Part shown: positions 1-64,000 of the stretch, piece by piece
How positions within the stretch are numbered: the first letter of the stretch is position 1
How the letters are laid out: each line of letters starts with the position of its first letter
Source of the DNA: Marsupella aquatica
Taxonomy: Eukaryota > Plantae > Marchantiophyta
DNA length: 64,000 bases
NCBI GenBank assembly: GCA_973895155.1
Contig: OZ316894.1
Coordinates: forward strand, 15,058,699-15,122,698
Reading direction: 5' to 3'
Notes under the pieces: generated by a model
The model's input: the letters and a program-made list of their open reading frames with translations, nothing else
What the model was told of the DNA's origin: nothing
Database searches by the model: none
Position numbers and translations under genes: made by a program

Positions 1-495
1 AAGGGCCTCCCGCGAGCTGGGAGGATCACGCGAGCGGGGGGGAGTTGAAGGGCCTCCCGCGAGCCGGGAGGAATGGCCGCGCGCCCTGCATAGGGCCGCG
101 CGCAGGAGGACGCAAGGGTAAGGCCCGAGAAATGGGCCGGGGCGCATGGCGAAGGCGCCAGGAGTTTTTTCGGTTCTATTTTTTTTTCCTTCCTTTTTCT
201 TTCCCTCTTCCTTTTGCACGACCCTCTCATTGCCGAAAGCAAAAACGGGGTTCTTCTCTCTCTTGCCGGAAGCTCTCTCCAGATTCTAATTATTTTTGAA
301 GCTCTCTCTTTCATGGTGGATTAGTGGGGCTTGCTGGCGTCATTCTTCCAGGCATTAGTGGCGGCCGCACGGAGTAGTGACGGGAAATTGAGAGAATTTA
401 AGTGATCGGGCTACGGGGGCTGTTTCGGGCCAGGGAATTGACATTGCCACGGGTGACGGGATTGGTGATTGAGAAATTGATTTTGGGATGCATGG

Positions 496-2352
496 ATGCT
501 AGATCAACCAGAGTTTAGTGCGTCACGCATTCGGAGATACAAGGCTGCTTACCGTGACTACGTGGAGACTCGGATTACACGGGAAAGGGAAGAGAGAGAA
601 GTTATGATGAGCACGGGATTGGCAGCGGGTTCCTCACCGGTGGGTAGGAAGATTTTTCGTCGAATTTATCCCAAGACCTCCACCAAGGTGATGGAGGATT
701 GTCGGAACATTTTCCAAGCCACCGGGCTTACAGAATTCATGAAGGTGGAGATTACCATCCCTTCAGGGAAGAGCTGGGACATTGAGGCCGGGATGGAGTT
801 CCGAACGGAGGGAATCTACTTTGAATGTCTCAAACGTGTAGTGCCCCATGTGGAGTTGGCTAAGCTATTGTTTCTTGAGAATCAGAAATTCTCATTCACA
901 CCTCGGAATATCAGGGGAGAACTCACGTTGAAAATGGTGGCCACTTGGGTGACCAATCCTACCTCCACCACCGCCATCCCTCTTTCTGCTGTCAAGGATG
1001 TTGAGTATAAGGGCTTCCTGGCCAAGGTGCATCAACGGGTTCTTGGCAACGTGCAATCCGGAGTGCTGAATGAGGAGCATTTCGTGGTAGCTATGGACAT
1101 CAAGAACTACCCAGCCCATGTGTACGGATGGTGGTGCTACGGATTGAAGAAGCTATTGGCCGCTGAGCCCGGGAGTGTGAAACCAGGTGGGGCTGTACAT
1201 TTGATGGGGTCATTTGTATTGGCCAGGGCAGAAGGGTTGATTGGTTCTCCGGGGCATGAAGACACGGGATCATCTCTCACCACGGAGATCCGGAGTATTG
1301 CCACTACCGTTTTAGGGAAGCTCACGGAGGAATCATTGTCTGCTGGTGGGGAGGATAATAGAGAAGAAGAGAACCAGGAGGATGATTGCACATTGGAGTG
1401 GCTTGAATCACTCGTGGGAGATCCGAAACAGCCTCTGGAATACAACATTCCGGATGTTTACTTGGCAGAGCTACGGGATTTCAGAGAGGGAGTCCACGAG
1501 GGACTCAAGCTAGTCCACGCATTGAGGGAGTCTCTCAAGCACGCCACAGTCAAAGTAGAGACGTTAGAGCAGAGCATCCTGTCACTGAAGGAGGTGATCA
1601 AGACCAAGGAGCAGACCATTCATGAGAAGGTCAGGCACATCAATGCAGCTCACGTAGAGATCACCAACTTGAAGGGAGCTTTGTCCACCAAGGCCAAGGA
1701 AGCAGAAGAAGTAGGAGCGTTGAGGCAAGCATTGGCCAAAGAGAAGCAAAATTCTGGAGAAGTGATGGAGTGGAGGAACCAGGTGGGAGCACTACGGAGT
1801 CAGGTGGCAGCCTTTGAGACACGAGCGAAGAGAAGTGAGGCCCTGAGTCTAGGGAAACGGAAGAGTCCCGGCACACCTGGCTCCACACTTTCCCCGGATG
1901 TGATCTCCCAAGCTATCGAGATGGTGGTGAAGGAGGTTAGTGGGAAGTATGGACCCTTGTTGGATGGAGCCAAGAAGAGTCAGGAGAAGAGTAAGAGCTT
2001 GGAGAAGAAGCTCCGGGAGGTACGGAAATCATTACGGGAGGCTCAGGTCAGTACGGGGATGCCACCCAGGTCTGTCACCCCCGGGACTCCCATGGCCACG
2101 GGGCAAGTTCTACCGTTGGAGTTGCGGTCCAGAGAAGAGGCTACCCTCTGGAAGGACACAATTGGTGAGGGGTACATCAAGGCGTGGCAGGCCTTGGCTG
2201 CTTTGAGGAAGCGCGGGAGCAGCAGCACTAAGAGTACTCCGTCGAAGAAGAAGAAAAGTACGGTGGCACTCACTCCCGTGAGTGATGAGGAGGAGGACCA
2301 CTCACGGGGCACAAGTCCGGGCACCGAGAGCGAAGAAGAAGAGGAGGATTAG
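496..2352 (+). CDS. Retrotransposon accessory protein (N-terminal globular domain, long coiled coil, basic NLS-like and acidic tail), 618 aa
   Basis: Open ORF with a heptad-rich segment (ESLKHATVKVETLEQSILSLKEVIK...), a KKKKS motif and an EEEEED tail. It lies upstream of the PPT/LTR. Confidence 0.65.
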   Translation: MLDQPEFSASRIRRYKAAYRDYVETRITREREEREVMMSTGLAAGSSPVGRKIFRRIYPKTSTKVMEDCRNIFQATGLTEFMKVEITIPSGKSWDIEAGMEFRTEGIYFECLKRVVPHVELAKLLFLENQKFSFTPRNIRGELTLKMVATWVTNPTSTTAIPLSAVKDVEYKGFLAKVHQRVLGNVQSGVLNEEHFVVAMDIKNYPAHVYGWWCYGLKKLLAAEPGSVKPGGAVHLMGSFVLARAEGLIGSPGHEDTGSSLTTEIRSIATTVLGKLTEESLSAGGEDNREEENQEDDCTLEWLESLVGDPKQPLEYNIPDVYLAELRDFREGVHEGLKLVHALRESLKHATVKVETLEQSILSLKEVIKTKEQTIHEKVRHINAAHVEITNLKGALSTKAKEAEEVGALRQALAKEKQNSGEVMEWRNQVGALRSQVAAFETRAKRSEALSLGKRKSPGTPGSTLSPDVISQAIEMVVKEVSGKYGPLLDGAKKSQEKSKSLEKKLREVRKSLREAQVSTGMPPRSVTPGTPMATGQVLPLELRSREEATLWKDTIGEGYIKAWQALAALRKRGSSSTKSTPSKKKKSTVALTPVSDEEEDHSRGTSPGTESEEEEED

Positions 2353-2996
2353 ATAGGCGTACGGACGTGGGTGTACGGCCTCCAGATTTCCAACATTTTA
2401 GTGGGGGGTCACTCATGGGCTTGTTGGGATGAGCTCGCGGAGCTGATTCCAACAAGAGGCGGCGCTCCTCAAACGGAGCCAGGATGAGCAAGTTATGGCC
2501 TGGAGAACTTATGTTTTTGCGGTACGGAAACGGCCATAACTCAGGCGTCTGAAGTCCGTTGAGGGAGCGACTTAGTGATTCGGAAGCAGGAAAAGAAGAG
2601 CTATCCAGGGGTGAGCTCAGGTGTGCACTTGGAAGGGCACCTAGTTTCGGCCATTTTGGGGTGCCTCTCACTTTCAGGGTTCACGTGTACTGTTGGGGCG
2701 CCGTCGAAGGCACCGTCGGCCCCCTTGTTTTGGGTTTAGGGTTTTAGCAGCATGTGTGTGCCGCATGCTCCTCTTCAGTTTAAGGATTTCTCTTAGTGCA
2801 AGGTTTTAGCGGCGCCGCTAGGGTAGCCGCCACCGTTGTGACCCTGTGAGGGGTGCTTTGGTGTGATTTTTCAGTATTTAGGGGGATAGCCCCGAAGTAG
2901 TTAGGGGGACTCAGTGTGAAGTTAGCAAGGAGGGATAGAGTGGAGCCTGAGGAGTTTGAAAGCGTGTTCAGAGTAGTGAGGGGGAGCCATACTCAT

Positions 2997-3463
2997 TGTC
3001 CGGAGAGGCAGGAGTTGAGTAGACGGCAGGAGGCCGGGTTACTCATGCAATGTGTATCGTTTTTCCCAAGAGATATGGATCTGTACATTTGACTTGATGG
3101 GCTTTTGTTGTGTGTTCCTTCTCCCTTTTTCGCTTTCCGAATTGTGTTCTCCCGTTCTATGATTTGAAGAAACTTGCTTGGTTTGAGTCGGCCTTGTGAG
3201 TAGGGGTGGTGACAACACTCTTTGGGTGACTCCGAGTGAAGGTGTAGTGGGGTAGTCGGCAGGACTTGATCAAAAGCTGTGGGGTGAGGGTAGTCGGTAG
3301 ACTTGATCAAAACCTACATTTCCGGGAGCGGAAACCAAAATACTCATCCTGGTGTGAAAAGAATCCAAATAGCGTCCCTCCACGACCCCGTAATACGATA
3401 CCAACGGTTTAAGCGAAGAAAAGTGCGGTTTGCACGTATTAACCGTTGGAGAGGCAAGTGACA
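2997..3463 (+). repeat. Putative 3' LTR (467 bp)
   Basis: TGTC...GACA termini, upstream PPT, sharp junction with Copia pol. The partner LTR is not in the window. Confidence 0.55.
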
Positions 3464-5170
3464 CTTCTCCTTTGAAGCACTTGCCTCATGAAATGAAGAA
3501 GGTTCCCCTTCTTCCAAAATTAACGCATCACCCTCATCATCAGCTGTAAAATCATCCTCTTGCAGTTGAGATGAATCAACCCACTGTCCATACCTTGGTG
3601 GAGCACGTACAGTGCGACCAAATGTTCTTCTAGTCGATGACTCCGGTTGATCTGCGTGTGCTGGTACAATTTGAAGCTCAAAAGCATCCACTTGCTGCTC
3701 ACCAGCATCAACAAACTCCTCTGGTTCCTCTGGCACAGGAACCAGCTCCATAATTGGAGCAACTCCTTCTCTCCGGTCATGCACCTCATAACCAATCTCC
3801 CCCTCAACGAGATCCGGGATAGAAGATTTTCCTTTGTCAGTACGTGAGACCTGAGTATTCTCCCCCTCCTTCAATAATCTGGATTCATTGAAGGAAACAT
3901 CCCTACTAACAATGAGCTTACAGGCAATAGGATCCCATAGCCTATAGGTTTTCACACCACTCTGGTACCCAAGAAAAACACATTTCTTGGAGGTAGGATC
4001 CAACTTGGTCATATTCTGCTTTGGTGTGAGAGCATATGCATCATTTCCAAAAACTACCAAGCCATGATAGTCTGCTTGCCGCTTATAGCGCATCTCAAAC
4101 GGCGTTTTGAAATTGATAGCACTAGAAGGAGAAAGATTTACCAAATAAGCTGCGGTATTGACAGCTTCTGCCCAAAATTCTTGTGGTAAACCTGATTGGC
4201 TCAACATACTCCGTGACCGCTCCAACAATGTCCGATTGAGCCTCTCAGCGACACCATTCTGCTGCGGAGTATAAACTATGGTGAGATGGCGAGTTATCCC
4301 CTGTTCTGAACAGTACTCTTCAAATTCCATTGAAGTGTACTCCCCGCCGTTGTCTAACCTCAGACTCTTCATCCTTGTATCCAAACACTTGATCGTGTTT
4401 CCAGTCTGATTCTCCAACTGGGCCTTCCACTTCTTAAAAATGGACAAGACATCAGACTTATGCGTCATGAAATAAATCCACACAAATCTTGAGTAGTCAT
4501 CAATAAATGATACATAGTACAACTTTCTAGAGTGTGAGGGAGTCGAGGATGGACCCCACACGTCACTATGTATGTACTCAAGAATCGCTTTGGAACGATG
4601 AGTTCCAACACCAAAAGCACGACGATGCTGCTTTCCAAGAATGCAATGCTCACAAAACTCTAATTTACAAGATTGCAAATCAGAAATGAGTCCATTCTTC
4701 CGTAAGATAGCCAAACCCTTCTCACTCATGTGGCCTAGCCGTGAATGCCACAGTTGAGTCATCTCCTCGTGAGACTTGGTTACATTGGCCTCTCCACATA
4801 CAGTATTGCCCTGTAACACATACAAATTCTTTTGTCTACTCCCCTTCAGAATCACTGTCTCTCCCAACCTGACTTGAAGTTCACCATCAATAACGCTCCA
4901 TTGATGACCATTTGAATCCAACACACCGAGTGAAATCAGATTCTTACGCATGCCAGGTACATACCTGACTCCGGACACTGTGCGCACAGCGCCATCAAAC
5001 ATTTGAATCTTCACAGACCCAATTCCCTCAATTTGACAGGAGTGATCATTTCCCATCAGAACTGAACCGTTTGAAACAGAGTAAGAACTGAAAAACTCAC
5101 GAATGTAACAAATATGAAAAGAGTAAGCACAATCAAGAATCCACACATCATCTGCTCTCCTAGATGACAT
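3464..5170 (-). pseudogene. Copia pol (PR-INT), interrupted at 3464
   Basis: ORF 3344-5170 is Copia-like down to 3464 and then reads into the inserted LTR. Confidence 0.88.
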
Positions 5171-5500
5171 GCATAGGGCATACCCCCGGCTTCATAAAAC
5201 ATACTCATCATTGAGTAAATTAGCTTCTCCATCAGCCCTAGCCACATTTTCCGATGAAGTTTCCGCTGCCTTTCCCTTACAGTCTCGCTTGAAGTGTCCA
5301 ACTTGGTTGCACTTCCAACATGTCACCTGCCTTCTCTGAGGGGATTTACCCTTGGACTTAGATCTGGATTTAGATCTAAACTGGGTTCTACGGTCCCCAA
5401 TTGGTCGCTGCATACTCCTCCCACGGTTAACATTGAGGGCAGCACCAGATGATGAAGGCTGTGACGTGATGTGCATCTTTTGCTGAAGATCATCACTAAG
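3464..5500 (-). mobile_element. Ty1/Copia fragment (gag zinc knuckle, protease, GAG-pre-integrase, integrase), truncated just before RT by the nested insertion
   Basis: Motifs CWKCNQVGHFKRDC, WILDCAYSFHIC, LWHSRLGHMSEKGL...CEHCILGKQHR, IHSDVWGP, LRLDNGGEY, PQQNGVAER. The frame ends at EPSSFHEA, the RT entry. Confidence 0.93.
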
Positions 5501-6329
5501 CCCACACTTTAAGTCCAATTATAGAAGATTATTCTGAATTATACAAAAAGTTGCTGGAGCAACTTAACAATTGAAAGCACAACAAAACATACCTTGGGGA
5601 GTCAAGTTAGCCTTAACCTTCCATCTAGGGGTTCTTTGTTGATATGCAAGGAATAAGCTATTTCTACCAAAGGGGATGGAGGTCCGAGTAGTACAGGGTG
5701 AAGTTACCTTAGAAGGATAAGCTGATAATTCCAAGGGAGTGGAATATTGCACCTATGCCATAGGAGGGTTTACACTATGACAAGAAACAGCAAAAACATG
5801 TCCTGTTATGAGCAAAACATTTCCTGGTACAAGCAAAAACAAAAAAAATGTGTTATTAAAAGTGATATTTTCCAAAATATTTTAAAATACGTCATTTTTT
5901 TGCTAGCGCCAGGCGCCACTATTACTAGCTCTGGGTGCTACCCAAAAAATATAGACAAAACAAAACAAAATTTAAAATTAAAAAAAAAAATTCCCCCCAA
6001 AATTCCCATTTTTTTATCACCCAGTTTCTGTTACCAATAACTTTTACTGTTTTGCTGTTTGCTGTCATAGTGTTTATACCCTGCCAAAGGGAGGAGTTCA
6101 AATGATCACCGATGAGGCCGATACAGATTGGAGTGTGGCCAATGTCGGCAAAGCAGCTGAGGAATTAGAGAGGGAGTCTCAGAGTGCAGAAGCTGATCAG
6201 ACATAATCTCCTTTCTTCAAAACCAGGAGGCTGCTAAGGCAGAGGCATTAGTACAAGACCCCAAAGCATCAGATGACTCACAGGAATTTGAATCAGGAAT
6301 ACAGCCTAACAATCAGACAATTACAAATT

Positions 6330-6460
6330 TGTTATAACCCCTCAGGTTAGGTCTACTCAAAGGTTAGGACTAAGGCGGTTACACAACCAACTACCTTAGC
6401 AACCTACTATGTATATGGATGGAGATGAATAAAGTGTTTACATTATTGTGATGTTGAACA
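6330..6460 (+). repeat. 5' LTR of Bianca-like Copia
   Basis: tgttataaccc...gttgaaca, repeated at 12136-12266. Confidence 0.96.
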
Positions 6461-6474
6461 CGTTATCAACACGA
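6461..6474 (+). other. Primer-binding site (internal/half tRNA-iMet type, Bianca-like)
   Basis: cgttatcaacacga immediately after the 5' LTR. It resembles the Bianca PBS cgttatcagcacga. Confidence 0.75.
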
Positions 6475-6829
6475 AGGTGCTCATCAATTTTTTTTCCTAA
6501 GGGCGACATTGATTCGGGAGAGCTCTGATTTTTGGAAGGGTGTAAGCGGATCAGTGGAGATCTCGGCCAGAGGTCTGTGAACCCCATTACCAACCATAGA
6601 CAGTAATTCTACACCAGATTTTGTCAAGACAAAAGGCGAATTTGGGTATAATCAATCCTCATCAATTCTTGCATCATTCCATTGCTGCAATCCCACATTG
6701 ATCTTTTAAAATCTCCGAGAAAAATTCCCCACATTGATTACAGGCAGTAGAATTGCCAATAGTTAAACATCACCAAACATAACTGAGCGGTGAAGGCCTA
6801 CTCCCCAACATAAACTAAATTCGGGCACA

Positions 6830-9800
6830 ATGACTACTAACACCATGGAGAAACTTTATTTCCAAGCACTATGCATTGATGGCTCTAATTTCTTGTCTTG
6901 GACACTAGATGTCGAGGCCCACCTTGCATCTAAGGACCTAGAGGATACAATTTTGACGGACAATGGCCCCACGCTACAAGAAAAGGCAAAGGCTCTAATC
7001 TTGATTTGCCATCACCTTGCCGATTCCTTGAAACGCCAATATATGAATGCATATAATCCTAGAGTACTTTGGGATGATCTCCACGCCAAATTTGACCACA
7101 CCCGCACTATCTTCCTCCCTGCAGCGCGACACGATTGGATTAACCTACGTGTACAGGATTACAAGACGATTGCATAATACAACAGCGAATTGTTTCGCAT
7201 CGTTTCGCAATTAGCAATCTGCGGCCACCCGATTAATGAAGAAGAACAAATTGAGAAGACCCTTTTGACTTTTCACTCAACGAACCTGGTAATATCCACA
7301 CAATACCGGAATATGAGATTCACAACATATTCAGAGTTAATCGCGCATATGTTGTTAGCAGAAAAATATCAGATCTTGCTGCTGCAAAATACAAAGCAAC
7401 GACCACCCAACACTCTACCTCCACAAGCGAATCCTGAAACCCATTTCAACACATCAAGACGTGGATCTAACAATTCATTTGGAGGGAGAGGGAACAATAG
7501 AGGACGACAAACCTACTGCGGATGTGGCAACTCCTTCCAACGTGGAGGAAGAAGCTCATACCAGGGAGGAAGAGGCCGAGGGAGATCACAACCAGGCAGA
7601 TTCCGGAATACCTGGACCCGCAACAACTACAATCCAGATAAGTCCGAGAACCCGCAAATTTGTCATAAATGTGGGACTAAAGGACATATTAAGAAAGCAT
7701 GTCGAGCCCCAGCACACCTCGTAGCATTATACCAGAAAGATCAAAACAACTTAGCATATGAAACACATGGAGCATTTTTAGAAACCCCAGAAATATTACC
7801 TGAATTGCACCTTGCTTTTCAACTCGAGATGTCTAAAGCTTTGGACGACCCAAACTGCTGCATACTAGATAGTGGAACCTCTCACTCAATCTTAAGGACC
7901 AAAGCTTACCTTAAATACATAATCCCATCCCAAAGAAGAGTGACAACAATCATGGGACACCACTAGTTGGAAGAGGGGAATGGCCTAGCAAAAATAATGC
8001 TACCCAAAGGCACAATTATCCATATCAAGACCGCCATTTACGCCCCGAGGGCCACACGAAATCTCCTGAGTTTCAAGGACATTCATGAGAATGGCCTGCA
8101 CATTCACACCAGCATATATGAAACTCAAGAGGTGCTACACATTCTAGCCCAGACCCCACGGGGCATGGAGATCAAAGAAACCCTCATAGCCTTCCCACTG
8201 GGATTTTATGTTGTCAACATACATACCTTCTACACAGATGGCCACCGACAGACCCTCACTGAGATATGGCACCGCCGATTGGGTCACCCTGGCACACAGA
8301 CTTTCCACAAAATTATTAAAGATACATAGGGCATTCCACATACTGTGCACCCCACTTCATTGAAATCCCCCTGTTTAGCCTGCTCCCAAGGCAAACTTAC
8401 ACTCAGACCATCACCCTCCACAACTGACAAGCGCATACCCCAATTTCTTGAGCAAATCCATGCGGACGTCTGTGGCCTTGTAGACCCCCCCAGTGGCCCC
8501 TTCCGATTCTTCCTCGCAACAATTGACGCATCATCCAAGTGGTCCCAGGTTTCCCTCCTCTCCACACGAAACTTGGTCTTCCCACGCCTATTAGCACATA
8601 TCCTACGTCTGAAATCCCAGTTCCATGACCATCCCATCAAAATAATCAGAGTGGACAATGCGGGAGAATTTACATCGAAGACATTCGATGACTTCTGCGT
8701 AGCAGCGGACATAGAGGTGGAATACCCAGTCGCCTATGTCCATTTTCAAAATGGAATAGCTGAATCCTTGATTAAACGACTGCAATCTATAGTGAGACCA
8801 CTACTGATGCAGACAAATTTACCATCAACAGCCTGGGGCCATGCCATCCTACATGCAACAACATTACTAAGATATCGCCCATCGGCCTTCAACTCGAGCT
8901 CCCCACACAAACTAGCATTTTGGTACCACGCCAAACGTGGCACACCTCCGAACATTCGCATGCCAGGTTCTGGTCCCAATAATGGGACCCAAGCGGACCA
9001 AGCTCGAACCTCAAACACAAAAGGGAATTTACATCGGATATGACTCAACATCAATCATACGATACCTGGAACCCACCACCGCAGATTTATACAAAGCAAG
9101 ATTTGTGGACTGCCACTTTTATGAGGATACATTCCCAAGCTTGAGTACAGGAGAGAATAAGACTAACGCCTCAACTAAAGACCTAGCATGGCAAATTAAT
9201 TTGCAATTCTGGAATGACCCAAGAACTGCACAAACCGATACTGAGGTCCAGCGAATACTCCACCTCACTAGAATCATGGAACAATTACCTGATGCATTTG
9301 CTGATGTAGCACAGGTCACCAGGTCCCACGTACCTGCTACCAATGCCCCCTCTAGAATCGAAATGGAACGACAAGCTGCTACGACTGCTGAACCAAGGAA
9401 GAAGAGAGGACGACCCATAGGAGTCGGAGACAAACAACCACGCCAGAGAAGGGTCCCGCCAAATACACAAATGACATCAGCACCCACGGTACCTGCTATA
9501 CCTACACCAACAGAAAACAATGAGATAGCAATTAACTATAATCACACTGGCAACATTTGGGACAGATCTAAAGTATTATTGGATAGCATATTTGCATACC
9601 AAATCTCACAAGCGATAATAGCAGACTTACCCGATCCCATGACCATCAATGAAGCACGCCAGCAAAAAGACTGGCCAGAATGGCAAACTGCAATCAACTC
9701 CAAACTCGACTCCTTGATCTCACGGCAAGTGTTCGGCCTGATTAAACCAGCTCCGCCGGAAGTTCACCTTACGGGCTACAAATGGACATTCATCAAAAAG

Positions 9801-11397
9801 AGGAATGTCGAGGGAGCGATTGTAAGATACAAAGCCAGATTAGTAGCCAGAGGATTCACACAAATCCCAGGCAGAGACTATGACCAATCTTACTCACCGG
9901 TCATGGACGTGATAACGTACAGATACCTAATAGCATTTGCCATACACCATAAACTTATAATGCATCAACTGGACATAGTGACCGCTTACCTATACGGTCA
10001 CCTTGATACTACGATCTATATGGAAGCCCCTCCTGAACTTATAACCAGAGTAAACTACCATATTGAGGGGGAGAAAGGGCATCCAGACACAAACACTATG
10101 AGCGAAGGCCCTTTTGGCCACACAAACAAAATAGTGTTATACAACACTGCAAAAGCAATAGGATGGCGAGCTTCTACTAAGCCCAAACTGAACGAGAAAG
10201 CACTTCATGCAAGAACTCATTTCGCTGTCCAGGTCCTCCGATCCATGTATGGCCTGAAGCAGAGTGGACGCACCTGGTATAAACATTTCAAACATGAGAT
10301 GTTGGCCATGGGTTTCAAGACATCAGACATCACCCCGTGTCTATTCATTAAACATGAAGGACATGAAATAATCATTGTGGCCATCTACGTGGACGATCTA
10401 AACTTATTTGGCACAGAAAAGATCCTACATGACACAATTAAACAGCTGAATAGGGTATTTGAAACCAGAGATCTAGGCAGAACTGCATTCTGCCTCGGAC
10501 TGCAGTTCAAACACCTTATGAGTGGAGTATTCCTCCACCAATCAACTTATACCCGCAGGATGCTGAAACAATTCAATATGCATACAGTAAAATCAGTGAA
10601 ATCACCAATATATGGACCTACGTTCACTGGATAAAGAGAAAGACATATTTCGGAAAAGAACCGAACAGGAGCCACTTCTTGGCCCCGACAAACCATACTT
10701 GTCCATTATAGGGCCACTGCTCTTCTTAGCTTCCCAGACTCGCCCGGATATCGCTTTTGCTGTCAACCTGCTGTCCCGCCATAGCTCGCAGCCTACGATT
10801 AGGCACTGGAATGGACTCAAACGAATACTGCGTTACCTGAGTGGGACAATCGACCTCGGATTATTTTATCCCACCACCATGGACCTAACACTCACAGGAT
10901 ATGCAGATGCGGGCTATCTGTCTAACCTGACAGATGCCAAATCACAGACCGGATATATCTTCCGCATCGGACCCACAACAATCTCTTGGTGCAGCACGAA
11001 ACAAACTCTGACTACTACCTCTTCGAACCACTCAGAGATTATTGCCCTTTACAAAGCGAGCAGGGAATGTATCTGGTTACGAAACGTCATTGATTACATT
11101 CAAGAGACCATAGGTATGCCTAAACTCAATTCGCCTACGATAATCTATGAAGACAATCGACCATGCATAGAACAAATATCAGCCGGATTCATTAAAGGAG
11201 ATAAGACGAAGCACATAGCTCCTAAGTTCTTTTTTGCACACAAACAACTGGGCAATACAATTGATGTGAAATGGATCCCCGGTCCTGAGAACAGCGCGGA
11301 CCTATTCACCAAGTCCCTACCTCCAGTTATACACACAGCTCTAATCAAATCGATTGGAATGCGTAGCCTCTCCGAACTTGTACAAGACAGGGAATGA
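6830..11397 (+). pseudogene. Copia gag-pol (gag, CCHC knuckle, PR, INT, RT, RNase H) with stops and frameshifts
   Basis: Motifs CHKCGTKGHIKKAC, ILDSGTSHSI, WHRRLGHPG, IHADVCG, RVDNAGEF, RYKARLVARGFTQ, YGLKQSGR, YVDDL, GYADAGY, ADLFTKSLP. In-frame stops at ~7175, ~7964 and ~8327; frameshifts at ~8930 and ~10610. Confidence 0.95.
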
Positions 11398-12135
11398 GGC
11401 GAAACTCCTCCGACTGAGACGAGCGAAAACAAGATTCTGGTTGAACTTCCACAGGTCCCCTGACAAAGACAACAACAAACTCGTCCGGCTTCAAGGGGAG
11501 CACAAACTTATCTGGCAAAGTGACCACAGCTCGAGCAGAAACACTTCGAACAGCCGAACATCAAGCAGGAAGATCCGAACAGGACCACGATATCAAACTG
11601 CCGATCGAAAAGGATGACCTCCCACCAGCACGAATGCAACGACCAAGTCGACAACAAAACACCAATCGAACCTGATCTACTCGACTACAAGAACGAGCAC
11701 TCATCGACATTTCATCACCACCGAAACCTCTTGACCCACCATGACTTCCTTCATCACACGACATTTTCCCACAAACACAGCGGGAAACCTAATCCCTCTT
11801 CACCCCTGCTTTACTTTACCAACTCACCCCTTACATTACCGACCACCTACGACTTGTAACATTAACCCAGACATGATTAACACCCAATTACTCTATGTAA
11901 TATCCACCATACTGATAAACGCTGATTTCAAGACATATAAGGACAGGGTGGTAACACTCTTTTTCCCCCACAAGAAAGGAGGGGGGTTTTAATGAGGTTA
12001 CACCCTAACTTATATCACCCTACTCGACAATCACTTCAACAATCACCAAACATAGGAAACACTTAATTTTCCTATCAACGTTAGACCTTCAATGTCTGCA
12101 TGTTTACCACAACAAACGATGCATCCAAGGGGGAG

Positions 12136-12266
12136 TGTTATAACCCCTTAGGTTAGGTCTACTCAAAGGTTAGGACTAAGGCGGTTACACAACCAGCTAC
12201 CTTAGCAACCTACTATGTATATGGATGGAGATGAATAAAGTGTTTACATTATTGTGATGTTGAACA
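12136..12266 (+). repeat. 3' LTR of Bianca-like Copia
   Basis: Near-identical to 6330-6460 and preceded by the PPT. Confidence 0.96.
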
Positions 12267-14084
12267 AAATTCACATTTTGGCAGTCCATGTGAGGAGGAA
12301 CAACACAGGACTTGGTAACTTCTCTTGGGGAACAAGACAGCAGCAGACCAATGTAAGGGAACAAATTCCTACAATAGTGAGGGGTTTAGTTGAGTCAGCC
12401 AGGAAACAGCAATTCAACCCCAATTGAACCTCACCTTGAACACTCAATTTGCAGGGGGAGAACTGGCAGCCTTGGGAAGACCAGTACAATGGGTATCGGG
12501 CTGATCAGATGCTCACCCAAGACTACCTTGATCATTACCACAAGGTAGTTTGGGGTGAGCGTCAGACTCAGGGAGCACAATATTTAGGACTGGCTTGGAT
12601 TATGCAATAAACTTGGCCGATTTTGTTTGTGGGGTTATTGGTAATACACTGCTCTAGGTAATCCCAAAAGTATTAGAATCAGTAATCTCTCAAAGGAAAG
12701 AGAGAAGCTCAGCATAGCGGTCTATTGGTGTTATACATACCTCAGAAAAAGAAGAAATTGGAGCTGATTCAAAGGCTAAGGGATATGGCCGACAACCATG
12801 CTGAAGATACAAGTTTGAAGAAGCCTTGGATCAGTTGCAAACAAAGAAAGCAACCAAATTTCATGATCATATTTATTTTCTTTATATCTACCTTTGCATA
12901 AATTAAAATCTGCATCCCCATCTCATGAGCGTCAAGCAACATTTACTCAAGCTTGTATCTGAGCATCTTACACATTGTGTCTTGATCTTATTCATAGACT
13001 ATTGTTGCACACTAAAGTTGCACACCCAATAACTGACCTCAATGACAACTTGGCCACAATGATTGCATGGAGGTATCAACTATGCAGCCATAACAATCAC
13101 ATGATCGTGATGACAACATGACCACAACATGACCCCAACAACACATAGTGTGCTTCAACAATTTCCTTGTCTTGCCTTAGTTGACATAAGTGCGCATTTT
13201 TGCCTAAACATCTTTTGTGCAATAGACGGGGTTCGGGCTGGTGAACATAAAGTATTAAAGCTTTGAAAATTAACTCCTATAATACACAGTTGCTCCACTT
13301 TTTGAAGTGGTGGTCATTCAAAATTTACAGTTTTCCGTGCCAAGTGAAAGAAATCCAATATGCAAAGCTAAGCTAAGAGAACAAATAAAAATAAAGCCAT
13401 GGCAAAATATGAAGGGAGCAGAATCCTTCTTGATATTCCTTATCGCTTTAGCAAGTAAAGTACTTCCTTTGATGTCATAATTGTACTTGCAAATACACAC
13501 TTTATCTACTCCCTCCCAGGCCATTGTCTTATTTGTATTGACCCTGCCCCAATGTACACCTCATGTGCATGCAATGCAAGGAGAGTGTTTACACCCATTC
13601 CCCTTGGTACTCATATGAATGAAATCATTTTATAAAAACAAATATACTTGGAAAAATTCAATATATATATATATATATGTTTGGATGAGATAACAAGGGG
13701 TTGGGGTGACAGGGTTTAGGGATACACATATAAAGGGACAACCACATTTGATAACATCAAAAACTATAATAAGGCGTTGTGCCTTTTTTTTGGCCGTGGT
13801 CGTCATTTGAATTTACAGGGCCATTTTAGGTGAAAAAAATTCAATACGGAAAAAAACCAAAGCAATAGCGACCAAAAATGGCCCTCGCACCAGCTCCTGA
13901 GGTCAACTGCCGTCTGATCGCGGCGACAGCACCGAGCCGAGGCAAGTAAAATGTCGTGCGCCCAGCCTCTATAACGAGTGGGGCAACCACCCTGCCGCCT
14001 TGCCCCACACGCCGACAGTCGATTGCCGCACTCTTGCGGTCAACCTCCCACCACCCTCCTTCCCCGCCCTGATGACCCGACTCT

Positions 14085-14495
14085 TTTTAACAACATATTT
14101 TTACTTGACATCTAGCTTTTTAATGAAATCGTTTTACTTGACAACATCTTTCACATGACAACTTCTTTGGTGACACAACTTCTTTGTTTTAATGACATCT
14201 TTTTACTTGATGATATCGTTTACATAACGACTTCTTTGGCGACACAACTTCTTTTTTAATGACATCTTTTACATAACAACATCATTGGCAACACGACCCC
14301 GGACACGACCTCTATTTTCTTAATGACATCTTGGGCCAACATGACATCTTTTTTCTCAACGATATCTTGGTCAACACAACATCTTTTTTCTCAAGGACGT
14401 CTTGGCCAATAGGACATTTTTTTTTCAATAACATTTTGGTTAGCACAATATTTTTTTCTCAACAACGTCTTGGTAGACATAACATCTTTTATACA
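14085..14495. repeat. Degenerate short-unit array (GACATCTTT / GACACAACTTCTTT motifs)
   Basis: Many imperfect copies of atgacatcttt and gacacaacttcttt. Confidence 0.6.
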
Positions 14496-14599
14496 ACACG
14501 CGGGTATTGAGCTACTACCCTCTGAACAATTAGGGTCCCCTCCAAGGTGAAAAGTTTGAACGGAGATTCTCTCCAAATTTATTTGCTTGGTTCAATAAG

Positions 14600-15000
14600 A
14601 AACCTCTAATCACGTGGAAAATGTACAGATTCCGGAAGATGTCGCGAATGTTCACCGGAAACCAATAGAGAAGCACCACCCGAGACTTCTTCATTGGCTA
14701 TGCCGTGCCGAAGGAGGCACAGGAAAGGGCACGCGGCCGATGCATACAGGCTCGAGGTCTGGAACCAAGCCGGCCAAGAGGAGTGCCTGCCCACGAACGG
14801 TCGAACGGGAGAATCGGGCCATCGGGGTTCGACGTGGCAGGCGGAGATTCTGAAAACGCGTGGCCAGCTGGGGTTTACAGGTGGCAGGTGCCCTACGGCC
14901 TACGTGATGTCCGCCCCGTTAGACCTGTCTGCGTGGGTGGGCACTTACCGATCCGCCTGTCCGATGAAGACCGGACTTACGGTACGACGGACGGCACAGT
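14600..15000 (+). promoter_or_regulatory. Probable 14-3-3 promoter (CpG-rich; G-box/ABRE-like and CCAAT motifs)
   Basis: CACGTG at 14611, CCAAT at 14662, ACGTGGC at 14832, CGCGTGGC at ~14857, TACGTG at 14901. CpG is visibly retained compared with the flanking TE DNA. Confidence 0.45.
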
Positions 15001-15429
15001 CCAGCGCTGTGCTCGTCTACATTTTTTCCTGCGCTGCGGCTGTAACGGGGAAGGAGCTGGTTTTGTGCAAGCATTTGGCATTCATTGCTAGCGTGCGCAT
15101 TTGGTGTGGAGGGTTGGTGCTGGAGCTTCTTCGCGTCACAGTATTCTGCACTCGAGATCTCTCGTTACCTCTTAGAGCGCGCGCATAGCACGGCAAGGTA
15201 GGCAAGGAAGTCTGACTAAGACGGAGTGCCGGGCTCATCTATCGGAAGAGCTGTGACAGAATTTCGAGAGGAGTCGGGAGGGATTGGAGGGAGGAGAGTC
15301 GAGCGAAGGAAGTTTCGCGCACGACGAGTACGGGCTTCGCCGAGTATTCTTGGCTGTAAGAGCAGAGGTTAGGGTTGAGCTTTCGGTTCAGGAAAGGAGG
15401 TCGAGGGACAACAAGAGCAAGCCGCAAAA

Positions 15430-16221
15430 ATGGCGGGCGCAGCGACACCCGAGTCCAGGGAGGAGAGCGTGTACATGGCGAAGCTTGCAGAGCAAGCTGA
15501 GCGGTACGACGAAATGGTGGAGGCGATGGAGAAGGTCGCCAAGACCGTGGATGTCGAGGAGTTGACGGTCGAGGAACGGAATTTGTTGTCCGTGGCTTAC
15601 AAGAACGTCATCGGGGCACGACGTGCGTCCTGGAGGATCATCTCCTCGATTGAGCAGAAAGAGGAGAGTAAGGGTAATGAGGACCATGTGGCTGCGATCA
15701 AGGACTATAGGGCCAAGGTAGAGTCGGAACTGAGCACTATTTGCGAGAGCATCCTCAATCTCCTTGATACACACCTGATACCCACGTCAACCACTGGGGA
15801 GTCGAAGGTTTTCTATCTGAAGATGAAGGGTGATTACCACCGTTATCTTGCTGAGTTTAAGACCGGCACTGAGCGGAAAGAAGCCGCTGAGAGCACTCTT
15901 CTCGCTTACAAGTCAGCCCAAGATACCGCACTCACGGAGCTCGCTCCTACGCATCCTATCCGATTGGGTTTGGCTTTGAACTTCTCTGTGTTCTACTACG
16001 AAATCTTGAACTCTCCCGACAGGGCGTGTTCTTTGGCAAAGCAGGCCTTCGATGAAGCCATTGCAGAGCTCGACACTCTTGGTGAAGAGTCCTACAAAGA
16101 CAGCACCCTTATCATGCAACTGCTACGAGACAACCTTACTCTCTGGACGTCAGATATGCAAGAAGATGCTGGGGATGACGCCAAGGACGGTGCCAAGCAC
16201 GAGGATGCTGACGACAGTTGA
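15430..16221 (+). CDS. GRF: 14-3-3 protein (plant general regulatory factor, non-epsilon-like), single-exon CDS, 263 aa
   Basis: Canonical motifs [101 protein letters not shown]. Confidence 0.98.
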
Positions 16222-17140
16222 GCTAGGAGTGGTCGTGAGGGATGTTTATACAAGTTTTCCATTGGAGACGTGACAGTGGAATCGAGTCTGGTTCTTATAT
16301 GAAACGCAATCTGACCTAATAGTTTGCCATGTGTTGTTAGTATTTCCCAAGAGGGCATCAATTTGTCCCCTTAGAATTATCCCAGCAGTATAACCTGGCG
16401 AACGCTTTCGATTGACGCGGCTCTTGCATTGAACTTTGTTTAGATTTTGAGAAAGTAGCTTATTCCTCAAGTGGGAGCACAAACAGCTGCAATACTTATG
16501 TCATGGTGGTATGTCCACCCTGCAAAGACGCAAAAATGGCCACTTTTCGCACACCTCCTGCATAAGTGCTGATTAAGCCCCGTATTCTGGGTGAACGGTG
16601 GAACTGCTTCTTGTTGGGCCAGCAAGCATGATTAAATCACTGCAATGTTTGCAGTTTCAAATTACTGTGATGATTAAGAGGATGACTTCTATTGGTTTCT
16701 TTAAGTATTCATTTGTCTTTACGAGGTAGTTGTTCTGATGTGCTTTTCCCGGGTACTGAGAGAGGGATGCATCTGACCGTTGCATGCAATGGTCAGACTA
16801 CGCCGTAGATTTACTTGTAGACATGCCGATATGCGTGTGGACATTTACATTCATTGAAGTTTACACGGACCACAGCATTTGAAATGGATGTTTTATGTTC
16901 TGTCGATTTTGCTGACTTCAACGTAGTGTAACGTACTTCACACGCGGGCTCGTGACTGTCTCAGCTTCCTACACACTTCCAGTATGATTCAAATATCTGC
17001 AAGTGCCTGTAATTACCACGTTGTCAAGGAAAGCATGGAGGTTCTGATCAAGCTTTGAACCTCTACAACATTTTTGTAATTACTGCTTCTCTACCCTGGG
17101 TGCTCAAAGAAATTCTTAACTTTACTCGGAGCCTCATCAT

Positions 17141-18276
17141 AATGAATACATGATATTCATTCTCTATACTAGAGCTATCACATCACATAGTTGACAAACC
17201 CTCTTTTTCCTGTCAATATCTTTCCATCTCCCTTGTTCTATTTTAAGGTGGTGTGAGCTTAGTCTATACTGAGCAATAAGTTGTCTAAGTTGTAGTGAGA
17301 TAGTGCTAGATAAGTATTCTTGTTCTCCATATTTCTTCATGGGGTTCACATCTCTCATGTAGTATACTACATGCCGTGGGCTAGGTTCATGCCAAAGTTT
17401 GTGCAAAGCCTTTTGCTCAAGTTTTGCTCTTAGCTTGGTTGGGTGTGTTGGCTATTCATGTTCAGGAAAATCCCAAGCATGGGCTCACCTGCACACATCT
17501 GCATACCACCCTTTAGCTGAAGATGAGCGCAAGGCATGAAAAGGAAATCTGTTTTCCTCCAACTCTCTTACACGCATGATGTATTTGAGTGTGTGGAAGA
17601 GTGCCTCCACCTCCAAAGGAAACAAGCCTGCCTCTGCAAGTGTAAGTGCATATGGGGTTTGTGACTTGATCCCAAGCTCCATCTCAAGAAATAGCTTTTG
17701 CAGCCCCTCAATCTGTTGCCACCCAGATTTAGACACACCTGCTCCCCAAATTGGTGCTCCATAAAGAATGACTGGTTTCACCAAAGCTCCAAAGAGATGT
17801 TTCCTTAACCTCCAAGTGTGTAAATCAGCTCTTTTGCATTTGTTCATGAATGCATAAAAAGCTCTGTACCCATTAGCAGCCCTAGATTTACACATGAGGC
17901 CCAACTCAAGTTTTGAGAGAACTCCACCCCAAGGTATTTGTAGGTCCTCACAAATTCCACCAGATTCCCTTGGAAGTAGAGCTCTGGATTTTGTCGTGTG
18001 CCAATGCCCAAACACTTGGTCTTCTTGAGGTTGACTACTATCCCTGTTGCTTGACAAAACTCCTCCAAGGCATTGAGATGCCTTTGCAAAGCTTCTTGAG
18101 CATGAGCAAGTAGGACCACATCATCTGCAAATATAAGAAGTTGGAGGACAAACCTACCCAATTGAGTGCCAACTCCACCATGCTCCTCCAAAATGTTGTG
18201 TAGCTGATCAATGAAGATGCCAAAGAGAGTTGGTGAGAGAGGACAACCTTGGATCACCCCAAGAGTGCTCCAGATT
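17141..18276 (-). mobile_element. Internal fragment of LINE ORF2 (RT C-terminal half to Zn finger), inverted near-identical copy of ~42795-43922
   Basis: IQGCPLSPTLFGIFIDQL...LLIFADDVVLL...RLSSHHLKIEQGRW is almost identical to the LINE at 39594-44234, with small indels. Confidence 0.93.
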
Positions 18277-19668
18277 GGCTTGGCGTAGCACTTCCAGGGG
18301 CAAGGGTGCTTGGCATAGCACTTCCAGGGGCAAGGGTGGTGTCTGTTGGGGCCAAGGTGGCCATATTCTTCCCTCTAGCCTTGCGCCAATGGCTATACTC
18401 GCCTAGGATGATTGCAATGTGACTCCCTAGGTAGGTCTTCCCTCCGATAGGCATGCCCGTCTGAGCTCACTTGAGCTCCCCCAAAAATTGGTGGCTAAAG
18501 AATTGGGCCCAGTTCCGCCGCTTGCACTGCTCCACCTGCACGATTGTGCAGAGGGAAATCTTGGAGCGGGGTTCAATCATGTGCAAGGTAGTCCATATGA
18601 AGTTTAGCCACTCCATACATACCAGGTTGGTACATGAACCTTGCTTGTACCGGTTGTCTATTTTGCCCTTTGGTTTGAAGTGCTAGGGCGTGTACTCCTT
18701 ATCCCTAATCCAAAGTTTGACTAACACCGGCCCGGTTGGCAGACAAAAGATCTGGGCCAACTGGTACTCCGTCAAGGACAAGATCTGCCCCAATACCTTG
18801 GTGGCAGGCCTATCAATATCAAAATTGGAGATGAACTCGTACACCTCCCTTGCCCCAAAGGCGGTAGGCCTCCAAGTTAAATGGGCAAATTTCTCCAACT
18901 TATGCTCCTTGAGATAGTTTGTGTGTGATGGGTTCTTGATTGTGGTCCAAACCACCTTAGGGACGCGGATTACCTACAACAGGTTTGGCTGTTGGGTGGT
19001 AGTCCGCGTAGTCAGTTTTGGGCCTTGCATTGTCCTAGCCGCTTCCTCAAGCGTTGAGTTAGTCATGGACTAACATTTCCACCCGAGTCCGACAAACATT
19101 CGGTGTTGTCAACCAGATGGACCTGGGCCTAGCTTGGTGGTATGCGCGTGGCCGAAATAATAGGCCGAGTGGCAGTGGGCACTAGCAGAGTAGTCATATC
19201 CCAATTAAAGGAGTTAGAGCTTTCTCCAAGGAAGATGAGGTTTTGTGTTGCCTCCCTCTGACAGTTGATGTCCTCCTCCCATTTCTCGACCGCAATCTGC
19301 TACTCAACGTAACCGGGAATCGTATCAAACTTTGCCTAAGTCAGTTTCTGGCCGCCCTTCAGCCTAAAGTATTTTGCGGGGACTACCAGGATTGTCTTGG
19401 CTATAGACCGGAATCCCGACCGGAATCCTTCTTTGTTGATGTACAGCTCGGTAATGTAGTCCCATAAGTCATTATAGTTTGAGTCCTTGGTGAGCACGGC
19501 CTTCTCGCAGTTAATTTGTGCTACCTTAATCACCAATTTCACATACCTTTGTTTGTAGGAGGCTTTCTCAGGGCAAGAATACCAGTAAGTCTCCGAGAGC
19601 TTAGCGCCTACCTCTCCAAACAAGGTCCAAAATCCTAGAGCGGTAAGGGTCATACTAACCTTAGCCAT
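18277..19668 (-). pseudogene. Decayed Gypsy accessory ORF, related to 59623-62967
   Basis: YLKEHKLEKFAHLTW...VYEFISNFD...VLGQILSLTEYQLAQIFCLPTG aligns by eye with FMAGSGLEAFVRLPW...LLEFVGSWE...IYGKDFYLTPKVIAEVFGLPMG. Confidence 0.6.
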
Positions 19669-20244
19669 CCGCTGATCAATTTTGCTTCCCTCACTCCCTT
19701 AATATCATAGCGCCACAGGTCCGCAATCTCTTGTGAAGAACTCCACTCACCTTGGTGCACCGTTCCGACTAATTTCCACCACAATGCGCCCTTATCCTTT
19801 GGTTTCCTTTGATGAAAATGAGCTCAATCAAGAGTGTAGCTAATGTGCGAGAGCAAACCGACGAGGTCCAAGTGACTACAATGCGAGAAGCGGCAAATGA
19901 GCTGCCATACCACCAAATGGGCTCTTATGGGGGTCCCTGGGCAAGTTCGGCCATGAGAATTGTCAAAAACCATTAGCCGCCATTGCTTAATTGAGTGCAA
20001 CTCTCAATCCAAGCGTGAGGTGCCATAACAAATTTTTACTCTACGGCCGCCATAGTACAGCCGATGATCGTAATAGTGCTCCTTGCTATCATTACTCATT
20101 AAGTTGACTAACCTATTCCTAGTCTAATCATAATTGCCAAAACTTCTACTCATACCATCCTATCTATACGGATATGGTCCTAATGACCATACACGTCCTA
20201 ATCTGGTACTTGTGTCATGTTAAGTGACATGCTACCCATGTCAC

Positions 20245-20960
20245 AACAATCGTTAAGATGGAATCACTACCTTGGGACTCAGGTAACCCCACAATGAAGT
20301 CCATGGAGATGGACTCCCATGGAGTTGCGGCTGCTGGTAAGGGTTGTAGAAGTCCTCCTTTTGCCCTATAGACCGTTTGTTTCTTTTGGCACGAGTAACA
20401 ACTTTGCACATGGCAAAGAACCAATTGTTTCATGTCTGGCCAATACACATCTTGCAACATGTTGCGATATGTAGCAGCTTGTCCTCCATGCCCACCCCAG
20501 GGCGAGTCATGGTACTTTTGAAAAACCTCCAATCTTAGAGACTTTGGGATGTACACACGCCTCTACTTGTATTGCCATAACTGGATATTATGCGTTGTAT
20601 CCAACCCCAATGAAATGTGCCTTACCTTGCCTTGGCTACCCCCATTGCTTTGCTATTCCTTGGCTAACCTGTCATCCCCATACGCCTCGGCCACAACCTT
20701 TGGCCACTCAAATTTGAGCATCGTGATCCCATTGACACAATGATGGTCCTTACGTGATAACGCGCAAGTGCTGTGTTTGTCTTCCCAAGAACGTGATGGA
20801 CTTTGCAATCAAAATCCGCCAAGAACACCTGCCAGCCTTGGGGTTCAGCCTTGGCTTGGAACCGAAGTACCCGATTGGCGAGCTATCTGTGTGTATTACC
20901 ACCTTGGGACCGTTCTTAAGGTAAATTGTGACGCTGCCAGCAAGGTGGTTAATGAGTAAT
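20245..20960 (-). pseudogene. Ty3/Gypsy pol fragment (RNase H end, integrase H2C2 zinc finger, start of core)
   Basis: YHDSPWGGHGG...YWPDMKQLV...CYSCQ...GLLQPLP...PWESISMDFIVGLP; upstream VIHTDSSPIGYF...PRLNPK. Confidence 0.85.
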
Positions 20961-21554
20961 CCGGCCTGATCCGTGCTTAGCACGCGCGCTACGGACTTAG
21001 TAGCCTGTAGTTATTAGCATAACAACACTAAAATAGGTAGTAATCATGAATAGGACATCATTAATCAATAAGAAGCATTTACGCTCGGGCTGGCGGCGGA
21101 GCACCATCCATACCGCCGGGTTACAAGCTTGTTATGGATGTCTCCTTGGGTCCATATAACAAATCAAGGAGGCAGCTCTTTGACACGCTATCGCAAGGAC
21201 TTAAAGTTAGGGGCTCCTCGGGAAAACTACACGTTTCTGGCTGCAATTGGGACAGGCAACAAGCACTTTTCGGAGCAAACTCTCACTCCTTTATATTTTT
21301 TACTTTTCTCACAAAGGTTACAATAGGTGACCTCGAGTAAGCTTGCCCACAAGAGTCTGGTAGTTGGCCCTACGGCGGGCCGCTACCTCTAACTTGTCGA
21401 GTGAAACTCCTCGAGTGACTAACTACTCAAAATCTGACGGAAAAACTATCCTCCTTAGCTCACAAAACCAAAACTCGACTAGCTACTCCACTAGTCTAAA
21501 ACAACTCACACGGAACTCGGGCCTAGACCAACGAGGCTCCAAACTCAAGAAATC

Positions 21555-21660
21555 CTCGCCTGGATCGACGAGACTCCAAACTTGAGAAATCCCCACCTGG
21601 ATCGACGAGACTCCAAACTTGAGAAATCCCCGCCTGGATCGAAAACTCCACGCCTGGATC
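21555..21660. repeat. Short tandem repeat (~38-bp unit cctggatcgacgagactccaaacttgagaaatcccc) in an LTR-like region
   Basis: Two full copies plus partial copies are visible. Confidence 0.7.
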
Positions 21661-22367
21661 CAACACTTGCCAGAACTCCAAAACCGCCGCACAATAGTCG
21701 AGTTCCGTAGAATGGAGCGAAACTCACAGAACGCAACTCAACAGATCTCAATAGACAACCGCCAACCTCAATGAGCCGAGGCTCAAGTCTTAAGTAGCAT
21801 CGGAAACCCAACCATCCAGCCTGAGCCAGCTACCATCTGCAAGGCTCATCCAAACTCCAAGCCTGGTGACTCACCCAAACACCAAACCTGGTGACGATGA
21901 GTCACCCAATCACCAAACCTCAATCCATCCAACCAAGCAGCCCCTCCAAGTTAGCATGCACGCAACCCAACCGGGAGGCCTCGCCCATCATCCCCTATAA
22001 AAGCCATTCCTGAGCCGAAATCTTTCGGCACGACATCCTCCCCCAGTAAACCTGAGCAGCCTTCGATCTGCTCCAATCCATCAGATTTCCTCTAAGTCTG
22101 AGTCCAAACTCAAGCCATGCGCCTGGACCACTTCCTCCTCAAGAAACTCAAACCCAAGGCCTTCAGACTCGGCATTAGGCACTCCACTTTCCAGAAACTC
22201 GAAGTCCAACTCATCCGAATCAGAACCAGTCAAGCCACTTTCGAAACTCAAGTCCAACGGATGTGCCTGGACCAGTGCCTCATCTTCAAATTCACTCAAG
22301 TTGGAACTTGAGTCCATTCCCTTCTTGGTCCTCTTGAAGATCTTCACCCTTTTCCCTGCGTAAGGTA

Positions 22368-22530
22368 CACTAGTAGAAACCGGGGCAATTTAGACCATAC
22401 CTTATAGGACTATGCCCACTAAGTCCTTTTTCCATACTTAAAACAACTCGCACCCATTGCACCGGTTTTGTTGAAGACTAGAAAAGACTATGAGAGTTTT
22501 ATGGTTCACTAAAAGACTATGAGAAGTAAC
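22368..22530 (+). repeat. CACTA left TIR and subterminal repeats
   Basis: cactagtagaaaccgggg followed by ggactatg / aaaagactatgaga repeats. Confidence 0.88.
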
Positions 22531-25500
22531 CTTGCTACTTTGTGAAGGGTGAATAGTCTAGCACATCATGGGTAATGTTCACTCTATGTTGAGGAGGGGT
22601 AATTCTCCTTCATCTTTGAGCCGAAAGCACCGACGTCTATCGAGTGCCAAAGAACTGCTGGAGATCGAGCGAATTCACACTCTCAGATGTGGGTCGTGTC
22701 AAATTGTTTCCTCCATTGATGGCAGCCTTCTGTGAGATTGATTTATACTGTGTGGCTATCTGGGAGTTTTGTCGACTCATTTGACACCGATACTCCCGTG
22801 ATTTCCTCATACATAGTGCCACTGCCCCCCCGCATTGTGTTCAATCCCTATAGCTTATAGCTGCACCACTCTTGGTGGCCCTTGCTCATGCCTTGGTTTT
22901 TTTTCTTTTTCCCATTACAGTATACACCCCCTTCTTACTAATCAGGTGGATTAATTTAGTACTAGACAATGCTTTGACACTTTACACTTACACTATGCTG
23001 ACCTACTGCGCCTTCTAGTGCTTATTCCCTAGTTGTTACTTGTTGCATGGACCACTAGAAGAACGGCTTCGCAATCTTTGCCTGATCTGATGACCCTGGT
23101 TGAGTAACTCTTTGTTATTGCCTCCTTTGGGTGTTGAGGTTTTATGATGCCATTTGGCCTACTGGTTCCCCCATCCGTGGGGTTCACGCGGAATAAATGT
23201 AAAATTTCAAACAAAAAAATAAATCTATAAAGAGGGTGATAGCAAGGGGCATAACTCATTAAATGTCCTTATTTGTGACCAAAAAGGTTTTGGGTTAATG
23301 AAGTGGGGTTCATGGAGGTTGGACCATGGAGGGATGGTCAAGATATTCTTGGCCATTACTAAATCCATCTATAAAAGGTCAAGATGCACAAAGGTAGATT
23401 TGTACCGGTCCTTTTTCATACATTAGAGCTAGGTCACATTCTTGCACCGGGAATATTGCATTTTAGGACCGGATATAATGTTGGGCAACCTTAATCCTGA
23501 TTACGGCGTGCAATAAAATGTCACTACCGACCATGTATGTGCAAATATGACCATTCATTGCCTAAGTTGGCCATGCAGTAACACTTTGTAGCTTTGTCCC
23601 ACTTTGGGTGACACTCAACGGCTCACTCAAACGGTAAGGCTGAGTGGCTTCCCCTAATTCGGTTTCAGGCACTAAACTTCACTTTGGGAGTCTCTTTGGA
23701 GTTTTCGCCATTGTCATTGAACTTAGAACGTGAGGGGTGGAGTGTTCGGGGTTTTACGTAGGGTTTTCCTTTCAGTGTTGCCCACTTTTTGCGACCATTG
23801 CGGAGTGAACTTCCCGCGCGTTATGTGCTTGTTTATGCTCTCGAGGAGCAGTGTTCAGGCAGTTGCAGTGATCTAACCTTGCGCTTGCAGTCTACTCATA
23901 GACCTGCATTCCTGCTCGATCTCCTTTAGGGACATTTAGTTTTTGGCTGGTAGGGCGAAGAAGGTTGTGGCTGCTGCAACGTTCGTGAGGAGCTTGTCGG
24001 AGTTTGAGGAGTCGGAGGTTGGGGTTTCTTCAAGGTTTTGGGTGACAATCTCGGTCACAGTTGTGGTATAGACCCTTTTGCTGCACCCATAACGAGCATC
24101 GGGAGGCCGTGAGGCTCATTGGGAGGTCCTTCAGTTGTCAAGCTGCCGTTGAGCTGGTGAAGTTGCATGCGGGTTGCATCTGTTCTGCGGACACAGTCAA
24201 TGTGGGAATCCATATTTTCATAGTGCTTGTTCTTGCAAACTGGGAGCCGAGAGTTTGGAGTCGGGAGCTAAGAAGGGTATTGTTAGGCTTCAATTACTCT
24301 GTGGTTTTCTCCAGCTCCATGGTACAGTTTCAATGTTAATGCTTTGTCCTTGTGCTGGTCTAGGTAGCGCGAGCTTCTACCTATTGCGCCCTCTTGCTGT
24401 AAGCGTATTGAGCTGCCAACTGAGTGATTCATACCTGTAGCTGCTTACGCGTGATCAAGAGATTGAACAAATGCCTAGTGCTGTCCAGCAGGAGAAAACT
24501 CTTTTTGGTCACGATCGGGCGTTGGAATATAACTAAGTGCGGCAGAGCAACACGGGGAGCTGTAGAGTTGCAGACAAGACGCAACTATAGAGGAGGCATT
24601 GGGAAGGACACAACGGTGCGGTGAAGGTACAAGGACCGTGGACCCTAACTTGTTTGCTGCCTTGGGAGGATCCGGAGAGCCCGAGGCGACATGCTTCATT
24701 GAGCCTGAGCTAGCTGAATCCAATCCAGGAGTTGTTGCGCTAAGGTGAGACTTTGAGTTTAGGGTTGCTTCAGTGTCCGAGTAGGTTTTCTCTTTGCGTC
24801 GGCAGCTAGAAGGTAAGCTCGGGGGCTTTACAAAGGGTTAGTGTTGTGGACTTTCCCTCCTGGACGTTGTGTGTCTTCATTTGCAACTTGTTTGTGGACC
24901 TGTGATCCTGAGACTGTCAAAATTGTTGTGGCCGCACTGACAACTTGATGACGCGTTTTGTGGATGCACCGTTAGTAATCGCGAGTACAGCTCTCCAACA
25001 ATTGCACTTACCATTTTTGACCACCTTGCATGATGTCCATCCGTGGGCTGGACCCCAAGAAGTAGATTTCGGTAGATTTCGGTAGATTTTGTCTTTGCCC
25101 CCGGTCCTCATTTTGTGCAATGTCCGCCTGGCACTTGGTTCTTGATCCCTACATTATCGTCTGCCGCTCGGCTGCTTGCAGAAGGGATCAAACAGATTGG
25201 AGGTGCTTGGTCTTTTCATTTTGAGTGTCAGAGTTTAGGAGGACAGCTTGCACCATCGCCGACAAGAATGACCTGCTTGCAGAACAAGAGGGACGAGCGT
25301 GAGCTGCTTGCAGAATAGGAGATTGACCGCGAGCACGAGCTGCTTGAAAAATAGGAGACTGAGGGCAACCTGCTTCTTTGTTGCTACTCTGGTTGCGCTG
25401 CTACATTGGTTGTTGATCTTCACCCACCCACTTGCCTACTCAATTGACAGAGTACAGCTTTGTCTCTGCGTCTGTTATTGCTGTCTTTGTCCCTCCCCTT

Positions 25501-26760
25501 GAAATTGTGGGCCTTAAAAGGTCAGTAAGTTGGCTTATGTAGTTTTTATGTCCCTCCGCTATGTCAATGCGTGTTTCATTGCATCAGGGCATCAGTCGCT
25601 GTTTGCCTATAACCGGACTGTTCATTCTCTGTCCACTCATTTGATGTAATTCTTCCCATTGCCGCCCAATGCTATGGCGCCCATGCTACAATTTGTGGTT
25701 TTTGTCTAAGCACAAATCCTCTCTGTGCCTGGTCTCTGTGTCCCGTCATTGGGATTGATTGTGTAGACGTTTCCTCTTCTCCCAGTCCTTGTCATCCACC
25801 AGCCAAAGCACATTGGATTGTTTTCAAAGGAGGGCTGTGTAGTTTGGAGGGTTTGATCTATGCAGCGGATTTGAGCAGATTGGCGGTTGTTAGTTTCTTC
25901 TTGTAAAACCTGTCTGTCTTTTCTGCTTTTGGCCATGCTCCTTCACTTCTTGCTGCAAGCTCAATGTGCTTCAGCTATGGCAATATTCACTTACCCTATC
26001 CCAACGGCACTACCGTGAGCTGTAGGACAGCCAACAGAAGCAGATTGTATCGATTGCATGTAAGTCAGGGTATTTTATGTATTGCGGAACAACTGTCCAA
26101 GTTTGCTGCAATGGCCGGTCTTGCGCAGCTGAATGAGCCAATTTCATTTTCCCTGTGCACTTCTATTTCTCAAAGAATTCCCTGGTCATGCTCATTTCCC
26201 CCAGAGTTAGAAAACAAAGAAGAAGAGCTGACTAATTGTAATTCCAATCCATATCCTGATCGGTCAAGGATTGTTCACTACATTGGCCTTGTCATTGGCC
26301 GAGGTCACCAAATTTTGCTTGGTTTCATTCCTGTGGAGCACTGCTGTGATGGATTTGTCGTAGCATTCTGCAAACTCTCACGGTTTGCTTATGGCCATTA
26401 TTTGCAATTTGCTGCTACTAATATGTCTTCTTCTGAGCAGCATACACCATAAGTAAGCAATAGTGGAGGTTTAACTGCACATCAACACATCTAGTGAACT
26501 ACCTCTCTGCTGCTCACTGGAGGGTGAGACTTTCACTCTTTCTGGATATTGTAGTTTGTAAGCAAGTTGATTAGGAGTGTTTCATGCTATGTTTACACTG
26601 TGACCCCTAGCTGGAACCAATGGAATGACACAGTGAGTGGGAACTGATAATTTAAGGTTGGTTGCTGTTGGTGAGGCAAGTACAGCTCCTGCTCACCTTG
26701 CTGATCGAAGGTGCTTATCAGAGGACGTGAACACACGACATCTCCACAAAAGCAACACTT

Positions 26761-27210
26761 ATGGTGAGGACCCGCAACGCTGAACATGTGCGGCTTGCAC
26801 GCAAGGCAGAGATGTTGCGCCTTGAGTATGTCAGACTTGGGATCCTTCCAGCCCAGTCTGCATGGTACTTTGAGTACCCAGTTGTTGCCAGGAACAACTA
26901 CAGCCGGCCTGTACCTGCTTCTCCACCCTTCCCAACATCCTTGGTATTTCTGTCTCTCATACATGACCCGCCACAAATTAGGGCCCAAGGGTGTGTGCAC
27001 AGTTGCCAATATGATTGTCCTGCCTGTAGGGCTTCTGGCCTAGAGTTGGATGACCGTTCTCTTGGATGTCGGTTTTTTCATAGAGCACAATGTATCATCT
27101 GGAACCACTCGCCATCCTGCAGTGTGCCTGGCGATGTCACTTGTCCTGCCCTCCCAGACCCCACCACCGGTCACTTTGGTGTCTACACATGTTTGGATCA
27201 CACGCTCTAG
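26761..27210 (+). CDS. Small Cys/His-rich ORF of unknown function inside the CACTA, 149 aa
   Basis: ATG-started ORF co-oriented with the other cargo, containing CVHSCQYDCPAC...CRFFHRAQC...C...C...CLDH. No family recognised. Confidence 0.4.
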   Translation: MVRTRNAEHVRLARKAEMLRLEYVRLGILPAQSAWYFEYPVVARNNYSRPVPASPPFPTSLVFLSLIHDPPQIRAQGCVHSCQYDCPACRASGLELDDRSLGCRFFHRAQCIIWNHSPSCSVPGDVTCPALPDPTTGHFGVYTCLDHTL

Positions 27211-27879
27211 AGGACCACTTGTCACACCGCATGCACAAACCAGAGACCATTGACCTATAACTTAACACTTTGACTTGAACAGAGAGGATATTTACTTAAG
27301 ATTTTGAATTATGACCAATTTTGGGTCCAGGGTTTAGGGTCAACAGTACATAACTTATCCTATTATGGCTACACTAAGTACAATATCCTAATTTAAGAGG
27401 CTAGCAAGCTCACTTAAAAGTCTCCTTTCAAAGACTGGAATTAATGGGCCATGTGATAACCTGGAAAAAGTGATTTCTGCCTAACTTATTTGTCTCATTC
27501 ACTATCATAGCCTATTTAGGATGTATAAATTACAACCCTGATCACAGTGCTTGATACCAATCCTGTTCAAAAAATGCCTGTTTTACATGTCACGACTGTT
27601 ATATGTGATTCAAATGCATTAAATCTTGTTGCAGATCTCCTTTGGTGAATCATAGCCACAAAATTGAGGTGTAGGTGGAGCTATTGTACGAGGGGATCAG
27701 TTTTTAGTGTGGGCTCAACAAACCAAAAAGTATGTCTACTCTGCACATGTGTGTGAACATTTCATTGCAGTAGCAATTGCCACTCTAGTCTATATGCTAC
27801 ACTGTACTTTTTGTACACTGCACTAAATTGTATTGTCCGTGCACTCTGCTAAATTGTACTATCTGTCTCATGCGTAGGC

Positions 27880-28548
27880 ATGGCACGCCCTAAAATCCGA
27901 GCCAAGAAGCGGGGGACAGAGGTGAGCAACACAGGTGTAGTTGGGCCAGATGGTAGTAACTTCTCCGCAAGTCAGATTTTCCAGAAGGCAGCTCATTGTT
28001 GTGCCATTTGTGACGATGGTGGTGGCTTAGCCATATGTGAGGGCCCTTGCATGAGGCATTTCCACCTCAACCCGGAGTCTGACCTTGCTGCAGAAAACAA
28101 CTGTCCAGGGGTGGGCCTCCCGTCAGCACACCAGGGAGGCTGGATGTGCACTGATTGTTTGGAGAAGCAGGCTAAGTGTGCACAGTGTGGGAAGTTGGGG
28201 TCTTATGAGGGCTCTGTTGATGCTCCACCACTTGTTAGGAAATGCCCTGACAGATATTGTGTGAGGTTCTTTTGTTTTTCATGTTTGCCCGATCTTGCCA
28301 CAGCTTGCCCACTTCATAAGTGCAAGGCATGTGGTCAGCACGATGAAGATTTCTGGGTGGACATAGTCCACTGTGTTAGGTGTCCCTTTCATTGTTTGAA
28401 GGAGCGTCAAGCAGAAGGCTATGCTTGTGACAGACACATCTATGATCACTCTGCACATGGTGTTGATCGATGGATCTTCTATTGTCATCGCCATGCCATA
28501 GATCCTACTTTGCACACTCCCATGAGAGATCACATTTCTTGGCTTTGA
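27880..28548 (+). CDS. Stand-alone EDM2-like composite PHD-finger protein with N-terminal NLS-like segment, 222 aa (CACTA cargo)
   Basis: CAICDDGGGLAICEGPCMRHFH...CTDC...CAQCGKLGS...CPLHKCKAC...CVRCP...IFYCHRHAIDPTLHTPMRDHISW parallels the Arabidopsis EDM2 PHD region as recalled (CAICDNGG..CCEG.CLRSFH...CPLHKC..C...CRRCP...IYC..HEID..L.TP.RDH). N-terminus is RPKIRAKKR. Confidence 0.85.
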   Translation: MARPKIRAKKRGTEVSNTGVVGPDGSNFSASQIFQKAAHCCAICDDGGGLAICEGPCMRHFHLNPESDLAAENNCPGVGLPSAHQGGWMCTDCLEKQAKCAQCGKLGSYEGSVDAPPLVRKCPDRYCVRFFCFSCLPDLATACPLHKCKACGQHDEDFWVDIVHCVRCPFHCLKERQAEGYACDRHIYDHSAHGVDRWIFYCHRHAIDPTLHTPMRDHISWL

Positions 28549-29146
28549 ACCTGAATAATATACATGCATAGTGCACCTGATGTGGATACCTTGGAGATTG
28601 TAGACATTCCAATTTTGAGAAGAAGGACCTCTGTAGGAGAGGATGCTTAGGCAACAAGTACCCTAAGTTCATTACTTGTTCCTGGGTACATGCCTTCAAA
28701 AACTGCCCTTAAGCCTTCTAGGAACTTTTTTAACTCTGCAATCATTTTGATCACGACTTACATGACACTGCTTAAATTAAATCAGGACTTCTCATTATGA
28801 GCATATAAGTTACAAGGCTATTTAATTTGCGAGAATTCCCTTAAAGTGTACCAACATTTTGTATTCTCATTGAATGTCTGCCCATTTACAACATCTGTAT
28901 GTGGCATCACAAAACAATTGCACTTGTCACCTTCAATATTGTGAAGGCACATATTCAAACTATGAGGTGCATGCTTGCAGGTGTCTAGTATGTTTGTCCC
29001 AATATTTCTCCCGTTTGGAATCGGAGCAGAGACTCACCAAACGACTGGACTGGACCAAGTTATAAACGCAGCATTTTAAGGGCCCTCTGATTATCAGGTG
29101 AACGCATTATCTTCCGGTCTGCAGTGATTAGGTGGCCCGTGTGTAC

Positions 29147-29995
29147 ATGGCCTCTAGAAAACGTACAAAGGTTGACCACCCGCCTCTGTTGGCTGGAATC
29201 AAAGCCATTTTGATTCCTGGCCACTATGGGTTCACCCAAGTGAGTTGGCCAATCGTACAAAAACGATTCTCAGAGTTCCATGGGACTGAAGTCAAGGACA
29301 TCACTCCACAGACTACACATGTTGTTGCGGGGACATGGCTGGATGTGATGAACAAGTGGTCATGGTCCTTCATTGATTCTGCCATTACCAACCAAGGTCT
29401 AAAAGTAGTTGAAGTCTCTTGGCTGACCGATTCTGTTAAACATAGGTGTGTACAGAGTACTGAGCAATATGAGTTGTGGGAGAGTGAGGAGGCCACTGCA
29501 GAGGCTTTGGCTGAAAAGGAAGCCTATGAAGCAGCGGCAGAGAAACCCAACTTTGCTTCTGTCCAATATGGACCTGTTGTCAACATAGGACACCATCCTA
29601 TGCGTGCAGATGCTATATTGAATGAGCATGGCAAGGAGAGAAATACCATTATGAAGGGGTTCAATGTGGTATTTGCAGAAGAAGGAATTGGGGAGACTAA
29701 GTGCAGACTGTACAAGTCTATAGTTGTTGAGCTAGGTGGGACAGTGGAGGAGAGTCTAACAGAAACCTCCACTCATGTTGTAGGTCTGTCATACATAAAA
29801 ATATGCAGAAAATTCTTTAAGACAACAGTGCGTGATTTTGTCATGAACAACAATCTTTGGGTGCTTTCCCCTGATTGGCTTCTGGAATTAGCAGCTAGAG
29901 GGAAGCGACAGAATGCTTGGGACTTTGATATTTTTGAGGCCTGGCCCTCCAAGATTCAGCGAAGATGTATGCTTAGCAAAGGTGGGAGAGAGTGA
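29147..29995 (+). CDS. Tandem BRCT-domain protein (CACTA cargo)
   Basis: Two BRCT units: LLAGIKAILI...FHGTEVKDITPQTTHVVA...VVEVSWLTDSV...YEL and IMKGFNVVFA...ELGGTVEESLTETSTHVVG...VLSPDWLLE. N-terminal RKRTK. Confidence 0.82.
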   Translation: MASRKRTKVDHPPLLAGIKAILIPGHYGFTQVSWPIVQKRFSEFHGTEVKDITPQTTHVVAGTWLDVMNKWSWSFIDSAITNQGLKVVEVSWLTDSVKHRCVQSTEQYELWESEEATAEALAEKEAYEAAAEKPNFASVQYGPVVNIGHHPMRADAILNEHGKERNTIMKGFNVVFAEEGIGETKCRLYKSIVVELGGTVEESLTETSTHVVGLSYIKICRKFFKTTVRDFVMNNNLWVLSPDWLLELAARGKRQNAWDFDIFEAWPSKIQRRCMLSKGGRE

Positions 29996-30171
29996 GGAGT
30001 AGGAGTCCCTCATATTTTTGTATAAAACACAATTTTGTAATAAATGTGATCCTTGAACTAACTCATCTTGTCATGGTTGGTCGCAGTTGAAGTGATTGTT
30101 GTTTCCTGCTGCGTGGGGTGTGACTGTGAATCTACTTGCTGGGCTCTGTTTGGCTGAAGACTTTGGTGGGT

Positions 30172-30705
30172 ATGCTGCCTCTTCCAGACCGTCAGGCCCT
30201 ATGTAGGGTCCTCCTACGGGTTGCATCGTGCATGGCTACTGCTTGGGCTTACTTGTGTGGATTGGTAACCAGACAGAGTGTAGCTCCATCCGAGATAATG
30301 CCTGCAGACCTTGGATGTGTTGTGAATGCTGTGGTGAATGAGGATGCACAGTCGGAAGAGGACATTTACTTTTCAGCAGATGAGTTAGACAAGCACGATG
30401 CTGTAGGTGGTTCCTTGTTGCCTGATTTGGCAGATGATATAGTTCTTACACATGTCTGGCCGAGGGTTCTTGTGGTGTCTGGCGCACAAGATATCTGCAA
30501 ATATAGACTAATTAGTACCCAGTGGAGGGACTTGGTAGCAACATGTGCACCATGGAGGGCACTGCTGCCATTGCTTGTAGGCACGGATCGAAGACCACCA
30601 TGGCATGAGCAGGGTTTAGACCTTGATGACTTAATGTACATGCCTGAGTACCTCAGGGCTGAGTGGCATCGACAACAGGATTGGTATCCGTATTTGATGT
30701 GGTAG
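30172..30705 (+). CDS. F-box-like small protein lacking an obvious substrate-binding domain (CACTA cargo)
   Basis: SLLPDLADDIVLTHVWPRV...CKYRLISTQWRDLV matches the F-box pattern LPxLPDDIxxxIxxRL...RxVSxxWRxLV. Confidence 0.62.
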   Translation: MLPLPDRQALCRVLLRVASCMATAWAYLCGLVTRQSVAPSEIMPADLGCVVNAVVNEDAQSEEDIYFSADELDKHDAVGGSLLPDLADDIVLTHVWPRVLVVSGAQDICKYRLISTQWRDLVATCAPWRALLPLLVGTDRRPPWHEQGLDLDDLMYMPEYLRAEWHRQQDWYPYLMW

Positions 30706-31031
30706 TAAGATGAGGACATCTCACACCGGTCTCGCACCTGGCACCTGTGTCTATGACTATACATGATTGGACTCTGATATGGTCATGGATGTACGTGCAG
30801 AGGCAGTACATGTGAGGACAGCGGAGGAGTTGACACCCTCAAACATTTAGGAATTTTGTCTCATTCACTTGAGAATAGGTACATGACTCAGGCACCTATA
30901 TTTTTTGTTTTTTTGTTTTTTTGGAACGTTACGTATTTTGGCAAGTACAGTCGGGGGTGAAATCCTTAACAGGAAGTGTATTTTTCACTTGCATAATAAA
31001 ATGACAGGGTGCTGAGTGCGTGTGTATAGTG

Positions 31032-34000
31032 ATGGCTCCAAGGTTGCCTCTTCACAACCCATTTAGGATTAGGCATCATGATTCTAAATTGTGGATGCGT
31101 GAACAAGCCCGGGCCGCCCAAGGTAGGAGTAGGAGGATGAGATGCCCATGCACACAGTGCCAAGGATTCAAGTCGTTGAGTTTGAACACTGTGCACCTTC
31201 ACCTGCTGCGGCATGAAAGGCACCCTCGGTGGAGGGTTTGGAATGTACCAGCAGAAGAAGACTCCTCTGATGAAGAGTGGAGAGCTGACTTTGTGGATTC
31301 TAATACAGCTAGGCGTAGAGACTACGTAGAGCAGGACATAGACTGTGCAGAGGATGGTCCTGGGGTCCAACATGAGAACGTGGATGACCAAGATGGAGAT
31401 GCAGAGGCAATCACTGAGGACGGTGGGATGGATGTCCCAAGAATGGTTCAAGAGATTTTTGAAGACCTTGATGCTTTTTACGACACAGTGGAATCAGAAG
31501 AGGACAATGAACCGCAGCCACACATTGGCGACGGCCAAGCTCAACCTGACTTTGACATTGGGGAAGGTGCAGCAGAGAGGGAGTGGGTGTTTGGGGGCCC
31601 AAAACACATCAAAGAAGCTTGCATTCCTATCTACGAGGGGTCGAACTACTCCAAGCTGGGTTTTGTCGTGTTGTTGTTGAACATCTGTGGCAATCACAAT
31701 GTTCCCAATATATTTGTGACAGAGTTGTTGACCTTCCTGCGCCGAAATGTGTTACCAGATGGTAATTCAATTCCAAAAAATATGTACGAGGCTAGGAAAT
31801 TGATGTCTAACCTTGGGCTGAACTATGTGTCTATTGACGCATGCCCTGATGGGTGTGTTCTCTTTCGCAAAGAGCATGCAGATAAATTGACATGCCCTCA
31901 TTGTGGTAAGCACAGGTACAAGAATGTAGGGAAATGTACACACCCTGCCAAGGTTCTTCGTCATTTTCCTCTCATTCCTAGACTACAACGTCTGTTTAGA
32001 TGCCCTGCCATTTCCAAGCTGATGACATGGACTCCTGATAACAAGAGCAGTGATGGCCTGCAGCGTCACATTGGAGATTCCAACCATTGGAAATTTGTTG
32101 ATGAGAGGTGGCCACAGTTTGCTGCAGAGAAGCGGAACTTTCGATTTGGTCTATCACTGGATGGAGTAAACCCATTTGGAGACAAAAACAACCGTTATTC
32201 ATGTTGGCCGGTTACGCTGCTAAATTACAACCTTCCCCCATGGATGACTACAAAGAGGTTTTTTGTCATGATGGTGCTGTTAATCCCTGGACCAGCTTCT
32301 GTGACCGAGCAATTCATAGATATCATGTTGGCTCCAGCAGTGGAAGAGTGGAAGACTTTGTGGATAGAAGGGGTGTTAACCCATGATGTTCTGAAGGGGC
32401 TTCTTCGACCTAGCCCCTTTAGACTGCATGCAATTTGTTTGCTGGATATAGCAGATTACCCAGGCCATGGCATCATATCTGGACGAGTGACAAAGGGCTA
32501 TGTGGGGTGCACACCATGTGGGAAAAATGTGACAAGTGAGTGGTCGCATGCCCTGCACAGTATGAAATTTCAGGGGCATAGAAGGTATCTGCCTGTTGAT
32601 CATCCTTACAGGCACACACGGTCTCAAATTGCACACTTCAACAACAAAACAGAGCTTCGTGGCCCACCACAGAGGGTCACCAGAGAGCAAGTCCTGAGGT
32701 GGGCAGCCAGGAAGGCTGATTGGGACAAGAGAAGTGCCACTGATCGAGAACCTGAGGATCCAGTGGTGAAACACGGTGTGAAAAGACAGACCTTGATGGA
32801 CTTGGAGTTGGAGTACTGGAGGGTAATGTACTTAGCCTCCAGCCCCTGTATGATTGCAATTTTAGATTGGAGCAATGGTGGATTGATGTTGGTTACAATC
32901 CTCCTATGTGGTTAATTAGTGTTTCTGTTGTTGAATTCTTTGCTTTGTGGAGTGCAGGAATTCGAGCCCAGCAAACACAATGTGGACGTCATGCACATTG
33001 AGAAAAATATTTGTGAGAGCTTGCTGAAGTTCTTGTCGGGTGAGAAAGATACAGGAGCAGTTCGAGCTGATATGCAACACAAGGGGATTCGCCCTCACCT
33101 TTGGTTGAAGCCCCATGCAAGCAATCCCAATGTACTTCTCAAGTTCCAAGCTCCCTATGTGTGCACACAGGATGAATGGAAGACATTCTTGTATAGATTG
33201 AGCTGTCTGAAAGTGCCCTCTGGCTATGTTGGTGCCTTCAAGAAGCATATTACAAAGAATAAACTTGGCAGTATGAAAACACATGACTACCATGTGTTGA
33301 TGCAACACATTCTGCCCCTATGCCTCAGAGGTCTCATGCAGAAACCAGTCCGTAATGTCATTCTTCGACTGTGCAATGTATTTTGCCGTATATGTGTGAA
33401 AGTGTGGGATCCCCAAGGATTGGAGCAGTTGAAGCAGGATGCTGCTTATGTCCTCTGTGACTTGGAGATATACTTCCCCCCTGCTTTCTTTGATGTTATG
33501 ACTCATCTCCTAATCCATGTGGTAGAAGAGCTAGGGCAGTATGGGCCAGTCAGTACCAGATGGATGTACCCTATGGAGCGATACATGAAGTTGTTGAAAG
33601 GTCATGTGAGAACATACTACAGGCCAGAGGCTTCCATGGCATTGGGGTACATTACGGATGAGACGTTGGGATTCCTAACAGAGTACATGGCTGGGTCTGG
33701 TGAAGCTATGACAAGAGTTTGGAAATCTGGTGAAGATGATGGAGTGAGTGGCGAGGTTGTTGAAGGTGTGGGACGTGCTGTTCAACTGCCTGTTGCGATT
33801 CGAGACAAGGCTCATTCATATGTGCTGGCAAACACAGAGCCTATGCAACCATGGTGGAGGTGAGTGATTGAATTGACTTGCCTTTGTTGTGATGCTTCTT
33901 GTCTGTTCCAAGGGTGATCTTAGGTTGTCATGTGTTGTTTAGACCTAACTATGCCTGTACCTCATAATGCAGGGAATATGATATGCAAAAAGCTGCACAC

Positions 34001-34732
34001 TCTGGGCAGCAGGATCCCTTCCCACAGTTCGAGCAGTGGATTCGGGTGACAATTCGAGAGCATAGTAGACATCACCCAGATATGGAGAATGATTTGTATC
34101 TTCTATCTGTGCCACCACGATTGTCTATTCTGACCTACAAACGGATGAGAGCTTATGGAAATCATTATCGAGTGAGGGATGAGCAGGGTGACCATTGTGT
34201 ATCATATGATTGTGGTTTGATTTCTGTGTTTGAGCAGAGAACCTCTGAAGAACAGAGGGGGTGGATGAAGATGGGTTACGTGGGGGAGTTGACCGACATT
34301 TGGGTGTTGAATTATGGTAACACAAGTGTCCCAGTGATATTGATGAAGGGATCATGGGTGAAATCAGAGTGGCAGAGACCAAGGGCCACCATGAAGCGTG
34401 ATCATGATGGGTTCTTGTTGGCCAATTTTAGGTCCAGAGTACCAGAATGGTCTGAGCCTTTTGTTTTCCCTAGCCAAGTTGAACAGGCTTTCTTTGCAGA
34501 TGTGGAGGAGTCACATGACTGGAGGGTGGTATGCCATAGCCAAGCACGGAACAGGCGGATGGATGGAAGTAAAGTAGAGTTCAGTTTGGATGACCATGCT
34601 GCATTCGAGCATCCTAGTCATGAGACTGTACTTCCAACTCGGGCAGGGACTGACTACATCCCCTTAACATTGAGAGAGACATATGATGAACCTGGGCAAA
34701 TGGAATATGATGAGGTTGATGATTTGCAATAG
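31032..34732 (+). CDS. CACTA transposase TnpD (transposase-associated, Transposase_21, DUF4218, DUF4216); exons 31032-32822, 32958-33859, 33973-34732
   Basis: Motifs RCPCTQC, IDACPDGCVLF...CPHCGKHRY, GLSLDGVNPF...YSCWPV..LNYNLPPW, DVMHIEKN, MKTHDYH, WMYPMERYM, EPFVFPSQVEQAFF. GT-AG introns at 32823-32957 and 33860-33972 join the three ORFs in frame. Confidence 0.93.
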
Positions 34733-34909
34733 GCAACAGCTGGCGATTGGCAAGTATGAGGTTGAGGATGACTACCTGCACAGAGTCACATAACGGGAAT
34801 TGCTGCCTGGAATGATGTTTAGGATAGTTGGATATGCATGAAATTGATTGATACTTTGAATTTAGTGTGCTGATTCTCCCTGTTTGGTTGTGGGTGTTGT
34901 GCAGAAGCT

Positions 34910-37900
34910 ATGGGGGAAGAGGGTGATGACATGGAGACAGACATGGGGCTTGGAGAGTGGGGTGAAGAGGAAAGATTGGATATGGATGGAGACCCAGATG
35001 CAGGGGGCTCACAGAAAAATGCACCTGTGCAAGATGCACAGGGCCCTCATCAAGTCCCAGGTAGGTGGGCAGCTAGAGAGAAATCACATAATCCATACCC
35101 TAGAAGGAGCCAGAGTTATTGGCAAGGGACGCCTGATAATTATGATGATGACTATGATGGAGCAGAAGATGGATGGGATGAATATGAACACCCAGAGCGT
35201 GGTAGAGACGGGTACAGAGGGCAATGGAAAGGTGAGGAGGATGATTGGACAAGTAAGTGCCTTGTGCTAGTGATTTTGTGATGATAGTAGAGATTTAGCT
35301 CAATATGCACTTATCTGATGTGTAGCTAGGGCAAAGAGTTTATCTTACAGGTCCATGAGTGTGGCATGTACCTGTTGGTATGCAGACTCTGATTGGGACA
35401 ATCACGAAAACAACAAAGGCCATCCACGTTCAGATAGGAGGCAATCATTCACAGGCGGGAGAAACGCCCCTAATTCATCAAGACAAAGCAATAGGACAGG
35501 TGGTCCAGAACCATCTATGCGCCAAGGGAGAGGTAACTTGGTCATTGCAGAATTGCTCTGAAGTCCACTGTATATTTGGCAGCGGGATTTATGATTCATA
35601 CTTACCTAATGTAAGTGACTGTAAATGGATCCTGTAAATGTGCAGGGACTCCAGGGAGGTTTGGACAATGCAATCCAGGCCGTGGGGGGAGATCAGGCCG
35701 TGGAGGGACCCCAGGCCGTGGGGGGACACCAGGCCGTGGAGGGACACCTAGTAGCGCTTCAGGGAGTACCAAGGCAGGAGACAGTAACAAATTTGGTAAA
35801 GTAGAAGTGAATTCCGAAGGTTGGATAACTCCCACATGTGATGGTAAGAACCGTTGGCATTCTGACCTAAGAGGAGAAGTATTGCGTTGGTTAGATTTGA
35901 GCATTACAGAGTTTAGGAGTCAGAACAAAGCTGATTGGGCTGCTATCTGCAAGGACATTCTTGAATGGTGGGAGTATGTTGGTAATGATGGTAAGGGCCC
36001 AGTTGAAGATTGCATATCAGATTATGCAATGAGGATTTTGAAACAAGAGAGGCATAGGTTGAAAAGGATGTGGATAGACAATGGTTCTAACAGGAGAATG
36101 CCACCACCCCCATCATTGGAACTGGATCAATGGACACGGTTAATCAAAGGGTTCATGTCGGAGGCTGGACAGAGCAAGAGTGAACTGATGTCAAATGCTC
36201 GAGGCAAAGTGAAACACCTTTCACAGGCTGGGAGAGGAAGTTATGCTCCAGTGAAAGAACAATTGGTAAGGCAGTGACATGCCTGATAGTAAGCCTCAAA
36301 CTTATCATCTTGCTACCATTATTACATTTTCATTGACAATCAACACTTGGTTTCATTCATATGTATGTTGATGTGGACTGCAGAAGAAATTGACAGGTGA
36401 AGAACCATCAGCACAAGAAGTGAGAGAGGAGTTCATGAAACAAAGGAGTGAGGTGACAAGTGTAACTTCCAAACAGGTGATTATGTTGTAATTCTGTATG
36501 TTCTGTGACTATTTGGCCTTGAGCATCAGAAAGAAATGTAGTAGGAAGTAAGCAACCAGTTCTTGGGGACAGTTATCTGAGATATGTAAGCTATGTTATG
36601 ACAGGGAACTGTTACAACTCTCACAAAGATGTGTGAACGGTTGAAGTCATTAGAGTGTGGACTCCCTCGAGTGGAAAGTAAATTGGCTGATCGTTTGGAT
36701 ATTGTGGAGGCATATGTAGCGAACCTTCTTGCATCAGTGGAATCTAATTTCAAGCTTGTGATTGAAAAATTGGGTGGTTCCCAACCAAACAATGAGGGCA
36801 ACATTGTACAAAGTGTGCCCTTGTTAACAAAAAAGGGAATTGGCAAATCTAACACAGGTATGGAAATGACACCGGCCCATTGTTCATTGTGTCCTATGTT
36901 CAAATGTTAGAAGTAAGTTTTCATGAATTGAGTGAATGGTTTGAATGCAGGAAGAGTGGAGGCAGAGAAGGACCCTGTAATCAGTAAGCAGAAGGGCAAG
37001 AAGGTTGCTGAGACAGGTAACCTGCTATGATCCAATACATTACATTTGAAAAGTGCATGGAGTTTTGTGAAGCTTAAGCCGGTTGGAGGTAATCTTTTCT
37101 GTAAGAACTGGTTGGATGAACTGGGATCTGAAGTGACATCATGATTGATGTATCAGGTGATTCAAAGAGCAATAATGAAGAAGATGTGCCCAGTGCCTCA
37201 GTGACCATAGCCAAGGAGGTATCAGGTAAGCTGATGCTTTAAATTCCTCTATATGAATGTTGAGCAACAATTCAGTGGTTAATAGATTCAACCTGAATAT
37301 TGTGGTGTGTTTATTGATCAACAGAAGCAGACATGGAGCATATGGCAATGGCAAAGAAGGGGAAGAAGGCTGTTCATAATGGTAAGGAGATAGTGACAAC
37401 TTTGTGGTTGGTGACATGTACATTTAGCACATGTGATGAGTGATTGACTTATGTTGGACATGACACTGAATTGTAGTTGATGCAGAGTTGACAGACTCTC
37501 AACCAAGTGGGAGTAGGGTGAAGCGACGTCGAAACTTGGGAGCAACATTGGATGCAAGTAAGATTGTAGATGCTTCAATTGAAGCAAGTACAATGTTGGC
37601 AGATACTGAGATGATGTCGCAGGGAAATCCTGCTACACAATCAGAAGTGTCAAATATGGATGCAGATTCTTTGAAGAAGAGTGTAGCCAATTCTCGATCA
37701 CCAGCACAAAACACTCGTGCCAAAGTCATGACTCGCAACCAAGGTATGAATAATGTCATGTATAAGCCACCCAGGAAAGCCAAGAAAAACAGCCAGGGTA
37801 AGGTGGAGGTGATAGCCACAGCAGAGCCAGTCCATAATCTTCTATCATGGGAGGATGACTCGCAGGTATGTGTGGGTACAGGCATTTTGCGACCGGATCA

Positions 37901-38081
37901 TGCAAAATTCCATGGCAAAGTGGTCCCGGATGACCATGTAGTAGTGTTGTTGACTACAGTGATTGTATCTGATTATAATTTGCCATTTCCGAATAGAGAC
38001 GATGATCCACCTCAGGAAATAATTGCAGATGCAGTAGGATCTCTTGTGCTCTGGCCATCAGAGTGTGTTAGTCTGCAGTGA
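34910..38081 (+). CDS. CACTA TnpA-like DNA-binding protein, multi-exon (exon boundaries approximate)
   Basis: PPSLELDQWTRLIKGFMSEAGQSKSELMSNARGKVKHLSQAGRGSY (Transposase_24-like). Last exon FHGKVVPDDHVVVLL...LPFP...IADAVGSLVLWP (Tnp1/En-Spm C-terminal-like). Several GT-AG introns. Confidence 0.8.
35675..35750 (+). repeat. 18-bp coding tandem repeat (PGRGGT)
   Basis: ccaggccgtgg(g/a)gggac, about 4 copies. Confidence 0.8.
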
Positions 38082-38574
38082 CTGAATGCAAGTGTAGATA
38101 GCATCATGTGAATTGTGTCACATTTTGACATTGCCTTGGAAAGATCCAAGAAATATCTGTACCAATTTTTCCATTTGGTAAAGAGGATGAAGGAGACGTT
38201 GTGTGTGACATTGATATTTCTGAATTCTGTATGTATGAAACAAGTGATTGATGTCAAACTATGGCTCTATGGTGATTGTCTATGATACTTGAATCTATTT
38301 TATCATTTCAGTATTAGTGTGTATGGTATAGAGGAATACTTTGTGACCTTCTTTGTAGTCTATGAAGTTTGAATCTGTGAATTCATATTAGTGTACATGG
38401 TATAGAAGATGGCTTTCTGAAACTATGTATTCTAATGTTAACATGATGAATGGTGAACTTATAGAGTGAGTTCATTCCAAGTACACAATAAAACATGAAT
38501 GCAATATGTTATTTGTGCACAAGAGTGGGTTCATTCCAAGTAGTATAGTGGGGTCTTCATCACTCATATCCAGT

Positions 38575-38907
38575 TGACATAAAAGACTTATACATACCCC
38601 ACAAAGTATATTTAAAGACTACCCTCCATAACCTTTTTAGTCGTTCCCAACGACTCATCATCGCAGCCCATAAAAGACTAAAAACGACTCACCAAAGCTA
38701 CCCACACAAAGACTAAAATAGACTGAAAATCCAGTCTATTAAACGACTTATAAACCAGTTCTATAAAGGACTCAGTTGATTATAGTAACAAAACATACGA
38801 CTCGCAGTCCTATAAAGGACTAGAGTCCTTCCCAGTCGTTTCCAAGTCCTATACGGTACTGAATAGTCGTTTAATGGGGTCTAAATACCCCCCGGTTTCT
38901 ACTAGTG
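38575..38907 (-). repeat. CACTA right subterminal repeats and TIR
   Basis: Many aaagact/aaaggact/acgact motifs in both orientations, ending in ccccggtttctactagtg. Confidence 0.88.
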
Positions 38908-39608
38908 TCAAGACGCCGGTACAAAGGCAAGCATTGTAATTCGAGGAAGTGAGTCTCCACAACTGAATATGAAGTTGTGTGGTATGGTTTTTGTTCTCAT
39001 GATGAAATTTGAATGTCTTGGGTGTGTAGCTTCATTTTGTTATTTGGGTTAGTGGTTCATAGTCTAGTCTTTAGAATGTTAGGGAATAAAAAGCTATGTT
39101 GTGGGTGGTCGGTGACCATATCTCTTTCAATATGTCACCAAATCTGGATCTGTAAAGAGCATTGGAAAGATCTGGTCACGTCGAGTAAAATCAATATAAA
39201 ACTCTATGAAAACAAAGGTGATTAAGAAAGATTCAACCTGATTAGTGTGATGGGTTAACTTGTGGCCAAAATTAACGGGTTCTGCTACGGTTTTGGGTTA
39301 ACTTAAGCTTGGCCACGGCTTAGTTTTGGGCCACGACTTAGTTTGGGCCACGACTTAGTTTTGGGCCATGGCTTAGCTTAGGTGAGCTTGGCCATGGCTT
39401 AGCTTAGGTCAGGACTACTTTAGTTTAGGCTTAACCCAAGTTTGGGTTAGACTGAACTCGGGTTAGCCTAAAATGGGGCCGGGGTTAGCATAGGTCATCT
39501 CGGGTTTGGGCTTAGCTTAGCCTAGGTTAGCGGGTAGCGGATTAGCGGGTAGCGGTTTAACCCAAGGCCATGGGTTAGCTCTACTCAGGTTAGCTATGTA
39601 ACTGCAAC

Positions 39609-40056
39609 CGGCTGCGGTTTGAGCTCAGATTTTGCCAGAGCATTGGAAACAGCAAGAATGTATCACTGGCAAAGTTAGAGCTGCAACCGACATCGTTTGG
39701 TATGCACTTTAGCATGCGCGATCTGCTATGTCTCCAATTTCGCGATTCTGAGCTCGGGGCGAAATTTCACTTCGAGTTAGAAGGGCAATCGGCTGCGGTT
39801 TGAGCTCAGATTTTGCCAGAGCATTGGAAACAGCAAGAATGTATCACTGGCAAAGTTAGAGCTGCAACCAACATCGTTTGGTATGCACTTTAGCATGCAC
39901 GATCTGCTACGTGTCCAGTTTCAAGATTCTGAGCTTGGGGCAAAATTTCACTTCGAGTTGGAAGGGCAATCGGCTGCGGTTTGAGCTCAGATTTGGGCAG
40001 AGTGTTGCAAACAGCGAGAGTGTATCACTGGCAAAGGTAGAGCTGCAACTGACATC
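39609..40056 (+). repeat. 181-bp tandem monomers (2.5 copies) in the LINE 5' UTR
   Basis: cggctgcggtttgagctcagatt begins at 39609, 39790 and 39971. Confidence 0.92.
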
Positions 40057-40118
40057 CTCTACTGCTCCCAATTTCTATTTGTCGTCTAAGAGTACATTCT
40101 AACAACAGTTTCAGCTTT

Positions 40119-40892
40119 GTGATGGCAACGGAGGAGATTGCCCATCTCAAGGCTTTGCTTGAGAAAATCTTAGTTGTGGCTGAAAACTCCGCAATTGAGA
40201 TTACCACACTCAGCAAGGAGGTGACAGAGCTAAAGAATGAGAATGTCAAGCAAAAGAGGTTGATTAGTGATCTTCGATCTCAAACTCAGGAGAATGGTAA
40301 GCAACTCTCATTGCTTGCATCGTGTTTTGGAGACATGGAGAAGAGTATGTGCCCAGAGAAATCAGTGATACATGAGGCTGTAGGGGAAATTGAGGAGAAG
40401 CTCAAAACCTTTGCACAGGCTGCAAAACAATCACATATGGAATTTGTCCAAGCCAAGGAGGAGGAGAGGAGAGCACTAGAGGAAGAACACAAGAACCAGC
40501 ATGCAAGAGTCAGCAACTGCAAAATATCAGGCCTTGTTGAGGAGGAGAAGGAAGACACCAAGAAGGTAGCAATTTCATTCTTCCAATCTCAGATGAAAGT
40601 GCATGACCCTATCATTTTGCAAGCATATAGGATTGGGCAAAAGAAGGGGGACCTTCCACGTCCAATCTTGGTGAAGTTTGCAGCTGAATCCGAGAAAGCT
40701 AGAGTGATGGCTAACAGGAGCATGCTTAAAGGGCTAAGGATTTGGTTGGATGATGATCTGACTCCCACACAAGTCCAAGCAAGGAAAATTGAGCTTGAGA
40801 AGGTGAGGGTAGCCAAAGACCAAGGATTGGTAGCCTACTTGCGCAATGGACAAGCTGTTGTTACCAATAAGAAGAGAGTTGTTTCTAAATGA
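40119..40892 (+). CDS. LINE ORF1 (coiled coil plus RRM/CTD-like)
   Basis: Coiled-coil N-terminus; NCKISGLVEE, AYRIGQKK..LPRPILVKF, IWLDDDLTP motifs. Confidence 0.85.
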   Translation: MMATEEIAHLKALLEKILVVAENSAIEITTLSKEVTELKNENVKQKRLISDLRSQTQENGKQLSLLASCFGDMEKSMCPEKSVIHEAVGEIEEKLKTFAQAAKQSHMEFVQAKEEERRALEEEHKNQHARVSNCKISGLVEEEKEDTKKVAISFFQSQMKVHDPIILQAYRIGQKKGDLPRPILVKFAAESEKARVMANRSMLKGLRIWLDDDLTPTQVQARKIELEKVRVAKDQGLVAYLRNGQAVVTNKKRVVSK

Positions 40893-43800
40893 TGGATCGG
40901 GACCTTGAGAGTCATGGCATGGAATGTTTCAGGACTTTCCATAGAAACAACAATTGGACGGGAACCTTTGTTTGAGAATTTTGACATCTTGCTTTTCACG
41001 GAGACTTGGGAATATGAGGGAAATGCTCTACCTAGCATTAAAGGCTTTACTTGCATACAATCCATCTTCAATGAGAAGAAGACCACACGGGGAAGAGGGT
41101 TTGGAGGCATTGTTGTCTACACCAAGAATCAACTTCAACACATCACCTCTATTGAACATGAAGATCCCAGCAAGCAGTTCATGGTGGTGAGACTTCATAC
41201 CAGAGGTACTCCATCATTTCTGATTGTCACCTACTTTGCTCCCCTTAATATGAATGTCTATAAGATGGGAATTGCTGATGCACATTATCCATTTCATAGG
41301 TTAATCCAAGTCATTCATGATATATCACCACTAGGGGAGACATGGATAGTGGGGGACTTTAATGCCAGGGTATCTAATGAACAATTTACTGAAAGTGAGG
41401 ACTTAGGAACTTTACCTTGGTCATCATGTAGTGAAGAGATACCTTGGGTGAGAGAGGCTCTTGACACCAGAACAAAGGACATGACACGTCACTTTTTGCA
41501 TTTGGGAGCTTCTTGTAATCTAAGAATATTGAATGGGCTTGAGAGATTTCCCCAATCATCTGGTTACACTTTTAGATCTAAACAAGGATGTAGTACCATT
41601 GACTACCTTCTTGCCTCACCTACCTCTGCCACTAGAGTGGTTGACTTTCAAATACTTGATCAACAACCAGAGTCTTCATACTTGCCTTTGTTGTTCCATC
41701 TTGACCTGACCACAATCCCAAACAAAGTGCATAGAAAGCCAGTACCCAAACCTCTGTTTCTAGACCCTGATAGAGAAATCATCTTCAAAGCCAACTTTGA
41801 ACATCTTCTCCATACCCTGGATGATCAGATTGAGCTCTCAGAAGTCATAGCACAAGCAGCAGCCTCTACTTTCTCCACCAAACCCCCTAGAAAGCAAAAC
41901 ATGAAGGCTTGGTTTGACGAGGATTGTGCTAGAGCAAGGATGCAAGCAAGATCACATTCAGGGGAAAAGAGACTTTTGGCATTCACTATGTACAAGAACT
42001 TCATCAAACACAAGAAGAGGTGCTTCTTGAAGAGTCATCAACAATCACTATGTGAGGAGTTCATCAAACATCCAAAACGTTTTTGGGAGAGAATGCAATC
42101 AGGCAAGACTACTCCCCCCTTGGATCACCAGGACCTGGTAACCTATGTCACATCCTTGTATTTCTTTCCAGATGCTAGTGGCATGCCTTTGCCCCTTGGG
42201 GACACCATTCAGTTTACAGAGAGGGAGGTGAAGGTGCATCTTTCCCACATGCAACATGGGAAAGCTAAATCTGTTGGGCCTGAACTTGGAGCTTCTTTTG
42301 TGGGGAGGACCCTCTTTACTAACAAACTTGGTGCATGAGCTGAATCAAGCAATGGCTTTAGGTTTACCTAAAGCTTGGATGACCAGAAGAGTGGTGCCTA
42401 TCTTCAAGGCAGGCAACAAGGACGATGTGCACAACTACAGAACCATCATGGTAGGCAATACTTTTGCTAAAGTTTTGGGAGGACTACTTGAAGCCAGATT
42501 AAGCTCTTGGTTGGAGAGTGAGATGAAAAGGGCACCTTCACAAGCAGGTTTTAGGAGAGAATTCAGCACTATAGATCACATTCTCTGCTTGAGGGTGTTG
42601 TGTGAAAAGGCCAAATCTCCACATAAACCATTATTTTGCTTGTTTGTGGACTTCTCCAAGGCCTTTGACAAAGTTTCCCGATCCAAGCTTTGGGATAGGA
42701 TGGTGGAGTTGGAAGTGCCTGAAGAGCTCAGGTTGGCTGTTTCTAAATTGTACCAAGAAGTGCGCATCAAACTTTCAAAGGAAACCTTTGAAGAAATCTG
42801 GAGCACTCTTGGGGTGATCCAAGGTTGTCCTCTCTCACCAACTCTCTTTGGCATCTTCATTGATCAGCTACACAACATTTTGGAGGAGCATGGTGGAGTT
42901 GGCACTCAATTGGGTAGGTTTGTCCTCCAACTTCTTATATTTGCAGATGATGTGGTCCTACTTGCTCATGCTCAAGAAGCTTTGCAAAGGCATCTCAATG
43001 CCTTGGAGGAGTTTTGTCAAGCAACAGGGATGGTAGTCAACCTCAAGAAGACCAAGTGTTTGGGCATTGGCACACGACAAAATCCAGAGCTCTACTTCCA
43101 AGGGAATCTGGTGGAATTTGTGAGGACCTACAAATACCTTGGGGTGGAGTTCTCTCAAAACTTGAGTTGGGCCTCATGTGTAAAATCTAGGGCTGCCAAT
43201 GGGTACAGAGCTTTTTATGCATTCATGAACAAATGCAAAAGAGCTGGTCTACACACTTGGAGTTAAGGAAACATCTCTTTGGAGCTTTGGTGAAACCAGT
43301 CATTCTTTATGGAGCACCAATTTGGGGAGCAGGTGTGTCTAAATCTGGGTGGCAACAGATTGAGGGGCTGCAAAAGCTATTTCTTGAGATGGAGCTTGGG
43401 ATCAAGTCACAAACCCCATATGCACTTACACTTGCAGAGGCAGGCTTGTTTCCTTTGGAGGTGGAGGCACTCTTCCACACACTCAAATACATCATGCGTG
43501 TAAGAGAGTTGGAGGAAAACAGATTTCCTTTTCATGCCTTGCGCTCATCTTCAGCTAAAGGGTGGTATGCAGATGTGTGCAGGTGGGCCCATGCTTGGGA
43601 TTTTCCTGAACATGAATGGCCAACACACCCAACCAAGCTAAGAGCAAAACTTGAGCAAAAGGCTTTGCACAAACTTTGGCATGAACCTAGCCCACGGCAG
43701 CAATACTACATGAGAGATGTGAACCCCATGAAGAAATATGGAGAACAAGAATACTTATCTAGCACTATCTTAGTACAACTTAGACAACTTATTGCTCAGT

Positions 43801-44105
43801 ATAGACTAAGCTCACACCACCTTGAAGTAGAACAAGGGAGATGGAAGGATATTGACAGGAAAAAGAGGGTTTGTCAACTATGTGATAGCTCTAGTATAGA
43901 GAATGAATATCATGTATTCATTGCTTGCAAGTTTTATGAGGGGGTTAGGATGGCATCTCAAATCTTGGTGAAAGATTTGTATGCATTGTTTGGTCTGCCC
44001 CCTCATCAACTTGGAAGATATATCTTTGCGGTGGATAGGGAAAGGAGAATAGGTTTGGAAAATCTTTCAGGGCTCTCTAGGTCCATAGTTTCTTTGAGGA
44101 CATAG
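40893..44105 (+). pseudogene. LINE ORF2 (APE endonuclease, RT, C-terminal CCHC) with two frameshifts
   Basis: LRVMAWNVSGL, FTETW, IVGDFNAR, STIDYLL, QAGFRR, FVDFSKAFDKV, QGCPLSP, LIFADD, YKYLGV, CQLC...ENEYHVFIAC. Frameshifts at ~42270 and ~43260. Confidence 0.93.
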
Positions 44106-45674
44106 TTGTCCTCTTCTGAGCAATCTCTTTTGGTTGCTCTTTTCTTTGATTGCATTGTACTTTACTTTTTGTGGCAGCTCCTTTGACTTTCATGGTCCCG
44201 GAGCTTATAATACATTACCATTACCATTACCATAACTTGGGTTAGTGCAGTAGTGTGTACCCCCTCTCGGTTGCGGGGCCATAACTTTCTTTGTATTTGA
44301 CCAAATTGGCTATAATTGACCTTGTTGGAAAGAGGAGCTCAAGCCGCTTCCAATGTTTGCTATCCATGCGGAAAATGGTTGAATGGAGAATTTGGGAGAG
44401 GAGGTGCAAGCTAACAAGAAATTGTGGAGGAGAGCCAAATCCGAAGTACATAGTTTTGAGATAGAAATAAAGTTGCGAGTTAGGGTCTAGTAGTTAGAGA
44501 TCGATAGTGGCGGCTCTATTAGGGCTGGGATGGGGCTCCAGCAGCGTAGCAGCTACCCATTTGGGCTCAGGTTGAGAGTATATAGAGTAGCCCCCTTAGT
44601 AGAAGCTAGCGGGGGAACTTCAGTTGTGTGATCTCACGTAGACTGAGCAACAGGGAGGAGCTCTATGCAAGGAAGGCTGGGCTTGGAAGCTGTGTGTTGG
44701 GGAGAGCTTGGTTGTGCTATTACTCAACGAGTAATGAGCCAAGTTTCACAACAATAGTTGGCCAGATTTGCAAGCTGGATTATGGCATCAACCTATTTAT
44801 TAAAAGTGTATTTTCTTTTGTTCACACATGAGTCTTGAAATATACACTTTCATGGCCCCAAATGTACACTTTTGTGTCTCTAAATGTACACTTTATAGGC
44901 CAAATCACATTAGTATTATATTAATAAATAATACATATTATATTATTTAATAATTCACGAAGAAGTGGAGGATAGGAACTTATAAAAATATTTCATCCCC
45001 ATTTAAGGACCATTGATACCATTGTCTGGGGGGAAATGTGGTCCTTGAGGAAGCACCGGGCCTATGGCTGCTAGTGTCAAGAGAGAACTTAAGTTAAAAT
45101 CATGATTACTATTCTAGACTGGGTAACAGACACCACAATGAATGGTTCTGTGGATGAAAGCACAACATCATAACCCTTTTCTCCATACCTTTGACTATTG
45201 CCTCATTGGCAACTACCTTTGGTCAAGTCACAAAACAAATATCTCCCAACGATAAAGAAACGGGAGATTCATCGGAGGGAGGTTTGTTGAGATCCATCTC
45301 AATACAAGATAAAAATTGTGCAAGCCCAATCCTGCCCGTAAACTACATAAGAGTCTACAAGTGGCTCTATTGAATTTAACACTGCAGTTGCAAATGCTTC
45401 TCCAAAGTAAAAAGTCATATGTTAATGCATTATCTCTTTTTGGAGTACATGAATTTTAATAAGGAAAAGATTAGGGAGAGGAAGAACAGGTACTGGTCTG
45501 GGCATTATTGTACTATCAAATATTCCACCCAACTAATATTCATTCTAATGACAAGATCTATAATCATTCAACAAAAAAGATCATTCATTCAAATAAATAC
45601 TATGCATTGAGTTAACTCTAAGTGTATACATGCACATGTTTATCTTAATAAGTTTATCTTCTTTTGAATGAAAA

Positions 45675-45945
45675 TACTATTTGAAGGTCCAACGCATACA
45701 AATTACCACTGATTGAGCTAAGCTCCAAGCCAGCGTGCATGCGTGGGTCTACTTCATAAGGGTTTCACCCAAAAGGAGCATATGATGTTAAGATATTGTT
45801 GAGCACTTTGCAACTCTTTAGGACTTAATAACCATCTCCTATCAAATGATAATACTTTTTGAAGGTCCAACTCATACAAAATATCTTTGGCCAAGCCAAA
45901 ACTCTAAGCAAGCGTGTATGAGTAGGTCTACTTCATAAGGATTAT
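45675..45945. repeat. Two diverged copies of an ~90-bp motif about 179 bp apart
   Basis: ttgaaggtccaac.catacaaa...aagc.agcgtg.atg.gt.ggtctacttcataagg at ~45680 and ~45859. Confidence 0.7.
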
Positions 45946-46169
45946 ATTCATAGAGGAGGTCATCAAGTCCAATGGATTCTTAAGGCTTCACAACTTAGTT
46001 GATGAAAGATGGGGAGTGAGGGGAGAGAACCCCTCTCCTCTTTATTTATAGTGCTCACACCTCAAGCACACGGATCAAGCATGACACACAGATGGAAGCC
46101 ATGTGTCACACATCCAAGGCAAGTAAGTGTGCTAGTACTATAGTTACGTGAGTGGAGCAACTATAGGCA

Positions 46170-46378
46170 GTACACTGTGGCATGCACACTGTAACATGCA
46201 TATTGTAGATCGTACACTGTAGCATGCACACTGTAGGTCTTGCACTGTAGCAACCACACTGTAGATCATACACTGTAGCATGCATACTGTAGACCGTGTA
46301 CTATAGCATGCACTCTATAGACCGTACACTGTAGCATGCACACTGTAGGTCGTGCACTGTAGCACGCACACTATACAC
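46170..46378. repeat. 14/28-bp minisatellite (CACTGTAG core)
   Basis: Alternating cacactgtagcatg / tacactgtagaccg-type units. Confidence 0.88.
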
Positions 46379-49300
46379 TACATATAACGCGAGAATTCAA
46401 ACTACTATCCTATACTACTAAGCTATACTTACGAGGAACTTACTAAACAAAGAATCTCCACGACACCGTGTGAACAAAATAACATCATTCCAAATAGATT
46501 ATAAAATATTTTTATACAATTATCTGCAAATTTACAATGAATACAAACATATTTCTAGTACTATCCAAGGGGCTTAACACGAGTCAATTAAATATCTAAA
46601 CCAAGTGCTCCATACAATGTGTATTTGAGCATGTAACATGGAGCCTTAAGGGATGAGTCCAAGGCCCGAATTCCTTTTTCAAGATTTTCATGATTTTTCC
46701 AAAAGTGCTTTAAAAAAACATATAAAAATGAAACATGTTTTGTGAACTTTGCTATTATAATTCTTTCAATGAAAATCTTGGGATATTTTCAACATCATTT
46801 TCACAATTACCAAAAACAACAAATCCATACTTAATTACAAACATAAAATTTACGGTCTTTGATCTGAGTTTGTGCAAACTCAAAATCTTAATTAGAATGC
46901 CACTATCCATTGTAGGTGTGCATCTAAGTCCACTAAATCTCTAAATACAATGCAACTCAACTAATCTAAGGCTTCTCTAACCTCCTCTCCACTTCTAGAA
47001 GATCCTTGCTTCAATCCGAGCTAGCTCAATAGTTACATCTTCTGTTGCACCCTCTACTCTGGTGCGCTTCACGTCCTCCCCACTCTCTTGATCCATACCA
47101 ATATTGAAATGTACATCGAGTTTGATTTGGGCAGCCACCCGGCTTCATGAAATCATGAAGCCGGGTTCTCACCTGAAAGAAGCTACCTGATCCTCCTAGC
47201 TCCCTCCAATTAGTTCCCCCAAGCTCGATAGTTCTCTTTGCTTCTGCTCCCAATCCACCCACCTTGGACTCATTTTTGACCCAGACCAGGCCTGGTCAAC
47301 CCTTAATCCTCCCTAGATCAATCTTGATTCCCGATCGGCCCTCCCCCGGTCCCTGATTAGTGAAACCCTTCCCCAATCCTAAACCCTCCCCCCCGATCTT
47401 TTACCGCTCCCCCTCCAATGTTTGATCATCCCCTTGATGCTCGACTGCCCTCCTCCGGTGCTCCATCCCCCTCTGATGGTTGATCGTTCCCCTGACGGTC
47501 GATTGTCCACCCTCCTCCAATCCCTAAATGGCCCCCCTTCCAATCCCCTTCCAATCCCCTTCCAATCCTTATCAATCCCATTCCAATCTCCCTTGCTCCC
47601 TCTCCCATCCTCCACTCGCTCCCCCTTCAATCCTTAGGTCTGCTCGATTGAGATCTAGCTCTCAAGCTCAATTTTTCACAAATTATCCCTGATCCTTTGT
47701 GGCTATCTCCCCTAATTGGAATCTGTCTCATTTAATCAGAGTCTACCACAGCTAATTCAAGCAGCAGTCAATCACAGTAGAAGCTCATTCAATAACCAAA
47801 TCTGAGAAATCAAAGTCCAACACTCAGGTGAAATCCAGCAATCAAAGCATCAACATCAAACCAGGAATTCAAAATTTCAGCTTCAGGATTTTGAAGGCGA
47901 CAGCAGAGATTAGCAGTCGTTCCCAGACCATAAATTAGGCCTGACCTCAATCGGCAGCTGATGACAGCACCTTGATGCGACTTGAGCTTAAGTGAGGGGC
48001 AATAGCCCTCTCCAGGCCGCAGCCTCCTTTGCCATAGCCAATTGGCTACCCTAGCCCTTTGTAGGTCATTGAGCCTGCAACAGAGTCTTTGCCCTTTGTA
48101 TTTTGTCACAACCAGTTTTGGGGTTCATGAATTCATGAAGCTTTTGGTTTCTCAGTTTCCCAGGTGGTAGCCCCTTCATGAATTCATGAAAGAGAATAAG
48201 GTATCTTAGGGAGAGAATCTCCAGAATAGCCAAAAGAAAGACTTCAAAAGTGAAAGAAAAGGGGATAAAGACAAACCACTCAATCTCAAGAAATGCAAAA
48301 AATATGGTGAAATAAAAGCAAAAAGTGCTCCAAATGCCAATATTCCAAAAAGCATATGGAAACAGTAGGTCAACAAGACAAACTCTCCAATCATGAGTCA
48401 TGGAAGTACGTATCTTGGTGGGCAAAAACATATGGGTTTTTAATGCCAATGTTTATCCTCATGAAACGTGGGAATGCAAACCTAAAAATGATTTATTTCT
48501 CCAAGTAAACTGGATTGCGTAGTCCAAACAATATTGTGAGATTAATAATTGAGCAATCTAGTAAAGGGAGGTATGGGGAAGGGAAAAGGCCCAAAGAAGC
48601 CCTAAGTTGCCCAACAAGCCAAAAAGTCAAAGGACTAGGATACCACCTAGTAGCCAAGAAGACTAATTAATAAAGTGTTGTGTCATAAAAAACTTTTGGA
48701 AATATAATTTTTTCAACTTTTTCCTTGACTTGTTCATCTATGTCATGAAAGGATTGGCTTAATTATTGAAAAATGATTTAAGCATTTCTTATTCATTTAA
48801 ATTAGAGAAAGGACCAATTAAGTTCAAATAGGCGTCCTCTATTCATGAAAACATGTTATTTCATTTGTTTCAAGTTAAAGGGTTTTTGCTCTTTTGTGTG
48901 TTTTGTCTACATTAAGTTCTTCTCACTCATTTGAGAGCACTAGCCTCCCCGGGCGTTAAGTTCTATCCCATGTGGTTGAGACTAGTGTTAATTTGGGTGT
49001 CCGACTCAAGGGTCTTCAAGATAGTGGACAGTTGAGAAAGCGGACTCATGAATTCATGAAGACCGATTGTAACAAGTTTCTAAAAACACTAAGTCCTGTC
49101 TCAAAACCAGATTGTTGTGCATTTTGGAAAGGTCAAGCGTTGCAACAAGCACCAAGGGGAGAGAGTGAATATGGTCGTCTGACATCTCTCAAATTCCAGG
49201 AAGGTGTAAGAGCGCTGACACAAGCGGGGACACAAGAAGACCTACTGAGGCTGCAAATAATTCCGGCAAGGAAAGGATCATCACAAGAAGGTCACCCGGG

Positions 49301-49968
49301 CACACTTGCATCATTTGGCTGAGATTGGAAGCCAATCAATATCAAGAAATTAACTTGAAGGGGAAGAATAAGAATTTGGAAGAGGTCCCCAAGAAGAGGT
49401 TGGGGGAGCCCAGTTGGGTCAATATGTTTGTGAAATTCAGATGTTGCCTAACAAATCAAACTCAGGCATGTTGAGAGCCAGGTTGAGAGTAAAAGAGGAG
49501 CCATTGAGTGATCTGATTTGGATCAGAACGGGTACATCTGGAAGCGTAGGTGGTGAATTTGTGGAGATATCATCTTCCATTGAAAAGTCTTCCTCAAAGA
49601 GTGAAGGGGCGCATGTTGGAGAGTCAAAAAGAGATCATATTTTATGAATTTGAAAATTTCCCAAGTCTAATAAATTATGGAGGTAATTTGATCATTTGTT
49701 AAAAATACAAATCATGTTTTGGTAAAAATTGCTAAAATGGCATAGTAAAATTATAGGTAGTAATTTTATCAAAAGTAAGTTGAGATCATTTTGTAATTAG
49801 GAGATGGTGAAAAAAGTGTGTCATTTTAATACTTTCAGTTTGTTTTATAATTTTGTCAAAAAACAGGTAGTATTTTTGGCCACTTTTTTGCCATTTTCTT
49901 TGTTTCTGCAATTTTTTTACGAGAGTGCTTAGAGTTTGGGCTTGTTACTCACCCTTTAAGGCTTCTTG

Positions 49969-50994
49969 TTATGTGCCCCTGTTTCCTTTCCTATCTACCC
50001 TATTGTCACGGTTGCAACGCCCTTTATTTTCAAGGAGTTGAAATTTGGTGGTGTTATTCCTAATGGCTATAATCTCCCGCAAAAAGTGTCTGGGATTTTC
50101 TCTATATGGACCTGAATAGTCCTTTCCTAAAAATGATTTAGCAAGTGAGTTGATAAGTGCATTGTCAAGTTCCTCCTCAGGACGTAAACTACATATACGA
50201 TGCTTTACATTCCAAGGGATCTCATTGTTGTTGAGGTCCAACACACTATGCGTAAAGTGTGACTTCCAAATTGTTGTTGCAGATTTCTTGCTAAGTTGAT
50301 CATAAGTAATCTCATTTTTTGCCTTGTCTCTCTTCATGTGCAAAAGAGACCACTTTGGAGAGTTGAGAAGAAGATAACATCGAATGTCACTTGCATGTGA
50401 AAGTTTCTCAAGACATGGCCAAAGAATTGCTAGAAGAAAATTATCTCCACAATTGGCATGCGTGTAGGGCACTGGAAATAATCTGGTCATGTCTGGGTTG
50501 GCAAATGCCTTAAGGGGGGAGTCATCCACAAGGAGAGTGTTGGTTTCATCATATAGATTTCCAAATGCATTCCATACCACCCAAAAATCCTTTAGTAGCA
50601 CATTTGCCTTTCCGTTTGTATTGTCACGCCTTTGAATGCCTATGTCAAAAGCTTCCACCTGTGTGAATACAAACTGGAGTTTTGACCTCTCCTCATCAGT
50701 GAACATCATGTTCAACATTTTCATTGTTTGCGGTATCCCAACACATGTCCAAATTGCAACGTCAAATCTGTCAAAAACCAACTTTAGAAACTCATGGAGC
50801 CCTGGTCGTTCTATATACATGCGACTAATACCATTTTTTCTATCCCAATGCACTCCACTTGAGGTGACAATATTCCTGGATGTGCCCTTGCTTTGGAATT
50901 CAACAGAATCCCAAAGTATTTTATTAAGGTCCAAAATCAGCAACTTCCGCTTGACGGGACCAGGTCTCGATTTTGCAAGTGCACCAAACACCAT
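49969..50994 (-). CDS. HAD-superfamily FCP1/NIF-like phosphatase-domain protein
   Basis: RKLLILDLNKILW, ERPGLHEFLKLVFDRFDVAIWT, LLKDFWVVW...YDETNTLLVDDSPLKAFANP. Motif I is DLNxxL rather than DxDxT. Confidence 0.85.
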   Translation of the reverse strand: MVFGALAKSRPGPVKRKLLILDLNKILWDSVEFQSKGTSRNIVTSSGVHWDRKNGISRMYIERPGLHEFLKLVFDRFDVAIWTCVGIPQTMKMLNMMFTDEERSKLQFVFTQVEAFDIGIQRRDNTNGKANVLLKDFWVVWNAFGNLYDETNTLLVDDSPLKAFANPDMTRLFPVPYTHANCGDNFLLAILWPCLEKLSHASDIRCYLLLNSPKWSLLHMKRDKAKNEITYDQLSKKSATTIWKSHFTHSVLDLNNNEIPWNVKHRICSLRPEEELDNALINSLAKSFLGKDYSGPYRENPRHFLREIIAIRNNTTKFQLLENKGRCNRDNRVDRKGNRGT

Positions 50995-51215
50995 TCTCAG
51001 AGAAAAGACCAAAAGTGAACTTTGGATTAGGATTGTGTCAGTCCAAAAATACAAGACAATGGCTAACAAAAAAGAAAATTAACCTATACCGTTTTTAGAA
51101 GCCTCACAATGTGTAGACGGATATGGAGACTTTAATTGGTGAGTGCATTCTGTGAGACCGAGAAGTATTTTAGATTGGTATGAATAAATAGAAAGTCAAA
51201 AGCTGAATTTCATTC

Positions 51216-54200
51216 CTAAATAAGAGATCTGTATTCATCAATAATCATGTCAGCACCAAGCTCCTGTTGGATTTCAAAACTGACATCTAAAGTACTTTGT
51301 TCTACCCAATAAGGTGAAGTCCGAACATGAGTAAACAACCCCAATTCTCTCCTCTTATACTCCTCCTTATTGAGAATTGAAGGAGCAGCATCCAATGATA
51401 TTTCTTGGCCTCTATTTGGCCCACTTTTCCATACGTAACATTGTAAGTCGCGTTCCAATGACCTTCATCCAGTTGATCCAACTCTATTCCCTTTCTTTTT
51501 TGAGAGCGGAAGGACAATAGGACTCCCCGTGTGTGAACACACGAACACCAATTTGTCATCTGAAGTTGAAAAGAGTGTGTCAGGACAAGTTGAAGCACCT
51601 GCCTGGTTGTCAGCAGCCGTTGATGCATTTTCTCCTGGATTGATGGGAATGTCAGGCAATCCGCCAGTCTCCCCCCAAGTCAATTCTTGAGTTTCAGCTT
51701 TATTTGAATCTCCAAGCCTCGTTGCACCTTCATTGATCAGATTGGTTGAAGAAAGATGATCAAACGTATCAACCCTTGCTCCTTCCATTTGCTCCATCTG
51801 TCCTCCCGGCGTTGTTGGATTGGGATCGTCCTTGTCCAAGTTATCATCAACTTGAACTTCATTGGGCCCCGAAGGGATGCCATCTAAACCAGATGAACGG
51901 TTTGGTGCAAGACCAATATCATCATCTACATCGTAAGGCTCACCTTGACCAACACGGTCATCTAAATTCTTGACATATGCCTCCTCTGATGCCTCTATGG
52001 CTTCAGCCACTTTGTCAGCAACATCTTTAGACTCAGAACCGGTTGATTCAACAGCGACAACTACAGCCGCAATAGTGGTAGCCCATTGTCAAGAATTTTC
52101 AGCAAGTGATTCACAATGGGCTTTAAGTGAGGGAACTCTCTTGCAAAGGTAGGAAGCAAAAGCTTCCACAAAATGCCTCTCAGACTAAGAGTCACAATAA
52201 ACAAAGTATTCCCTATCGCAAAAAAATGATGTCTTCATGACTTGGCCACCGGAGAAAAAATCTAGAACCAAATCTCCCAATTCTAACAAGGATTCAATAA
52301 TCCTTTGGATCATCCATGTGGGTTTGGCATGAGGATTAACCCACCCTTCGCGACTGCCAATTGTCTCAAATCGAGGGGCCATATTCATAATCTTGACGAC
52401 CTCTTCCGGGTCCAAAACCACTTTTAGGTTGTCGTTTTGTGTCCCCTCATCTGATTCCTTAGCCTTCCCCTTTCCCTTGTTGATCTTGCATACTTTGTAA
52501 TCAACATCCTTTGAAGTATACAAGAATTTTGGCTTTGGATAGTTGGGCTTGAAAACTTCATTCCAATTGACGTCTTCATCTTGAGAAATCCCCGCAAAGA
52601 TAACTTCTTCAATCCCCCCACCCCAACATGAGTCATGAGGGTGCGGTTGATCATCTTGGGAATAACTCCCATACTCAATGTGAATGGTCAAAGCTTTCTC
52701 TTGTCCCAATTTACAAAGGGCACCATGGACATTCAGTGCAAGTTGTCCAGGATGAATTGTTATCGTCACAACAATTGTGGGATTTTGTGGAAGCTCCACA
52801 ATGTATTCAAAGAGAACAAGAATCTCTGCTTCAATCCACTGTTTTGGCGGAAGCCGGCTAAAATCAACACTAGCAAGAGCGCAGGTCGGAGGAGCTTCTC
52901 GCAATGACTCTGGATCAATGGTCTTCATGAGATTGTTGCTAAAAAATGTAACCCATGGTAGGGTCCGAGAACGTGATCCTCTGCCAAATTTCTGGCAGAA
53001 TACATCATCTAGGCAGAATGCCAATGCCGTTGGCAAGATTGCGCTCTCCCGCGTATGGTTTGGCTTTAAAAGGTTGGCAAGATAGACCTCGCCAGCGGCT
53101 CTTCGACACCTGCTGAACTCTAAATCAATTGCTAGCGTAGGAAGAACCTCAAATACTTTCCCCCAATTAGTATTTGTCGGGAAATTCACCGCATCCTTGG
53201 TGCAATAGTAGTCTTCAATAAGGGACTTTAGTTTCCGCACGATCTTCACATCTTTGGCCAACTCCTCTATAGATGGCATGTTCTGATTTATTAGAGGCAT
53301 CTTTCTTTAGCAATACCTTTCCTGACTTCACCCGCGTTAGTATTCTTGTGATGTCTTGTTGTGAGATCAACTCACCATCAAAACAACAAAACATGGCAAT
53401 AGTAATTGCTTTTTCAGACTTCTCATTTCCTTCTACCCAGCTCCATCAAGAAGTTTCCCATCCAACCACAACTGGCATACCAAACTCCATGAATAAAAAA
53501 GAGCATTGTCCGCAAACAATAACCAGTAAACATTTCGACAATCTTTCCTTCCCATGGTCATTCTTGCAAGAGCCAACCAATCCTACAATTGCAAAGGAAA
53601 GTCTGTTAGTTCTCCATAACTCAATTGTTTGGAAGCACTCAGGTGCGGACTGAGACCATCCCAATCCAACACAGAACTAGACAGTATCAGTGGAAATATT
53701 CTATTGAATGTGCATGATTTAGTTTGGACTGGGACCATCCCAGTCCAAAACAAAACTAGACGATATCAGTGGAAATATTCTATTGAATGTGCATGATTTA
53801 GTTTGGATTGGGACCATCCCAGTCCAAAACAAAACTAGACGGTATCAGTGGAAAAATAATCTATTGAATGTGCATGAATCCATTTGGACTGGGACCATCC
53901 CAGTCCAACACAAAACTAGACGATATCAGTGGAAAAATTCTACTAAATGTGCATGTATCCATTTGGACTTGGACCATCTCAATCCAAACCAAACTTGAAG
54001 CTTTGTGGTCAAAGACTACCATCTCAATTGTAACCACATATGGAGAGTCTACGGTATTGTACCCATCAAGCAGTAACACTTCATACCTGAATTTTTGATT
54101 GTCTTGTGCGTTTGTTTTGTTGTCCCCATGTTTTGGCCGGCTAGGTCTTCCACATTCCACAAATTGTCGCCTAGCATGAACGACTGTATCTTTGAAGCAT

Positions 54201-55723
54201 GACTGAAACACCATTGTGCTATTGATAGCATTAGATCGCATTGAATGCTCAACTAATATTGACGATGGTGTTCAATGAGATAATATTCTTGACTTTTGAA
54301 ATTCCAGCTTTTTTGCCAATGCTGTTAGCTTGGCATCCTTGTTTGCCCATTCTCGAATCCATCTGGCTGCTCTGGCCGAATGTTGACCGCTAATGGCAAG
54401 GAACCTTGCCCTTTTTCACGGCTGCTACAAAGTCCCTCCTATCTGATTCTGTGTTGTCATACTGCATTAGGTTTCTATGTTTTGTAGTGTAAGGAATCAA
54501 GTCTACTATGTGTGATTCATGCCCCGGATTTCTTATCATGGAATTGGCCACCTCCTTTACATGGTTTGCATTCAACATTTTGTAACAGAGTCTTGCCGAT
54601 GCAGGAAAATACTCTCTACGGGAATAGAAAATATAGAATTGATCCCAAACGTATAATATTGCTCCATTTGTTGCAGTACCTCATTACCTTCTAAGACCTT
54701 CTTCTCCTCAGGAGCGTCCAACTGCTTGTCCACATCTTGTGAATGCATTGTCAGGTTTTTTGTAGTGTCATCCATGATGGCACTGTCAATTTTTTGTTTC
54801 TTCTTCTGTCTTGGCCTCTTTTCACTTGCACTTGGCTTCTCAACCGGACGTTTCTTCTCAACTTGCTTCTCAACTCGGCTTCTCGTACTCGGCTTCTCAA
54901 CTGGCTTCTCAACTCGACTTCTCAAACTCTGCTTCTCAACCGGCTTCTCAACTGGAAGTTTCTTCTCAACCGGAGGTTTCCTTTGGCTTTGTTTTCGTTT
55001 TCCCATTGCTCTTTGAGAGGTCGCTACTGTAGTTCCCACGGTCTCTGTTGTAGGTTCTGGAGCTTTCTCTGGCGCTTTCTCGGATACAGGGTTTGTATTC
55101 ACCGCTGAAAGCTTTCTTGCCTTGGACAAAGATTCTATCCACTACTTTGCTTTGACTAAATCAAACTTGGGAGCAAATGCAACATCCTTATCAATTAAAA
55201 CACCAGGCTCCTCCGACTCCAACGATAACAATCCAGCTTTCTCAAGTAAATTGCTTAACGTCCAGGTAGTTGGAAAAGAGAAATTGCCTTGGTGCTTCAT
55301 CATGTTGAGTTTCAAATATTGAAACCCATACATAATGTCAACTGGAAGCATACCAGTTACCCCGTCGACCAACTTCTTTGTGTCATAGATCTTTGGAAAA
55401 AATCCCATTGACAAAACGCTCAATTCCCCACTTGCGTGCCATTTGACATTGAATTCAAAGGAGTATGTCTTTGACAAAAGGTTAACTTTAACCCAACAGG
55501 ACCTATCGTGCATCTCTAGAATGACCGAATTCATCCCTCTCCCCCCAATGCCAACAGAGACCACAGGTCCACAAACAAAAGTCAGGCTATCATTTGCTCT
55601 GCACTTTAAGGTCAAAACAGGTTCAATTGTGCTTGATGGCACTTCATTATTAAGCGGGGTTCTTGAGAACTCAAGCCCCCATCGGAAGCCTAGGGATCTC
55701 TCATCTAGTAAGAATCCGTCCAA
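51216..55723 (-). pseudogene. Decayed multidomain gene: OB-fold-like, Lys-rich linker, ParB/Srx-like domain, DNA amino-(N4/N6)-methyltransferase-like domain, acidic tail
   Basis: ORFs 55142-55723 and 54572-55129 share a frame across one stop. ORFs 52185-53300, 51465-52010 and 51216-51458 share a frame across three stops. Motifs: FVCGPVVSV...ILEMHDRSCWVKVNL; LNANHVKEVANSM...FLAISGQHSARAA (~54370-54400); NPHAKPTWMIQRIIESLLELGDLVLDFFSGG...DREYFVY. Confidence 0.65.
53647..53995. repeat. ~79-bp tandem repeat (about 4.5 copies), each with dyad TTGGACTGGG-accat-CCCAGTCCAA, probably intronic
   Basis: Dyads at ~53647 (partial), 53724, 53803, 53884 and 53963. Confidence 0.9.
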
Positions 55724-55879
55724 GCAGTCGGTCGGTGCAATCGTGGTTTTGAAACCAACAAGATCGAGCCTGCATCATAAACATCATCCATGTTAGACTT
55801 AAAACTTGTTGGATTAGGATGGTCCTAGTCCAACTTGAGATGGTTTTAGACTTGCTCCTACAATCGGGATTCAATCTCC

Positions 55880-56310
55880 TGGATAGATTAGGATCCTCCA
55901 AGTCCAACTTTGGATTTGGATGGTCCGAGTCCAACTTTGGATTGGGATCATCCAAGTCCAACTTTGGATTGGGATGGTCCAAGTCCAACTTTGGATTGGG
56001 ATCATCCAAGTCCAACTTTGGATTGGGATGGTCTGAGTCCAACTTTGGATTGGGATCATCCGAGTCCATCTTTGGGTTGGGATCATTCGAGTCCAACTTT
56101 GGATTGGGATGGTCCGAGTCCAACTTTGGATTGGGATCATCCAAGTCCAACTTTGGATTGGGATGGTCTGAGTCCAACTTTGGATTGGGATCATCCGAGT
56201 CCATCTTTGGATTGGGATCATTCGAGTCCAACTTTGGATTGGGATGGTCCGAGTCCAACTTTGGATTGGGATCATCTGAGTCCAACTTTGGACTCGAATG
56301 GTCCCAGTCC
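55880..56310. repeat. 27-bp tandem array (ttggattgggat(ggt/cat)ccgagtccaact), open as DSDDPNPKL repeats on the minus strand
   Basis: About 15 highly similar units. Confidence 0.95.
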
Positions 56311-56554
56311 TCTAAGACTTAGGGAGGATAGGTGATGGATACTTACTAGGAATTTGTGATTGAAATTGTCTAGAGTCTTCGAGTGCCAGTTCTACACTGT
56401 CACTTATAGAGGAGAGGTAAAACTCCTCCGTTGCTTCCACGGTGGACAGCACAAGGACGCAATTTGCTTCCATCTTGCTGACCCGTGGCATCTTAGCAGG
56501 CATCTGATCTAGGTCAATGAAAAATAATGGAGGTGGAGGCGGAAGGCGGAGGCA

Positions 56555-56960
56555 GAAAGCGAGCAGAGAGTGGAGAGCAAGAGCGAGAGCAAGAGAGCGG
56601 AGAGTGAGAGCAGAGAGCAAGAGCGAGAGCAAGAGAGCGGAGAGCAAGAGCAAGAGAGCGGAGAGCGAGAGCAAGAGAGCGGAGAGCAAGAGCAAGAGAG
56701 CGGAGAGCGAGAGCAAGAGAGCGGAGAGCGAGAGCAAGAGAGCGGAGAGCAAGAGCAAGAGAACGGAGAGCAAGAGAGCGGATGGCGAGAGGAGAGCAAG
56801 AGAGCGAGGAGCAAAGCAAGAGGAGAGCGAGAGGAGGAGGAGAGCAAGAGCAAGAGAGCGGAGAGTGAGAGAGCAAACGGCGAGAGAAGAGCGAGAGAGC
56901 AAGGAGCAGAGAAAGAGGAGGAGGAGAGCGAGAGTGAGGAGCGGAAAGTGAGAGAATGAG
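56555..56960. repeat. GA-rich low-complexity repeat (gagcaagagagcggagagc), a CT-rich leader on the minus strand
   Basis: Purine-rich ~21-bp units. Confidence 0.9.
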
Positions 56961-57825
56961 AATGAGGTCCTGGTTGGACCTCTTCATCCCTTTACCCCCT
57001 CCTGCCTCACCCCGGCCTACGTACGATCGGTTGCCTCTGTACGGCCATCCTGCGTACGGCCTGCTCCTGCGCACAACCTTCCTGCCTTTCTGCATGCGGC
57101 CTGCTCCTGCATATGGCCCATTTCCCTCACCCTAAATATGGGCCTCCTTCCTTGATGTCCTGCCCAACAACCTTGCATGGTAGTCCCGGCGCAATTAGGC
57201 TCATGAAGATAAGGTGTGTCTGCAAGCTAAGGTGAAGGGGTACTCGACCCTTATCTTCATGCGATTTCTGGTTGAGCCGACTCAAGCGAAGGGTATAATG
57301 CGGGAGACGCCCACTTTGGAGCTCATTCTTGTTCTAGTTTCCCAAATCTAAGCTCCATGTAATCCGGAGTTTCTCTTAAAGTTTTATGTATTGAGCCACT
57401 TACCTTCAATGGGTCAGCTTAGCCAGCTTCTTGACTTTTGGAGTCCTCTCAGTTTATCTTTTACAGACATGTGTGGTTTAGGGTTCAGTAGGTTTTTTAC
57501 TCCCGAGATTTAGTAGCATATAGCTTGGATTTCAAGGTTCTAGGAAAGTTTTTACCAATCCACAAACAACAATGTATACCCCTTGGATGTGATATTCATC
57601 TTCTACCAGATCTTAATACTAAGGTGAGTATAAGGTTAATGCATTCAAATATAAGGTTCCATTATTTCATGAGACTGTATGTAGACATTAGGGTCTGCCT
57701 TAAGACCACGCAAACTTTAGGCTACACCATATAGGGAGATCCGTAAAATATGGAGTCTTCCTAAATTTGGATTTGTCTTAGCTTAAGATGTTTGAAGTTT
57801 ATCTCCCATGCATTACATGGGTTGG

Positions 57826-58672
57826 TCTAGGATGGTCCTAGTCCAAGTTTGGATTTGGATGGTCCGAGTCCAACTTTGCATTAGGATCATCCGAGTCCAA
57901 CTTTGCATTAGGATCATCTGAGTCCAACTTTGCATTGGGATCATCCGAGTCCAACTTTGCATTGGGATCACCCGAGTCCAATTTTGGATTGAGATCATCC
58001 GAGTCCAAGTTTGGACTTGGATGGTCCAAGTCCTAGTTTGGATTGGGATGGTCCGAGTCCAACTTTCCATTAGGATGGTCTGAGTCCAACTTTGGATTGG
58101 GATGGTCCGAGTCCTAGTTTGGACTTGGATGGTCCAAGTCCGAGTTTGGATTGGGATGGTCCGAGTCCAACTTTGGATTGGGATGGTCCGAGTCCAAGTT
58201 TGGACTTGGATGGTCCAAGTCCTAGTTTGGATTGGGATGGTCCAAGTCCTAGTTTGGATTGGGATGGTCCGAGTCCAAGTTTGGATTGGGTTGGCCCAAG
58301 TCCTAGTTTGGATTGGGATGGTCCGAGTCCTAGTTTGGATTGGGTTGGCCCAAGTCCTAGTTTAGACTTGGATGGTCCAATTCCAAGTTTGGATTGGGAT
58401 GGTACTAATCCAACTTTGGACTGGGATGGTCCCAGTCCAAATCTAGATTCGGAGGATCGTAGTCCAAATCCAGACTCAGAGGATTGCAGTCCAAATCCGG
58501 ACTCGGATGGTCCCAGTCCAAATCCAAAATCAGAGGATTGTAGTCCAAATCCAAACTTGGATGGTCCCGGTCCAAATCCGGACTCAGATGGTCCCAGTCC
58601 AAATCCAAAATTGGAGGATCGTAGTCCAAATCCAGACTTGGATGGTCCCGGTCCAAATCCAAACTTGGTTGG
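57826..58672. repeat. Second 27-bp tandem array of the same family (about 30 units, with sub-variants)
   Basis: ttggattgggatggtccgagtccaa units, drifting to agtccaaatccggactcggatgg variants. Confidence 0.93.
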
Positions 58673-58699
58673 TCTAAGTAAAAATTTAGATTCAACATT

Positions 58700-59023
58700 T
58701 GTGTGGTGCGTCCCATGGCTCCCTAACCCCAAGAAACCCCCCAGCTCAAGCCGATTCCCGCAGGTTTCGTGCTTGGCGAGGCCGTTTCCGCGGCTTAGCG
58801 GCATGGGACGCTGCTAACCTTCTACTACTACTATTAACATTTTACACACATATACTGGACAGATCCTTCATCGGGTCATGAGATACGTAGCCGGCCTAAT
58901 ATAGGCCTTCCCTTGTCTTCCCTTGTCTTCCCCTCCGTCTTGTTAGGTATGTTTGGATTCCGCCGCCGGAATGATCCCCAATAGGCTTGGTTAAGCCGCT
59001 AAGACCTCTCTCAGCTCGACACA
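58700..59023 (-). repeat. Putative 3' LTR (324 bp)
   Basis: On the plus strand it starts tgtgtgg and ends cgacaca. It is adjacent to the PPT and abruptly ends the 27-bp array region. Confidence 0.55.
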
Positions 59024-59622
59024 TCCAACTCTCACTCCCCTGCTTACTTTCCTTCCTTCTGTTGATGTGGGCACTCTTCACACAAGTTAATGCGACACAC
59101 AAATAGCAAATTGACTCATTCTGACTGAGTCATACCATGCACTTGCCATACAAACAGTACATCTCATACACAAGTTCTGCGAACTAAGCCGTGAGGCCAA
59201 CTCTATTCAGCTCTTAGGCATGAGGAAACATGAATATACACAAGGGTCACTGTATGACTAACCGAGAGCTTCTCGTACTACTTGATCCCAGCCCGGCTGG
59301 TGCAAACTAAAAACTTGCTAAAGAAGAGGCCCTGAGCTCCCCGCTGCCCAGGTACTTATCCTGGTAGTGGATCCGCCATTCTTTGCATCGTAAGCCTAAT
59401 CTACTTAACAGTAATCTACTTGCCCGAATCTACCTATGTACAGCAAGGCAGGAGCACAAGTGTTGCTCCTACCAGTGGGACCGCAATCCCACTAAGCTAA
59501 GTGTCAGGGCCGCTCCTGGTTCTGATCCTAATCCTAAACGTGGAGATCCGTGCCCGCCCTGCCCACTCACGCCTCCTCCCTCCACGTCCGCCCTCCCTAA
59601 AAGGAACGGCGCCCTTGCACCG

Positions 59623-62600
59623 TCACGACACCGGTGGTGGATCCTCAATGGACGCCCCCAATACTTCCTCCTCAGCCACTGCCGTTGGCCCGCCTACTGA
59701 CAGATTACCTGCCCTTGACCGAGTCAACTCTCCATCGGCCTGACTGGGTCCACCTTCGGCTTCGGCCTCGACACCGGCCTCGGTAATACCCACGGCTTCG
59801 GCTTCAGCCACTCCCACGGCTTCGGCCTCCCCTTCCCCTAGGGTAGTTGGATCCTTAGCCGTGACCCTGTCTGGGGTCGGTGCTGGGTCTACCTCCTTGA
59901 TCACCACGGCCTGTGAAGTCGTATTACTCCTTGACCCTGAAGGTTTCCGCTTCTTCTTCGTTGGTGGCTCGGCAGCTGGTCCCTTCCCCTTCCCACTTAC
60001 CTCCGGCACTGGTGCAGGTGGCGCGGCTTGTCCTTCGGCAATTACCACCCCTGGTAACTGGTTTGTCCCAACAGGAGATGGACCTGCTGCAGCTAAGCAT
60101 TTAAATACTGCGGCTTGTTTCTTCAGCCGCTCTGTTTGGTTGTCGGCCCGCCGCTGTAGGTTCTCCATCTTCCTCGTGATTTCCTCCAACTCCTCTTGGG
60201 TTTCATCCAGGTCCTTACGTGCCCCCTCCAGCTCGTTTTTGGCCTCCTCCTGCTCCCTGTGGGCTTCCTCCAATTCCTTCTTCAAGGTAGCCCTCTCCTC
60301 CTGGGTTGCTCTTAGCTCCTTGTCGAGCTCTGCAATGATGACAGACTCCATCTGGTTCATCTTGGCGTAAGTCTGTTCGAGCATCTCGTCCTTCTCCCTT
60401 AGGTCGGCCTTGAAGCTGGCCGTCAGGGACGCAAGCTCCTGCTGCAGTGCCATAATCCCTTGATAGGATTTCCCTAACTCGACCTCCTTCTGCTCAAGGG
60501 CTCCGCGGATTTTCTCGAGCTCCCCTTTCAACGCCCATTCCTTTCTTTGGGTCTCCGCCATGGCCCGGCTGTTGGCTGTTATGTGGGCCTCCTCTGTATT
60601 CTTTAGCTCTTGCTTCCACTTTTCCCTTTCTTTGATCGTGTCGGCCAACTCTTCCTGCGTCTGAGTCAGTTTATCCTTGATATTCTGATTATCAGCCTGC
60701 GCGGCGTCCAACTGCCCCTGCATGATGTTCAGCTCATGTCGTTTAATCCGCAGTTCATCTTGGGCTTTCTTGGCCGCCCTTAGATCTTCAATCTCGGCTT
60801 CCATCCTCCTAAGCCGCCGAATGACCTCGTCCTTCTTGCTTCTCTCTAAAGCCACCGCTTCTTCTAATTGGTGCTTCTCCAACTGCTCCCTATGGAAAAA
60901 GGGTCCTACCTCCAACTCCTCTCCAAAGATGCCGAGCGCAAGTTCCCCACACATCTCACCATACTCCATGGCTCTATTCTTAGCGTAGGTGGAGTAAGTA
61001 GAAGTGATCGGCATCGCCCATCGTGGCCTCTGCTCCCAAGCCGTCCTGCGGATCTCTTCAATCGTGGCTAGAGGTTTGCTTCCTTTTTCGGCTAGCCGCC
61101 TGATGTCCTCCGGCCAATCTCCTCCTGGTAAATCCTTTTCCTTAGCCAGGGCGGCCTCTTCCTCTTGCTTGATTCGCTCCTGAAATTCCTGCACCGTCTG
61201 TTTTATGCCGTCGAAGCTCGGGGGAGCAACATCTGGTGGGGGAGACTCAGGGCTACTCTGCTGGTTGGGGTCCCCTCGCACTACCCTTGGAAGTGTGGGG
61301 ACAAACCGGCCACAGGTCCTTACTCCTGGAACGTAATGGTCCGACCCATAGCCGGAATTATCATGGCTGCAGTCCTCCACTGCCTCCTCTACCTCTTGGA
61401 TTTCCGGCTTCTCCCTCTCCTCTTCCTCGGTAGGAGCTTCAGGCAATTCTGCCTCAGATTCGGAGCTTGAGGTTCCCACGTACATTCGAACACCTGGCTT
61501 GGATTCCGGCCTGATTCTCTCCTTGTCTCCAGCAAAGGGGTTTTCTCTTGTGAGCCGGTGTAGGCCTACCTCTGTAGTAGTGTCCTGCATTGTTGCCGTT
61601 GCCGTTGTTGTTGTTGCCGATGCCGATTTCTTTTCTTTCTCCAGTAGTTTCAGCAGACTCTGCATGCCTGGTTGCTGCATCGGCAAGTCTTCCTTCCTGG
61701 GCCTAAACACCTGCTCGATCGTAGGACTAACAGGTGGTTGAGGCTTCTCAGCCAACGGCCTCAGCGTTGGAGCTTCCTCGGGTGCCCTTACCTGCAGGGG
61801 AAGTACCGGGGCAAAAGTCTGACCTCTGGCATACCGGCACAACAGTGGCATGTGATAGCCAAGCCGCGACACGCTCCCCATGCCGATTACCTGCTGCTCC
61901 TCCTTTAAGATCTTCTTCAATTGGTTGAGGAGGTACCCGTTGTAGTCCCGGCTTGGGTCTGGCCTTTCTGCCAGATAGACCTGTGCTTTGCCGATCTCTG
62001 CCCTCGGCAAGTTACAATGCATGGTCACCCGCAAGAAGTCGATCATCTCTCCTATGTGCGGGTTGGTGCAGGTGTTCCGGAAGAAGCCATTCTTCGTTGA
62101 TGGCCCGGGGAACGACCGGAACTCCTTGTCAGGCAAGGTCTTCCTGGTATCAACTTTGGTCTTATTGCCCATCGGCAAGCCAAACACTTCGGCAATCACC
62201 TTGGGAGTAAGATAGAAATCCTTCCCATATATCCTCGTGCAATTGGTCTCGGGTTCCCATGACCCCACGAATTCTAATAGGTCTGACTCCGGTACCTCCG
62301 GCTTCAGCCATGGTAATCTTACAAAGGCCTCCAAGCCGGATCCGGCCATGAAGCCTTGGTACTTCTTGGTCTGCATGGCCGTAAAGCATGCATCCTCCTC
62401 CCGTGCAAAATGTAGTTGCACCTCCACCGGTAGGGTTGCCGCCCAGCCCTTCTAGGTGTCATCCCTGGTTGGAATGGCCTTGATGGGATCGACCTCCTCC
62501 TCTTCGGCTTCTCCCTGCCTCCTGCTCTGCTGCTCGGCTGGCTTCTTTGGTGCCGCCGACCTCGTTCTTTTTGCCGGGGTGGCTTCATCGTTGACGGCTC

Positions 62601-62967
62601 CCTTCCTCTTCATCTCTGCTGCCGTGGAGGTCTCTCCTAGCACCGTTGCCCGGGTCCACCTTTCCGTGCTACCCTTTAATTCCCAGTGTATGTCGTTGCA
62701 GTTCTTGATGGCCTCTCGGATGCCGACGACGCTGTCTTTGCAAAACAGAAGATCGTCGAGTTGATTGGAAGTAGGCGTCCACAAGAACTCGTCCTTGATG
62801 AGTTCGCCTCCTAAGAAAGCCGTCTTCTGCAGCTCCCACAATCGAGCGAGCTCCTGCCGTTCTCGAGCTGCCCTTTCTGACTCCTCGTCCTCGTAAGTCT
62901 TGATGTACTCAGTTGCCCGTTCGAACAGGCATCCCCAGAAATGTGCCGCTTGATTGACGTTGCTCAT
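59623..62967 (-). CDS. Gypsy accessory protein (globular domain plus long coiled coil), about 1,110 codons with one in-frame TAG at 62452-62454
   Basis: ORFs 62452-62967 and 59623-62427 are in the same frame. Extended E/K/Q heptads and a KKKRK NLS-like motif. Confidence 0.75.
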
Positions 62968-63327
62968 ACCCTCCTTAGGTTGATCGTCGGTATCTACTCT
63001 CTCCCGAGTGCTTGCCTAAGCAGCTGACAGTAGTTGGCCTCCCGTAGTCGTCTGCCTAGTTCATGCTCGCAAATGAGCCACCATCTCCTGCAAGCGCTCC
63101 TTACCCCTCTCCTCTGCCGGTCCTTCTTCCCGTTGATCCTTCCTAGCCGCCGACGCTTAACGCGCCCTAACCCTAATCGGGTTTTCACCCTCAGCCTTAC
63201 CTCCGGCCTCTGCCTGGGTTCCATGGTTGCCCCTAATTGTTTATATTTTCCTTGTTTTGTCACTATACTAAGGTGTTCCTAGGGTGCCTTCCTGCTTTAC
63301 CCACTTAACCGGCCGAGTGATTCCTGT

Positions 63328-64000
63328 CTAGGCATCACATAGCTCCCCACTTAATTGTGAAGCGTCCTCGCGAACAACTTCATCTTCGTCCATATAGTAT
63401 TTCTTGAGGCGGTCATAATGGATGCGAACTGGATATACTTCTCCCGTAATGTTGGCCAATTGCACGGAGCCATTGGGGAACATCATGGTTACTCTAAAGG
63501 GTCCTAACCAGCGAGTGTAAAGCTTTCCTGGAAACCTACTATACCTACTGTCATAAAGTAGCACAAGATCACCGGTATGAATACTAACTACTTTTAACCT
63601 TTTATCATACTGCTGCTTCATGATATTCTGTCTATATTCTACTCTCTCGGCTGAAATCATTCTCGCTTCCTCTAAAGCTTCTAACCTATATTCTCGCTCC
63701 TTTAGGCTCTCCTCCGCTGAGGCTCTTTCCTCAATTGTAACTTGAAATGTCGGTATCTCAAGTTGCATGGGTACCAGGGCTTCTTGTCCAAAGGTTAAGA
63801 AGAAGGGTGTATGACCGGTAGTGGATTTATAGGCCAGATTGTAAGCAAAAACAACAGCAAACAATTTATCATCCCAATCGAGTTTGTTCTGAGCTACTGT
63901 TTTGTTCAATATCTTTCCTATGATTCCGTTTGCTCGTTCTGTCAACCCGTTTGCCTTTGGATGGTAGGGAGTAGTAGGCCTATGTTTAACTAAATACTGC
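63328..64000 (-). CDS. Gypsy integrase core end and GPY/F region (partial; no chromodomain)
   Basis: YHPKANGLTERANG...WDDKLFAVVFAYN...TGHTPFFLTFGQEA...GDLVLLYD...KLYTRWLGPF...RLKKYY. Confidence 0.93.
   Translation of the reverse strand, partial: QYLVKHRPTTPYHPKANGLTERANGIIGKILNKTVAQNKLDWDDKLFAVVFAYNLAYKSTTGHTPFFLTFGQEALVPMQLEIPTFQVTIEERASAEESLKEREYRLEALEEARMISAERVEYRQNIMKQQYDKRLKVVSIHTGDLVLLYDSRYSRFPGKLYTRWLGPFRVTMMFPNGSVQLANITGEVYPVRIHYDRLKKYYMDEDEVVREDASQLSGELCDA

What the first reader, a model, noticed from the sequence alone, without database searches (positions are those of the whole stretch)
26761..30705. CACTA transposon carrying a cassette of chromatin, repair and ubiquitin adaptor mini-genes (PHD, BRCT-BRCT, F-box, Cys/His ORF)
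Seen: four open, intronless, co-oriented ORFs lie between the left TIR and the transposase. Three are compact single-module proteins and two begin with basic NLS-like segments. They stay open while most neighbouring TE ORFs carry stops. Established: CACTA elements normally encode TnpD/TnpA, sometimes with a Ulp1-like protease or random gene fragments, and VANDAL Mutator elements encode VANC anti-silencing factors. Inference: this looks like a maintained host-manipulation toolkit (histone-mark reader, DNA-repair adaptor, SCF adaptor or decoy) rather than random capture.
Basis: partly seen in the sequence, partly recalled or inferred. Interest (0 to 1): 0.9.

Follow-up and report, generated by a model that had tools for sequence, protein, structure and literature searches.

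The report
Transposon carrying histone-mimic EDM2 reader cassette
A plant jumping gene carries four small extra genes, conserved across related sequences, one of which is a stripped-down copy of the histone-reading part of the plant's own anti-silencing protein EDM2 with a tail that resembles histone H3, and these likely help the element evade the host's silencing.

Summary
A 16.5-kb CACTA-type element (22368-38907; 18-bp TIRs, open 1150-aa TnpD, no TSD) carries four open, co-oriented ORFs ahead of the transposase. They are not recent gene scraps. ORF1, ORF2 and ORF3 have full-length homologues at 54-56%, 39-80% and 61% identity. ORF4 variants are 20 of 39 synonymous against about 26% expected. 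Four sequencing runs from three organism codes cover cassette and transposase alike.

New here: ORF2 is the complete 2.5-finger PHD module of EDM2, a host H3K9me2 reader (30% identity to Arabidopsis EDM2, E 8e-27), and its stand-alone relatives form one old clade (100/100). Their N-termini follow histone H3 residues 1-10: the H3 order ranks 3rd of 5040 permutations. ORF3 is an NLS-like start plus a duplicated BRCT, ORF4 a weak F-box, ORF1 an unknown Cys/His protein.

Most likely these are maintained accessory genes, with ORF2 a chromatin decoy. Expression, binding and function are untested. This copy's ORF2 lacks four residues including a predicted zinc ligand. Verdict: new variant of transposon-borne accessory/anti-silencing genes, not found in the literature searches run.

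The parts
22368..22385 (+). Left terminal inverted repeat (CACTA type)
   Evidence: Perfect 18-bp match with the right end; left flank ends GTA
22386..25963 (.). Long, mostly non-coding left arm; variable among copies
   Evidence: One stop-to-stop frame of 120 aa on the - strand (24475-24837), none on + before 25907; lower summed depth and deletion joints in other copies
25964..26452 (+). ORF0, doubtful 162-aa ORF
   Evidence: Codon score weak (-4.4, though best of six frames); its stop at 26450 reads G in all four runs; no Pfam hit under E 0.1
26761..27210 (+). ORF1, 149-aa Cys/His/Pro-rich protein of no known family, likely zinc-binding
   Evidence: Two homologues at 56% and 54% over 97% of the length, same MVRTR start motif and same end; 10 of 16 Cys/His invariant; no Pfam, PDB or Atlas match
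27880..28548 (+). ORF2, stand-alone EDM2-type PHD module with an H3-like N-terminus; this copy lacks 4 residues in finger 3
   Evidence: deletion after 28385
29147..29995 (+). ORF3, basic NLS-like start plus two BRCT domains
   Evidence: BRCT E 2e-13; homologue at 61% over 95%; the two domains resemble each other, E 9e-6
30172..30705 (+). ORF4, 177-aa protein with a weak F-box-like segment (about aa 83-130) and no recognised substrate-binding domain
   Evidence: F-box E 0.1; 20 of 39 variants synonymous
31032..34732 (+). TnpD transposase, predicted exons 31032-32822, 32958-33859, 33973-34732
   Evidence: Transposase_21 E 1e-59, DUF4218, DUF4216, Transpos_assoc; open 1150 aa with GT-AG introns
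34910..38081 (+). TnpA-like spliced gene (model)
   Evidence: Transposase_24 E 0.002, below cut-off; an open 770-aa GT-AG path exists, but it was searched for as such
38890..38907 (-). Right terminal inverted repeat
   Evidence: right flank starts TCA

Best explanation
A CACTA-type plant transposon family carries four conserved extra genes, of which ORF2 is a stand-alone copy of the EDM2 PHD module with a histone-H3-like tail that likely acts as a chromatin decoy against silencing. Shown: the cassette, its conservation, the EDM2 homology and the H3-like register. Inferred: ORF2 would bind H3 tails on methylated chromatin as EDM2 does, but without EDM2's other domains, so it would compete with host readers, while its own tail (K4 and K9 equivalents) would serve as a pseudo-substrate for H3 writers or readers or fold back into its own finger. 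ORF3 would bind phosphorylated repair proteins at the breaks the transposase makes. ORF4 would bind SKP1 as a decoy or adaptor. ORF1 is likely a zinc-binding partner of unknown target. The genes are likely expressed by alternative splicing or from small separate units.
For: Full-length diverged homologues with intact frames: ORF1 2 hits at 54-56%, ORF2 4 hits at 39-80%, ORF3 1 hit at 61%. In ORF2, 25 of 37 Cys/His are invariant against 38 of 185 other residues. ORF4: 20 of 39 listed variants synonymous against 25-27% expected, p 0.0004-0.001, crude omega about 0.3; the two other + frames give 13 and 7 of 39. Four runs (3 studies, 3 organism codes) cover all 30 bins of the element, with cassette and transposase at similar summed depth. 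The intact relative P0002 aligns to Arabidopsis EDM2 residues 225-432, 30%, E 8e-27, including the C-terminal TPxRDH motif. Nine stand-alone PHD proteins form one clade, 100/100, stem 1.09, among EDM2-family rows. H3 order A-R-T-K-x-x-A-R-K-S (positions as printed in PMC6028506) ranks 3rd of 5040 permutations over 14 N-termini, and only 4 of 5040 reach it over 16; 8 of 16 have the motif directly after Met. EDM2 PHDs bind H3K9me2 and promote read-through of intronic heterochromatin (review passages, PMC7472560; PMC7529245).
Against: No evidence of expression or binding was obtained. The genomic context of the distant homologues is unknown, so they are not shown to sit in CACTA elements. This copy lacks the His of finger 3. 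Two near relatives lack much of the H3-like motif (P0003, P0004). The motif was noticed first and tested afterwards, on a set of 16 that I picked, 8 of which were not in the trees. Liverwort and Mesotaenium full-length EDM2-family proteins also start M-A-R, so part of the motif may be inherited. The acidic stretch before finger 1 of host EDM2 is replaced, and finger 2 has lost a 19-residue segment, so histone specificity may differ. A 43-bp frameshift deletion in ORF4 is carried by the only listed contig covering that stretch in X5 and by a minority in X3. The variant table was filtered to the best-supported 40 of 47 rows and sites are not independent. Loss of EDM2 raises some TEs and lowers others (PMC3632883), so the direction of any effect is not predictable.
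Confidence: 0.55

Rival explanations
1. ORF2 recruits rather than blocks: it mimics EDM2 positively, bringing read-through factors to the element's own H3K9me2-marked, multi-gene transcript so that splicing and distal polyadenylation reach TnpD and TnpA.
For: EDM2's known role is full-length transcription through heterochromatin; the element is a 16.5-kb array of at least six genes with poly(A)-like signals after ORF2, ORF3 and ORF4.
Against: ORF2 lacks all non-PHD parts of EDM2 and a 19-residue segment of finger 2; no partner binding was tested.
Confidence: 0.17
2. The ORFs are real accessory genes serving targeting or repair (where to insert, how breaks heal), not anti-silencing; the basic tail of ORF2 is only a nuclear localisation signal.
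For: PHD fingers occur on other transposons (notes e1-9570167 and e1-9513482, unchecked); tandem BRCT fits repair; the tail is basic; P0003 and P0004 do without the full motif.
Against: A generic basic signal does not predict the conserved Ala at H3 positions 1 and 7 or the rank of 3 in 5040.
Confidence: 0.18
3. The cassette is old captured host DNA hitch-hiking on a successful family, with apparent constraint left over from host-gene ancestry or produced by ascertainment of open frames.
For: Protein databases hold only open frames; several relatives are truncated or appear frameshifted; ORF4 deletion derivatives are amplified; the own genome is not held.
Against: Divergence to 39-61% with conserved ligands, starts and stops; long stem separate from all named host genes; synonymous excess among element copies.
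Confidence: 0.1

Closest known systems
EDM2 (ENHANCED DOWNY MILDEW 2; AAE complex), Arabidopsis
   Same: The whole 2.5-finger PHD module, 30% identity, E 8e-27; EDM2 architecture and role from passages of PMC7529245 and PMC7472560
   Different: ORF2 is 222 aa against 1297, intronless, transposon-borne, lacks the RFD, acidic and ELP parts, has a shortened finger 2 and an H3-like basic N-terminus
VANC of VANDAL (MuDR) and TnpA of En/Spm, transposon-encoded anti-silencing factors
   Same: Accessory proteins on plant DNA transposons, apparently captured from host chromatin regulators (PMC13547354 section 10; bioRxiv 10.64898/2026.08.24.746577 passages)
   Different: Those bind DNA motifs; ORF2 is a predicted histone reader. 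No homology found; function here untested; four separate cargo genes
TET/JBP-encoding EnSpm and other DNA transposons of fungi
   Same: EnSpm elements carrying an epigenetic cargo gene (PMC12730594 abstract and outline)
   Different: An enzyme acting on DNA methylation in fungi, not a reader or mimic in plants
Pack-CACTA gene-fragment capture
   Same: Host-derived sequence inside CACTA ends (PMC13317346 passages)
   Different: Here the transposase is intact and the cargo is whole-domain, old and constrained
Histone mimics (influenza NS1 ARSK, G9a ARKT)
   Same: A short H3-like motif on a non-histone protein (PMC6028506 passages)
   Different: Here it spans both the K4 and K9 positions, lies at the N-terminus, is fused to an H3 reader and is on a plant transposon; mimicry is predicted only

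Membership tests
CACTA/En-Spm superfamily | TIRs starting CACTA | tested here: met
CACTA/En-Spm superfamily | TnpD transposase (Transposase_21, DUF4218, DUF4216) | tested here: met
CACTA/En-Spm superfamily | TnpA-like second gene | tested here: inconclusive
   Transposase_24 E 0.002, below cut-off; open spliced model possible
CACTA/En-Spm superfamily | 3-bp target site duplication (recalled feature) | tested here: not met
   GTA versus TCA. This copy is therefore not filed as a clean CACTA insertion; it is CACTA-type by ends and transposase and may be a recombinant of two copies (inference)
CACTA/En-Spm superfamily | Subterminal repeats (recalled feature) | tested here: inconclusive
   Only a 17-nt family with 3 copies near the two ends (D15)
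EDM2 family | 2.5 atypical PHD fingers ending in the TPxRDH motif | tested here: met
   this copy lacks one His
EDM2 family | Full architecture (RFD, acidic tracts, ELP domain) | tested here: not met
   ORF2 is EDM2-derived, not an EDM2
EDM2 family | H3K9me2 binding | not testable with these tools
   Needs peptide or nucleosome assays
VANC-type anti-silencing factors | MAIN/PMD-like homology | tested here: not met
   No such Pfam hit for any cassette ORF
VANC-type anti-silencing factors | Trans-acting loss of silencing at cognate copies | not testable with these tools
   Bench test
Pack-CACTA | Non-autonomous, no transposase | tested here: not met
   Open TnpD
Pack-CACTA | Near-identical recent host fragments | tested here: inconclusive
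   The 31 host-type PHD rows aligned are 28-37% identical to P0002, but the own genome is not held
F-box proteins | F-box motif at Pfam cut-off | tested here: inconclusive
   13 bits against a cut-off of 20.5; no PDB hit
Tandem BRCT proteins | Two BRCT domains | tested here: met
Tandem BRCT proteins | Phosphopeptide-binding pocket | not tested
   The structural model was too poor to inspect (pLDDT 34)
Histone mimics | H3-like linear motif beyond composition | tested here: met
   a post hoc test on a hand-picked set
Histone mimics | Recognition or modification by H3-binding proteins | not tested

The most novel reading that the evidence does not exclude
A lineage of plant CACTA transposons practises virus-style histone mimicry. 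It long ago captured the H3K9me2-reading module of the host's anti-silencing factor EDM2, placed an H3(1-10) mimic with K4 and K9 in front of it, and carries it with a repair adaptor, an SCF decoy and a new zinc protein as a multi-gene counter-defence operon that titrates host H3K9 writers and readers at its own copies.
Probability: 0.3. Interest if true: 0.9.

Novelty: new variant of a known kind. Interest (0 to 1): 0.72.

Why it matters
Known plant transposon anti-silencing factors (VANC, TnpA) work through DNA motifs. A captured EDM2 reader with an H3-like tail would be a histone-level counter-defence, and, going by the searches run, an undescribed case of histone mimicry by a plant transposon. 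The small PHD-only protein also makes an open question testable: how the EDM2 fingers read combined H3K4/K9 marks, and whether an A-R N-terminus, also seen in liverwort EDM2-family proteins, is a built-in self-ligand. ORF1 defines a new small protein family. A four-gene cargo on an intact, apparently abundant family offers a direct test of whether accessory genes drive transposon success.

Tried and rejected
Own genome not held, so there is no copy collection or true dN/dS. No RNA holder listed; this says nothing on expression. Scans of viral and metagenome contigs found no relative. Runs X6-X10 hold only small shares of the words; X9 laid nothing on ORF4, which may be a filter effect. AlphaFold models of ORF1 (pLDDT 42) and ORF3 (34) were too poor, so no fold search was run. 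The Atlas gave nothing for ORF1 and only generic BRCT clusters for ORF3's second domain. My recalled idea that ORF3 derives from plant polymerase lambda found no support and stays untested: best PDB hits were LIG4 (E 0.006), BRCA1 (0.05) and TdT (0.37). NSD as donor of ORF2 was considered and ranked below EDM2: NSD2 E 5e-9 among 177,635 PDB sequences, against E 7e-24 for the Arabidopsis EDM2 cluster among 1.8 billion and the shared C-terminal motif. A PDB search with ORF2's first 22 residues found nothing. Complex prediction of tail against PHD module was not available: no verdict. Splice-acceptor-like YAG sites precede each ATG, but such sites are common, so this is weak. Depth peaks over ORF1 were not used to rank genes. 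The primary papers on EDM2 peptide binding were not held. Literature searches that listed no description of such a cassette: (listings only; subscription journals, Repbase reports and supplements not seen, and these may bear on novelty).
Full report
The element. The 18-bp TIR occurs exactly twice in the window, at 22368 and 38890-38907, bounding 16.5 kb. The flanks are GTA and TCA, so there is no target site duplication, and the two flanks match nothing else in the window that would show an empty site. Inside are a TnpD gene (Transposase_21 E 1e-59, DUF4218, DUF4216) that splices with two GT-AG introns into an open 1150-aa frame, and a TnpA-like region that can be spliced into an open 770-aa frame (the latter model was chosen for openness). 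The host is a plant by its CACTA, copia and 14-3-3 sequences. A non-seed plant is a weak inference from the tree and was not pursued.

The observation. Simulated sequence gave four ORFs of this size in 0 of 300 trials, and each ORF scores best in its own frame under a TnpD-trained codon model. Their openness alone shows little, because the transposase is open too.

Are they in other copies? Ten listed runs from 8 studies hold part of the cassette, 4 of them half the words or more. Laid on the whole element, X1, X2, X3 and X5 (3 studies) cover all 30 bins with 742 to 14,506 contigs. In X1 single contigs from the cassette spacer through TnpA have depths of 1,290-2,073, while a left-arm contig has 449. 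Depth is not copy number, but this fits an abundant family in which the cassette travels with the transposase. No listed contig spans the whole cassette.

Are they constrained? ORF1 has two homologues (56% and 54%, 97% coverage) with the same MVRTR motif and the same end; 10 of 16 Cys/His are invariant. ORF2 has four full-length homologues at 80, 74, 52 and 39%; 25 of 37 Cys/His are invariant against 38 of 185 other residues. ORF3 has one at 61%. I ran no homologue search for ORF4. Instead, of 40 variant rows shown (47 found; 1 upstream of the ORF), 20 of 39 are synonymous against 25-27% expected, p 0.0004-0.001, crude omega about 0.3, and 14 of 26 in the F-box and C-terminal part. Against this, one variant makes a stop (depth 3 in X6), and a 43-bp frameshift deletion is on the only listed contig covering that stretch in X5 and on a minority in X3. 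All homologues come from Logan contigs of 0.9-5.7 kb without names; their context is unknown.

ORF2 is the EDM2 PHD module. A profile search of 1.84 billion representatives gave 441 hits. Below a set of short stand-alone proteins come long proteins; 6 of the 10 looked up were angiosperm, 3 of them in clusters named EDM2, including the cluster of Arabidopsis EDM2. The intact relative P0002 aligns to EDM2 residues 225-432 at 30%, E 8e-27. EDM2 has 2.5 atypical PHD fingers, binds H3K9me2 and promotes full-length transcripts across intronic heterochromatin (passages of PMC7529245, and PMC7472560); its loss raises Mu1 and lowers COPIA4 transcripts (passages of PMC3632883). In a 36-row tree, 9 stand-alone proteins form one clade (100/100, stem 1.09, end branches up to 0.9). 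Their sister group is unresolved: an unstarred 82/86 fork joins them with short liverwort paralogues and four unnamed rows (a 56-row quick tree agrees). Rows were chosen by me from 138 that passed a coverage filter. The capture is therefore old. The stand-alone form has lost a 19-residue segment of finger 2, with His replaced by Cys, and the acidic tract before finger 1. Seven relatives are truncated or appear frameshifted, as expected for transposon copies. The window's own copy lacks T-M-W-H in finger 3; the 12 bases are present at depth 1,978 of 3,711 in X1, 16,700 of 19,380 in X2, 14 of 157 in X5 and are not listed in X3.

The tail. ORF2 starts M-A-R-P-K-I-R-A-K-K. H3 reads ARTK at 1-4 and ARKS at 7-10 (PMC6028506). 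Across 16 short relatives that I picked for having an N-terminus, the best window has K4 in 14, R2 in 12, A7 in 11 and K9 in 11, and lies directly after Met in 8. The true H3 order is reached by 4 of 5040 permutations of the same letters (3 of 5040 with 14 rows; 26 and 37 when anchored at Met). The following 17 residues are poorly conserved. Of 99 long host proteins, 2 score 17 or more in the 45 residues before finger 1. Caveats: the test is post hoc, the rows are related, P0003 and P0004 lack most of the motif, and liverwort and Mesotaenium EDM2-family proteins also begin M-A-R without K4, so A1-R2 may be inherited and K4/K9 added. That Met removal would expose a free Ala as in H3 is recalled knowledge.

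ORF3, ORF4, ORF1. ORF3 begins with a basic NLS-like run and has two BRCT domains that resemble each other (E 9e-6), suggesting internal duplication; the donor was not identified. ORF4 has only a weak F-box score and no recognised substrate domain. ORF1 matches nothing in Pfam, PDB or the Atlas.

How it likely works. Shown: cassette, linkage in this copy, constraint, EDM2 origin, H3-like register. Inferred: ORF2 binds methylated H3 tails, competes with host readers and offers its tail as a pseudo-substrate; ORF3 engages repair proteins at excision breaks; ORF4 binds SKP1; ORF1 binds zinc. I put maintained accessory genes at about 0.9 and the decoy reading at 0.55. Rivals are positive recruitment of read-through factors (0.17), targeting or repair only (0.18) and hitch-hiking (0.10).

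What is known. Accessory and anti-silencing genes on transposons are established: VANC and TnpA, with evidence of capture from host chromatin regulators (PMC13547354 section 10; bioRxiv 10.64898/2026.08.24.746577 passages), and TET/JBP on fungal EnSpm (PMC12730594 abstract). Eight searches listed no transposon-borne EDM2 module, no BRCT on CACTA and no transposon histone mimic with a PHD (listings only). An unchecked note from this scan describes a fungal mobile gene with an H3 mimic and PHD-like finger; it is a lead, not support.

Verdict. Real, conserved and more specific than first reported; function untested. New variant of a known kind, interest 0.72.

Noticed in passing
window 25964-26452 (+): A fifth ORF (162 aa) whose stop codon is private to this copy; in the four runs it reads GAA followed by a donor-like GTAAGC, so it may be an exon of another cargo gene or leader.
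   Followed up: partly
P0015, P0016, P0017, P0020, P0023, P0036, P0046; P0026, P0048, P0073: Liverwort and Mesotaenium EDM2-family proteins and some unnamed short paralogues begin M-A-R, like H3; possibly a built-in ligand for their own PHD finger.
   Followed up: partly
window 22365-22367 and 38908-38910: No target site duplication; the copy may be a recombinant of two insertions.
   Followed up: partly
window 15379-16221 (+): Intact, intronless 14-3-3 ORF (Pfam E 2e-106) among transposons; possibly a retrocopy.
   Followed up: no
window 49969-53306 (-): An NIF-type phosphatase-like ORF (E 5e-14) next to an N6/N4-methyltransferase-like ORF (E 1e-4); could be cargo of another mobile element.
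   Followed up: no
window 17141-18276 and 42795-43922: Two pieces of one LINE family, 98% identical, on opposite strands.
   Followed up: no
window 55886-58692: Arrays of degenerate short tandem repeats with long stop-free frames on both strands.
   Followed up: no
window 35675-35746: An 18-bp repeat in four copies inside the TnpA-like gene.
   Followed up: no

Follow-up and report, generated by a model that had tools for sequence, protein, structure and literature searches.

A stand-alone EDM2-type PHD gene within a CACTA transposon of the liverwort Marsupella aquatica

A 64,000-nt stretch of contig OZ316894.1 from the liverwort Marsupella aquatica (the window; positions 15,058,699 to 15,122,698 of assembly GCA_973895155.1) contains a short open reading frame (ORF) with three PHD fingers. 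Does this ORF belong to the host or to a mobile element, where did its fingers come from, and what could a reader module do on its own? According to the original prediction, it is an EDM2-type PHD module inside a transposon. The transposon was confirmed by CACTA termini, subterminal repeats and a TnpD gene: the PHD ORF sits within a 16.5-kb CACTA element (22368-38907), ahead of TnpD. The element has the following features.

22368..22396, + strand: left terminal inverted repeat, starting with CACTA; 18 bp perfect, about 30 bp imperfect
22474..22518, no strand: left subterminal repeats, motif A[AC]GACT, 3 copies
26761..27210, + strand: Cys/His-rich ORF, 149 aa, without a Pfam family; probably another accessory gene or exon
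27880..28548, + strand: stand-alone EDM2-type three-finger PHD ORF, 222 aa, ATG to TGA
28385..28386, + strand: site of an in-frame 12-nt loss, by which 4 residues including a finger-3 His ligand are removed
29147..29995, + strand: twin-BRCT ORF, 282 aa, PF00533 in 2 stretches (E 2e-13)
30172..30705, + strand: ORF of 177 aa with a weak F-box-like stretch, PF00646 below cutoff (E 0.1); a lead only
31032..34732, + strand: TnpD transposase, predicted exons 31032-32822, 32958-33859 and 33973-34732
34910..38081, + strand: candidate multi-exon TnpA-like gene, PF03004 (Transposase_24) below cutoff (E 0.014), exon borders set by eye
38583..38870, no strand: right subterminal repeats, A[AC]GACT, 8 direct and 3 inverted copies
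38878..38907, - strand: right terminal inverted repeat, 18 bp perfect with the left end

The pair of termini at 22368 and 38907 was the only CACTA-type pair in the window. The subterminal motif had 52 matches across the 64 kb, 11 of which lay within the 290 bp at the right end. TnpD had the Transposase_21, DUF4218 and DUF4216 domains typical of the superfamily, with matches to PF02992 (E 1e-59), PF13963, PF13960 and PF13952, and it stayed open over 1150 codons once two predicted GT-AG introns were removed. A 3-bp target-site duplication is a feature of the CACTA superfamily. No clean duplication was found at the ends of this element, where the 3-mers were GTA (22365-22367) and TCA (38908-38910). 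A Gypsy-like remnant borders the element on the left and does not visibly resume on the right. Because the 3-mers differ and the flanks do not visibly join, a deletion or rearrangement beside the insertion is suggested. Despite the missing duplication, the element belongs to the CACTA superfamily by its termini, subterminal repeats and transposase. Its CHG observed/expected ratio (1.09, versus 0.63-1.03 in other repeats) was not distinctive. A 1.1-kb part of a LINE flanks the element as two inverted, 98% identical copies (17141-18276 and 42795-43922), 24.5 kb apart.

The PHD ORF is a single open frame and, as originally noted, needs no intron over its 222 codons. It has a basic leader (aa 1-30, beginning MARPKIRAKKR), an N-terminal family motif (F-S-x7-Q-K-A-A-H), fingers at about aa 41-93, 100-146 and 148-205, and a terminal motif, TPxRDHISWL. 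The C-terminus reads IFYCHRHAIDPTLHTPMRDHISWL. The leader had been described as NLS-like, and its basic composition stood; nuclear import would be the presumed consequence. An acceptor-like TAG lies 2 nt upstream of the ATG, where eight aligned relatives likewise start with M[AT]R. Given the acceptor-like AG at this distance, an additional N-terminal coding exon is possible. When the 8.7-kb 5' region was shuffled 200 times, an ORF of this length appeared once, and a chance ORF was rejected as an explanation.

A profile built from the window ORF and four relatives of the same size matched 11 longer proteins among 2470 candidates (E 2e-23 to 2e-14, query coverage 80-85%, 72-101 bits), four of them named ENHANCED DOWNY MILDEW 2 or -like. 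The alignment began at the first Cys and extended through the TPxRDH motif. A single-sequence search among longer proteins gave no significant match for 428 candidates, whereas the profile search did find matches. In the reverse direction, a profile made from the 11 long proteins only scored the window PHD protein at 70.8 bits, versus at most 3.6 for shuffles (n = 200, 197 reported). An Atlas search was concordant. The Cys/His spacing and terminal motif were thus rightly called EDM2-type, as revealed by forward and reverse profiles. The window copy occupies 23 of the 24 predicted zinc-ligand positions, and the four same-size relatives (P0001-P0004) occupy all 24. One His ligand of EDM2 finger 2 is replaced by Cys in the transposon family. 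The sole Pfam match of the window copy was PHD-1st_NSD, below cutoff; the intact relative P0001 matched PHD-1st_NSD, PHD_NSD and PHDvar_NSD, all below cutoff and in the order of NSD and EDM2 proteins.

Arabidopsis EDM2 and EDM2-like proteins (EDM2 acts in the AAE complex with ASI1/IBM2 and AIPP1/EDM3) share the entire PHD cassette through TPxRDH, at 28-35% identity. The differences are large: EDM2 has about 1250 aa and the transposon protein 222, without the RFD, acidic, methyltransferase-like and proline-rich parts; its leader is basic instead of acidic, the helix insert of finger 2 is missing, and it is encoded by a transposon. The methyltransferase-like ELP domain has been described as a feature of EDM2 (PMC7529245). 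In all six frames of the 64-kb window, the RFD domain had no match at E<=1 and the methyltransferase-like domain was not found. With five full-length proteins as tblastn queries against the window, the PHD ORF was the only significant match. The claim that the rest of EDM2 is absent therefore held. Judged from its sequence, the ORF carries the reader cassette of EDM2 and yet is not an EDM2, three defining parts being absent on testing. An exon of a host EDM2 gene was rejected, since no other EDM2 domain occurs in the window, relatives keep the start and stop, and the ORF lies inside the terminal inverted repeats. The tandem PHD of NSD1/2/3 (PHD5-C5HCH) gave the best profile match to a solved structure (NSD2, E 5e-9) and resembles the P0001 model. 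However, NSD2 scored 39 bits, versus 98-143 bits for EDM2-like proteins, and the N-terminal acidic hallmark of NSD proteins is absent in the family. An NSD-derived module was rejected, as NSD scores were much lower.

Is the copy in the window intact? Zinc ligands had been suspected to be deleted near CVRCPFHC, and this was correct: the in-frame loss took a His, the predicted fifth ligand of finger 3. The missing 12 nt were retained in P0001-P0004 and in contigs or loose ends of six of the eight read sets (X1, X2, X3, X4, X5 and X10), with X7 and X8 lacking coverage of the site. One X4 contig equalled the window over 214 nt and diverged exactly at the 12-nt site. Since relatives and other read sets keep the 12 nt, the loss either arose recently in this copy alone or reflects an assembly error. 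Finger 3 of the window copy would have lost part or all of its function. Its AlphaFold model had a pLDDT below 50 over most of residues 155-222, and finger 3 of the P0001 model reached 70-89; the two models used different alignments, so that this comparison is a hint only. Mean pLDDT was 52-53 for both, a low overall confidence. A fold search with the window-copy model gave no match at E<=0.001. The P0001 model resembled the NSD PHD5-C5HCH tandems 2naa, 9gbf and 4gng (E 7e-4, probability 0.99). Also among its fold matches, as a weak match from a low-confidence model, was PHF7-UBE2D2 (E 8e-3).

The PHD ORF is one of a family. P0001-P0004 (217-245 aa, from Logan) share 39-82% identity and keep the start and stop regions. 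Searching 1.84 billion representatives with the profile gave 441 matches at E<=0.001. Short relatives, picked by eye on length and sequence, made up 15 of the best 150 of these 441, including seven of the top eight; with two cluster members added, 20 relatives were examined in all. Stand-alone relatives therefore number at least 20, the most distant at about 40% identity. As judged by eye, roughly half of the short relatives were truncated or ran into unrelated sequence, and some of these may be contig ends; this pattern suggests decayed transposon copies. Trees took in those members that were long enough, using only rows that covered the cassette. All nine placed family members formed one clade in a 40-row tree (support 100/98), and 11 family rows clustered in a fast tree of 147 rows (support 94). 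Two metagenome scans gave no CACTA linkage for the distant relatives, which are proteins without genomic context: the family locus occurred in 0 of 475 stretches in one scan, and 1 of 48 in the other was a 19-residue match in a marine contig, treated as chance.

The family is also multi-copy in reads. Between 46 and 75% of the words of the 27400-30800 stretch occurred in public runs of three organism codes (5 of 13 runs listed), and runs X1-X5 had hundreds to thousands of overlapping variant contigs over the PHD region. Contig depth in X1 was alike (1700-2000) from the PHD ORF via the BRCT ORF to the start of TnpD; this depth is not a copy number, and no single contig spans the PHD ORF and TnpD. 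Among the 39 read variants listed for the PHD ORF, 18 were synonymous and 21 non-synonymous (dN/dS 0.29, p 4e-4), and one diverged contig alone gave 0.31 (p 0.01; 26 of its 29 differences). Both figures are rough and rest on the variants listed (40 of 67 rows). No variant among those listed changed a ligand Cys or His. By these estimates, the PHD ORF is under purifying selection across a multi-copy family. Its conservation and this selection make a function for the element likely, and we consider it highly probable that the element carries the ORF as cargo with some function.

The opposite case, a functionless Pack-type fragment that was captured and amplified with the element as a neutral passenger, seems improbable. 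The zinc ligand lost in the window copy and the many broken relatives fit such a fragment. However, ligands, start and stop are kept among members only 39-43% identical, the listed variants have a synonymous excess, and family-specific changes are conserved. Moreover, the family is about 33% identical to its nearest known host protein, which argues for a long life outside the host gene. The window element shares CACTA termini, subterminal repeats, TnpD and captured host sequence, and perhaps a TnpA-like gene, with CACTA (En/Spm) and Pack-CACTA elements. Pack-CACTAs are non-autonomous and carry recent, near-identical host fragments, whereas this element looks autonomous and its accessory ORFs are old, selected and intronless. 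With TnpD open and identity to the nearest known host protein this low, the element does not fit Pack-CACTA transduplication.

Which host gene was the donor? The best host matches were liverwort proteins: P0023 of Calypogeia fissa (143 bits), the Marchantia EDM2 P0024 (124 bits) and P0025 of Riccia (123 bits). Five proteins (P0023, P0025, P0028, P0042 and P0060) have an RFD-like region, lack the methyltransferase-like domain and formed their own clade in the tree. Among the 145 proteins examined, an [FW][STW] motif placed 13 residues ahead of the first Cys was present in all 17 family members scored, versus 1 of 127 other proteins scored. The sole exception was P0023, which has the RFD-like region, no methyltransferase-like domain, and an end 6 residues past the RDH motif. 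Since P0023 alone shares the motif and ends near RDH, capture of the 3' end of such a paralogue is indicated. The likely donor is thus a liverwort EDM2 paralogue without the methyltransferase-like domain, and not EDM2 proper. Trees neither showed nor rejected this placement. The original prediction had called for a phylogeny against host EDM2, which established a monophyletic family and left the donor without a position: the free tree put the family, on its long branch, outside the clade of streptophyte EDM2 proteins, and by AU tests both its union with the liverwort paralogues (p 0.49) and that with liverwort EDM2 proper (p 0.43) stayed acceptable.

Liverwort RFD+PHD paralogues include Calypogeia fissa CAM6087769.1, Marchantia MARPO_0005s0286 and Riccia KAL3685775.1, with a short form, MARPO_0172s0021. 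Like the transposon protein, for which they are the top host match, they carry the cassette at or near the C-terminus; the N-terminal motif is shared by Calypogeia only. They differ by the RFD-like region (the short form excepted) and by acids before finger 1, and they are about 32-35% identical to the transposon family. The paralogue clade as a whole (P0023, P0025, P0028, P0042, P0060 and P0063) combines RFD and PHD cassette without a methyltransferase-like domain, with P0063 having the cassette only. The latter, a Marchantia host protein of 280 aa, means that the stand-alone form is not transposon-specific. In the accessible parts of the literature, no report was found on the function of the liverwort RFD+PHD paralogue.

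What the fingers would bind was approached by motif comparison. In the PHD5-C5HCH tandem of NSD2, H3K4, H3R8 and H3R2 are reported to be bound by D1240, D1247 and D1255, respectively, and H3A1 by a PxGxW pocket (PMC11724302). Finger 1 of the transposon protein keeps the R8 and R2 acids (D46, E54) and G86-x-W88, as mapped by eye to the NSD2 numbering, and has His at the K4-anchoring position. An acid (D/E) at -2/-3 of the first Cys was found in none of the 18 family members scored, versus 92 of the 109 other proteins scored (145 examined). Instead, 16 of the 18 have His at -2. The liverwort host proteins have acids at -4/-5, where the family has mostly Lys, Ala or Ser, so that the charge before finger 1 is reversed family-wide (K..H versus acids in hosts). 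The 20 residues before the first Cys contain 1 acid in the window PHD protein, versus 10-13 in nine Solanaceae-type EDM2s and 4-5 in two others. Because the change is conserved across the family, the altered H3K4 pocket has probably been under selection.

EDM2 has been reported to bind H3K9me2 (PMC7472560, PMC7529245). The earlier reading that this recognition carries over was not upheld, as all 18 family members scored lack the K4-anchoring acid, and the specificity of EDM2 is therefore not transferable. Within the same fold, NSD3 is reported to prefer H3K9me3 and NSD2 H3K27me3, and the NSD1 tandem to bind H3 weakly and the partner Nizp1 instead (PMC11724302). Histone binding by the family protein is uncertain on this comparison.

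The PHD ORF has company. Together with the BRCT and F-box-like ORFs it appears, by sequence, to form a cassette of host-like accessory genes in the CACTA element. The Atlas neighbours of the twin-BRCT ORF were BRCT clusters; 3 of its 10 listed variants were synonymous, without a clear synonymous excess. The Cys-rich ORF had high read depth, five of its eight codons with listed read variants were synonymous, and the listed indels began directly past its stop. Between the left end and the start of TnpD lie 8.7 kb with three or four ORFs. Acceptor-like YAG trinucleotides, a common sequence, lie 2, 15-22, 2 and 5 nt before the start codons of PHD, BRCT, TnpD and TnpA, respectively. Since such sites precede four start codons, expression through one 5' leader spliced to several ORFs is suggested. 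Poly(A)-like hexamers were present 3' of the PHD, BRCT and F-box-like ORFs.

We tentatively prefer a reading in which a multi-copy CACTA family conserves the PHD ORF as an accessory gene that was likely captured from a liverwort EDM2 paralogue and likely encodes a nuclear counter-silencing decoy or adaptor. The C-terminal cassette of an RFD+PHD paralogue would have been captured into the element; the direction would be from host to element because the host form retains the ancestral RFD. The ORF would be expressed from the spliced 5' leader, and its product would enter the nucleus by means of the basic leader and fold, depending on zinc, into NSD-like tandem fingers. Without any effector domain, the protein could then occupy chromatin, or the partner surfaces of host EDM2-like factors, and the occupation of EDM2-like sites might loosen repression of the element. 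The changed H3K4 pocket suggests that it would read another mark than EDM2. Intact copies would supply the protein in trans to a damaged copy such as that of the window. Arabidopsis edm2 mutants are reported to release Mu1, a DNA transposon, from repression and to repress COPIA4 more strongly (PMC3632883). Because loss of EDM2 acts oppositely on these two, a decoy need not help the element.

To our knowledge, few plant transposon-encoded counter-silencing proteins have been described, and VANC of the VANDAL Mutator-like elements is the model case. It resembles our preferred decoy or adaptor as an accessory protein proposed to counter silencing in trans, a comparison of how the two would work and of nothing else. 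VANC comes from another superfamily and its effect is experimental, whereas the role of the CACTA PHD protein is proposed from sequence. Silencing suppressors such as VANC21 have been reported from plant transposons (PMC8616336). Accessory ORFs and anti-silencing factors are described for Mutator-like elements, and a PHD finger for the Rehavkus transposase (PMC8616336, PMC6446971). In the accessible parts of the literature searched, no account was found of EDM2-type PHD or BRCT accessory genes in CACTA elements.

Other functions are compatible with part of the evidence. Instead of acting as a decoy, the PHD protein might tether the TnpA/TnpD transpososome to a chosen chromatin state, steering insertion or aiding excision and repair, with the twin-BRCT protein as a partner that reads phosphorylated marks at break sites. 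The reader-type PHD and BRCT ORFs adjoin each other ahead of TnpD, the window copy is inserted amid retroelement remains, a PHD finger occurs within the Rehavkus transposase (PMC6446971), and finger 1 retains, as judged by eye, the GxW pocket and two of the three acids through which NSD2 PHD5 contacts H3. However, the PHD protein is a separate ORF with a conserved stop, unfused to the transposase, and one insertion site is uninformative about preference. We consider targeting unlikely. Quite unlikely, in our view, is that the fingers serve as a non-histone scaffold, binding a host protein or DNA, or that they act with the F-box-like ORF in the ubiquitin pathway to remove a host silencing factor. 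Such roles would fit the family-wide charge reversal before finger 1 with His at -2 in 16 of 18 members, the nearby F-box-like ORF, the PHF7-UBE2D2 fold match (E 8e-3) and the reported binding of Nizp1 by the NSD1 tandem (PMC11724302), but the F-box match is below cutoff and the fold match is weak and comes from a low-confidence model.

Beside the decoy, the original prediction had offered a recruiter function: the PHD protein, bound to heterochromatin, would bring in AIPP1/ASI1 orthologues, which would suppress proximal polyadenylation and permit read-through to TnpD and TnpA. The layout of the element is suitable, with TnpD lying 8.7 kb in behind three or four ORFs, acceptor-like sites at the starts, and poly(A)-like hexamers following three of the ORFs (PHD, BRCT and F-box-like), and the AAE complex is reported to promote distal polyadenylation across heterochromatin (PMC7529245, PMC7472560). 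Yet the protein has no RFD, acidic, methyltransferase-like or RNA-binding domain, its H3K4 pocket is changed, and its likely donor is other than EDM2 proper. Internal promoters would make read-through needless, and H3K27me3 also marks transposons in bryophytes, as reported in PMC11982613. The recruiter is hence a weaker rival than the decoy, and a very unlikely one.

The preferred decoy or adaptor can be extended to the whole cassette. A CACTA lineage of liverworts may carry a chromatin toolkit of its own, consisting of a re-tuned PHD protein, derived from the machinery with which the host processes heterochromatin, with the twin-BRCT, F-box-like and Cys-rich proteins, expressed from one spliced leader and jointly disarming or redirecting host silencing. 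We regard this extension as doubtful; if true, it would be the first plant-transposon anti-silencing system to be made out of a host protein that reads silenced chromatin. Apart from it, the family offers a host-derived EDM2-type reader kept under selection to about 40% identity with its H3K4 pocket changed, and so a cloneable probe of how transposons use chromatin readers. It also points to an unstudied liverwort EDM2 paralogue, and Marchantia is a tractable test host.

The window holds further features outside the CACTA element. A plant 14-3-3 gene (15430-16221) is intronless and intact, with undepleted CpG (0.88), and is surrounded by transposons. This gene marks the host as a land plant, and the nearest named homologues in the analysis pointed to a liverwort. 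A degenerate Copia element (6330-12266) has a 131-bp repeat pair at its ends, 98% identical. A second probable mobile unit, with ORFs on the - strand, occupies 49969-58800. It contains a NIF/HAD-type phosphatase ORF (49969-51078, - strand; PF03031, E 5e-14), together with 79-bp repeats (53615-53993) and two tandem arrays of a partly palindromic 27-bp unit (about 55750-56430 and 57720-58700). Another of its ORFs (52185-53306, - strand) ends in a stretch resembling N6/N4 DNA methyltransferases (PF01555, E 1e-4, below cutoff); N4-methyltransferases have been reported in liverworts.

Follow-up and report, generated by a model that had tools for sequence, protein, structure and literature searches.

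The window, that is, the whole 64-kb stretch of DNA analysed here, contains a CACTA (En/Spm) transposon which carries an intact gene for a protein of 282 aa formed by two BRCT repeats. This protein is a member of a so far undescribed family, formed by stand-alone twin-BRCT proteins, whose origin is very probably the BRCT domain of DNA polymerase lambda (Pol lambda). The explanation that we consider best, with a probability of about 0.4, is that the product of this cargo gene serves, at the breaks made by the element itself, as an adaptor or decoy with no catalytic activity.

The CACTA element and its twin-BRCT gene

The features of the element and of the twin-BRCT ORF are the following:

22368–38907 (+): CACTA (En/Spm) element of 16,540 bp, potentially autonomous
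22368–22385 (+): left terminal inverted repeat, starting with CACTA and followed by subterminal GACT-type repeats
26761–27210 (+): Cys/His-rich ORF, cargo candidate, with no Pfam or NCBIfam match
27880–28548 (+): intronless ORF with a PHD-finger cluster (PF23011, E 3.5e-4, below cut-off; AIRE PHD, E 0.013)
29120–29124 (+): TGCAG splice-acceptor-like site, 22 nt 5' of the twin-BRCT ATG
29147–29995 (+): twin-BRCT ORF, from ATG to TGA, 282 aa, intronless and without catalytic domain
29177–29482 (+): BRCT repeat 1, aa 11–112
29483–29638 (+): linker of 52 aa, its first half acidic
29639–29938 (+): BRCT repeat 2, aa 165–264, the more Pol lambda-like repeat
29684–29713 (+): helix alpha-1 segment of repeat 2, G180–Y189, with a gap-free alignment to G52–F61 of human Pol lambda
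30130–30705 (+): F-box-like ORF (weak), cargo candidate (PF00646, E 0.08–0.095)
31032–34732 (+): TnpD transposase, with exons 31032–32822, 32958–33859 and 33973–34732
34910–38081 (+): TnpA-like multi-exon region (PF03004, E 0.014 on 35615–36274, below cut-off)
38890–38907 (−): right terminal inverted repeat, with subterminal repeats just before it

The subterminal motif reached a density of 15/kb at the left end and 29/kb at the right end, against 0.8/kb in the interior. The three TnpD exons, joined through two GT-AG introns, gave an open frame of 1150 aa with D/D/E motifs and with Pfam matches to PF02992 (Transposase_21, 201 bits), PF13960, PF13952 and PF13963. As these transposase domains are of plant type, they point to a plant as the likely host. 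The Cys-rich, PHD-cluster, twin-BRCT and F-box-like ORFs are all located upstream of TnpD and on the same strand. Since the twin-BRCT ORF lies within the CACTA inverted repeats and upstream of the transposase, it can be considered as cargo, in agreement with the sequence-only reading of this DNA, which had assigned it to a cut-and-paste element. A 3-bp target-site duplication was not found at the ends of the element (GTA at the left, TCA at the right). The left flank (22340–22367) is a decayed gypsy-like retroelement with integrase- and RNase H-like frames near 20200–21000 on the minus strand, and the right flank (38908–39300) looks unlike it, with different repeats. The missing duplication and the dissimilar flanks suggest that this copy of the element may be rearranged or joined in the assembly.

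Acceptor-like AG sites are present at 27877, 29124, 31007 and 34905, just 5' of the ATGs of the PHD, BRCT, TnpD and TnpA-like ORFs. Such positions would be compatible with a single 5' leader that is spliced alternatively, and the TGCAG site points weakly to a leader intron before the twin-BRCT ATG, because the same loose acceptor pattern precedes 120 of the 445 ATGs of the element. The PHD-cluster ORF appears similar to the EDM2 PHD module of plants and might encode a reader or a decoy that counters silencing. EDM2 has been described as an H3K9me2-binding regulator of transposons (PMC7529245).

The presence of two BRCT repeats, already recognized from the letters of the DNA, was confirmed by Pfam, as PF00533 matched the 282-aa ORF with 50.6 bits (cut-off 21.3) in two stretches. 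When the repeats were scanned separately, repeat 1 gave 20.9 bits, just below the cut-off (E 4e-4), and repeat 2 gave 36.8 bits; aligned with each other, the two share 23% identity over 71 aa (E 2e-6). The second-repeat peptide quoted in the sequence-only reading was located at residues 168–213. The conserved alpha-3 tryptophan of BRCTs is invariant in the twin-BRCT family (W92 and W244), and the N-terminus of the protein is basic, with a possible NLS. The linker had also been described as acidic; in the window copy it has 10 D/E and 4 K/R over 52 aa and is acidic in its first half, but this acidity is not kept across the family, as shown by the linker of P0033 (3 D/E, 9 K/R). NCBIfam and Rfam scans gave no match. 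The lyase, fingers, palm and thumb domains of Pol X enzymes were absent from the ORF, which only matched BRCT families, whereas a real Pol lambda showed all of them; the cargo protein is not a Pol X. Two AlphaFold models built on shallow alignments were of low confidence, with pLDDT values of 34 and 44, so that the lack of matches in the fold search carries no weight.

Outside the element, the window contains a LINE (39597–44105, +) with a frameshifted ORF2 and, at the 5' end, three tandem repeats of 181 bp, as well as a 5'-truncated inverted copy of it (17141–18276, −), 98% identical and 25 kb upstream. An intronless and intact 14-3-3 ORF (15427–16221, +) has a CpG observed/expected ratio of 0.89, unlike the surrounding methylation-depleted repeats. 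Remnants of Copia-type retroelements in both orientations were found at 481–12266, with a 131-bp repeat pair (6330–6460 and 12136–12266). Finally, an ORF for a NIF-type phosphatase (PF03031, E 5e-14) and another that weakly matched N6/N4 methyltransferases (E 1e-4), both at 49969–53306 (−), adjoin tandem arrays (55886–56311 and 57822–58693) and a 942-aa ORF (59623–62451). The features between 49969 and 62451 are possibly another large mobile element.

The twin-BRCT family and its relationship with Pol lambda

A word-index search for homologs identified P0001 only (61% identity) among proteins of near length and the fragment P0003 among shorter ones, and no homolog among 7,995 longer candidates. 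From the ESM Atlas came generic BRCT clusters, none above 0.90, which were taken as leads only. The HMMER scan of 1.84 billion representative proteins with a two-sequence repeat-2 profile (E ≤ 0.001) yielded 14 matches, corresponding to eight family members or fragments (P0001, P0019–P0024 and P0030), two single BRCTs of Pol lambda type, three multi-BRCT proteins and one spurious match; P0033 was added from a cluster look-up. P0025 was dropped as spurious for being a repetitive protein, P0006 and P0013 were set aside as they have no BRCT, and P0023, P0032 and P0034 are duplicates of P0033 or P0020. The family has six full-length members, all stand-alone proteins with two BRCTs and of 264–321 aa, with 24–61% identity and linkers of 40–52 aa, and the members looked up have no informative name. 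A lack of conservation among copies had been named beforehand as an argument against the end-joining hypothesis; at protein level, these six sequences keep both repeats. The repeats of the 282-aa ORF are 67 and 64% identical to those of P0001 and the linker 43%, this being the least conserved part of the protein. The family also includes a single-BRCT member, P0030, in which the Ku columns are occupied by R and L and the aromatic patch is of repeat-1 type. Its position in the tree, between Pol lambda and repeat 1, suggests that it may resemble the form prior to duplication.

The resemblance of repeat 2 to the Pol lambda BRCT, originally proposed in the sequence-only reading, was supported by database searches. 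The single-domain matches outside the family in the 1.84 billion proteins were P0027, of algal origin and 38% identical to A. thaliana Pol lambda (E 4e-20), and P0029, which matched human Pol lambda (E 2e-8); both are of Pol lambda type, were chosen by the same profile and are fragments without Pol X domain. The rank of the three multi-BRCT proteins in that scan is due to the sum of their domain scores, the best single one being at most 15.8 bits. A short-motif scan led to eight loci of plant Pol lambda genes, one of them a cDNA encoding A. thaliana DPOLL. The repeat-2 profile gave 24–29 bits with five plant Pol lambda BRCTs; against plant Pol lambda it scored 28.0 bits at 120 aa and 23.4 bits at full length, with a maximum of 11.9 bits in 1000 shuffles. 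The best PDB domain for this profile was that of TdT (15.4 bits), itself a Pol X member. P0027 and P0035, two algal gene models adjacent to each other, share a BRCT of Pol lambda type and a low-complexity tail, have no polymerase domain, and are either split gene models or stand-alone host Pol lambda BRCTs.

Deeper profiles extended the resemblance to repeat 1. With the family profiles, the five Pol lambda BRCTs scored above the 17 control domains when both repeats were taken together (41–65 versus ≤35 bits), and the same was observed for repeat 1 (27–44 versus ≤20 bits) and for repeat 2 (37–56 versus ≤30 bits). All controls came from the three multi-BRCT proteins of the library scan, with no plant BRCA1, REV1, LIG4 or XRCC1 among them, and the Pol lambda set did not include P0012, P0015, P0017, P0018 and P0035, which are partial sequences or near-duplicates. 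For a nine-sequence profile, human Pol lambda (2JW5) was the best single PDB domain, with 29.5 bits over 93 columns; Pol lambda scored 29.8 bits against 26.8 for REV1 and 24.1, summed, for LIG4, and Rtt107 was on top by summed score alone. In a tree of 38 rows the controls were placed to one side of a branch (79/74) and repeat 1 grouped with Pol lambda (91/92). The AU test rejected a tree joining the family to the two best controls (p 0.005), but neither the monophyly of the family (p 0.08) nor the grouping of repeat 2 with Pol lambda (p 0.13). One capture followed by duplication and two separate captures would both be compatible with these tests.

The identity of the repeats to Pol lambda is 16–24%, and shallow profiles gave nearly the same score to BRCA1 (23.9 bits) and plant Pol lambda (23.2 bits); an early profile of repeat 1 alone placed a weak BRCA1 match first, with Pol lambda at 6.4 bits at most. 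A search of the PDB with single sequences that was blank for human Pol lambda and mu was discounted, because a real A. thaliana Pol lambda BRCT missed both too. All these comparisons indicate that Pol lambda is very probably the nearest outside relative and the origin of the twin-BRCT ORF, although the margins are small and the control set is not a full plant BRCT panel, and both repeats are likely to derive from it. In host Pol lambda genes the BRCT is interrupted by two introns, and the cargo ORF has none. Provided that the donor lineage had those introns, their absence suggests that the capture took place through an RNA copy.

Conserved surfaces and possible function

Helix alpha-1 of human Pol lambda has been reported to dock between Ku70 and Ku80 via R57 and L60 (PMC12056208). 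In the alignment of repeat 2, K185, L188 and Y189 occupy the positions of R57, L60 and F61, the change from R to K being conservative, while repeat 1 has S at the R57 column and no basic Ku-contact residue. The Ku-contact pair is present in all five Pol lambda BRCTs versus three of 15 family repeats (Fisher p 0.004), namely none of seven first repeats, two of seven second repeats and one single repeat, and in two of the 17 controls (p 0.65); the second repeat of P0019 was not counted because its R57 column is missing. That the pair is no more frequent in the family than in the controls is the weak point of any reading based on docking. Some family members have A at R57 or R at L60, changes described to cripple Ku binding in human cells (PMC12056208).

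The adaptor or decoy model can be tentatively proposed as follows. A Pol lambda BRCT would have been captured through an RNA copy and then duplicated. With its helix alpha-1, repeat 2 would dock on either the bridge of Ku70/80 or XRCC4-LIG4, displacing Pol lambda and shifting the repair of the donor site, whose ends would be filled in less often and more often trimmed or copied from the sister chromatid. This copying would restore the element and so raise its copy number. Repeat 1, after losing the Ku contact and gaining an aromatic patch, might bind a second partner, for example the transposase complex of the element.

Several published data bear on this model. In human cells, catalytically dead Pol lambda with an intact BRCT was reported to bring gap filling below the level of the knock-out, an effect reversed by R57E, and BRCT mutants left direct blunt joining unaffected (PMC12056208). 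By analogy, it can be expected that a BRCT on its own would interfere with gap filling and not with end joining as a whole. Pol lambda has been described as the only Pol X of higher plants (PMC10787897); in plants, according to the reports of Roy 2013 and Huefner 2011 cited in PMC4444747, its BRCT binds LIG4 and XRCC4, and the enzyme functions at the sites from which transposons are excised. In canonical tandem BRCTs, alpha-2 of the first repeat is described to pack on alpha-1 and alpha-3 of the second (PMC10386641), and such a packing could bury the docking helix of repeat 2. A bolder version of the model, which we regard as unlikely, would be that of an old decoy family that occupies the Pol X site of Ku, shuts out gap filling and favours copying the element back, the variability of alpha-1 reflecting an arms race with host Ku. 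Together with the PHD reader and the F-box, it would make up a kit of stolen host modules that steer repair and silencing.

The conserved residues of the family may point elsewhere. W64, S72 and W73 of repeat 1 are present in seven of seven first repeats and W71 in six, and in repeat 2, Y216 and E264 are found in eight of eight second repeats and C220 in seven. The aromatic patch that is conserved after beta-3 lies outside the BRCT core and is mostly unlike Pol lambda, while the Ku pair varies. It is conceivable, with somewhat less confidence, that the protein is a re-purposed scaffold of Pol lambda origin, whose repeats would pack as one unit and whose alpha-2 aromatic surface would serve to bind a protein with no part in end joining. 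Candidates are TnpD or TnpA, the products of the PHD and F-box cargo ORFs nearby, or a host factor involved in silencing. The PHD cluster and the F-box-like ORF next to it would suit a module for chromatin or protein turnover. However, the window copy and P0001 both have K and L/M at the Ku columns despite 35% divergence, a basic residue occupies the R57 column in five of seven second repeats, and the scaffold has no known partner.

The distribution of the ORF was also considered. Contigs covering it were present in four of four sequencing runs (52, 119, 39 and 45 contigs), from three organisms and four studies, one of which possibly shares its source with the window, and 17, 21, 10 and 9 of these contigs, respectively, were less than 90% identical. 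So many diverged versions indicate that the ORF travels with several element subfamilies. On the other hand, the contigs from which the relatives at 24–34% identity derive (ENA, JGI and Logan) are 0.8–13 kb long, these relatives are known as proteins alone, and searches of metagenome contigs and viral contigs gave no related loci. These relatives would agree with a lineage-specific host family of twin-BRCT genes picked up by the CACTA element in Pack-type fashion, with a function for the host or incidental to transposition. Such an origin is improbable, as the ORF is intronless, its diverged versions appear in every run, and its CpG observed/expected ratio (0.26) is as depleted as that of the transposase (0.33) and far from that of the 14-3-3 ORF (0.89).

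It is very unlikely that the ORF derives from another BRCT family (BRCA1/BARD1, REV1, TopBP1/Rtt107 or LIG4) and works as a phosphopeptide reader or an XRCC4-binding clamp. The shallow profiles did weakly match repeat 1 of BRCA1, LIG4 and Rtt107, REV1 was within 3 bits of Pol lambda, and the arrangement of two BRCTs around a long helical linker is reminiscent of LIG4. Nevertheless, Pol lambda was ahead of these families in the library search, with the deeper profiles and also in the tree. Furthermore, in tandem BRCTs that bind phosphopeptides, beta-1 is described to be followed by S/T-G, and alpha-2 to begin with T/S-X-K (PMC10386641); the window protein has Y-G and E-G at the former position, and the T/S-X-K motif was found in none of the 16 family repeats at the start of alpha-2, after beta-3. 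Phosphopeptide binding is unlikely because both motifs are absent.

Among the variant sites listed between close copies (40 of 106 places), nine of 36 were synonymous, against 22% expected (p 0.39), and seven of 23 in the BRCT cores (p 0.23), so there is no sign of purifying selection at that level. Even so, a neutral passenger, captured and amplified with the element and now drifting, is very unlikely, since six full-length proteins at 24–61% identity keep both repeats, a linker of 40–52 aa and invariant tryptophans, the repeats are more conserved than the linker, and the three indels listed in related copies all keep the frame.

Comparison with known systems

CACTA/En-Spm elements with captured host domains, in which cargo accompanies TnpD and TnpA, are of a known kind. 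The element described here shares with them the CACTA ends, the subterminal repeats, a spliced TnpD, a TnpA-like region and extra ORFs in the same orientation, and differs from those with known cargo in carrying a conserved family made from a DNA-repair docking domain and, for the window copy, in the absence of a target-site duplication. In the literature searched, which excluded subscription journals, Repbase entries and supplements, no BRCT cargo was found in CACTA or other DNA transposons. A conserved family of twin Pol lambda-type BRCTs as CACTA cargo appears to be new.

The closest known domain is the N-terminal BRCT of Pol lambda (DPOLL_ARATH, NP_172522.2; human 2JW5/9G9L), the nearest by profile and tree, with which repeat 2 shares a gap-free beta1-alpha1 spacing, K/L/Y at the positions of R57/L60/F61 and the lack of a phosphate pocket. 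Unlike Pol lambda, the cargo has two BRCTs instead of one, lacks the Ser/Pro region, the lyase, the polymerase domain and the introns, is 20–24% identical to it, and is carried by a transposon; the Ku pair is lost in repeat 1 and in most relatives, and a new conserved aromatic patch is present. With the tandems of BRCA1, LIG4 and TopBP1/Rtt107 it has in common two BRCTs per chain and weak profile matches. In contrast to them, it has no phosphoserine pocket motifs, it belongs to stand-alone proteins of 264–321 aa, and their single-domain scores are lower than those of Pol lambda; the ligase domain of DNA ligase IV is also missing.

The gain of copies by a cut-and-paste element depends on the repair of the empty donor site. 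The Sleeping Beauty transposase has been reported to contact Ku70 (PMC7827188), and PiggyMac of Paramecium to contact Ku70/Ku80c (PMC4148214). The twin-BRCT protein is predicted to resemble both as part of a cut-and-paste system in contact with Ku at the breaks it produces. In those systems, however, it is the transposase itself that binds Ku and joining is promoted, whereas here a separate protein with a stolen docking fold would probably compete with a host polymerase. If this is true, a transposon protein made from the docking domain of a host repair polymerase would give the element a direct handle on repair choice. Even with another partner, this is an undescribed and long-conserved family in which a repair docking domain was probably captured, doubled and re-surfaced by a mobile element.

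Follow-up and report, generated by a model that had tools for sequence, protein, structure and literature searches.

The window, by which we mean the whole 64,000-nucleotide stretch of Marsupella aquatica DNA that was analysed, contains a broken, spliced gene on the minus strand, in which a ParB/Srx fold and a beta-class amino-methyltransferase fold (both predicted) are joined. It is accompanied by a 25-bp palindrome in many copies and, directly downstream on the same strand, by a phosphatase ORF. The coding features are as follows.

56347..56503, minus strand: short first exon, a candidate inferred from its ATG and the context of a GTAAGT donor (in this copy the splice phase is one nucleotide out)
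54087..55769, minus strand: large coding exon A (tblastn tiling by P0013 and P0012, splice-site context, profile matches)
55121..55759, minus strand: N-terminal beta-sandwich domain, then helices (profile A9 match; PH/PTB/FERM-F3-like in the predicted model)
54720..55120, minus strand, approximate bounds: Lys-rich low-complexity linker (translation; predicted disordered in a homologue model)
54270..54715, minus strand: ParB/Srx-fold domain; SGQHS (54377-54391) stands where Box II would have GxxR
53583..54086, minus strand: GT-AG intron of 504 bp (splice context), with five palindrome copies inside at a spacing of 79-81 bp
51216..53582, minus strand: coding exon B (tblastn with P0001 and P0003; profile A2, iE 7e-229)
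52125..52967, minus strand: fold of the beta-class amino-methyltransferases; the place of motif IV is taken by DFSR (52854-52865), and motif I is LDFFSGGQV (52239-52265)
49972..50994, minus strand: FCP1/NIF-type HAD phosphatase ORF of 341 aa with a DLN motif (PF03031, E 4.7e-14)

Exon A contains, in order, the N-terminal domain, the Lys-rich linker (whose counterpart in the P0018 model has pLDDT below 50), the ParB/Srx-fold domain and the start of a helical region, and it is interrupted by two stops and three frameshifts. In exon B the order is helical region, methyltransferase fold, acidic linker and a conserved C-terminal domain of about 130 aa, with three stops and two frameshifts. Over the whole spliced pseudogene, the five in-frame stops are at 55142, 54272, 52185, 52089 and 51465, and the frameshifts, about five in number, are near 54605, 54403, 54089, 53435 and 53281. 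The window copy of the gene is dead, and the preliminary description of this DNA, made from the letters and their ORFs, was right to call it decayed. The peptides quoted there are also present, all on the minus strand: LNANHVKEVANSM in the ORF at 54390-54680, FLAISGQHSARAA with SGQHS, ASVDFSRLPP with DFSR, and NPHAKP...LDFFSGG with LDFFSGGQV. The ORFs had been stitched together as if simply in frame, which they are not, the 504-bp intron, the stops and the frameshifts lying between the pieces. The position of this intron is identical in the relative L001, and several exon-A ORFs of relatives cease to match at it.

The 25-bp palindrome was found in 52 copies (with up to 6 mismatches), all of them within 51022-58656 and none elsewhere in the window, while each of 20 shuffled controls gave 0-2 copies. 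Besides the five copies in the 504-bp intron, they are arranged as follows.

57822..58656, no strand assigned: palindrome array 2, 28 copies scored, period 27 bp
55809..56312, no strand assigned: palindrome array 1, adjoining exon A on its upstream side; 18 copies, most of them spaced by 27 bp
51815..51839, no strand assigned: lone copy in the acidic-linker coding sequence
51022..51046, no strand assigned: lone copy, 28 bp before the point at which the HAD gene starts

Array 1 probably lies inside a first intron. The palindromes are known from the window only; L001 (1802 bp), the sole relative DNA scanned, has no palindrome array.

The HAD ORF also matches UBLCP1 (E 3.2e-9), and its link to the fusion gene is repeated in Riccia, where a NIF domain follows the methyltransferase part in three gene models (P0079, P0130 and P0162). 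The preliminary description had missed the introns, the palindromes and this neighbouring HAD gene, and it made no reference to the ParB-methyltransferase genes already published for algal transposons.

The fusion protein and its N-terminal and ParB/Srx-fold domains

Three Calypogeia fissa proteins (P0013, P0012 and P0001) overlap one another and in tblastn tile the window from 55582 to 51222, spanning the pieces end to end; the ORFs are therefore not unrelated fragments. A ParB core and methyltransferase motif I occur together in one chain in 5 of the 190 proteins retrieved (P0034, P0114, P0156, P0164 and P0186), and P0186 is a single intact ORF of 1009 aa that has both domains, with SGQHS, DFAR and FDFFSGGIV; the pair of exons found on the P0022/P0002 contig is naturally intact as well. 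The proposed fusion is thus real. For the family in the window, the intact protein is estimated at about 1350 aa. Both a ParB fold and a Rossmann methyltransferase fold were matched by predicted structures of homologues, and it is on such structures, with shallow alignments (8 and 22 sequences), that the fold assignments rest.

The N-terminal domain had been described as OB-fold-like. An OB fold was not supported, as the best matches of the predicted model are to PH/PTB/FERM-like folds, the PH-like rows having VIA Z of 5-6.2. The SANTA domain of M18BP1 (9r6h) matches with Z 5.8, rmsd 4.1 and 102 residues aligned, and is tied with many PH/PTB folds. Searches with seven members gave no Pfam or PDB sequence match for this domain, and the ESM Atlas gave no usable match.

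For the ParB domain, comparison of a homologue model with 48,161 chains put members of the ParB/Srx superfamily in the first six places. The best match is PadC (Z 8.6, rmsd 3.3, 98 aligned), with KorB (Z 8.1), SerK (7.5), Pnob8 ParB-N (7.1), Srx (6.6) and SbnI (6.5) as further top matches. These Z-scores are modest (6.5-8.6). Foldseek likewise matched ParB, Noc and Srx, with a best E of only 1.7e-3. Sequence searches for ParBc were negative: there was no Pfam match at E up to 10 for 22 members, no match of the family to the NCBIfam ParB or DGQHR models, and no match of PDB sequences to the ParB profiles. DndB matched 2 of the 22 members weakly (best E 0.031).

The fold and the repeated palindromes resemble those of ParB-CTPase/Srx proteins (PadC, KorB, Noc, SerK, sulfiredoxin) and of ParB-parS, respectively. 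The family differs from these proteins in an insertion of about 25 residues before Box II, and in that the GxxR arginine is replaced by serine, so that the earlier suggestion of GQH as the mark of a working nucleotide-binding ParB domain is not supported. The SGQH pattern is fitted by 19 of 39 proteins, with S instead of R in all 19, and the serine is present also in P0114, P0156, P0164, P0184 and P0186; the sole non-serine case observed is a truncated relative ending in SGQHL. It could be proposed that the domain is nevertheless a working NTP-gated clamp, which would be loaded at the palindromes in the way that ParB is at parS, and would spread from there over the element. This would fit the predicted fold, the parS-like lattice of palindromes, and the residues that are invariant elsewhere in the domain, including an Arg and an SNxxN segment. 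Against it, serine occupies the place of the NTP-binding arginine in every full-length example observed, and the available text of bioRxiv 10.1101/2025.10.10.680097 gives the R-to-A change as abolishing NTP binding in the ParB folds tested. Moreover, no HTH was identified, and we regard a working clamp as quite improbable.

The region after the ParB domain is confidently helical in the model. The fold lists, whose places are taken up by the methyltransferase domain, gave it neither an HTH nor any other known DNA-binding fold. When two copies of the ParB-helical module were folded together without use of the alignment, the score was 0.01.

The methyltransferase-fold domain

When the P0003 model was compared with the 48,161 chains, 11 beta-class DNA methyltransferases ranked first (Z 11.8-14.7), led by CcrM (Z 14.7, rmsd 4.1, 200 aligned), with MT-A70 proteins at Z 9; Foldseek matched M.MboIIA with E 7.2e-7. 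The match of the window ORF to PF01555 is weak (E 1.1e-4, 22.6 bits), and the best score in the family (25.9 bits, P0002) is under the curated cut-off of 26.7 bits. The earlier reading as a beta-class amino-methyltransferase fold is supported by the predicted structure of the homologue. The domain resembles CcrM, M.MboIIA, M.RsrI, M.PvuII, the bdelloid N4CMT and Marchantia DN4MT1 in its fold and in having the catalytic position N-terminal to the SAM motif. It differs from PF01555 enzymes in the absence of (D/N/S)PP(Y/F/W), in its motif I, and in an identity of 8-16% in structural alignments.

The catalytic position had been called degenerate, as part of the decay of this copy. Decay of the copy is not the explanation, because the classic motif IV, (D/N/S)PP(Y/F/W), is present in 0 of the 51 aligned rows that cover the site, which are non-independent, and in 0 of 184 proteins. 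The register of motif IV was set by strand order and sequence, not by residue-level structural alignment; in this register 47 of 51 rows retain the aspartate, DFxR is found in 28 of 51, and most rows have DFxR or DLTH. Six relatives at only 31-49% identity show no variation at the D, F and R of DFxR. Given this invariance and the absence of the classic motif, the site appears to have been rebuilt throughout the family, and a working 4mC or 6mA writer is unlikely.

On the SAM side, the motifs are the most conserved part of the domain. LDFFSGGQV is found in 8 of 8 sequences, the acidic residue after motif I is kept in 8 of 8, and S-G-G of motif I is present in 51 of 68 rows, motif I being FSGG instead of the FxGxG of M.RsrI. 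Since motif I, NPxxK and the acidic position are conserved, the fold likely still binds SAM or SAH.

The alternative is that the protein is an active amino-methyltransferase with a rebuilt motif (DFxR/DLTH), which writes 4mC, 6mA or another mark on the palindromes of its element, as has been proposed for the algal accessory proteins. It is consistent with the whole of the predicted beta-class fold being retained, with the conservation of the SAM-side motifs and the motif IV aspartate, and with 40 of 282 columns being invariant across the six relatives. What speaks against it is that the Pro-Pro-aromatic part is missing in 51 of 51 rows, and in CcrM and N4CMT these residues hydrogen-bond to and stack on the target base, as described in the available text of PMC10406627. 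Motif I also departs from the form that it has in M.RsrI. We consider activity unlikely. As other residues have taken the place of the prolines and of the aromatic residue by which the flipped base is held, the fold likely serves in DNA binding or sensing and not in writing methyl marks. Against this, the invariant D, F and R could signal a rebuilt catalytic site instead of a dead one.

Relatives and carrier element

The gene is a many-copy, repeat-borne one, in agreement with the preliminary description. There are 17 family proteins over 12 scaffolds in Calypogeia and 17 family gene models over 5 chromosomes in Riccia, and many variant contigs cover the gene in 4 of 4 runs, where summed contig depths were not taken as copy numbers. 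Members of the family are mostly fragments. All relatives with names are liverworts, and there were no algae among the 20 representatives checked out of 150 listed. A literature search, with most subscription papers and Repbase outside its scope, found no description of the family in land plants.

Kinship with the 4mC methyltransferase of Marchantia, raised in the preliminary description, is limited to the fold class because DN4MT1, in the available text on it, keeps TSPPY (bioRxiv 10.1101/2021.02.12.428880). That shared fold class, with liverworts as the named relatives, might suggest that a host gene, domesticated as DN4MT1 is, was duplicated and that the duplicate then decayed. Such an origin is barely credible given the TSPPY of DN4MT1, for which no ParB domain is reported in the same text, and given a family spread over many scaffolds, mostly as fragments, with the window copy sitting amid nested transposons.

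The surroundings of the gene include the following.

46631..49970, no strand assigned: 3.3-kb insertion with short inverted ends, which interrupts the copy just past the HAD gene and is missing from other copies
38908..46630, no strand assigned: probable left part of the carrier, in segments 38908-39603 and 44248-46630

The joints across the 3.3-kb insertion (46630/46631 to 49971/49973) were found in 3 of 4 runs. The probable left part is divided by a LINE insertion at 39604-44247, and the joint that bridges it (39603 to 44248) was seen in 1 of 4 runs, in one contig with a 21-letter side. The right end of the unit is cut by a Gypsy element near 58701. In six frames, the probable left part and its flanks have no Pfam match at E <0.01, and no transposase or viral hallmark gene. 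No inverted terminus pair in the window matches the unit, and no transposase or terminal repeat pair could be linked to the palindromes and fusion gene in the window and flanks scanned. Two candidate carriers were considered. One, the CACTA element at 22368-38907, was rejected, since it is bounded by matching 18-bp termini of its own and a contig of run X2 departs from the window at 38907; the other, a Helitron, was considered from terminal motifs and was unsupported.

With no carrier found in the window and flanks scanned, and with ParB-N6N4-methyltransferase fusions common in phages according to the available text of bioRxiv 10.1101/2025.10.10.680097, it may be asked whether the unit is what remains of a DNA virus or virus-like element that had become endogenous, and not of a cut-and-paste transposon. 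We find this very improbable: the gene has spliceosomal introns, the flanks scanned contain no viral hallmark gene, and neither pattern scans of GTDB genomes and IMG/VR contigs nor tblastn of a phage collection, searches that reach only close relatives, found any in prokaryotes or phages.

Proposed function and comparison with algal transposon proteins

Taken together, the most probable explanation is that the locus is a broken copy of a spliced plant repeat gene, whose intact product is likely an accessory factor that does not methylate and that has its binding sites in the 25-bp palindromes of the element, probably transposable, to which the gene belongs. The folds have been kept while both enzyme motifs were replaced, which argues for a role in binding or sensing. 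The element itself is likely a large DNA transposon. We suggest that the intact protein would bind each two-fold symmetric palindrome as a dimer, and that it could contact DNA through the helical region behind the ParB domain, through the methyltransferase fold, or through both. Spread over both arrays of 27-bp period, the array in the intron and the copy ahead of the HAD gene, it might form a coat that regulates the genes of the element or shields them from host silencing. The 52 copies of the candidate binding site make this idea of self-binding directly testable.

The closest published parallel is the giant transposon Sola1-1_Ec32 of Ectocarpus, which carries an accessory protein of 1104 aa with ParB-like and N4C/N6A methyltransferase domains (PMC12477816). 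This protein is proposed to bind and modify its own element, with no test reported in the text available. The pairing of domains is the same and the size similar (about 1350 aa estimated here; 1009 aa for P0186), and the present family carries this architecture into land plants. It differs in the additional PH-like N-terminal domain, the conserved C-terminal domain and the linked FCP1-type phosphatase; in the liverwort family both catalytic motifs are replaced, the Ectocarpus protein being compared by its description and not by sequence. A second parallel is with the Plavaka elements of Bostrychia, in which, from the text available, inverted-repeat tandem arrays lie beside a ParB-like gene, among accessory genes PAG2 and PAG3 (bioRxiv 10.1101/2025.02.11.637652). 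These too are giant DNA transposons of the plant lineage, with a ParB-like gene near inverted-repeat arrays and a PF01555 methylase domain. Plavaka, however, has two separate genes, in one of which ParB is joined with a 2OG oxygenase and in the other the methylase with a SET domain, whereas here ParB and methyltransferase form a single chain; nor could an EnSpm transposase be linked to the unit in the window.

A more ambitious proposal is that giant elements of liverworts have a ParB-parS-like system of their own. Its ParB-fold protein would include a SANTA-like domain and a pseudo-methyltransferase that senses SAM; loaded on the palindrome arrays, and together with the linked FCP1-type phosphatase, it would remodel local chromatin or steer the element to centromeric chromatin. 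We hold this to be rather improbable; if true, a prokaryotic partition module would have been turned into an anti-silencing or targeting device of a plant transposon.

On the reading that we prefer, of a non-methylating accessory factor, there is a consequence for annotation. Liverwort genes labelled 'DNA methylase N-4/N-6', for example Riccia R1sor_008484, are probably cargo of repeats and not writers of 4mC like DN4MT1.

Gene structure and predicted folds

The peptides quoted in the preliminary description were located on the minus strand of the window. Three mutually overlapping Calypogeia proteins together tile the window from 55582 to 51222: P0013 covers exon A from its N-terminal domain onward, P0012 runs from the ParB domain to a helical region, and P0001 from the helical region to the C-terminus. 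The gap between 54087 and 53582 is filled by a GT-AG intron of 504 bp; L001, the DNA of a relative that shares 36% identity with P0001, is interrupted by an intron in the corresponding position.

Gene under study and its neighbour (window positions)
54087–55769, minus strand: exon A
51216–53582, minus strand: exon B
49972–50994, minus strand: HAD phosphatase ORF

Independently of this tiling, the ParB core and methyltransferase motif I occur together in one chain in 5 of the 190 proteins fetched, four being Riccia gene models and the fifth P0186, a single 1009-aa sequence on an ENA contig. The ParB-methyltransferase fusion first proposed is thus borne out, and the ORFs are not unrelated fragments. 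The window copy was also rightly described as decayed: it is dead, with five in-frame stops and about five frameshifts, at two of which contigs from other copies read differently.

The window ORF scores 22.6 bits against PF01555 (cut-off 26.7), and a Pfam search of family members gave no sequence match to ParBc. These sequence signals are weak, and both folds come from models of homologues. That of P0003, built from an 8-sequence alignment, has a core mostly at pLDDT 60-90 and long linkers under 50; its residues 197-478 match beta-class DNA amino-methyltransferases (Foldseek: M.MboIIA at E 7.2e-7), which take ranks 1-11 of 48,161 chains in an unbiased structure search, the best being CcrM (Z 14.7, rmsd 4.1, 200 aligned). 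For the P0018 model, built from 22 sequences, the ParB/Srx superfamily takes the top 6 of 48,161 chains (PadC Z 8.6, KorB 8.1), and the leading Foldseek rows are Noc, ParB and sulfiredoxin (best E 1.7e-3). The modelled N-terminal domain, previously read as an OB-fold, instead matches PH/PTB/FERM-type sandwiches (Z 5-6.2). The M18BP1 SANTA domain ties with them (Z 5.8 over 102 aligned positions); since sequence searches with the domain give no support, this likeness is a lead only.

Catalytic motifs across the family

Searching 1.84 billion representatives with a profile gave 221 clusters at E up to 0.001, 150 of them listed. Among the matches listed, none of the 51 aligned rows covering the motif IV position has (D/N/S)PP(Y/F/W), while 28 have DFxR and the aspartate is retained in 47; the rows are not independent, as fragments and close relatives are included. 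The Riccia subfamily has DLTH here. In six relatives of only 31-49% identity, the D, F and R of DFxR and the whole of motif I (LDFFSGGQV) are invariant. The odd catalytic site, initially taken as degeneration of this copy, is therefore a conserved family trait. The alignment of DFxR on DPPY takes its register from strand order, and would put these residues at a site described for CcrM and bdelloid N4CMT: there the acid or serine of motif IV, together with the first proline, is reported to hydrogen-bond the target amino group, and the tyrosine has been modelled as stacking on the base (PMC10406627). An enzyme active through a new catalytic motif would suit the invariant residues, and is set against the loss of the classic motif in every covering row; we regard it as unlikely.

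Serine replaces the GxxR arginine of the ParB domain in all 19 pattern-matching proteins (of 39) and in five further proteins, and leucine does so in one truncated protein that ends there. Replacing this arginine is reported to abolish nucleotide binding in tested ParB folds (bioRxiv 10.1101/2025.10.10.680097). An NTP-gated clamp, to which the predicted fold would lend itself, is thus quite improbable. From the sequence comparisons, both predicted active sites are rebuilt family-wide.

On the motifs tested, the gene falls outside both active beta-class methyltransferases and nucleotide-binding ParB, but it is like algal accessory genes in architecture. Iyer et al. describe chlorophyte ParB-HTH fusions to a different methyltransferase group, and remark that N6A methyltransferases are few in land plants (PMC4738411). 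Marchantia DN4MT1 is reported to keep TSPPY (bioRxiv 10.1101/2021.02.12.428880), whereas the present family is without the classic motif IV. Our literature search turned up no published account of this land-plant family. The feature is real: a land-plant form of the ParB-methyltransferase transposon accessory gene in which both sites are rebuilt.

Palindromes, phosphatase neighbour and proposed role

One 25-bp palindrome (11-bp arms, 3-bp spacer) makes up the tandem repeats around the gene. With up to 6 mismatches allowed, 52 copies were counted, every one of them within 51022-58656, against 0-2 in each of 20 shuffles. Upstream of the gene they form two 27-bp arrays of 18 and 28 copies; five lie in the 504-bp intron at about 79-bp spacing, one further copy sits within the sequence coding for the acidic linker, and another 28 bp upstream of the HAD gene. 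A possible small intron (51000-51092, predicted splicing) before the HAD start would hold the 51022 copy, so the palindromes may be kept mainly in introns. The arms pair at a mean of 8.5 of 11 positions, and a CG of one arm is seen as CA or TG at 16 of the 36 array positions read, which fits decay through host 5mC. The lattice is known from the window alone, the array being absent from the 1802 bp of L001.

Directly downstream is a 341-aa FCP1/NIF-type HAD phosphatase ORF (PF03031 E 4.7e-14, UBLCP1 E 3.2e-9). In three Riccia gene models (P0079, P0130, P0162) a NIF domain follows the methyltransferase-like part, and P0182, from outside these three, partially matches this arrangement; by this shared order, the pairing is judged to be conserved. 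The Riccia models could also be adjacent genes that were merged, and not true fusions.

We consider it reasonably probable that the intact protein bound two-fold palindromic sites as a dimer and coated their arrays, and that this coating would regulate or shield its own element, the methyltransferase fold serving as a SAM-binding, non-catalytic module. In Bostrychia, Plavaka elements are described in which tandem inverted-repeat arrays lie next to a ParB-oxygenase gene (bioRxiv 10.1101/2025.02.11.637652). New here, for a ParB-methyltransferase accessory gene, are a candidate site of binding and the conserved pairing with a phosphatase gene.

Dispersal, carrier and surrounding repeats

The relatives that have a name are both liverworts: Calypogeia fissa, 41% identical in the methyltransferase ORF, and the more distant Riccia sorocarpa; among the 150 representatives listed, 20 were looked up and none was named as an alga. 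In Calypogeia, 17 proteins of the family fall on 12 scaffold lengths, and in Riccia 17 models on 5 chromosomes. Besides a 14-3-3 gene, the window, which is land-plant repeat DNA, contains sequence of copia, LINE and Gypsy type and a CACTA element that encodes Transposase_21. A viral relic is very improbable, and a host gene, dispersed in so many copies, is hardly credible.

Mobile elements near the gene (window positions)
22368–38907: CACTA element, 16.5 kb, matching 18-bp termini; Transposase_21, DUF4218, DUF4216
27853–28548: PHD-finger ORF, inside the CACTA element
29132–29995: double-BRCT ORF, inside the CACTA element
30130–30705: weak F-box-like ORF, inside the CACTA element
39604–44247: LINE; ORF1, endonuclease, RT; 5' end of 2.5 copies of a 181-bp repeat; (CCATTA)n tail
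46631–49970: non-coding insertion, 3.3 kb, short imperfect inverted ends

The CACTA element is not taken as the carrier, because it has its own termini and different flanks elsewhere; its 3-bp flanks differ (GTA vs TCA), so it has no clean target-site duplication. The 3.3-kb sequence is an insertion in this copy (public-run contigs, three of four runs) and, given its near-exact matches to contigs of three runs, probably a non-autonomous DNA element of recent origin. The LINE is apparently young; an inverted fragment at 17141-18276 is 98% identical to it, and one contig (one of four runs) skips the LINE. As contigs skip both insertions, the unit comprising the gene, palindromes and HAD gene may reach left to about 38908. 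On the right the unit is truncated by Gypsy sequence near 58701, and scanning of the flanks revealed no transposase.

The stretches 38908-39603 and 44248-44870 are rich in GGGTTAG-like motifs, have the highest summed contig depth within the unit, and may be the carrier's subterminal region. Within 45012-46469, on the minus strand, a 14/28-bp tandem repeat (46172-46375) precedes a TATA-like box and a CT-rich stretch, which suggests a further decayed gene of the unit; the region has no Pfam match, and 45013-46468 is skipped in some copies. The string CTAGTGTCAAGA occurs at 45072 as well as at the right end of the CACTA element (38902). Inside the Gypsy-type element a 942-aa coiled-coil ORF with no confident Pfam family (59623-62451, minus strand) adjoins an integrase ORF. 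Among the transposons, the 14-3-3 ORF at 15379-16221 is uninterrupted in one reading frame (PF00244 E 1.8e-106), and is possibly an intronless gene or a retrocopy.

What the first reader, a model, noticed from the sequence alone, without database searches (positions are those of the whole stretch)
53647..58672. One dyad motif (TTGGA-N15-TCCAA) amplified in three arrays around and inside the ParB-like gene: parS-like sites?
Seen: the 27-bp arrays (55880-56310 and 57826-58672) and the 79-bp array (53647-53995) share one core. In the 79-bp unit the core is inverted and, in two copies, is a perfect 10-bp-arm palindrome TTGGACTGGG-accat-CCCAGTCCAA. The same motif was therefore amplified with two different periods. 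Established: ParB proteins load on palindromic parS repeats near their gene. Inference: these may be cis sites for the adjacent ParB/MTase-like protein, giving self-recognition or marking of the element.
Basis: partly seen in the sequence, partly recalled or inferred. Interest (0 to 1): 0.72.

Follow-up and report, generated by a model that had tools for sequence, protein, structure and literature searches.

The report
Transposon self-recognition sites beside ParB-methylase gene
A decayed copy of a multi-copy plant DNA element repeats one 25-letter palindrome more than forty times in and around its own ParB-fold/methylase-like gene and nowhere else in the window, and the palindrome is likely the docking site by which the element's protein would recognise its own copies, an idea proposed for algal transposons but still untested.

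Summary
Observation confirmed and extended. One 25-bp dyad (11-bp arms, half-site TTGGAYTNGGA) forms the two 27-bp arrays and the inverted 79-bp array. It also occurs alone three times: 17 bp before the ParB-like gene, 28 bp before the NIF gene, and in-frame in the coding linker. All 43 window matches lie in this 7.5-kb cassette; shuffles give none. The 79-bp array fills a spliceosomal intron (54085-53583), confirmed by a liverwort homologue. The gene is a decayed copy of a multi-copy family whose named relatives are liverwort proteins. A homologue folds as a ParB/Srx N-terminal domain but has GQHS in place of the CTP-binding arginines. The beta-class methylase-like domain lacks DPPY. No ParA or transposase was found, and the element's ends are hidden. 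So these are not parS partition sites. They more likely work like VANC/VANDAL target repeats: self-recognition sites for the element's own accessory protein (about 50%; binding untested). ParB(+MTase) transposon genes were already reported in red and brown algae, with adjacent inverted-repeat arrays in the red alga. New here: a land-plant family and a defined, testable motif. New variant of a known kind; interest 0.57.

The parts
57822..58683 (+). 27-bp array B, about 32 units of the 25-bp dyad plus 2 bp; the last 9 units have decayed left arms and an 81-bp higher period; upstream of the gene, 5' of the presumed promoter
56573..56961 (-). CT-rich 21-bp repeat, presumed 5' leader of the ParB-like gene (inferred from composition only)
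55883..56312 (+). 27-bp array A, 16 units, upstream of the start codon; probably in a 5' leader intron (donor-like GTAAGT at 56347 on the minus strand; inferred)
55809..55833 (+). solitary dyad, 17 bp upstream of the probable ATG (55792)
   Evidence: 38.2 bits on a profile built without it; spanned by gene-linked contigs in runs X3 and X1; distance
54086..55792 (-). coding exon 1 (about 570 codons, broken by 2 stops and at least 3 frameshifts): unknown N-terminal domain, Lys-rich linker with KPVE repeats, ParB/Srx-fold domain (about 54690-54130) with F-x-A-I-S-G-Q-H-S motif at about 54400
53583..54085 (-). spliceosomal intron (GTATGA donor; CTAAC branch point; TGTAG acceptor)
   Evidence: homologue P0030 residue 153 maps to 54086 and residue 154 to 53582; diverged contigs break off at 54090 and 53589; motifs
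53645..53993 (-). 79-bp array, 5 dyad cores in inverted orientation, two perfect palindromes (53724, 53884), inside the intron
   Evidence: tandem joint seen in contigs of all 4 runs
51216..53582 (-). coding exon 2 (broken by stops and 2 frameshifts): helical region, beta-class amino-MTase-like domain (DFSR where DPPY is expected, FxGxG-like DFFSGG), acidic linker, conserved C-terminal domain
51815..51839 (+). solitary dyad in frame inside the acidic linker (reads LDKDDPNP on the minus strand)
   Evidence: 33.7 bits; frame
51022..51046 (+). solitary dyad, 28 bp upstream of the first ATG (50994) of the NIF ORF
   Evidence: 25.7 bits; other copies read a base closer to the consensus at 51037 in all 4 runs; distance
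49969..50994 (-). NIF/FCP1-like HAD phosphatase ORF, open, second gene of the cassette
   Evidence: PF03031 E 4.7e-14
46635..49970 (.). younger 3.34-kb insertion in the 3' end of the NIF ORF (4-bp duplication ATGT, imperfect terminal inverted repeat of about 17 bp); not part of the cassette
   Evidence: joint 46630 to 49971 in runs X1, X3, X6; flanks
58700..64000 (-). Gypsy-type LTR retrotransposon inserted next to array B; it hides the rest of the element
   Evidence: integrase-like ORF, rve_3 E 0.009; LTR limits (about 59034-58700) read by eye

Best explanation
The three arrays and three solitary copies are one 25-bp palindrome that lies only in and around the ParB-fold/methylase-like gene of a multi-copy plant element, likely a DNA transposon, and it likely serves as the binding site through which that gene's protein would recognise copies of its own element. 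Shown: the motif, its confinement to the cassette within the window, the intron around the 79-bp array, the multi-copy family, the ParB/Srx fold (in a homologue) and the MTase-like fusion. Inferred, in order: (1) a homodimer reads two TTGGAYTNGGA half-sites, position 8 being free in both; (2) single sites just before each start codon act like operators; (3) slippage or unequal exchange amplifies the site with whatever flank it sits in (27 or 79 bp) in introns and upstream DNA, which raises occupancy, as shown for VANC targets in VANDAL transposons; (4) the bound protein keeps the element expressed or mobile by shielding or re-marking it against host silencing, rather than by ParA-driven partition. 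The MTase-like domain is probably not an ordinary methylase. This copy's gene is dead, so its sites could only be served in trans.
For: Specificity: 43 of 43 matches in 51022-58521, 0 in shuffles, although the rest of the window holds CACTA-, LINE-, Copia- and Gypsy-type elements. The same 25 bp recur in five unrelated flanks (27-bp unit, 79-bp unit, three solitary sites); the solitary sites score 38.2, 33.7 and 25.7 bits, the next best window site 6.6, the best site in 60 simulated windows 20.0. The 79-bp spacer is unrelated to the 27-mer. Of 64 half-sites from 32 distinct units, position 8 takes all four bases (25/15/13/11), position 6 is C or T, and the other nine positions keep one base in 56-63. 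Linkage in other copies: contigs of runs X1, X5 and X6 run from exon 1 into the last 79-bp dyad, one X5 contig runs from exon 2 into the first unit, and X3 and X1 contigs join the gene start to the 55809 dyad (4 runs, 4 studies, 3 coded organisms). One diverged X6 contig with an otherwise unlike intron start keeps 13 of 15 bases of the dyad 11 bp after the donor (chance about 1e-3 over the 48 loose ends shown). Protein: AlphaFold model of homologue P0007, pLDDT 89.8; Foldseek ranks 1-18 are all PadC, Noc, ParB, KorB or sulfiredoxin; VIA-align PadC Z 7.6, rmsd 3.5, 99 aligned, KorB Z 7.5, rmsd 2.9, 93 aligned. Fusion in one chain in Riccia P0065. Precedent: VANC targets accumulate as tandem repeats in introns and upstream regions (PMC5735166); inverted-repeat arrays lie beside ParB-like PAG3 in red-algal Plavaka elements.
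Against: No binding data of any kind. Genome-wide confinement is untested: no genome is held, and short contigs show that arrays occur at the gene, not that they are absent elsewhere. The domain that would read DNA (an HTH in ParB) was not identified; only the N-terminal fold was modelled, on a homologue 43% identical to the window. No Foldseek hit reached E 0.001 and no Z reached 8; Pfam finds no ParB family in the window pieces or in 29 homologues. In the 79-bp array the core is not better kept than the spacer (0.80-1.00 against 0.80-0.93), and no arm pair covaries (smallest p 0.11 of 11 pairs). The mirror symmetry of variability is not significant (r 0.5, p 0.09), units are not independent, and CpG decay explains part of position 18. 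No transposase or element end was found, so 'transposon' rests on copy number, decay and analogy. Motif-protein covariation across families could not be tested: no related locus with DNA was retrieved.
Confidence: 0.5

Rival explanations
1. The dyad is a functional cis site of the element, but it is bound by another protein: the unseen transposase or a TnpA-like regulator, or a host transcription factor.
For: All evidence for confinement and conservation is silent on which protein binds. Array B may be subterminal, and the rest of the element is hidden by the Gypsy insertion. Transposases themselves activate cognate copies (abstract of 10.64898/2026.08.24.746577).
Against: Most sites are internal, in an intron and before the start codons of the ParB-like and NIF genes, not at an end. 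In red algae the arrays sit beside the ParB-like gene.
Confidence: 0.2
2. The arrays are neutral minisatellites of the element: a chance palindrome, prone to slippage and template switching, was copied around inside the element and has no function.
For: No covariation, and no extra conservation of the core over the spacer in the 79-bp array. Symmetry test p 0.09. The perfect unit forms a stable DNA hairpin (-11.3 kcal/mol).
Against: Exactly the same 25 bp, with none of their flanks, recur in five settings, including coding sequence and the positions before two start codons. A diverged intron keeps the motif. The common 27-bp units fold weakly (-4 to -5 kcal/mol).
Confidence: 0.17
3. The motif is a widespread satellite or tiny mobile unit that landed here repeatedly and is unlinked to the gene.
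For: Cannot be excluded without the genome.
Against: No match in about 56 kb of other repeats in the window. The same gene-array junctions occur in contigs of other samples and organisms. No duplications or ends mark the arrays as insertions (by eye).
Confidence: 0.08
4. A true parS-like centromere: a CTP-driven ParB clamp loads on the dyads to segregate or package an extrachromosomal or viral form of the element.
For: ParB/Srx fold. Palindromes within direct repeats resemble F-plasmid sopC (abstract of PMC3177203).
Against: The GERRxRA arginines are replaced by GQHS across 60 homologues. No ParA among the ORFs scanned. The gene has a spliceosomal intron. No relative in viral contigs or phage records (these searches are weak for distant relatives).
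Confidence: 0.05

Closest known systems
Plavaka (EnSpm/CACTA) accessory cassette PAG2/PAG3 of the red alga Bostrychia (bioRxiv 10.1101/2025.02.11.637652; section 8 read whole)
   Same: Transposon-borne ParB-like gene with tandem arrays of inverted repeats beside it, a PF01555 methylase in the same cassette, and the same untested self-binding hypothesis.
   Different: There ParB is fused to a 2OG oxygenase and the methylase to SET, in separate genes. Here ParB-fold and MTase-like domains are one gene, the partner is a NIF phosphatase, named relatives are liverwort proteins, and the motif also occurs alone and in an intron. Their repeat sequences (supplement) were not seen.
ParB-like + N4C/N6A methyltransferase gene (1104 aa) of Sola1-1_Ec32 in Ectocarpus (PMC12477816; passages)
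   Same: Same two-domain fusion, carried as an accessory gene of a giant DNA transposon and proposed to bind and modify its own element.
   Different: No target motif is named in the passages read. Sequence relationship to this family was not tested. Here the catalytic motif looks altered and no transposase is in view.
VANC/VANDAL anti-silencing system of Arabidopsis (PMC5735166; passages and section 9)
   Same: Best functional model: a short motif amplified by tandem repeats in the accessory gene's intron and in upstream regions; peptide repeats in the protein's variable region.
   Different: VANC is unrelated (DUF1985/DUF287), its motifs are 8-9 bp and not palindromic, and binding and demethylation are demonstrated there and not here.
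Bacterial ParB/parS, SopB/sopC and the anti-silencer VirB/virS (PMC10786196 and PMC10770331 passages, PMC3177203 abstract)
   Same: ParB/Srx N-terminal fold; palindromes embedded in direct repeats; VirB shows that this fold can be used for anti-silencing.
   Different: No arginine motif, no ParA found, a 25-bp site with 11-bp arms instead of 16 bp, HTH not identified, eukaryotic spliced gene.
Chlorophyte-type Dam fused to a ParB-type HTH (Iyer et al., PMC4738411; passages)
   Same: Eukaryotic ParB-plus-methylase fusion of prokaryotic origin.
   Different: That enzyme is a group-2 MTase with a ParB-type HTH, in chlorophytes and chytrids. This one is beta-class (closest solved structure M.RsrI, E 0.007) with the ParB N-terminal fold.

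Membership tests
ParABS partition system (parS/ParB) | ParB/Srx N-terminal fold | tested here: met
   Model of homologue P0007 (pLDDT 89.8): Foldseek ranks 1-18 ParB/Noc/KorB/PadC/Srx, best E 5.3e-3; VIA-align Z 7.6 PadC, 7.5 KorB. Moderate scores, consistent ranking.
ParABS partition system (parS/ParB) | Arginine-rich motif GERRxRA (PMC10786196) | tested here: not met
   The equivalent position reads SGQHS: G 57, Q 55, H 60, S 56 of 60 aligned sequences.
ParABS partition system (parS/ParB) | Central HTH that reads the site | not tested
ParABS partition system (parS/ParB) | ParA ATPase partner | tested here: inconclusive
   None among the ORFs scanned, but part of the element lies outside the window.
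ParABS partition system (parS/ParB) | 16-bp palindromic site | tested here: not met
   The shared unit is 25 bp, 11-bp arms and a 3-bp centre.
ParABS partition system (parS/ParB) | Specific protein binding and CTP-dependent loading | not testable with these tools
   Needs biochemistry.
beta-class N6A/N4C DNA methyltransferase (PF01555) | Profile match and SAM-binding motif I after the target-recognition region | tested here: inconclusive
   PF01555 E 1.1e-4, 22.6 bits, below the 26.7 cut-off; M.RsrI E 0.007; DFFSGG kept in P0001, P0003, P0065.
beta-class N6A/N4C DNA methyltransferase (PF01555) | Catalytic motif IV (D/N/S)PP(Y/F/W) | tested here: not met
   0 of 7 proteins checked hold it; 4 of the 7 hold DF(S/G/A)R after a hydrophobic strand. 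That this is the motif IV position is inferred from order and recalled motif layout, not from a structure.
Transposon-borne ParB-like accessory genes (Plavaka PAG3, Sola1-1_Ec32 type) | ParB-like domain with a DNA-modifying-type domain in the same gene or cassette | tested here: met
Transposon-borne ParB-like accessory genes (Plavaka PAG3, Sola1-1_Ec32 type) | Tandem arrays of inverted repeats next to the ParB-like gene | tested here: met
Transposon-borne ParB-like accessory genes (Plavaka PAG3, Sola1-1_Ec32 type) | Carried by a DNA transposon with transposase, terminal repeats and target duplication | tested here: inconclusive
   Multi-copy, decaying family, but no transposase or ends in view; the CACTA at 22368-38907 closes before the cassette.
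Transposon-borne ParB-like accessory genes (Plavaka PAG3, Sola1-1_Ec32 type) | Sequence homology to the algal proteins | not tested
   The algal sequences were not fetched.
VANC/VANDAL anti-silencing | VANC domains (DUF1985, DUF287) | tested here: not met
   No such Pfam family in the cassette proteins or homologues.
VANC/VANDAL anti-silencing | Target motif amplified as tandem repeats in introns and upstream non-coding DNA of the element | tested here: met
VANC/VANDAL anti-silencing | [quoted passage not shown] | not testable with these tools
   Needs transgenics and methylomes.

The most novel reading that the evidence does not exclude
Liverwort-type genomes harbour a transposon family with a complete prokaryote-style self-recognition module: a ParB-fold dimer that has lost the CTP arginines loads on 25-bp operators and arrays, spreads along the element, and uses a catalytically altered methylase fold to shield it from host silencing or to write a non-standard mark. 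It would be the land-plant member of a eukaryote-wide class of ParB-fold transposon accessories that may include the fungal Starship cargo DUF3723, with a programmable 22-base recognition site.
Probability: 0.2. Interest if true: 0.85.

Novelty: new variant of a known kind. Interest (0 to 1): 0.57.

Why it matters
VANC/VANDAL is, by the Bostrychia paper's statement, the only transposon system known to bind and modify its own sequence. ParB-type accessory genes in red and brown algal transposons are suspected to be a second class, but no target site is named in the passages I read. This locus supplies a precise candidate site (25 bp, with natural variants, perfect copies and operator-like single copies) and a protein family with 79 database relatives in a tractable plant lineage. 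That makes the open question directly testable by EMSA or DAP-seq. If true, it shows a bacterial partition fold reused for an epigenetic arms race in land plants, and gives a long, specific DNA-targeting module.

Tried and rejected
Whole-genome linkage: no genome held. Dyad scans of metagenome contigs and prokaryote genomes: 0 matches. Related-locus scans with the MTase alignment (viral; metagenome), with P0007 (viral; phage records) and with the NIF ORF (viral): no relatives; these are weak for distant homologues. One scan with alignment A4 could not be run for lack of conserved columns. A search for full-length (1219-3480 aa) relatives found none (weak evidence). Expression: no RNA holder listed. 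Contig depth over the first array units was higher than over the gene in all four runs, but the tool states that it is no copy number, so it was not used. First AlphaFold model from 5 rows had pLDDT 40 and blank fold searches; replaced by the 60-row model. Sequence-profile searches of PDB and Pfam do not see ParB. 79-bp unit as a degenerate trimer of the 27-mer: rejected. Selection for a hairpin: no covariation. Arrays as coding repeats: long open frames exist only because the unit lacks stops in several frames, and the 79-bp array is intronic. Rfam: 0 matches in 44000-60000. Cassette as cargo of the CACTA at 22368-38907: its terminal repeats close before the cassette. Cassette as the 3' region of the Gypsy element: a purine tract and LTR-like ends at about 59034-58700 argue for a separate insertion (by eye; not proven). 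Homodimer prediction was not run. Five look-ups of earlier scan findings gave nothing on this family.


Full report
Setting. The window looks like a repeat-rich land-plant genome: a CACTA-type element with 16/16 terminal repeats at 22368-38907, LINE- and Copia-like ORFs (names from recalled motifs) and a Gypsy-type integrase at the right end. No whole genome is held. Of 24 homologous proteins looked up by name, 8 carry an organism name and all 8 are liverworts: 2 Calypogeia fissa, 6 Riccia sorocarpa.

Observation. The core is a 25-bp dyad with 11-bp arms and a 3-bp centre; it is perfect at 53724, 53884 and 58416, and most 27-bp units pair at 7-10 of 11 positions. The 79-bp cores are inverted; 53723-53749 is the exact reverse complement of 58415-58441. 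The pattern TTGGAYTNGGA-NNN-TCCNARTCCAA with up to 2 mismatches has 43 matches, all in 51022-58521; 100 shuffles gave none. The 54-bp spacer of the 79-bp unit is unrelated to the 27-mer (p 0.39 and 0.61), so one 25-mer was amplified with two different flanks.

Solitary copies. A profile built from 29 distinct array units, without the solitary sites, scores 55809 at 38.2 bits, 51815 at 33.7 and 51022 at 25.7. The next site outside the arrays scores 6.6, and the best site in 60 simulated windows 20.0. The copy at 55809 ends 17 bp before the probable start codon of the ParB-like gene, the one at 51022 ends 28 bp before the first ATG of the NIF ORF, and the one at 51815 is in frame in the acidic linker. 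Among 64 half-sites from 32 distinct units, position 8 takes all four bases, position 6 is C or T, and the other nine positions keep one base in 56-63 cases. Against reading this as selection: the mirror correlation of variability is not significant (r 0.5, p 0.09), no arm pair covaries (smallest p 0.11 of 11), and within the 79-bp array the core is not better kept than the spacer.

The gene. On the minus strand one broken gene runs from about 55792 to 51216. A Calypogeia gene model (P0030) maps residue 153 to 54086 and residue 154 to 53582, which fixes an intron at 54085-53583 with donor, branch point and acceptor motifs; the 79-bp array lies wholly inside it. A second Calypogeia protein ends at the same exon border. 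A search with the homologue P0007 found 79 relatives at E 0.001 or better among 1.84 billion representatives. Sixty sequences (58 of those hits, P0006 and P0007) were aligned; shorter and weaker hits were left out. The AlphaFold model from this alignment has pLDDT 89.8. Foldseek ranks 1-18 are PadC, Noc, ParB, KorB and sulfiredoxin, best E 5.3e-3, none at 0.001. VIA-align gives PadC Z 7.6 (rmsd 3.5, 99 aligned) and KorB Z 7.5 (rmsd 2.9, 93 aligned); the 7 chains at Z 5 or more are all ParB/Srx-fold proteins by my recall of SerK, SbnI and Atu1540. So 'ParB-like' holds for the N-terminal fold, although Pfam does not see it. The arginine motif GERRxRA (PMC10786196) is replaced by SGQHS, with H in 60 of 60 rows. 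The downstream domain matches PF01555 below its cut-off (E 1.1e-4) and M.RsrI (E 0.007). None of 7 proteins checked has a (D/N/S)PP(Y/F/W) motif; 4 have DF(S/G/A)R where it would be expected (the position is inferred). Riccia P0065 has both domains in one chain. An open NIF phosphatase ORF follows (E 4.7e-14).

A multi-copy family. Six public runs hold part of the stretch, none on record as RNA. Four were laid (X1, X3, X5, X6; 4 studies, 3 coded organisms): 538, 136, 30 and 95 contigs on 53930-55940 and 2281, 274, 124 and 139 on 46400-53720, at a spread of identities. Four of the window's stop codons and five frameshift positions are read otherwise in contigs of 2 to 4 runs, so this copy is decayed and other copies are open at those places; the stop at 52187 was not among the rows shown. 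A joint from 46630 to 49971 in three runs shows a younger 3.34-kb insertion in the end of the NIF ORF. Arrays are part of the family: contigs of X1, X5 and X6 run from exon 1 into the last 79-bp dyad, an X5 contig (53509-53710) runs from exon 2 into the first unit, the tandem joint of the 79-bp unit is seen in all four runs, and X3 and X1 contigs join the gene start to the 55809 dyad. Diverged contigs break off at 54090 and 53589, the intron borders. One of them (X6) keeps 13 of 15 bases of the dyad 11 bp after the donor in an otherwise unlike intron (chance about 1e-3 over the 48 loose ends shown; 533 more were not shown). Contigs show presence at the gene, not absence elsewhere, so genome-wide confinement stays open.

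Element class. No transposase or terminal repeat was found for the cassette. The right side is cut by the Gypsy insertion at about 58700, and the left side runs into nested repeats. 'DNA transposon' is an inference from copy number, decay and the algal precedents. A viral origin has no support: the gene is spliced, and four searches of viral and phage collections were blank, which is weak evidence.

Mechanism. The most likely reading (0.5) is self-recognition. The element's ParB-fold protein would bind the dyad as a dimer; single sites before both start codons would act as operators; tandem amplification in the intron and upstream DNA would raise occupancy. This layout matches what was shown for VANC targets in VANDAL elements, and the bacterial anti-silencer VirB shows that a ParB fold can serve this purpose. 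Without the arginine motif and without a ParA, partition is unlikely (0.05). Without a standard catalytic motif, ordinary methylation of the site is doubtful. Rivals: another binder such as the transposase (0.2), neutral minisatellites (0.17), an unlinked satellite (0.08).

What is known. Petroll et al. (bioRxiv 10.1101/2025.02.11.637652; section 8 whole and passages) describe inverted-repeat arrays beside a ParB-like gene in red-algal Plavaka elements and propose self-binding. The Ectocarpus paper (PMC12477816; passages) describes a ParB-like plus methyltransferase gene in a Sola1 element and cites Iyer et al. 2011 (not seen) for green algae. Also seen: PMC4738411 passages, PMC5735166 passages and section 9, PMC10770331, PMC10786196 and PMC8367383 passages, PMC8885841 passages, two Starship preprints, passages, and the abstracts of PMC3177203 and 10.64898/2026.08.24.746577. 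No description of such a gene or motif in liverworts or other land plants appeared in the listings (20 of 73 listed); subscription papers are not covered. The Bostrychia supplement, which may show its repeat sequences, was not seen (bioRxiv supplements are closed).

A lead. The ESM Atlas places the ParB-fold part of P0007 next to unnamed basidiomycete proteins (0.96) and DUF3723 clusters (0.95, 0.94). DUF3723 is conserved Starship cargo of unknown function; neither text mentions ParB. This was not followed up.

Verdict. Not parS in the strict sense; likely an element-specific recognition site. New variant of a known but untested kind; interest 0.57.

Noticed in passing
window 46635-49970: A 3.34-kb insertion with a 4-bp duplication (ATGT), imperfect terminal inverted repeats of about 17 bp and no long ORF sits in the 3' end of the NIF ORF; near-identical long contigs in runs X1 and X3 suggest a young non-autonomous DNA element.
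   Followed up: partly
protein P0007, residues 35-227: ESM Atlas neighbours are DUF3723 clusters (Starship cargo) and unnamed basidiomycete proteins; DUF3723 may hold a ParB/Srx fold.
   Followed up: partly
window 22368-38907: CACTA-type element with 16/16 terminal repeats, a transposase-like ORF set (31005-34732) and captured-looking ORFs (Cys-rich PHD-like 27853-28548, BRCT-like 29132-29995; labels recalled, not scanned).
   Followed up: no
window 15379-16221: Intronless, open 14-3-3-like ORF among transposons, possibly a retrocopy (label recalled).
   Followed up: no
window 54854-54980: Short tandem repeats encode KPVE-type peptide repeats in the Lys-rich linker before the ParB-fold domain, like the variable repeats of VANC proteins.
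   Followed up: no
window 46172-46375 and 39604-40056: A 14/28-bp array rich in short palindromes and a 181-bp array; neither holds the dyad.
   Followed up: no
window 55805-55910: Contigs of runs X1 and X6 show other spacings between the gene start and the first array unit, and X1 contigs loop back to 55808-55809, which suggests that in other copies this solitary dyad is itself amplified with a period of about 71-74 bp (tables 5 and 5c).
   Followed up: no
window 17141-18276 and 42795-43922: Two 98% identical LINE pieces in opposite orientation.
   Followed up: no
window 59623-63015: The Gypsy-type element carries long extra ORFs (942 and 187 aa) between integrase and the presumed 3' LTR, with no clear Pfam family.
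   Followed up: no
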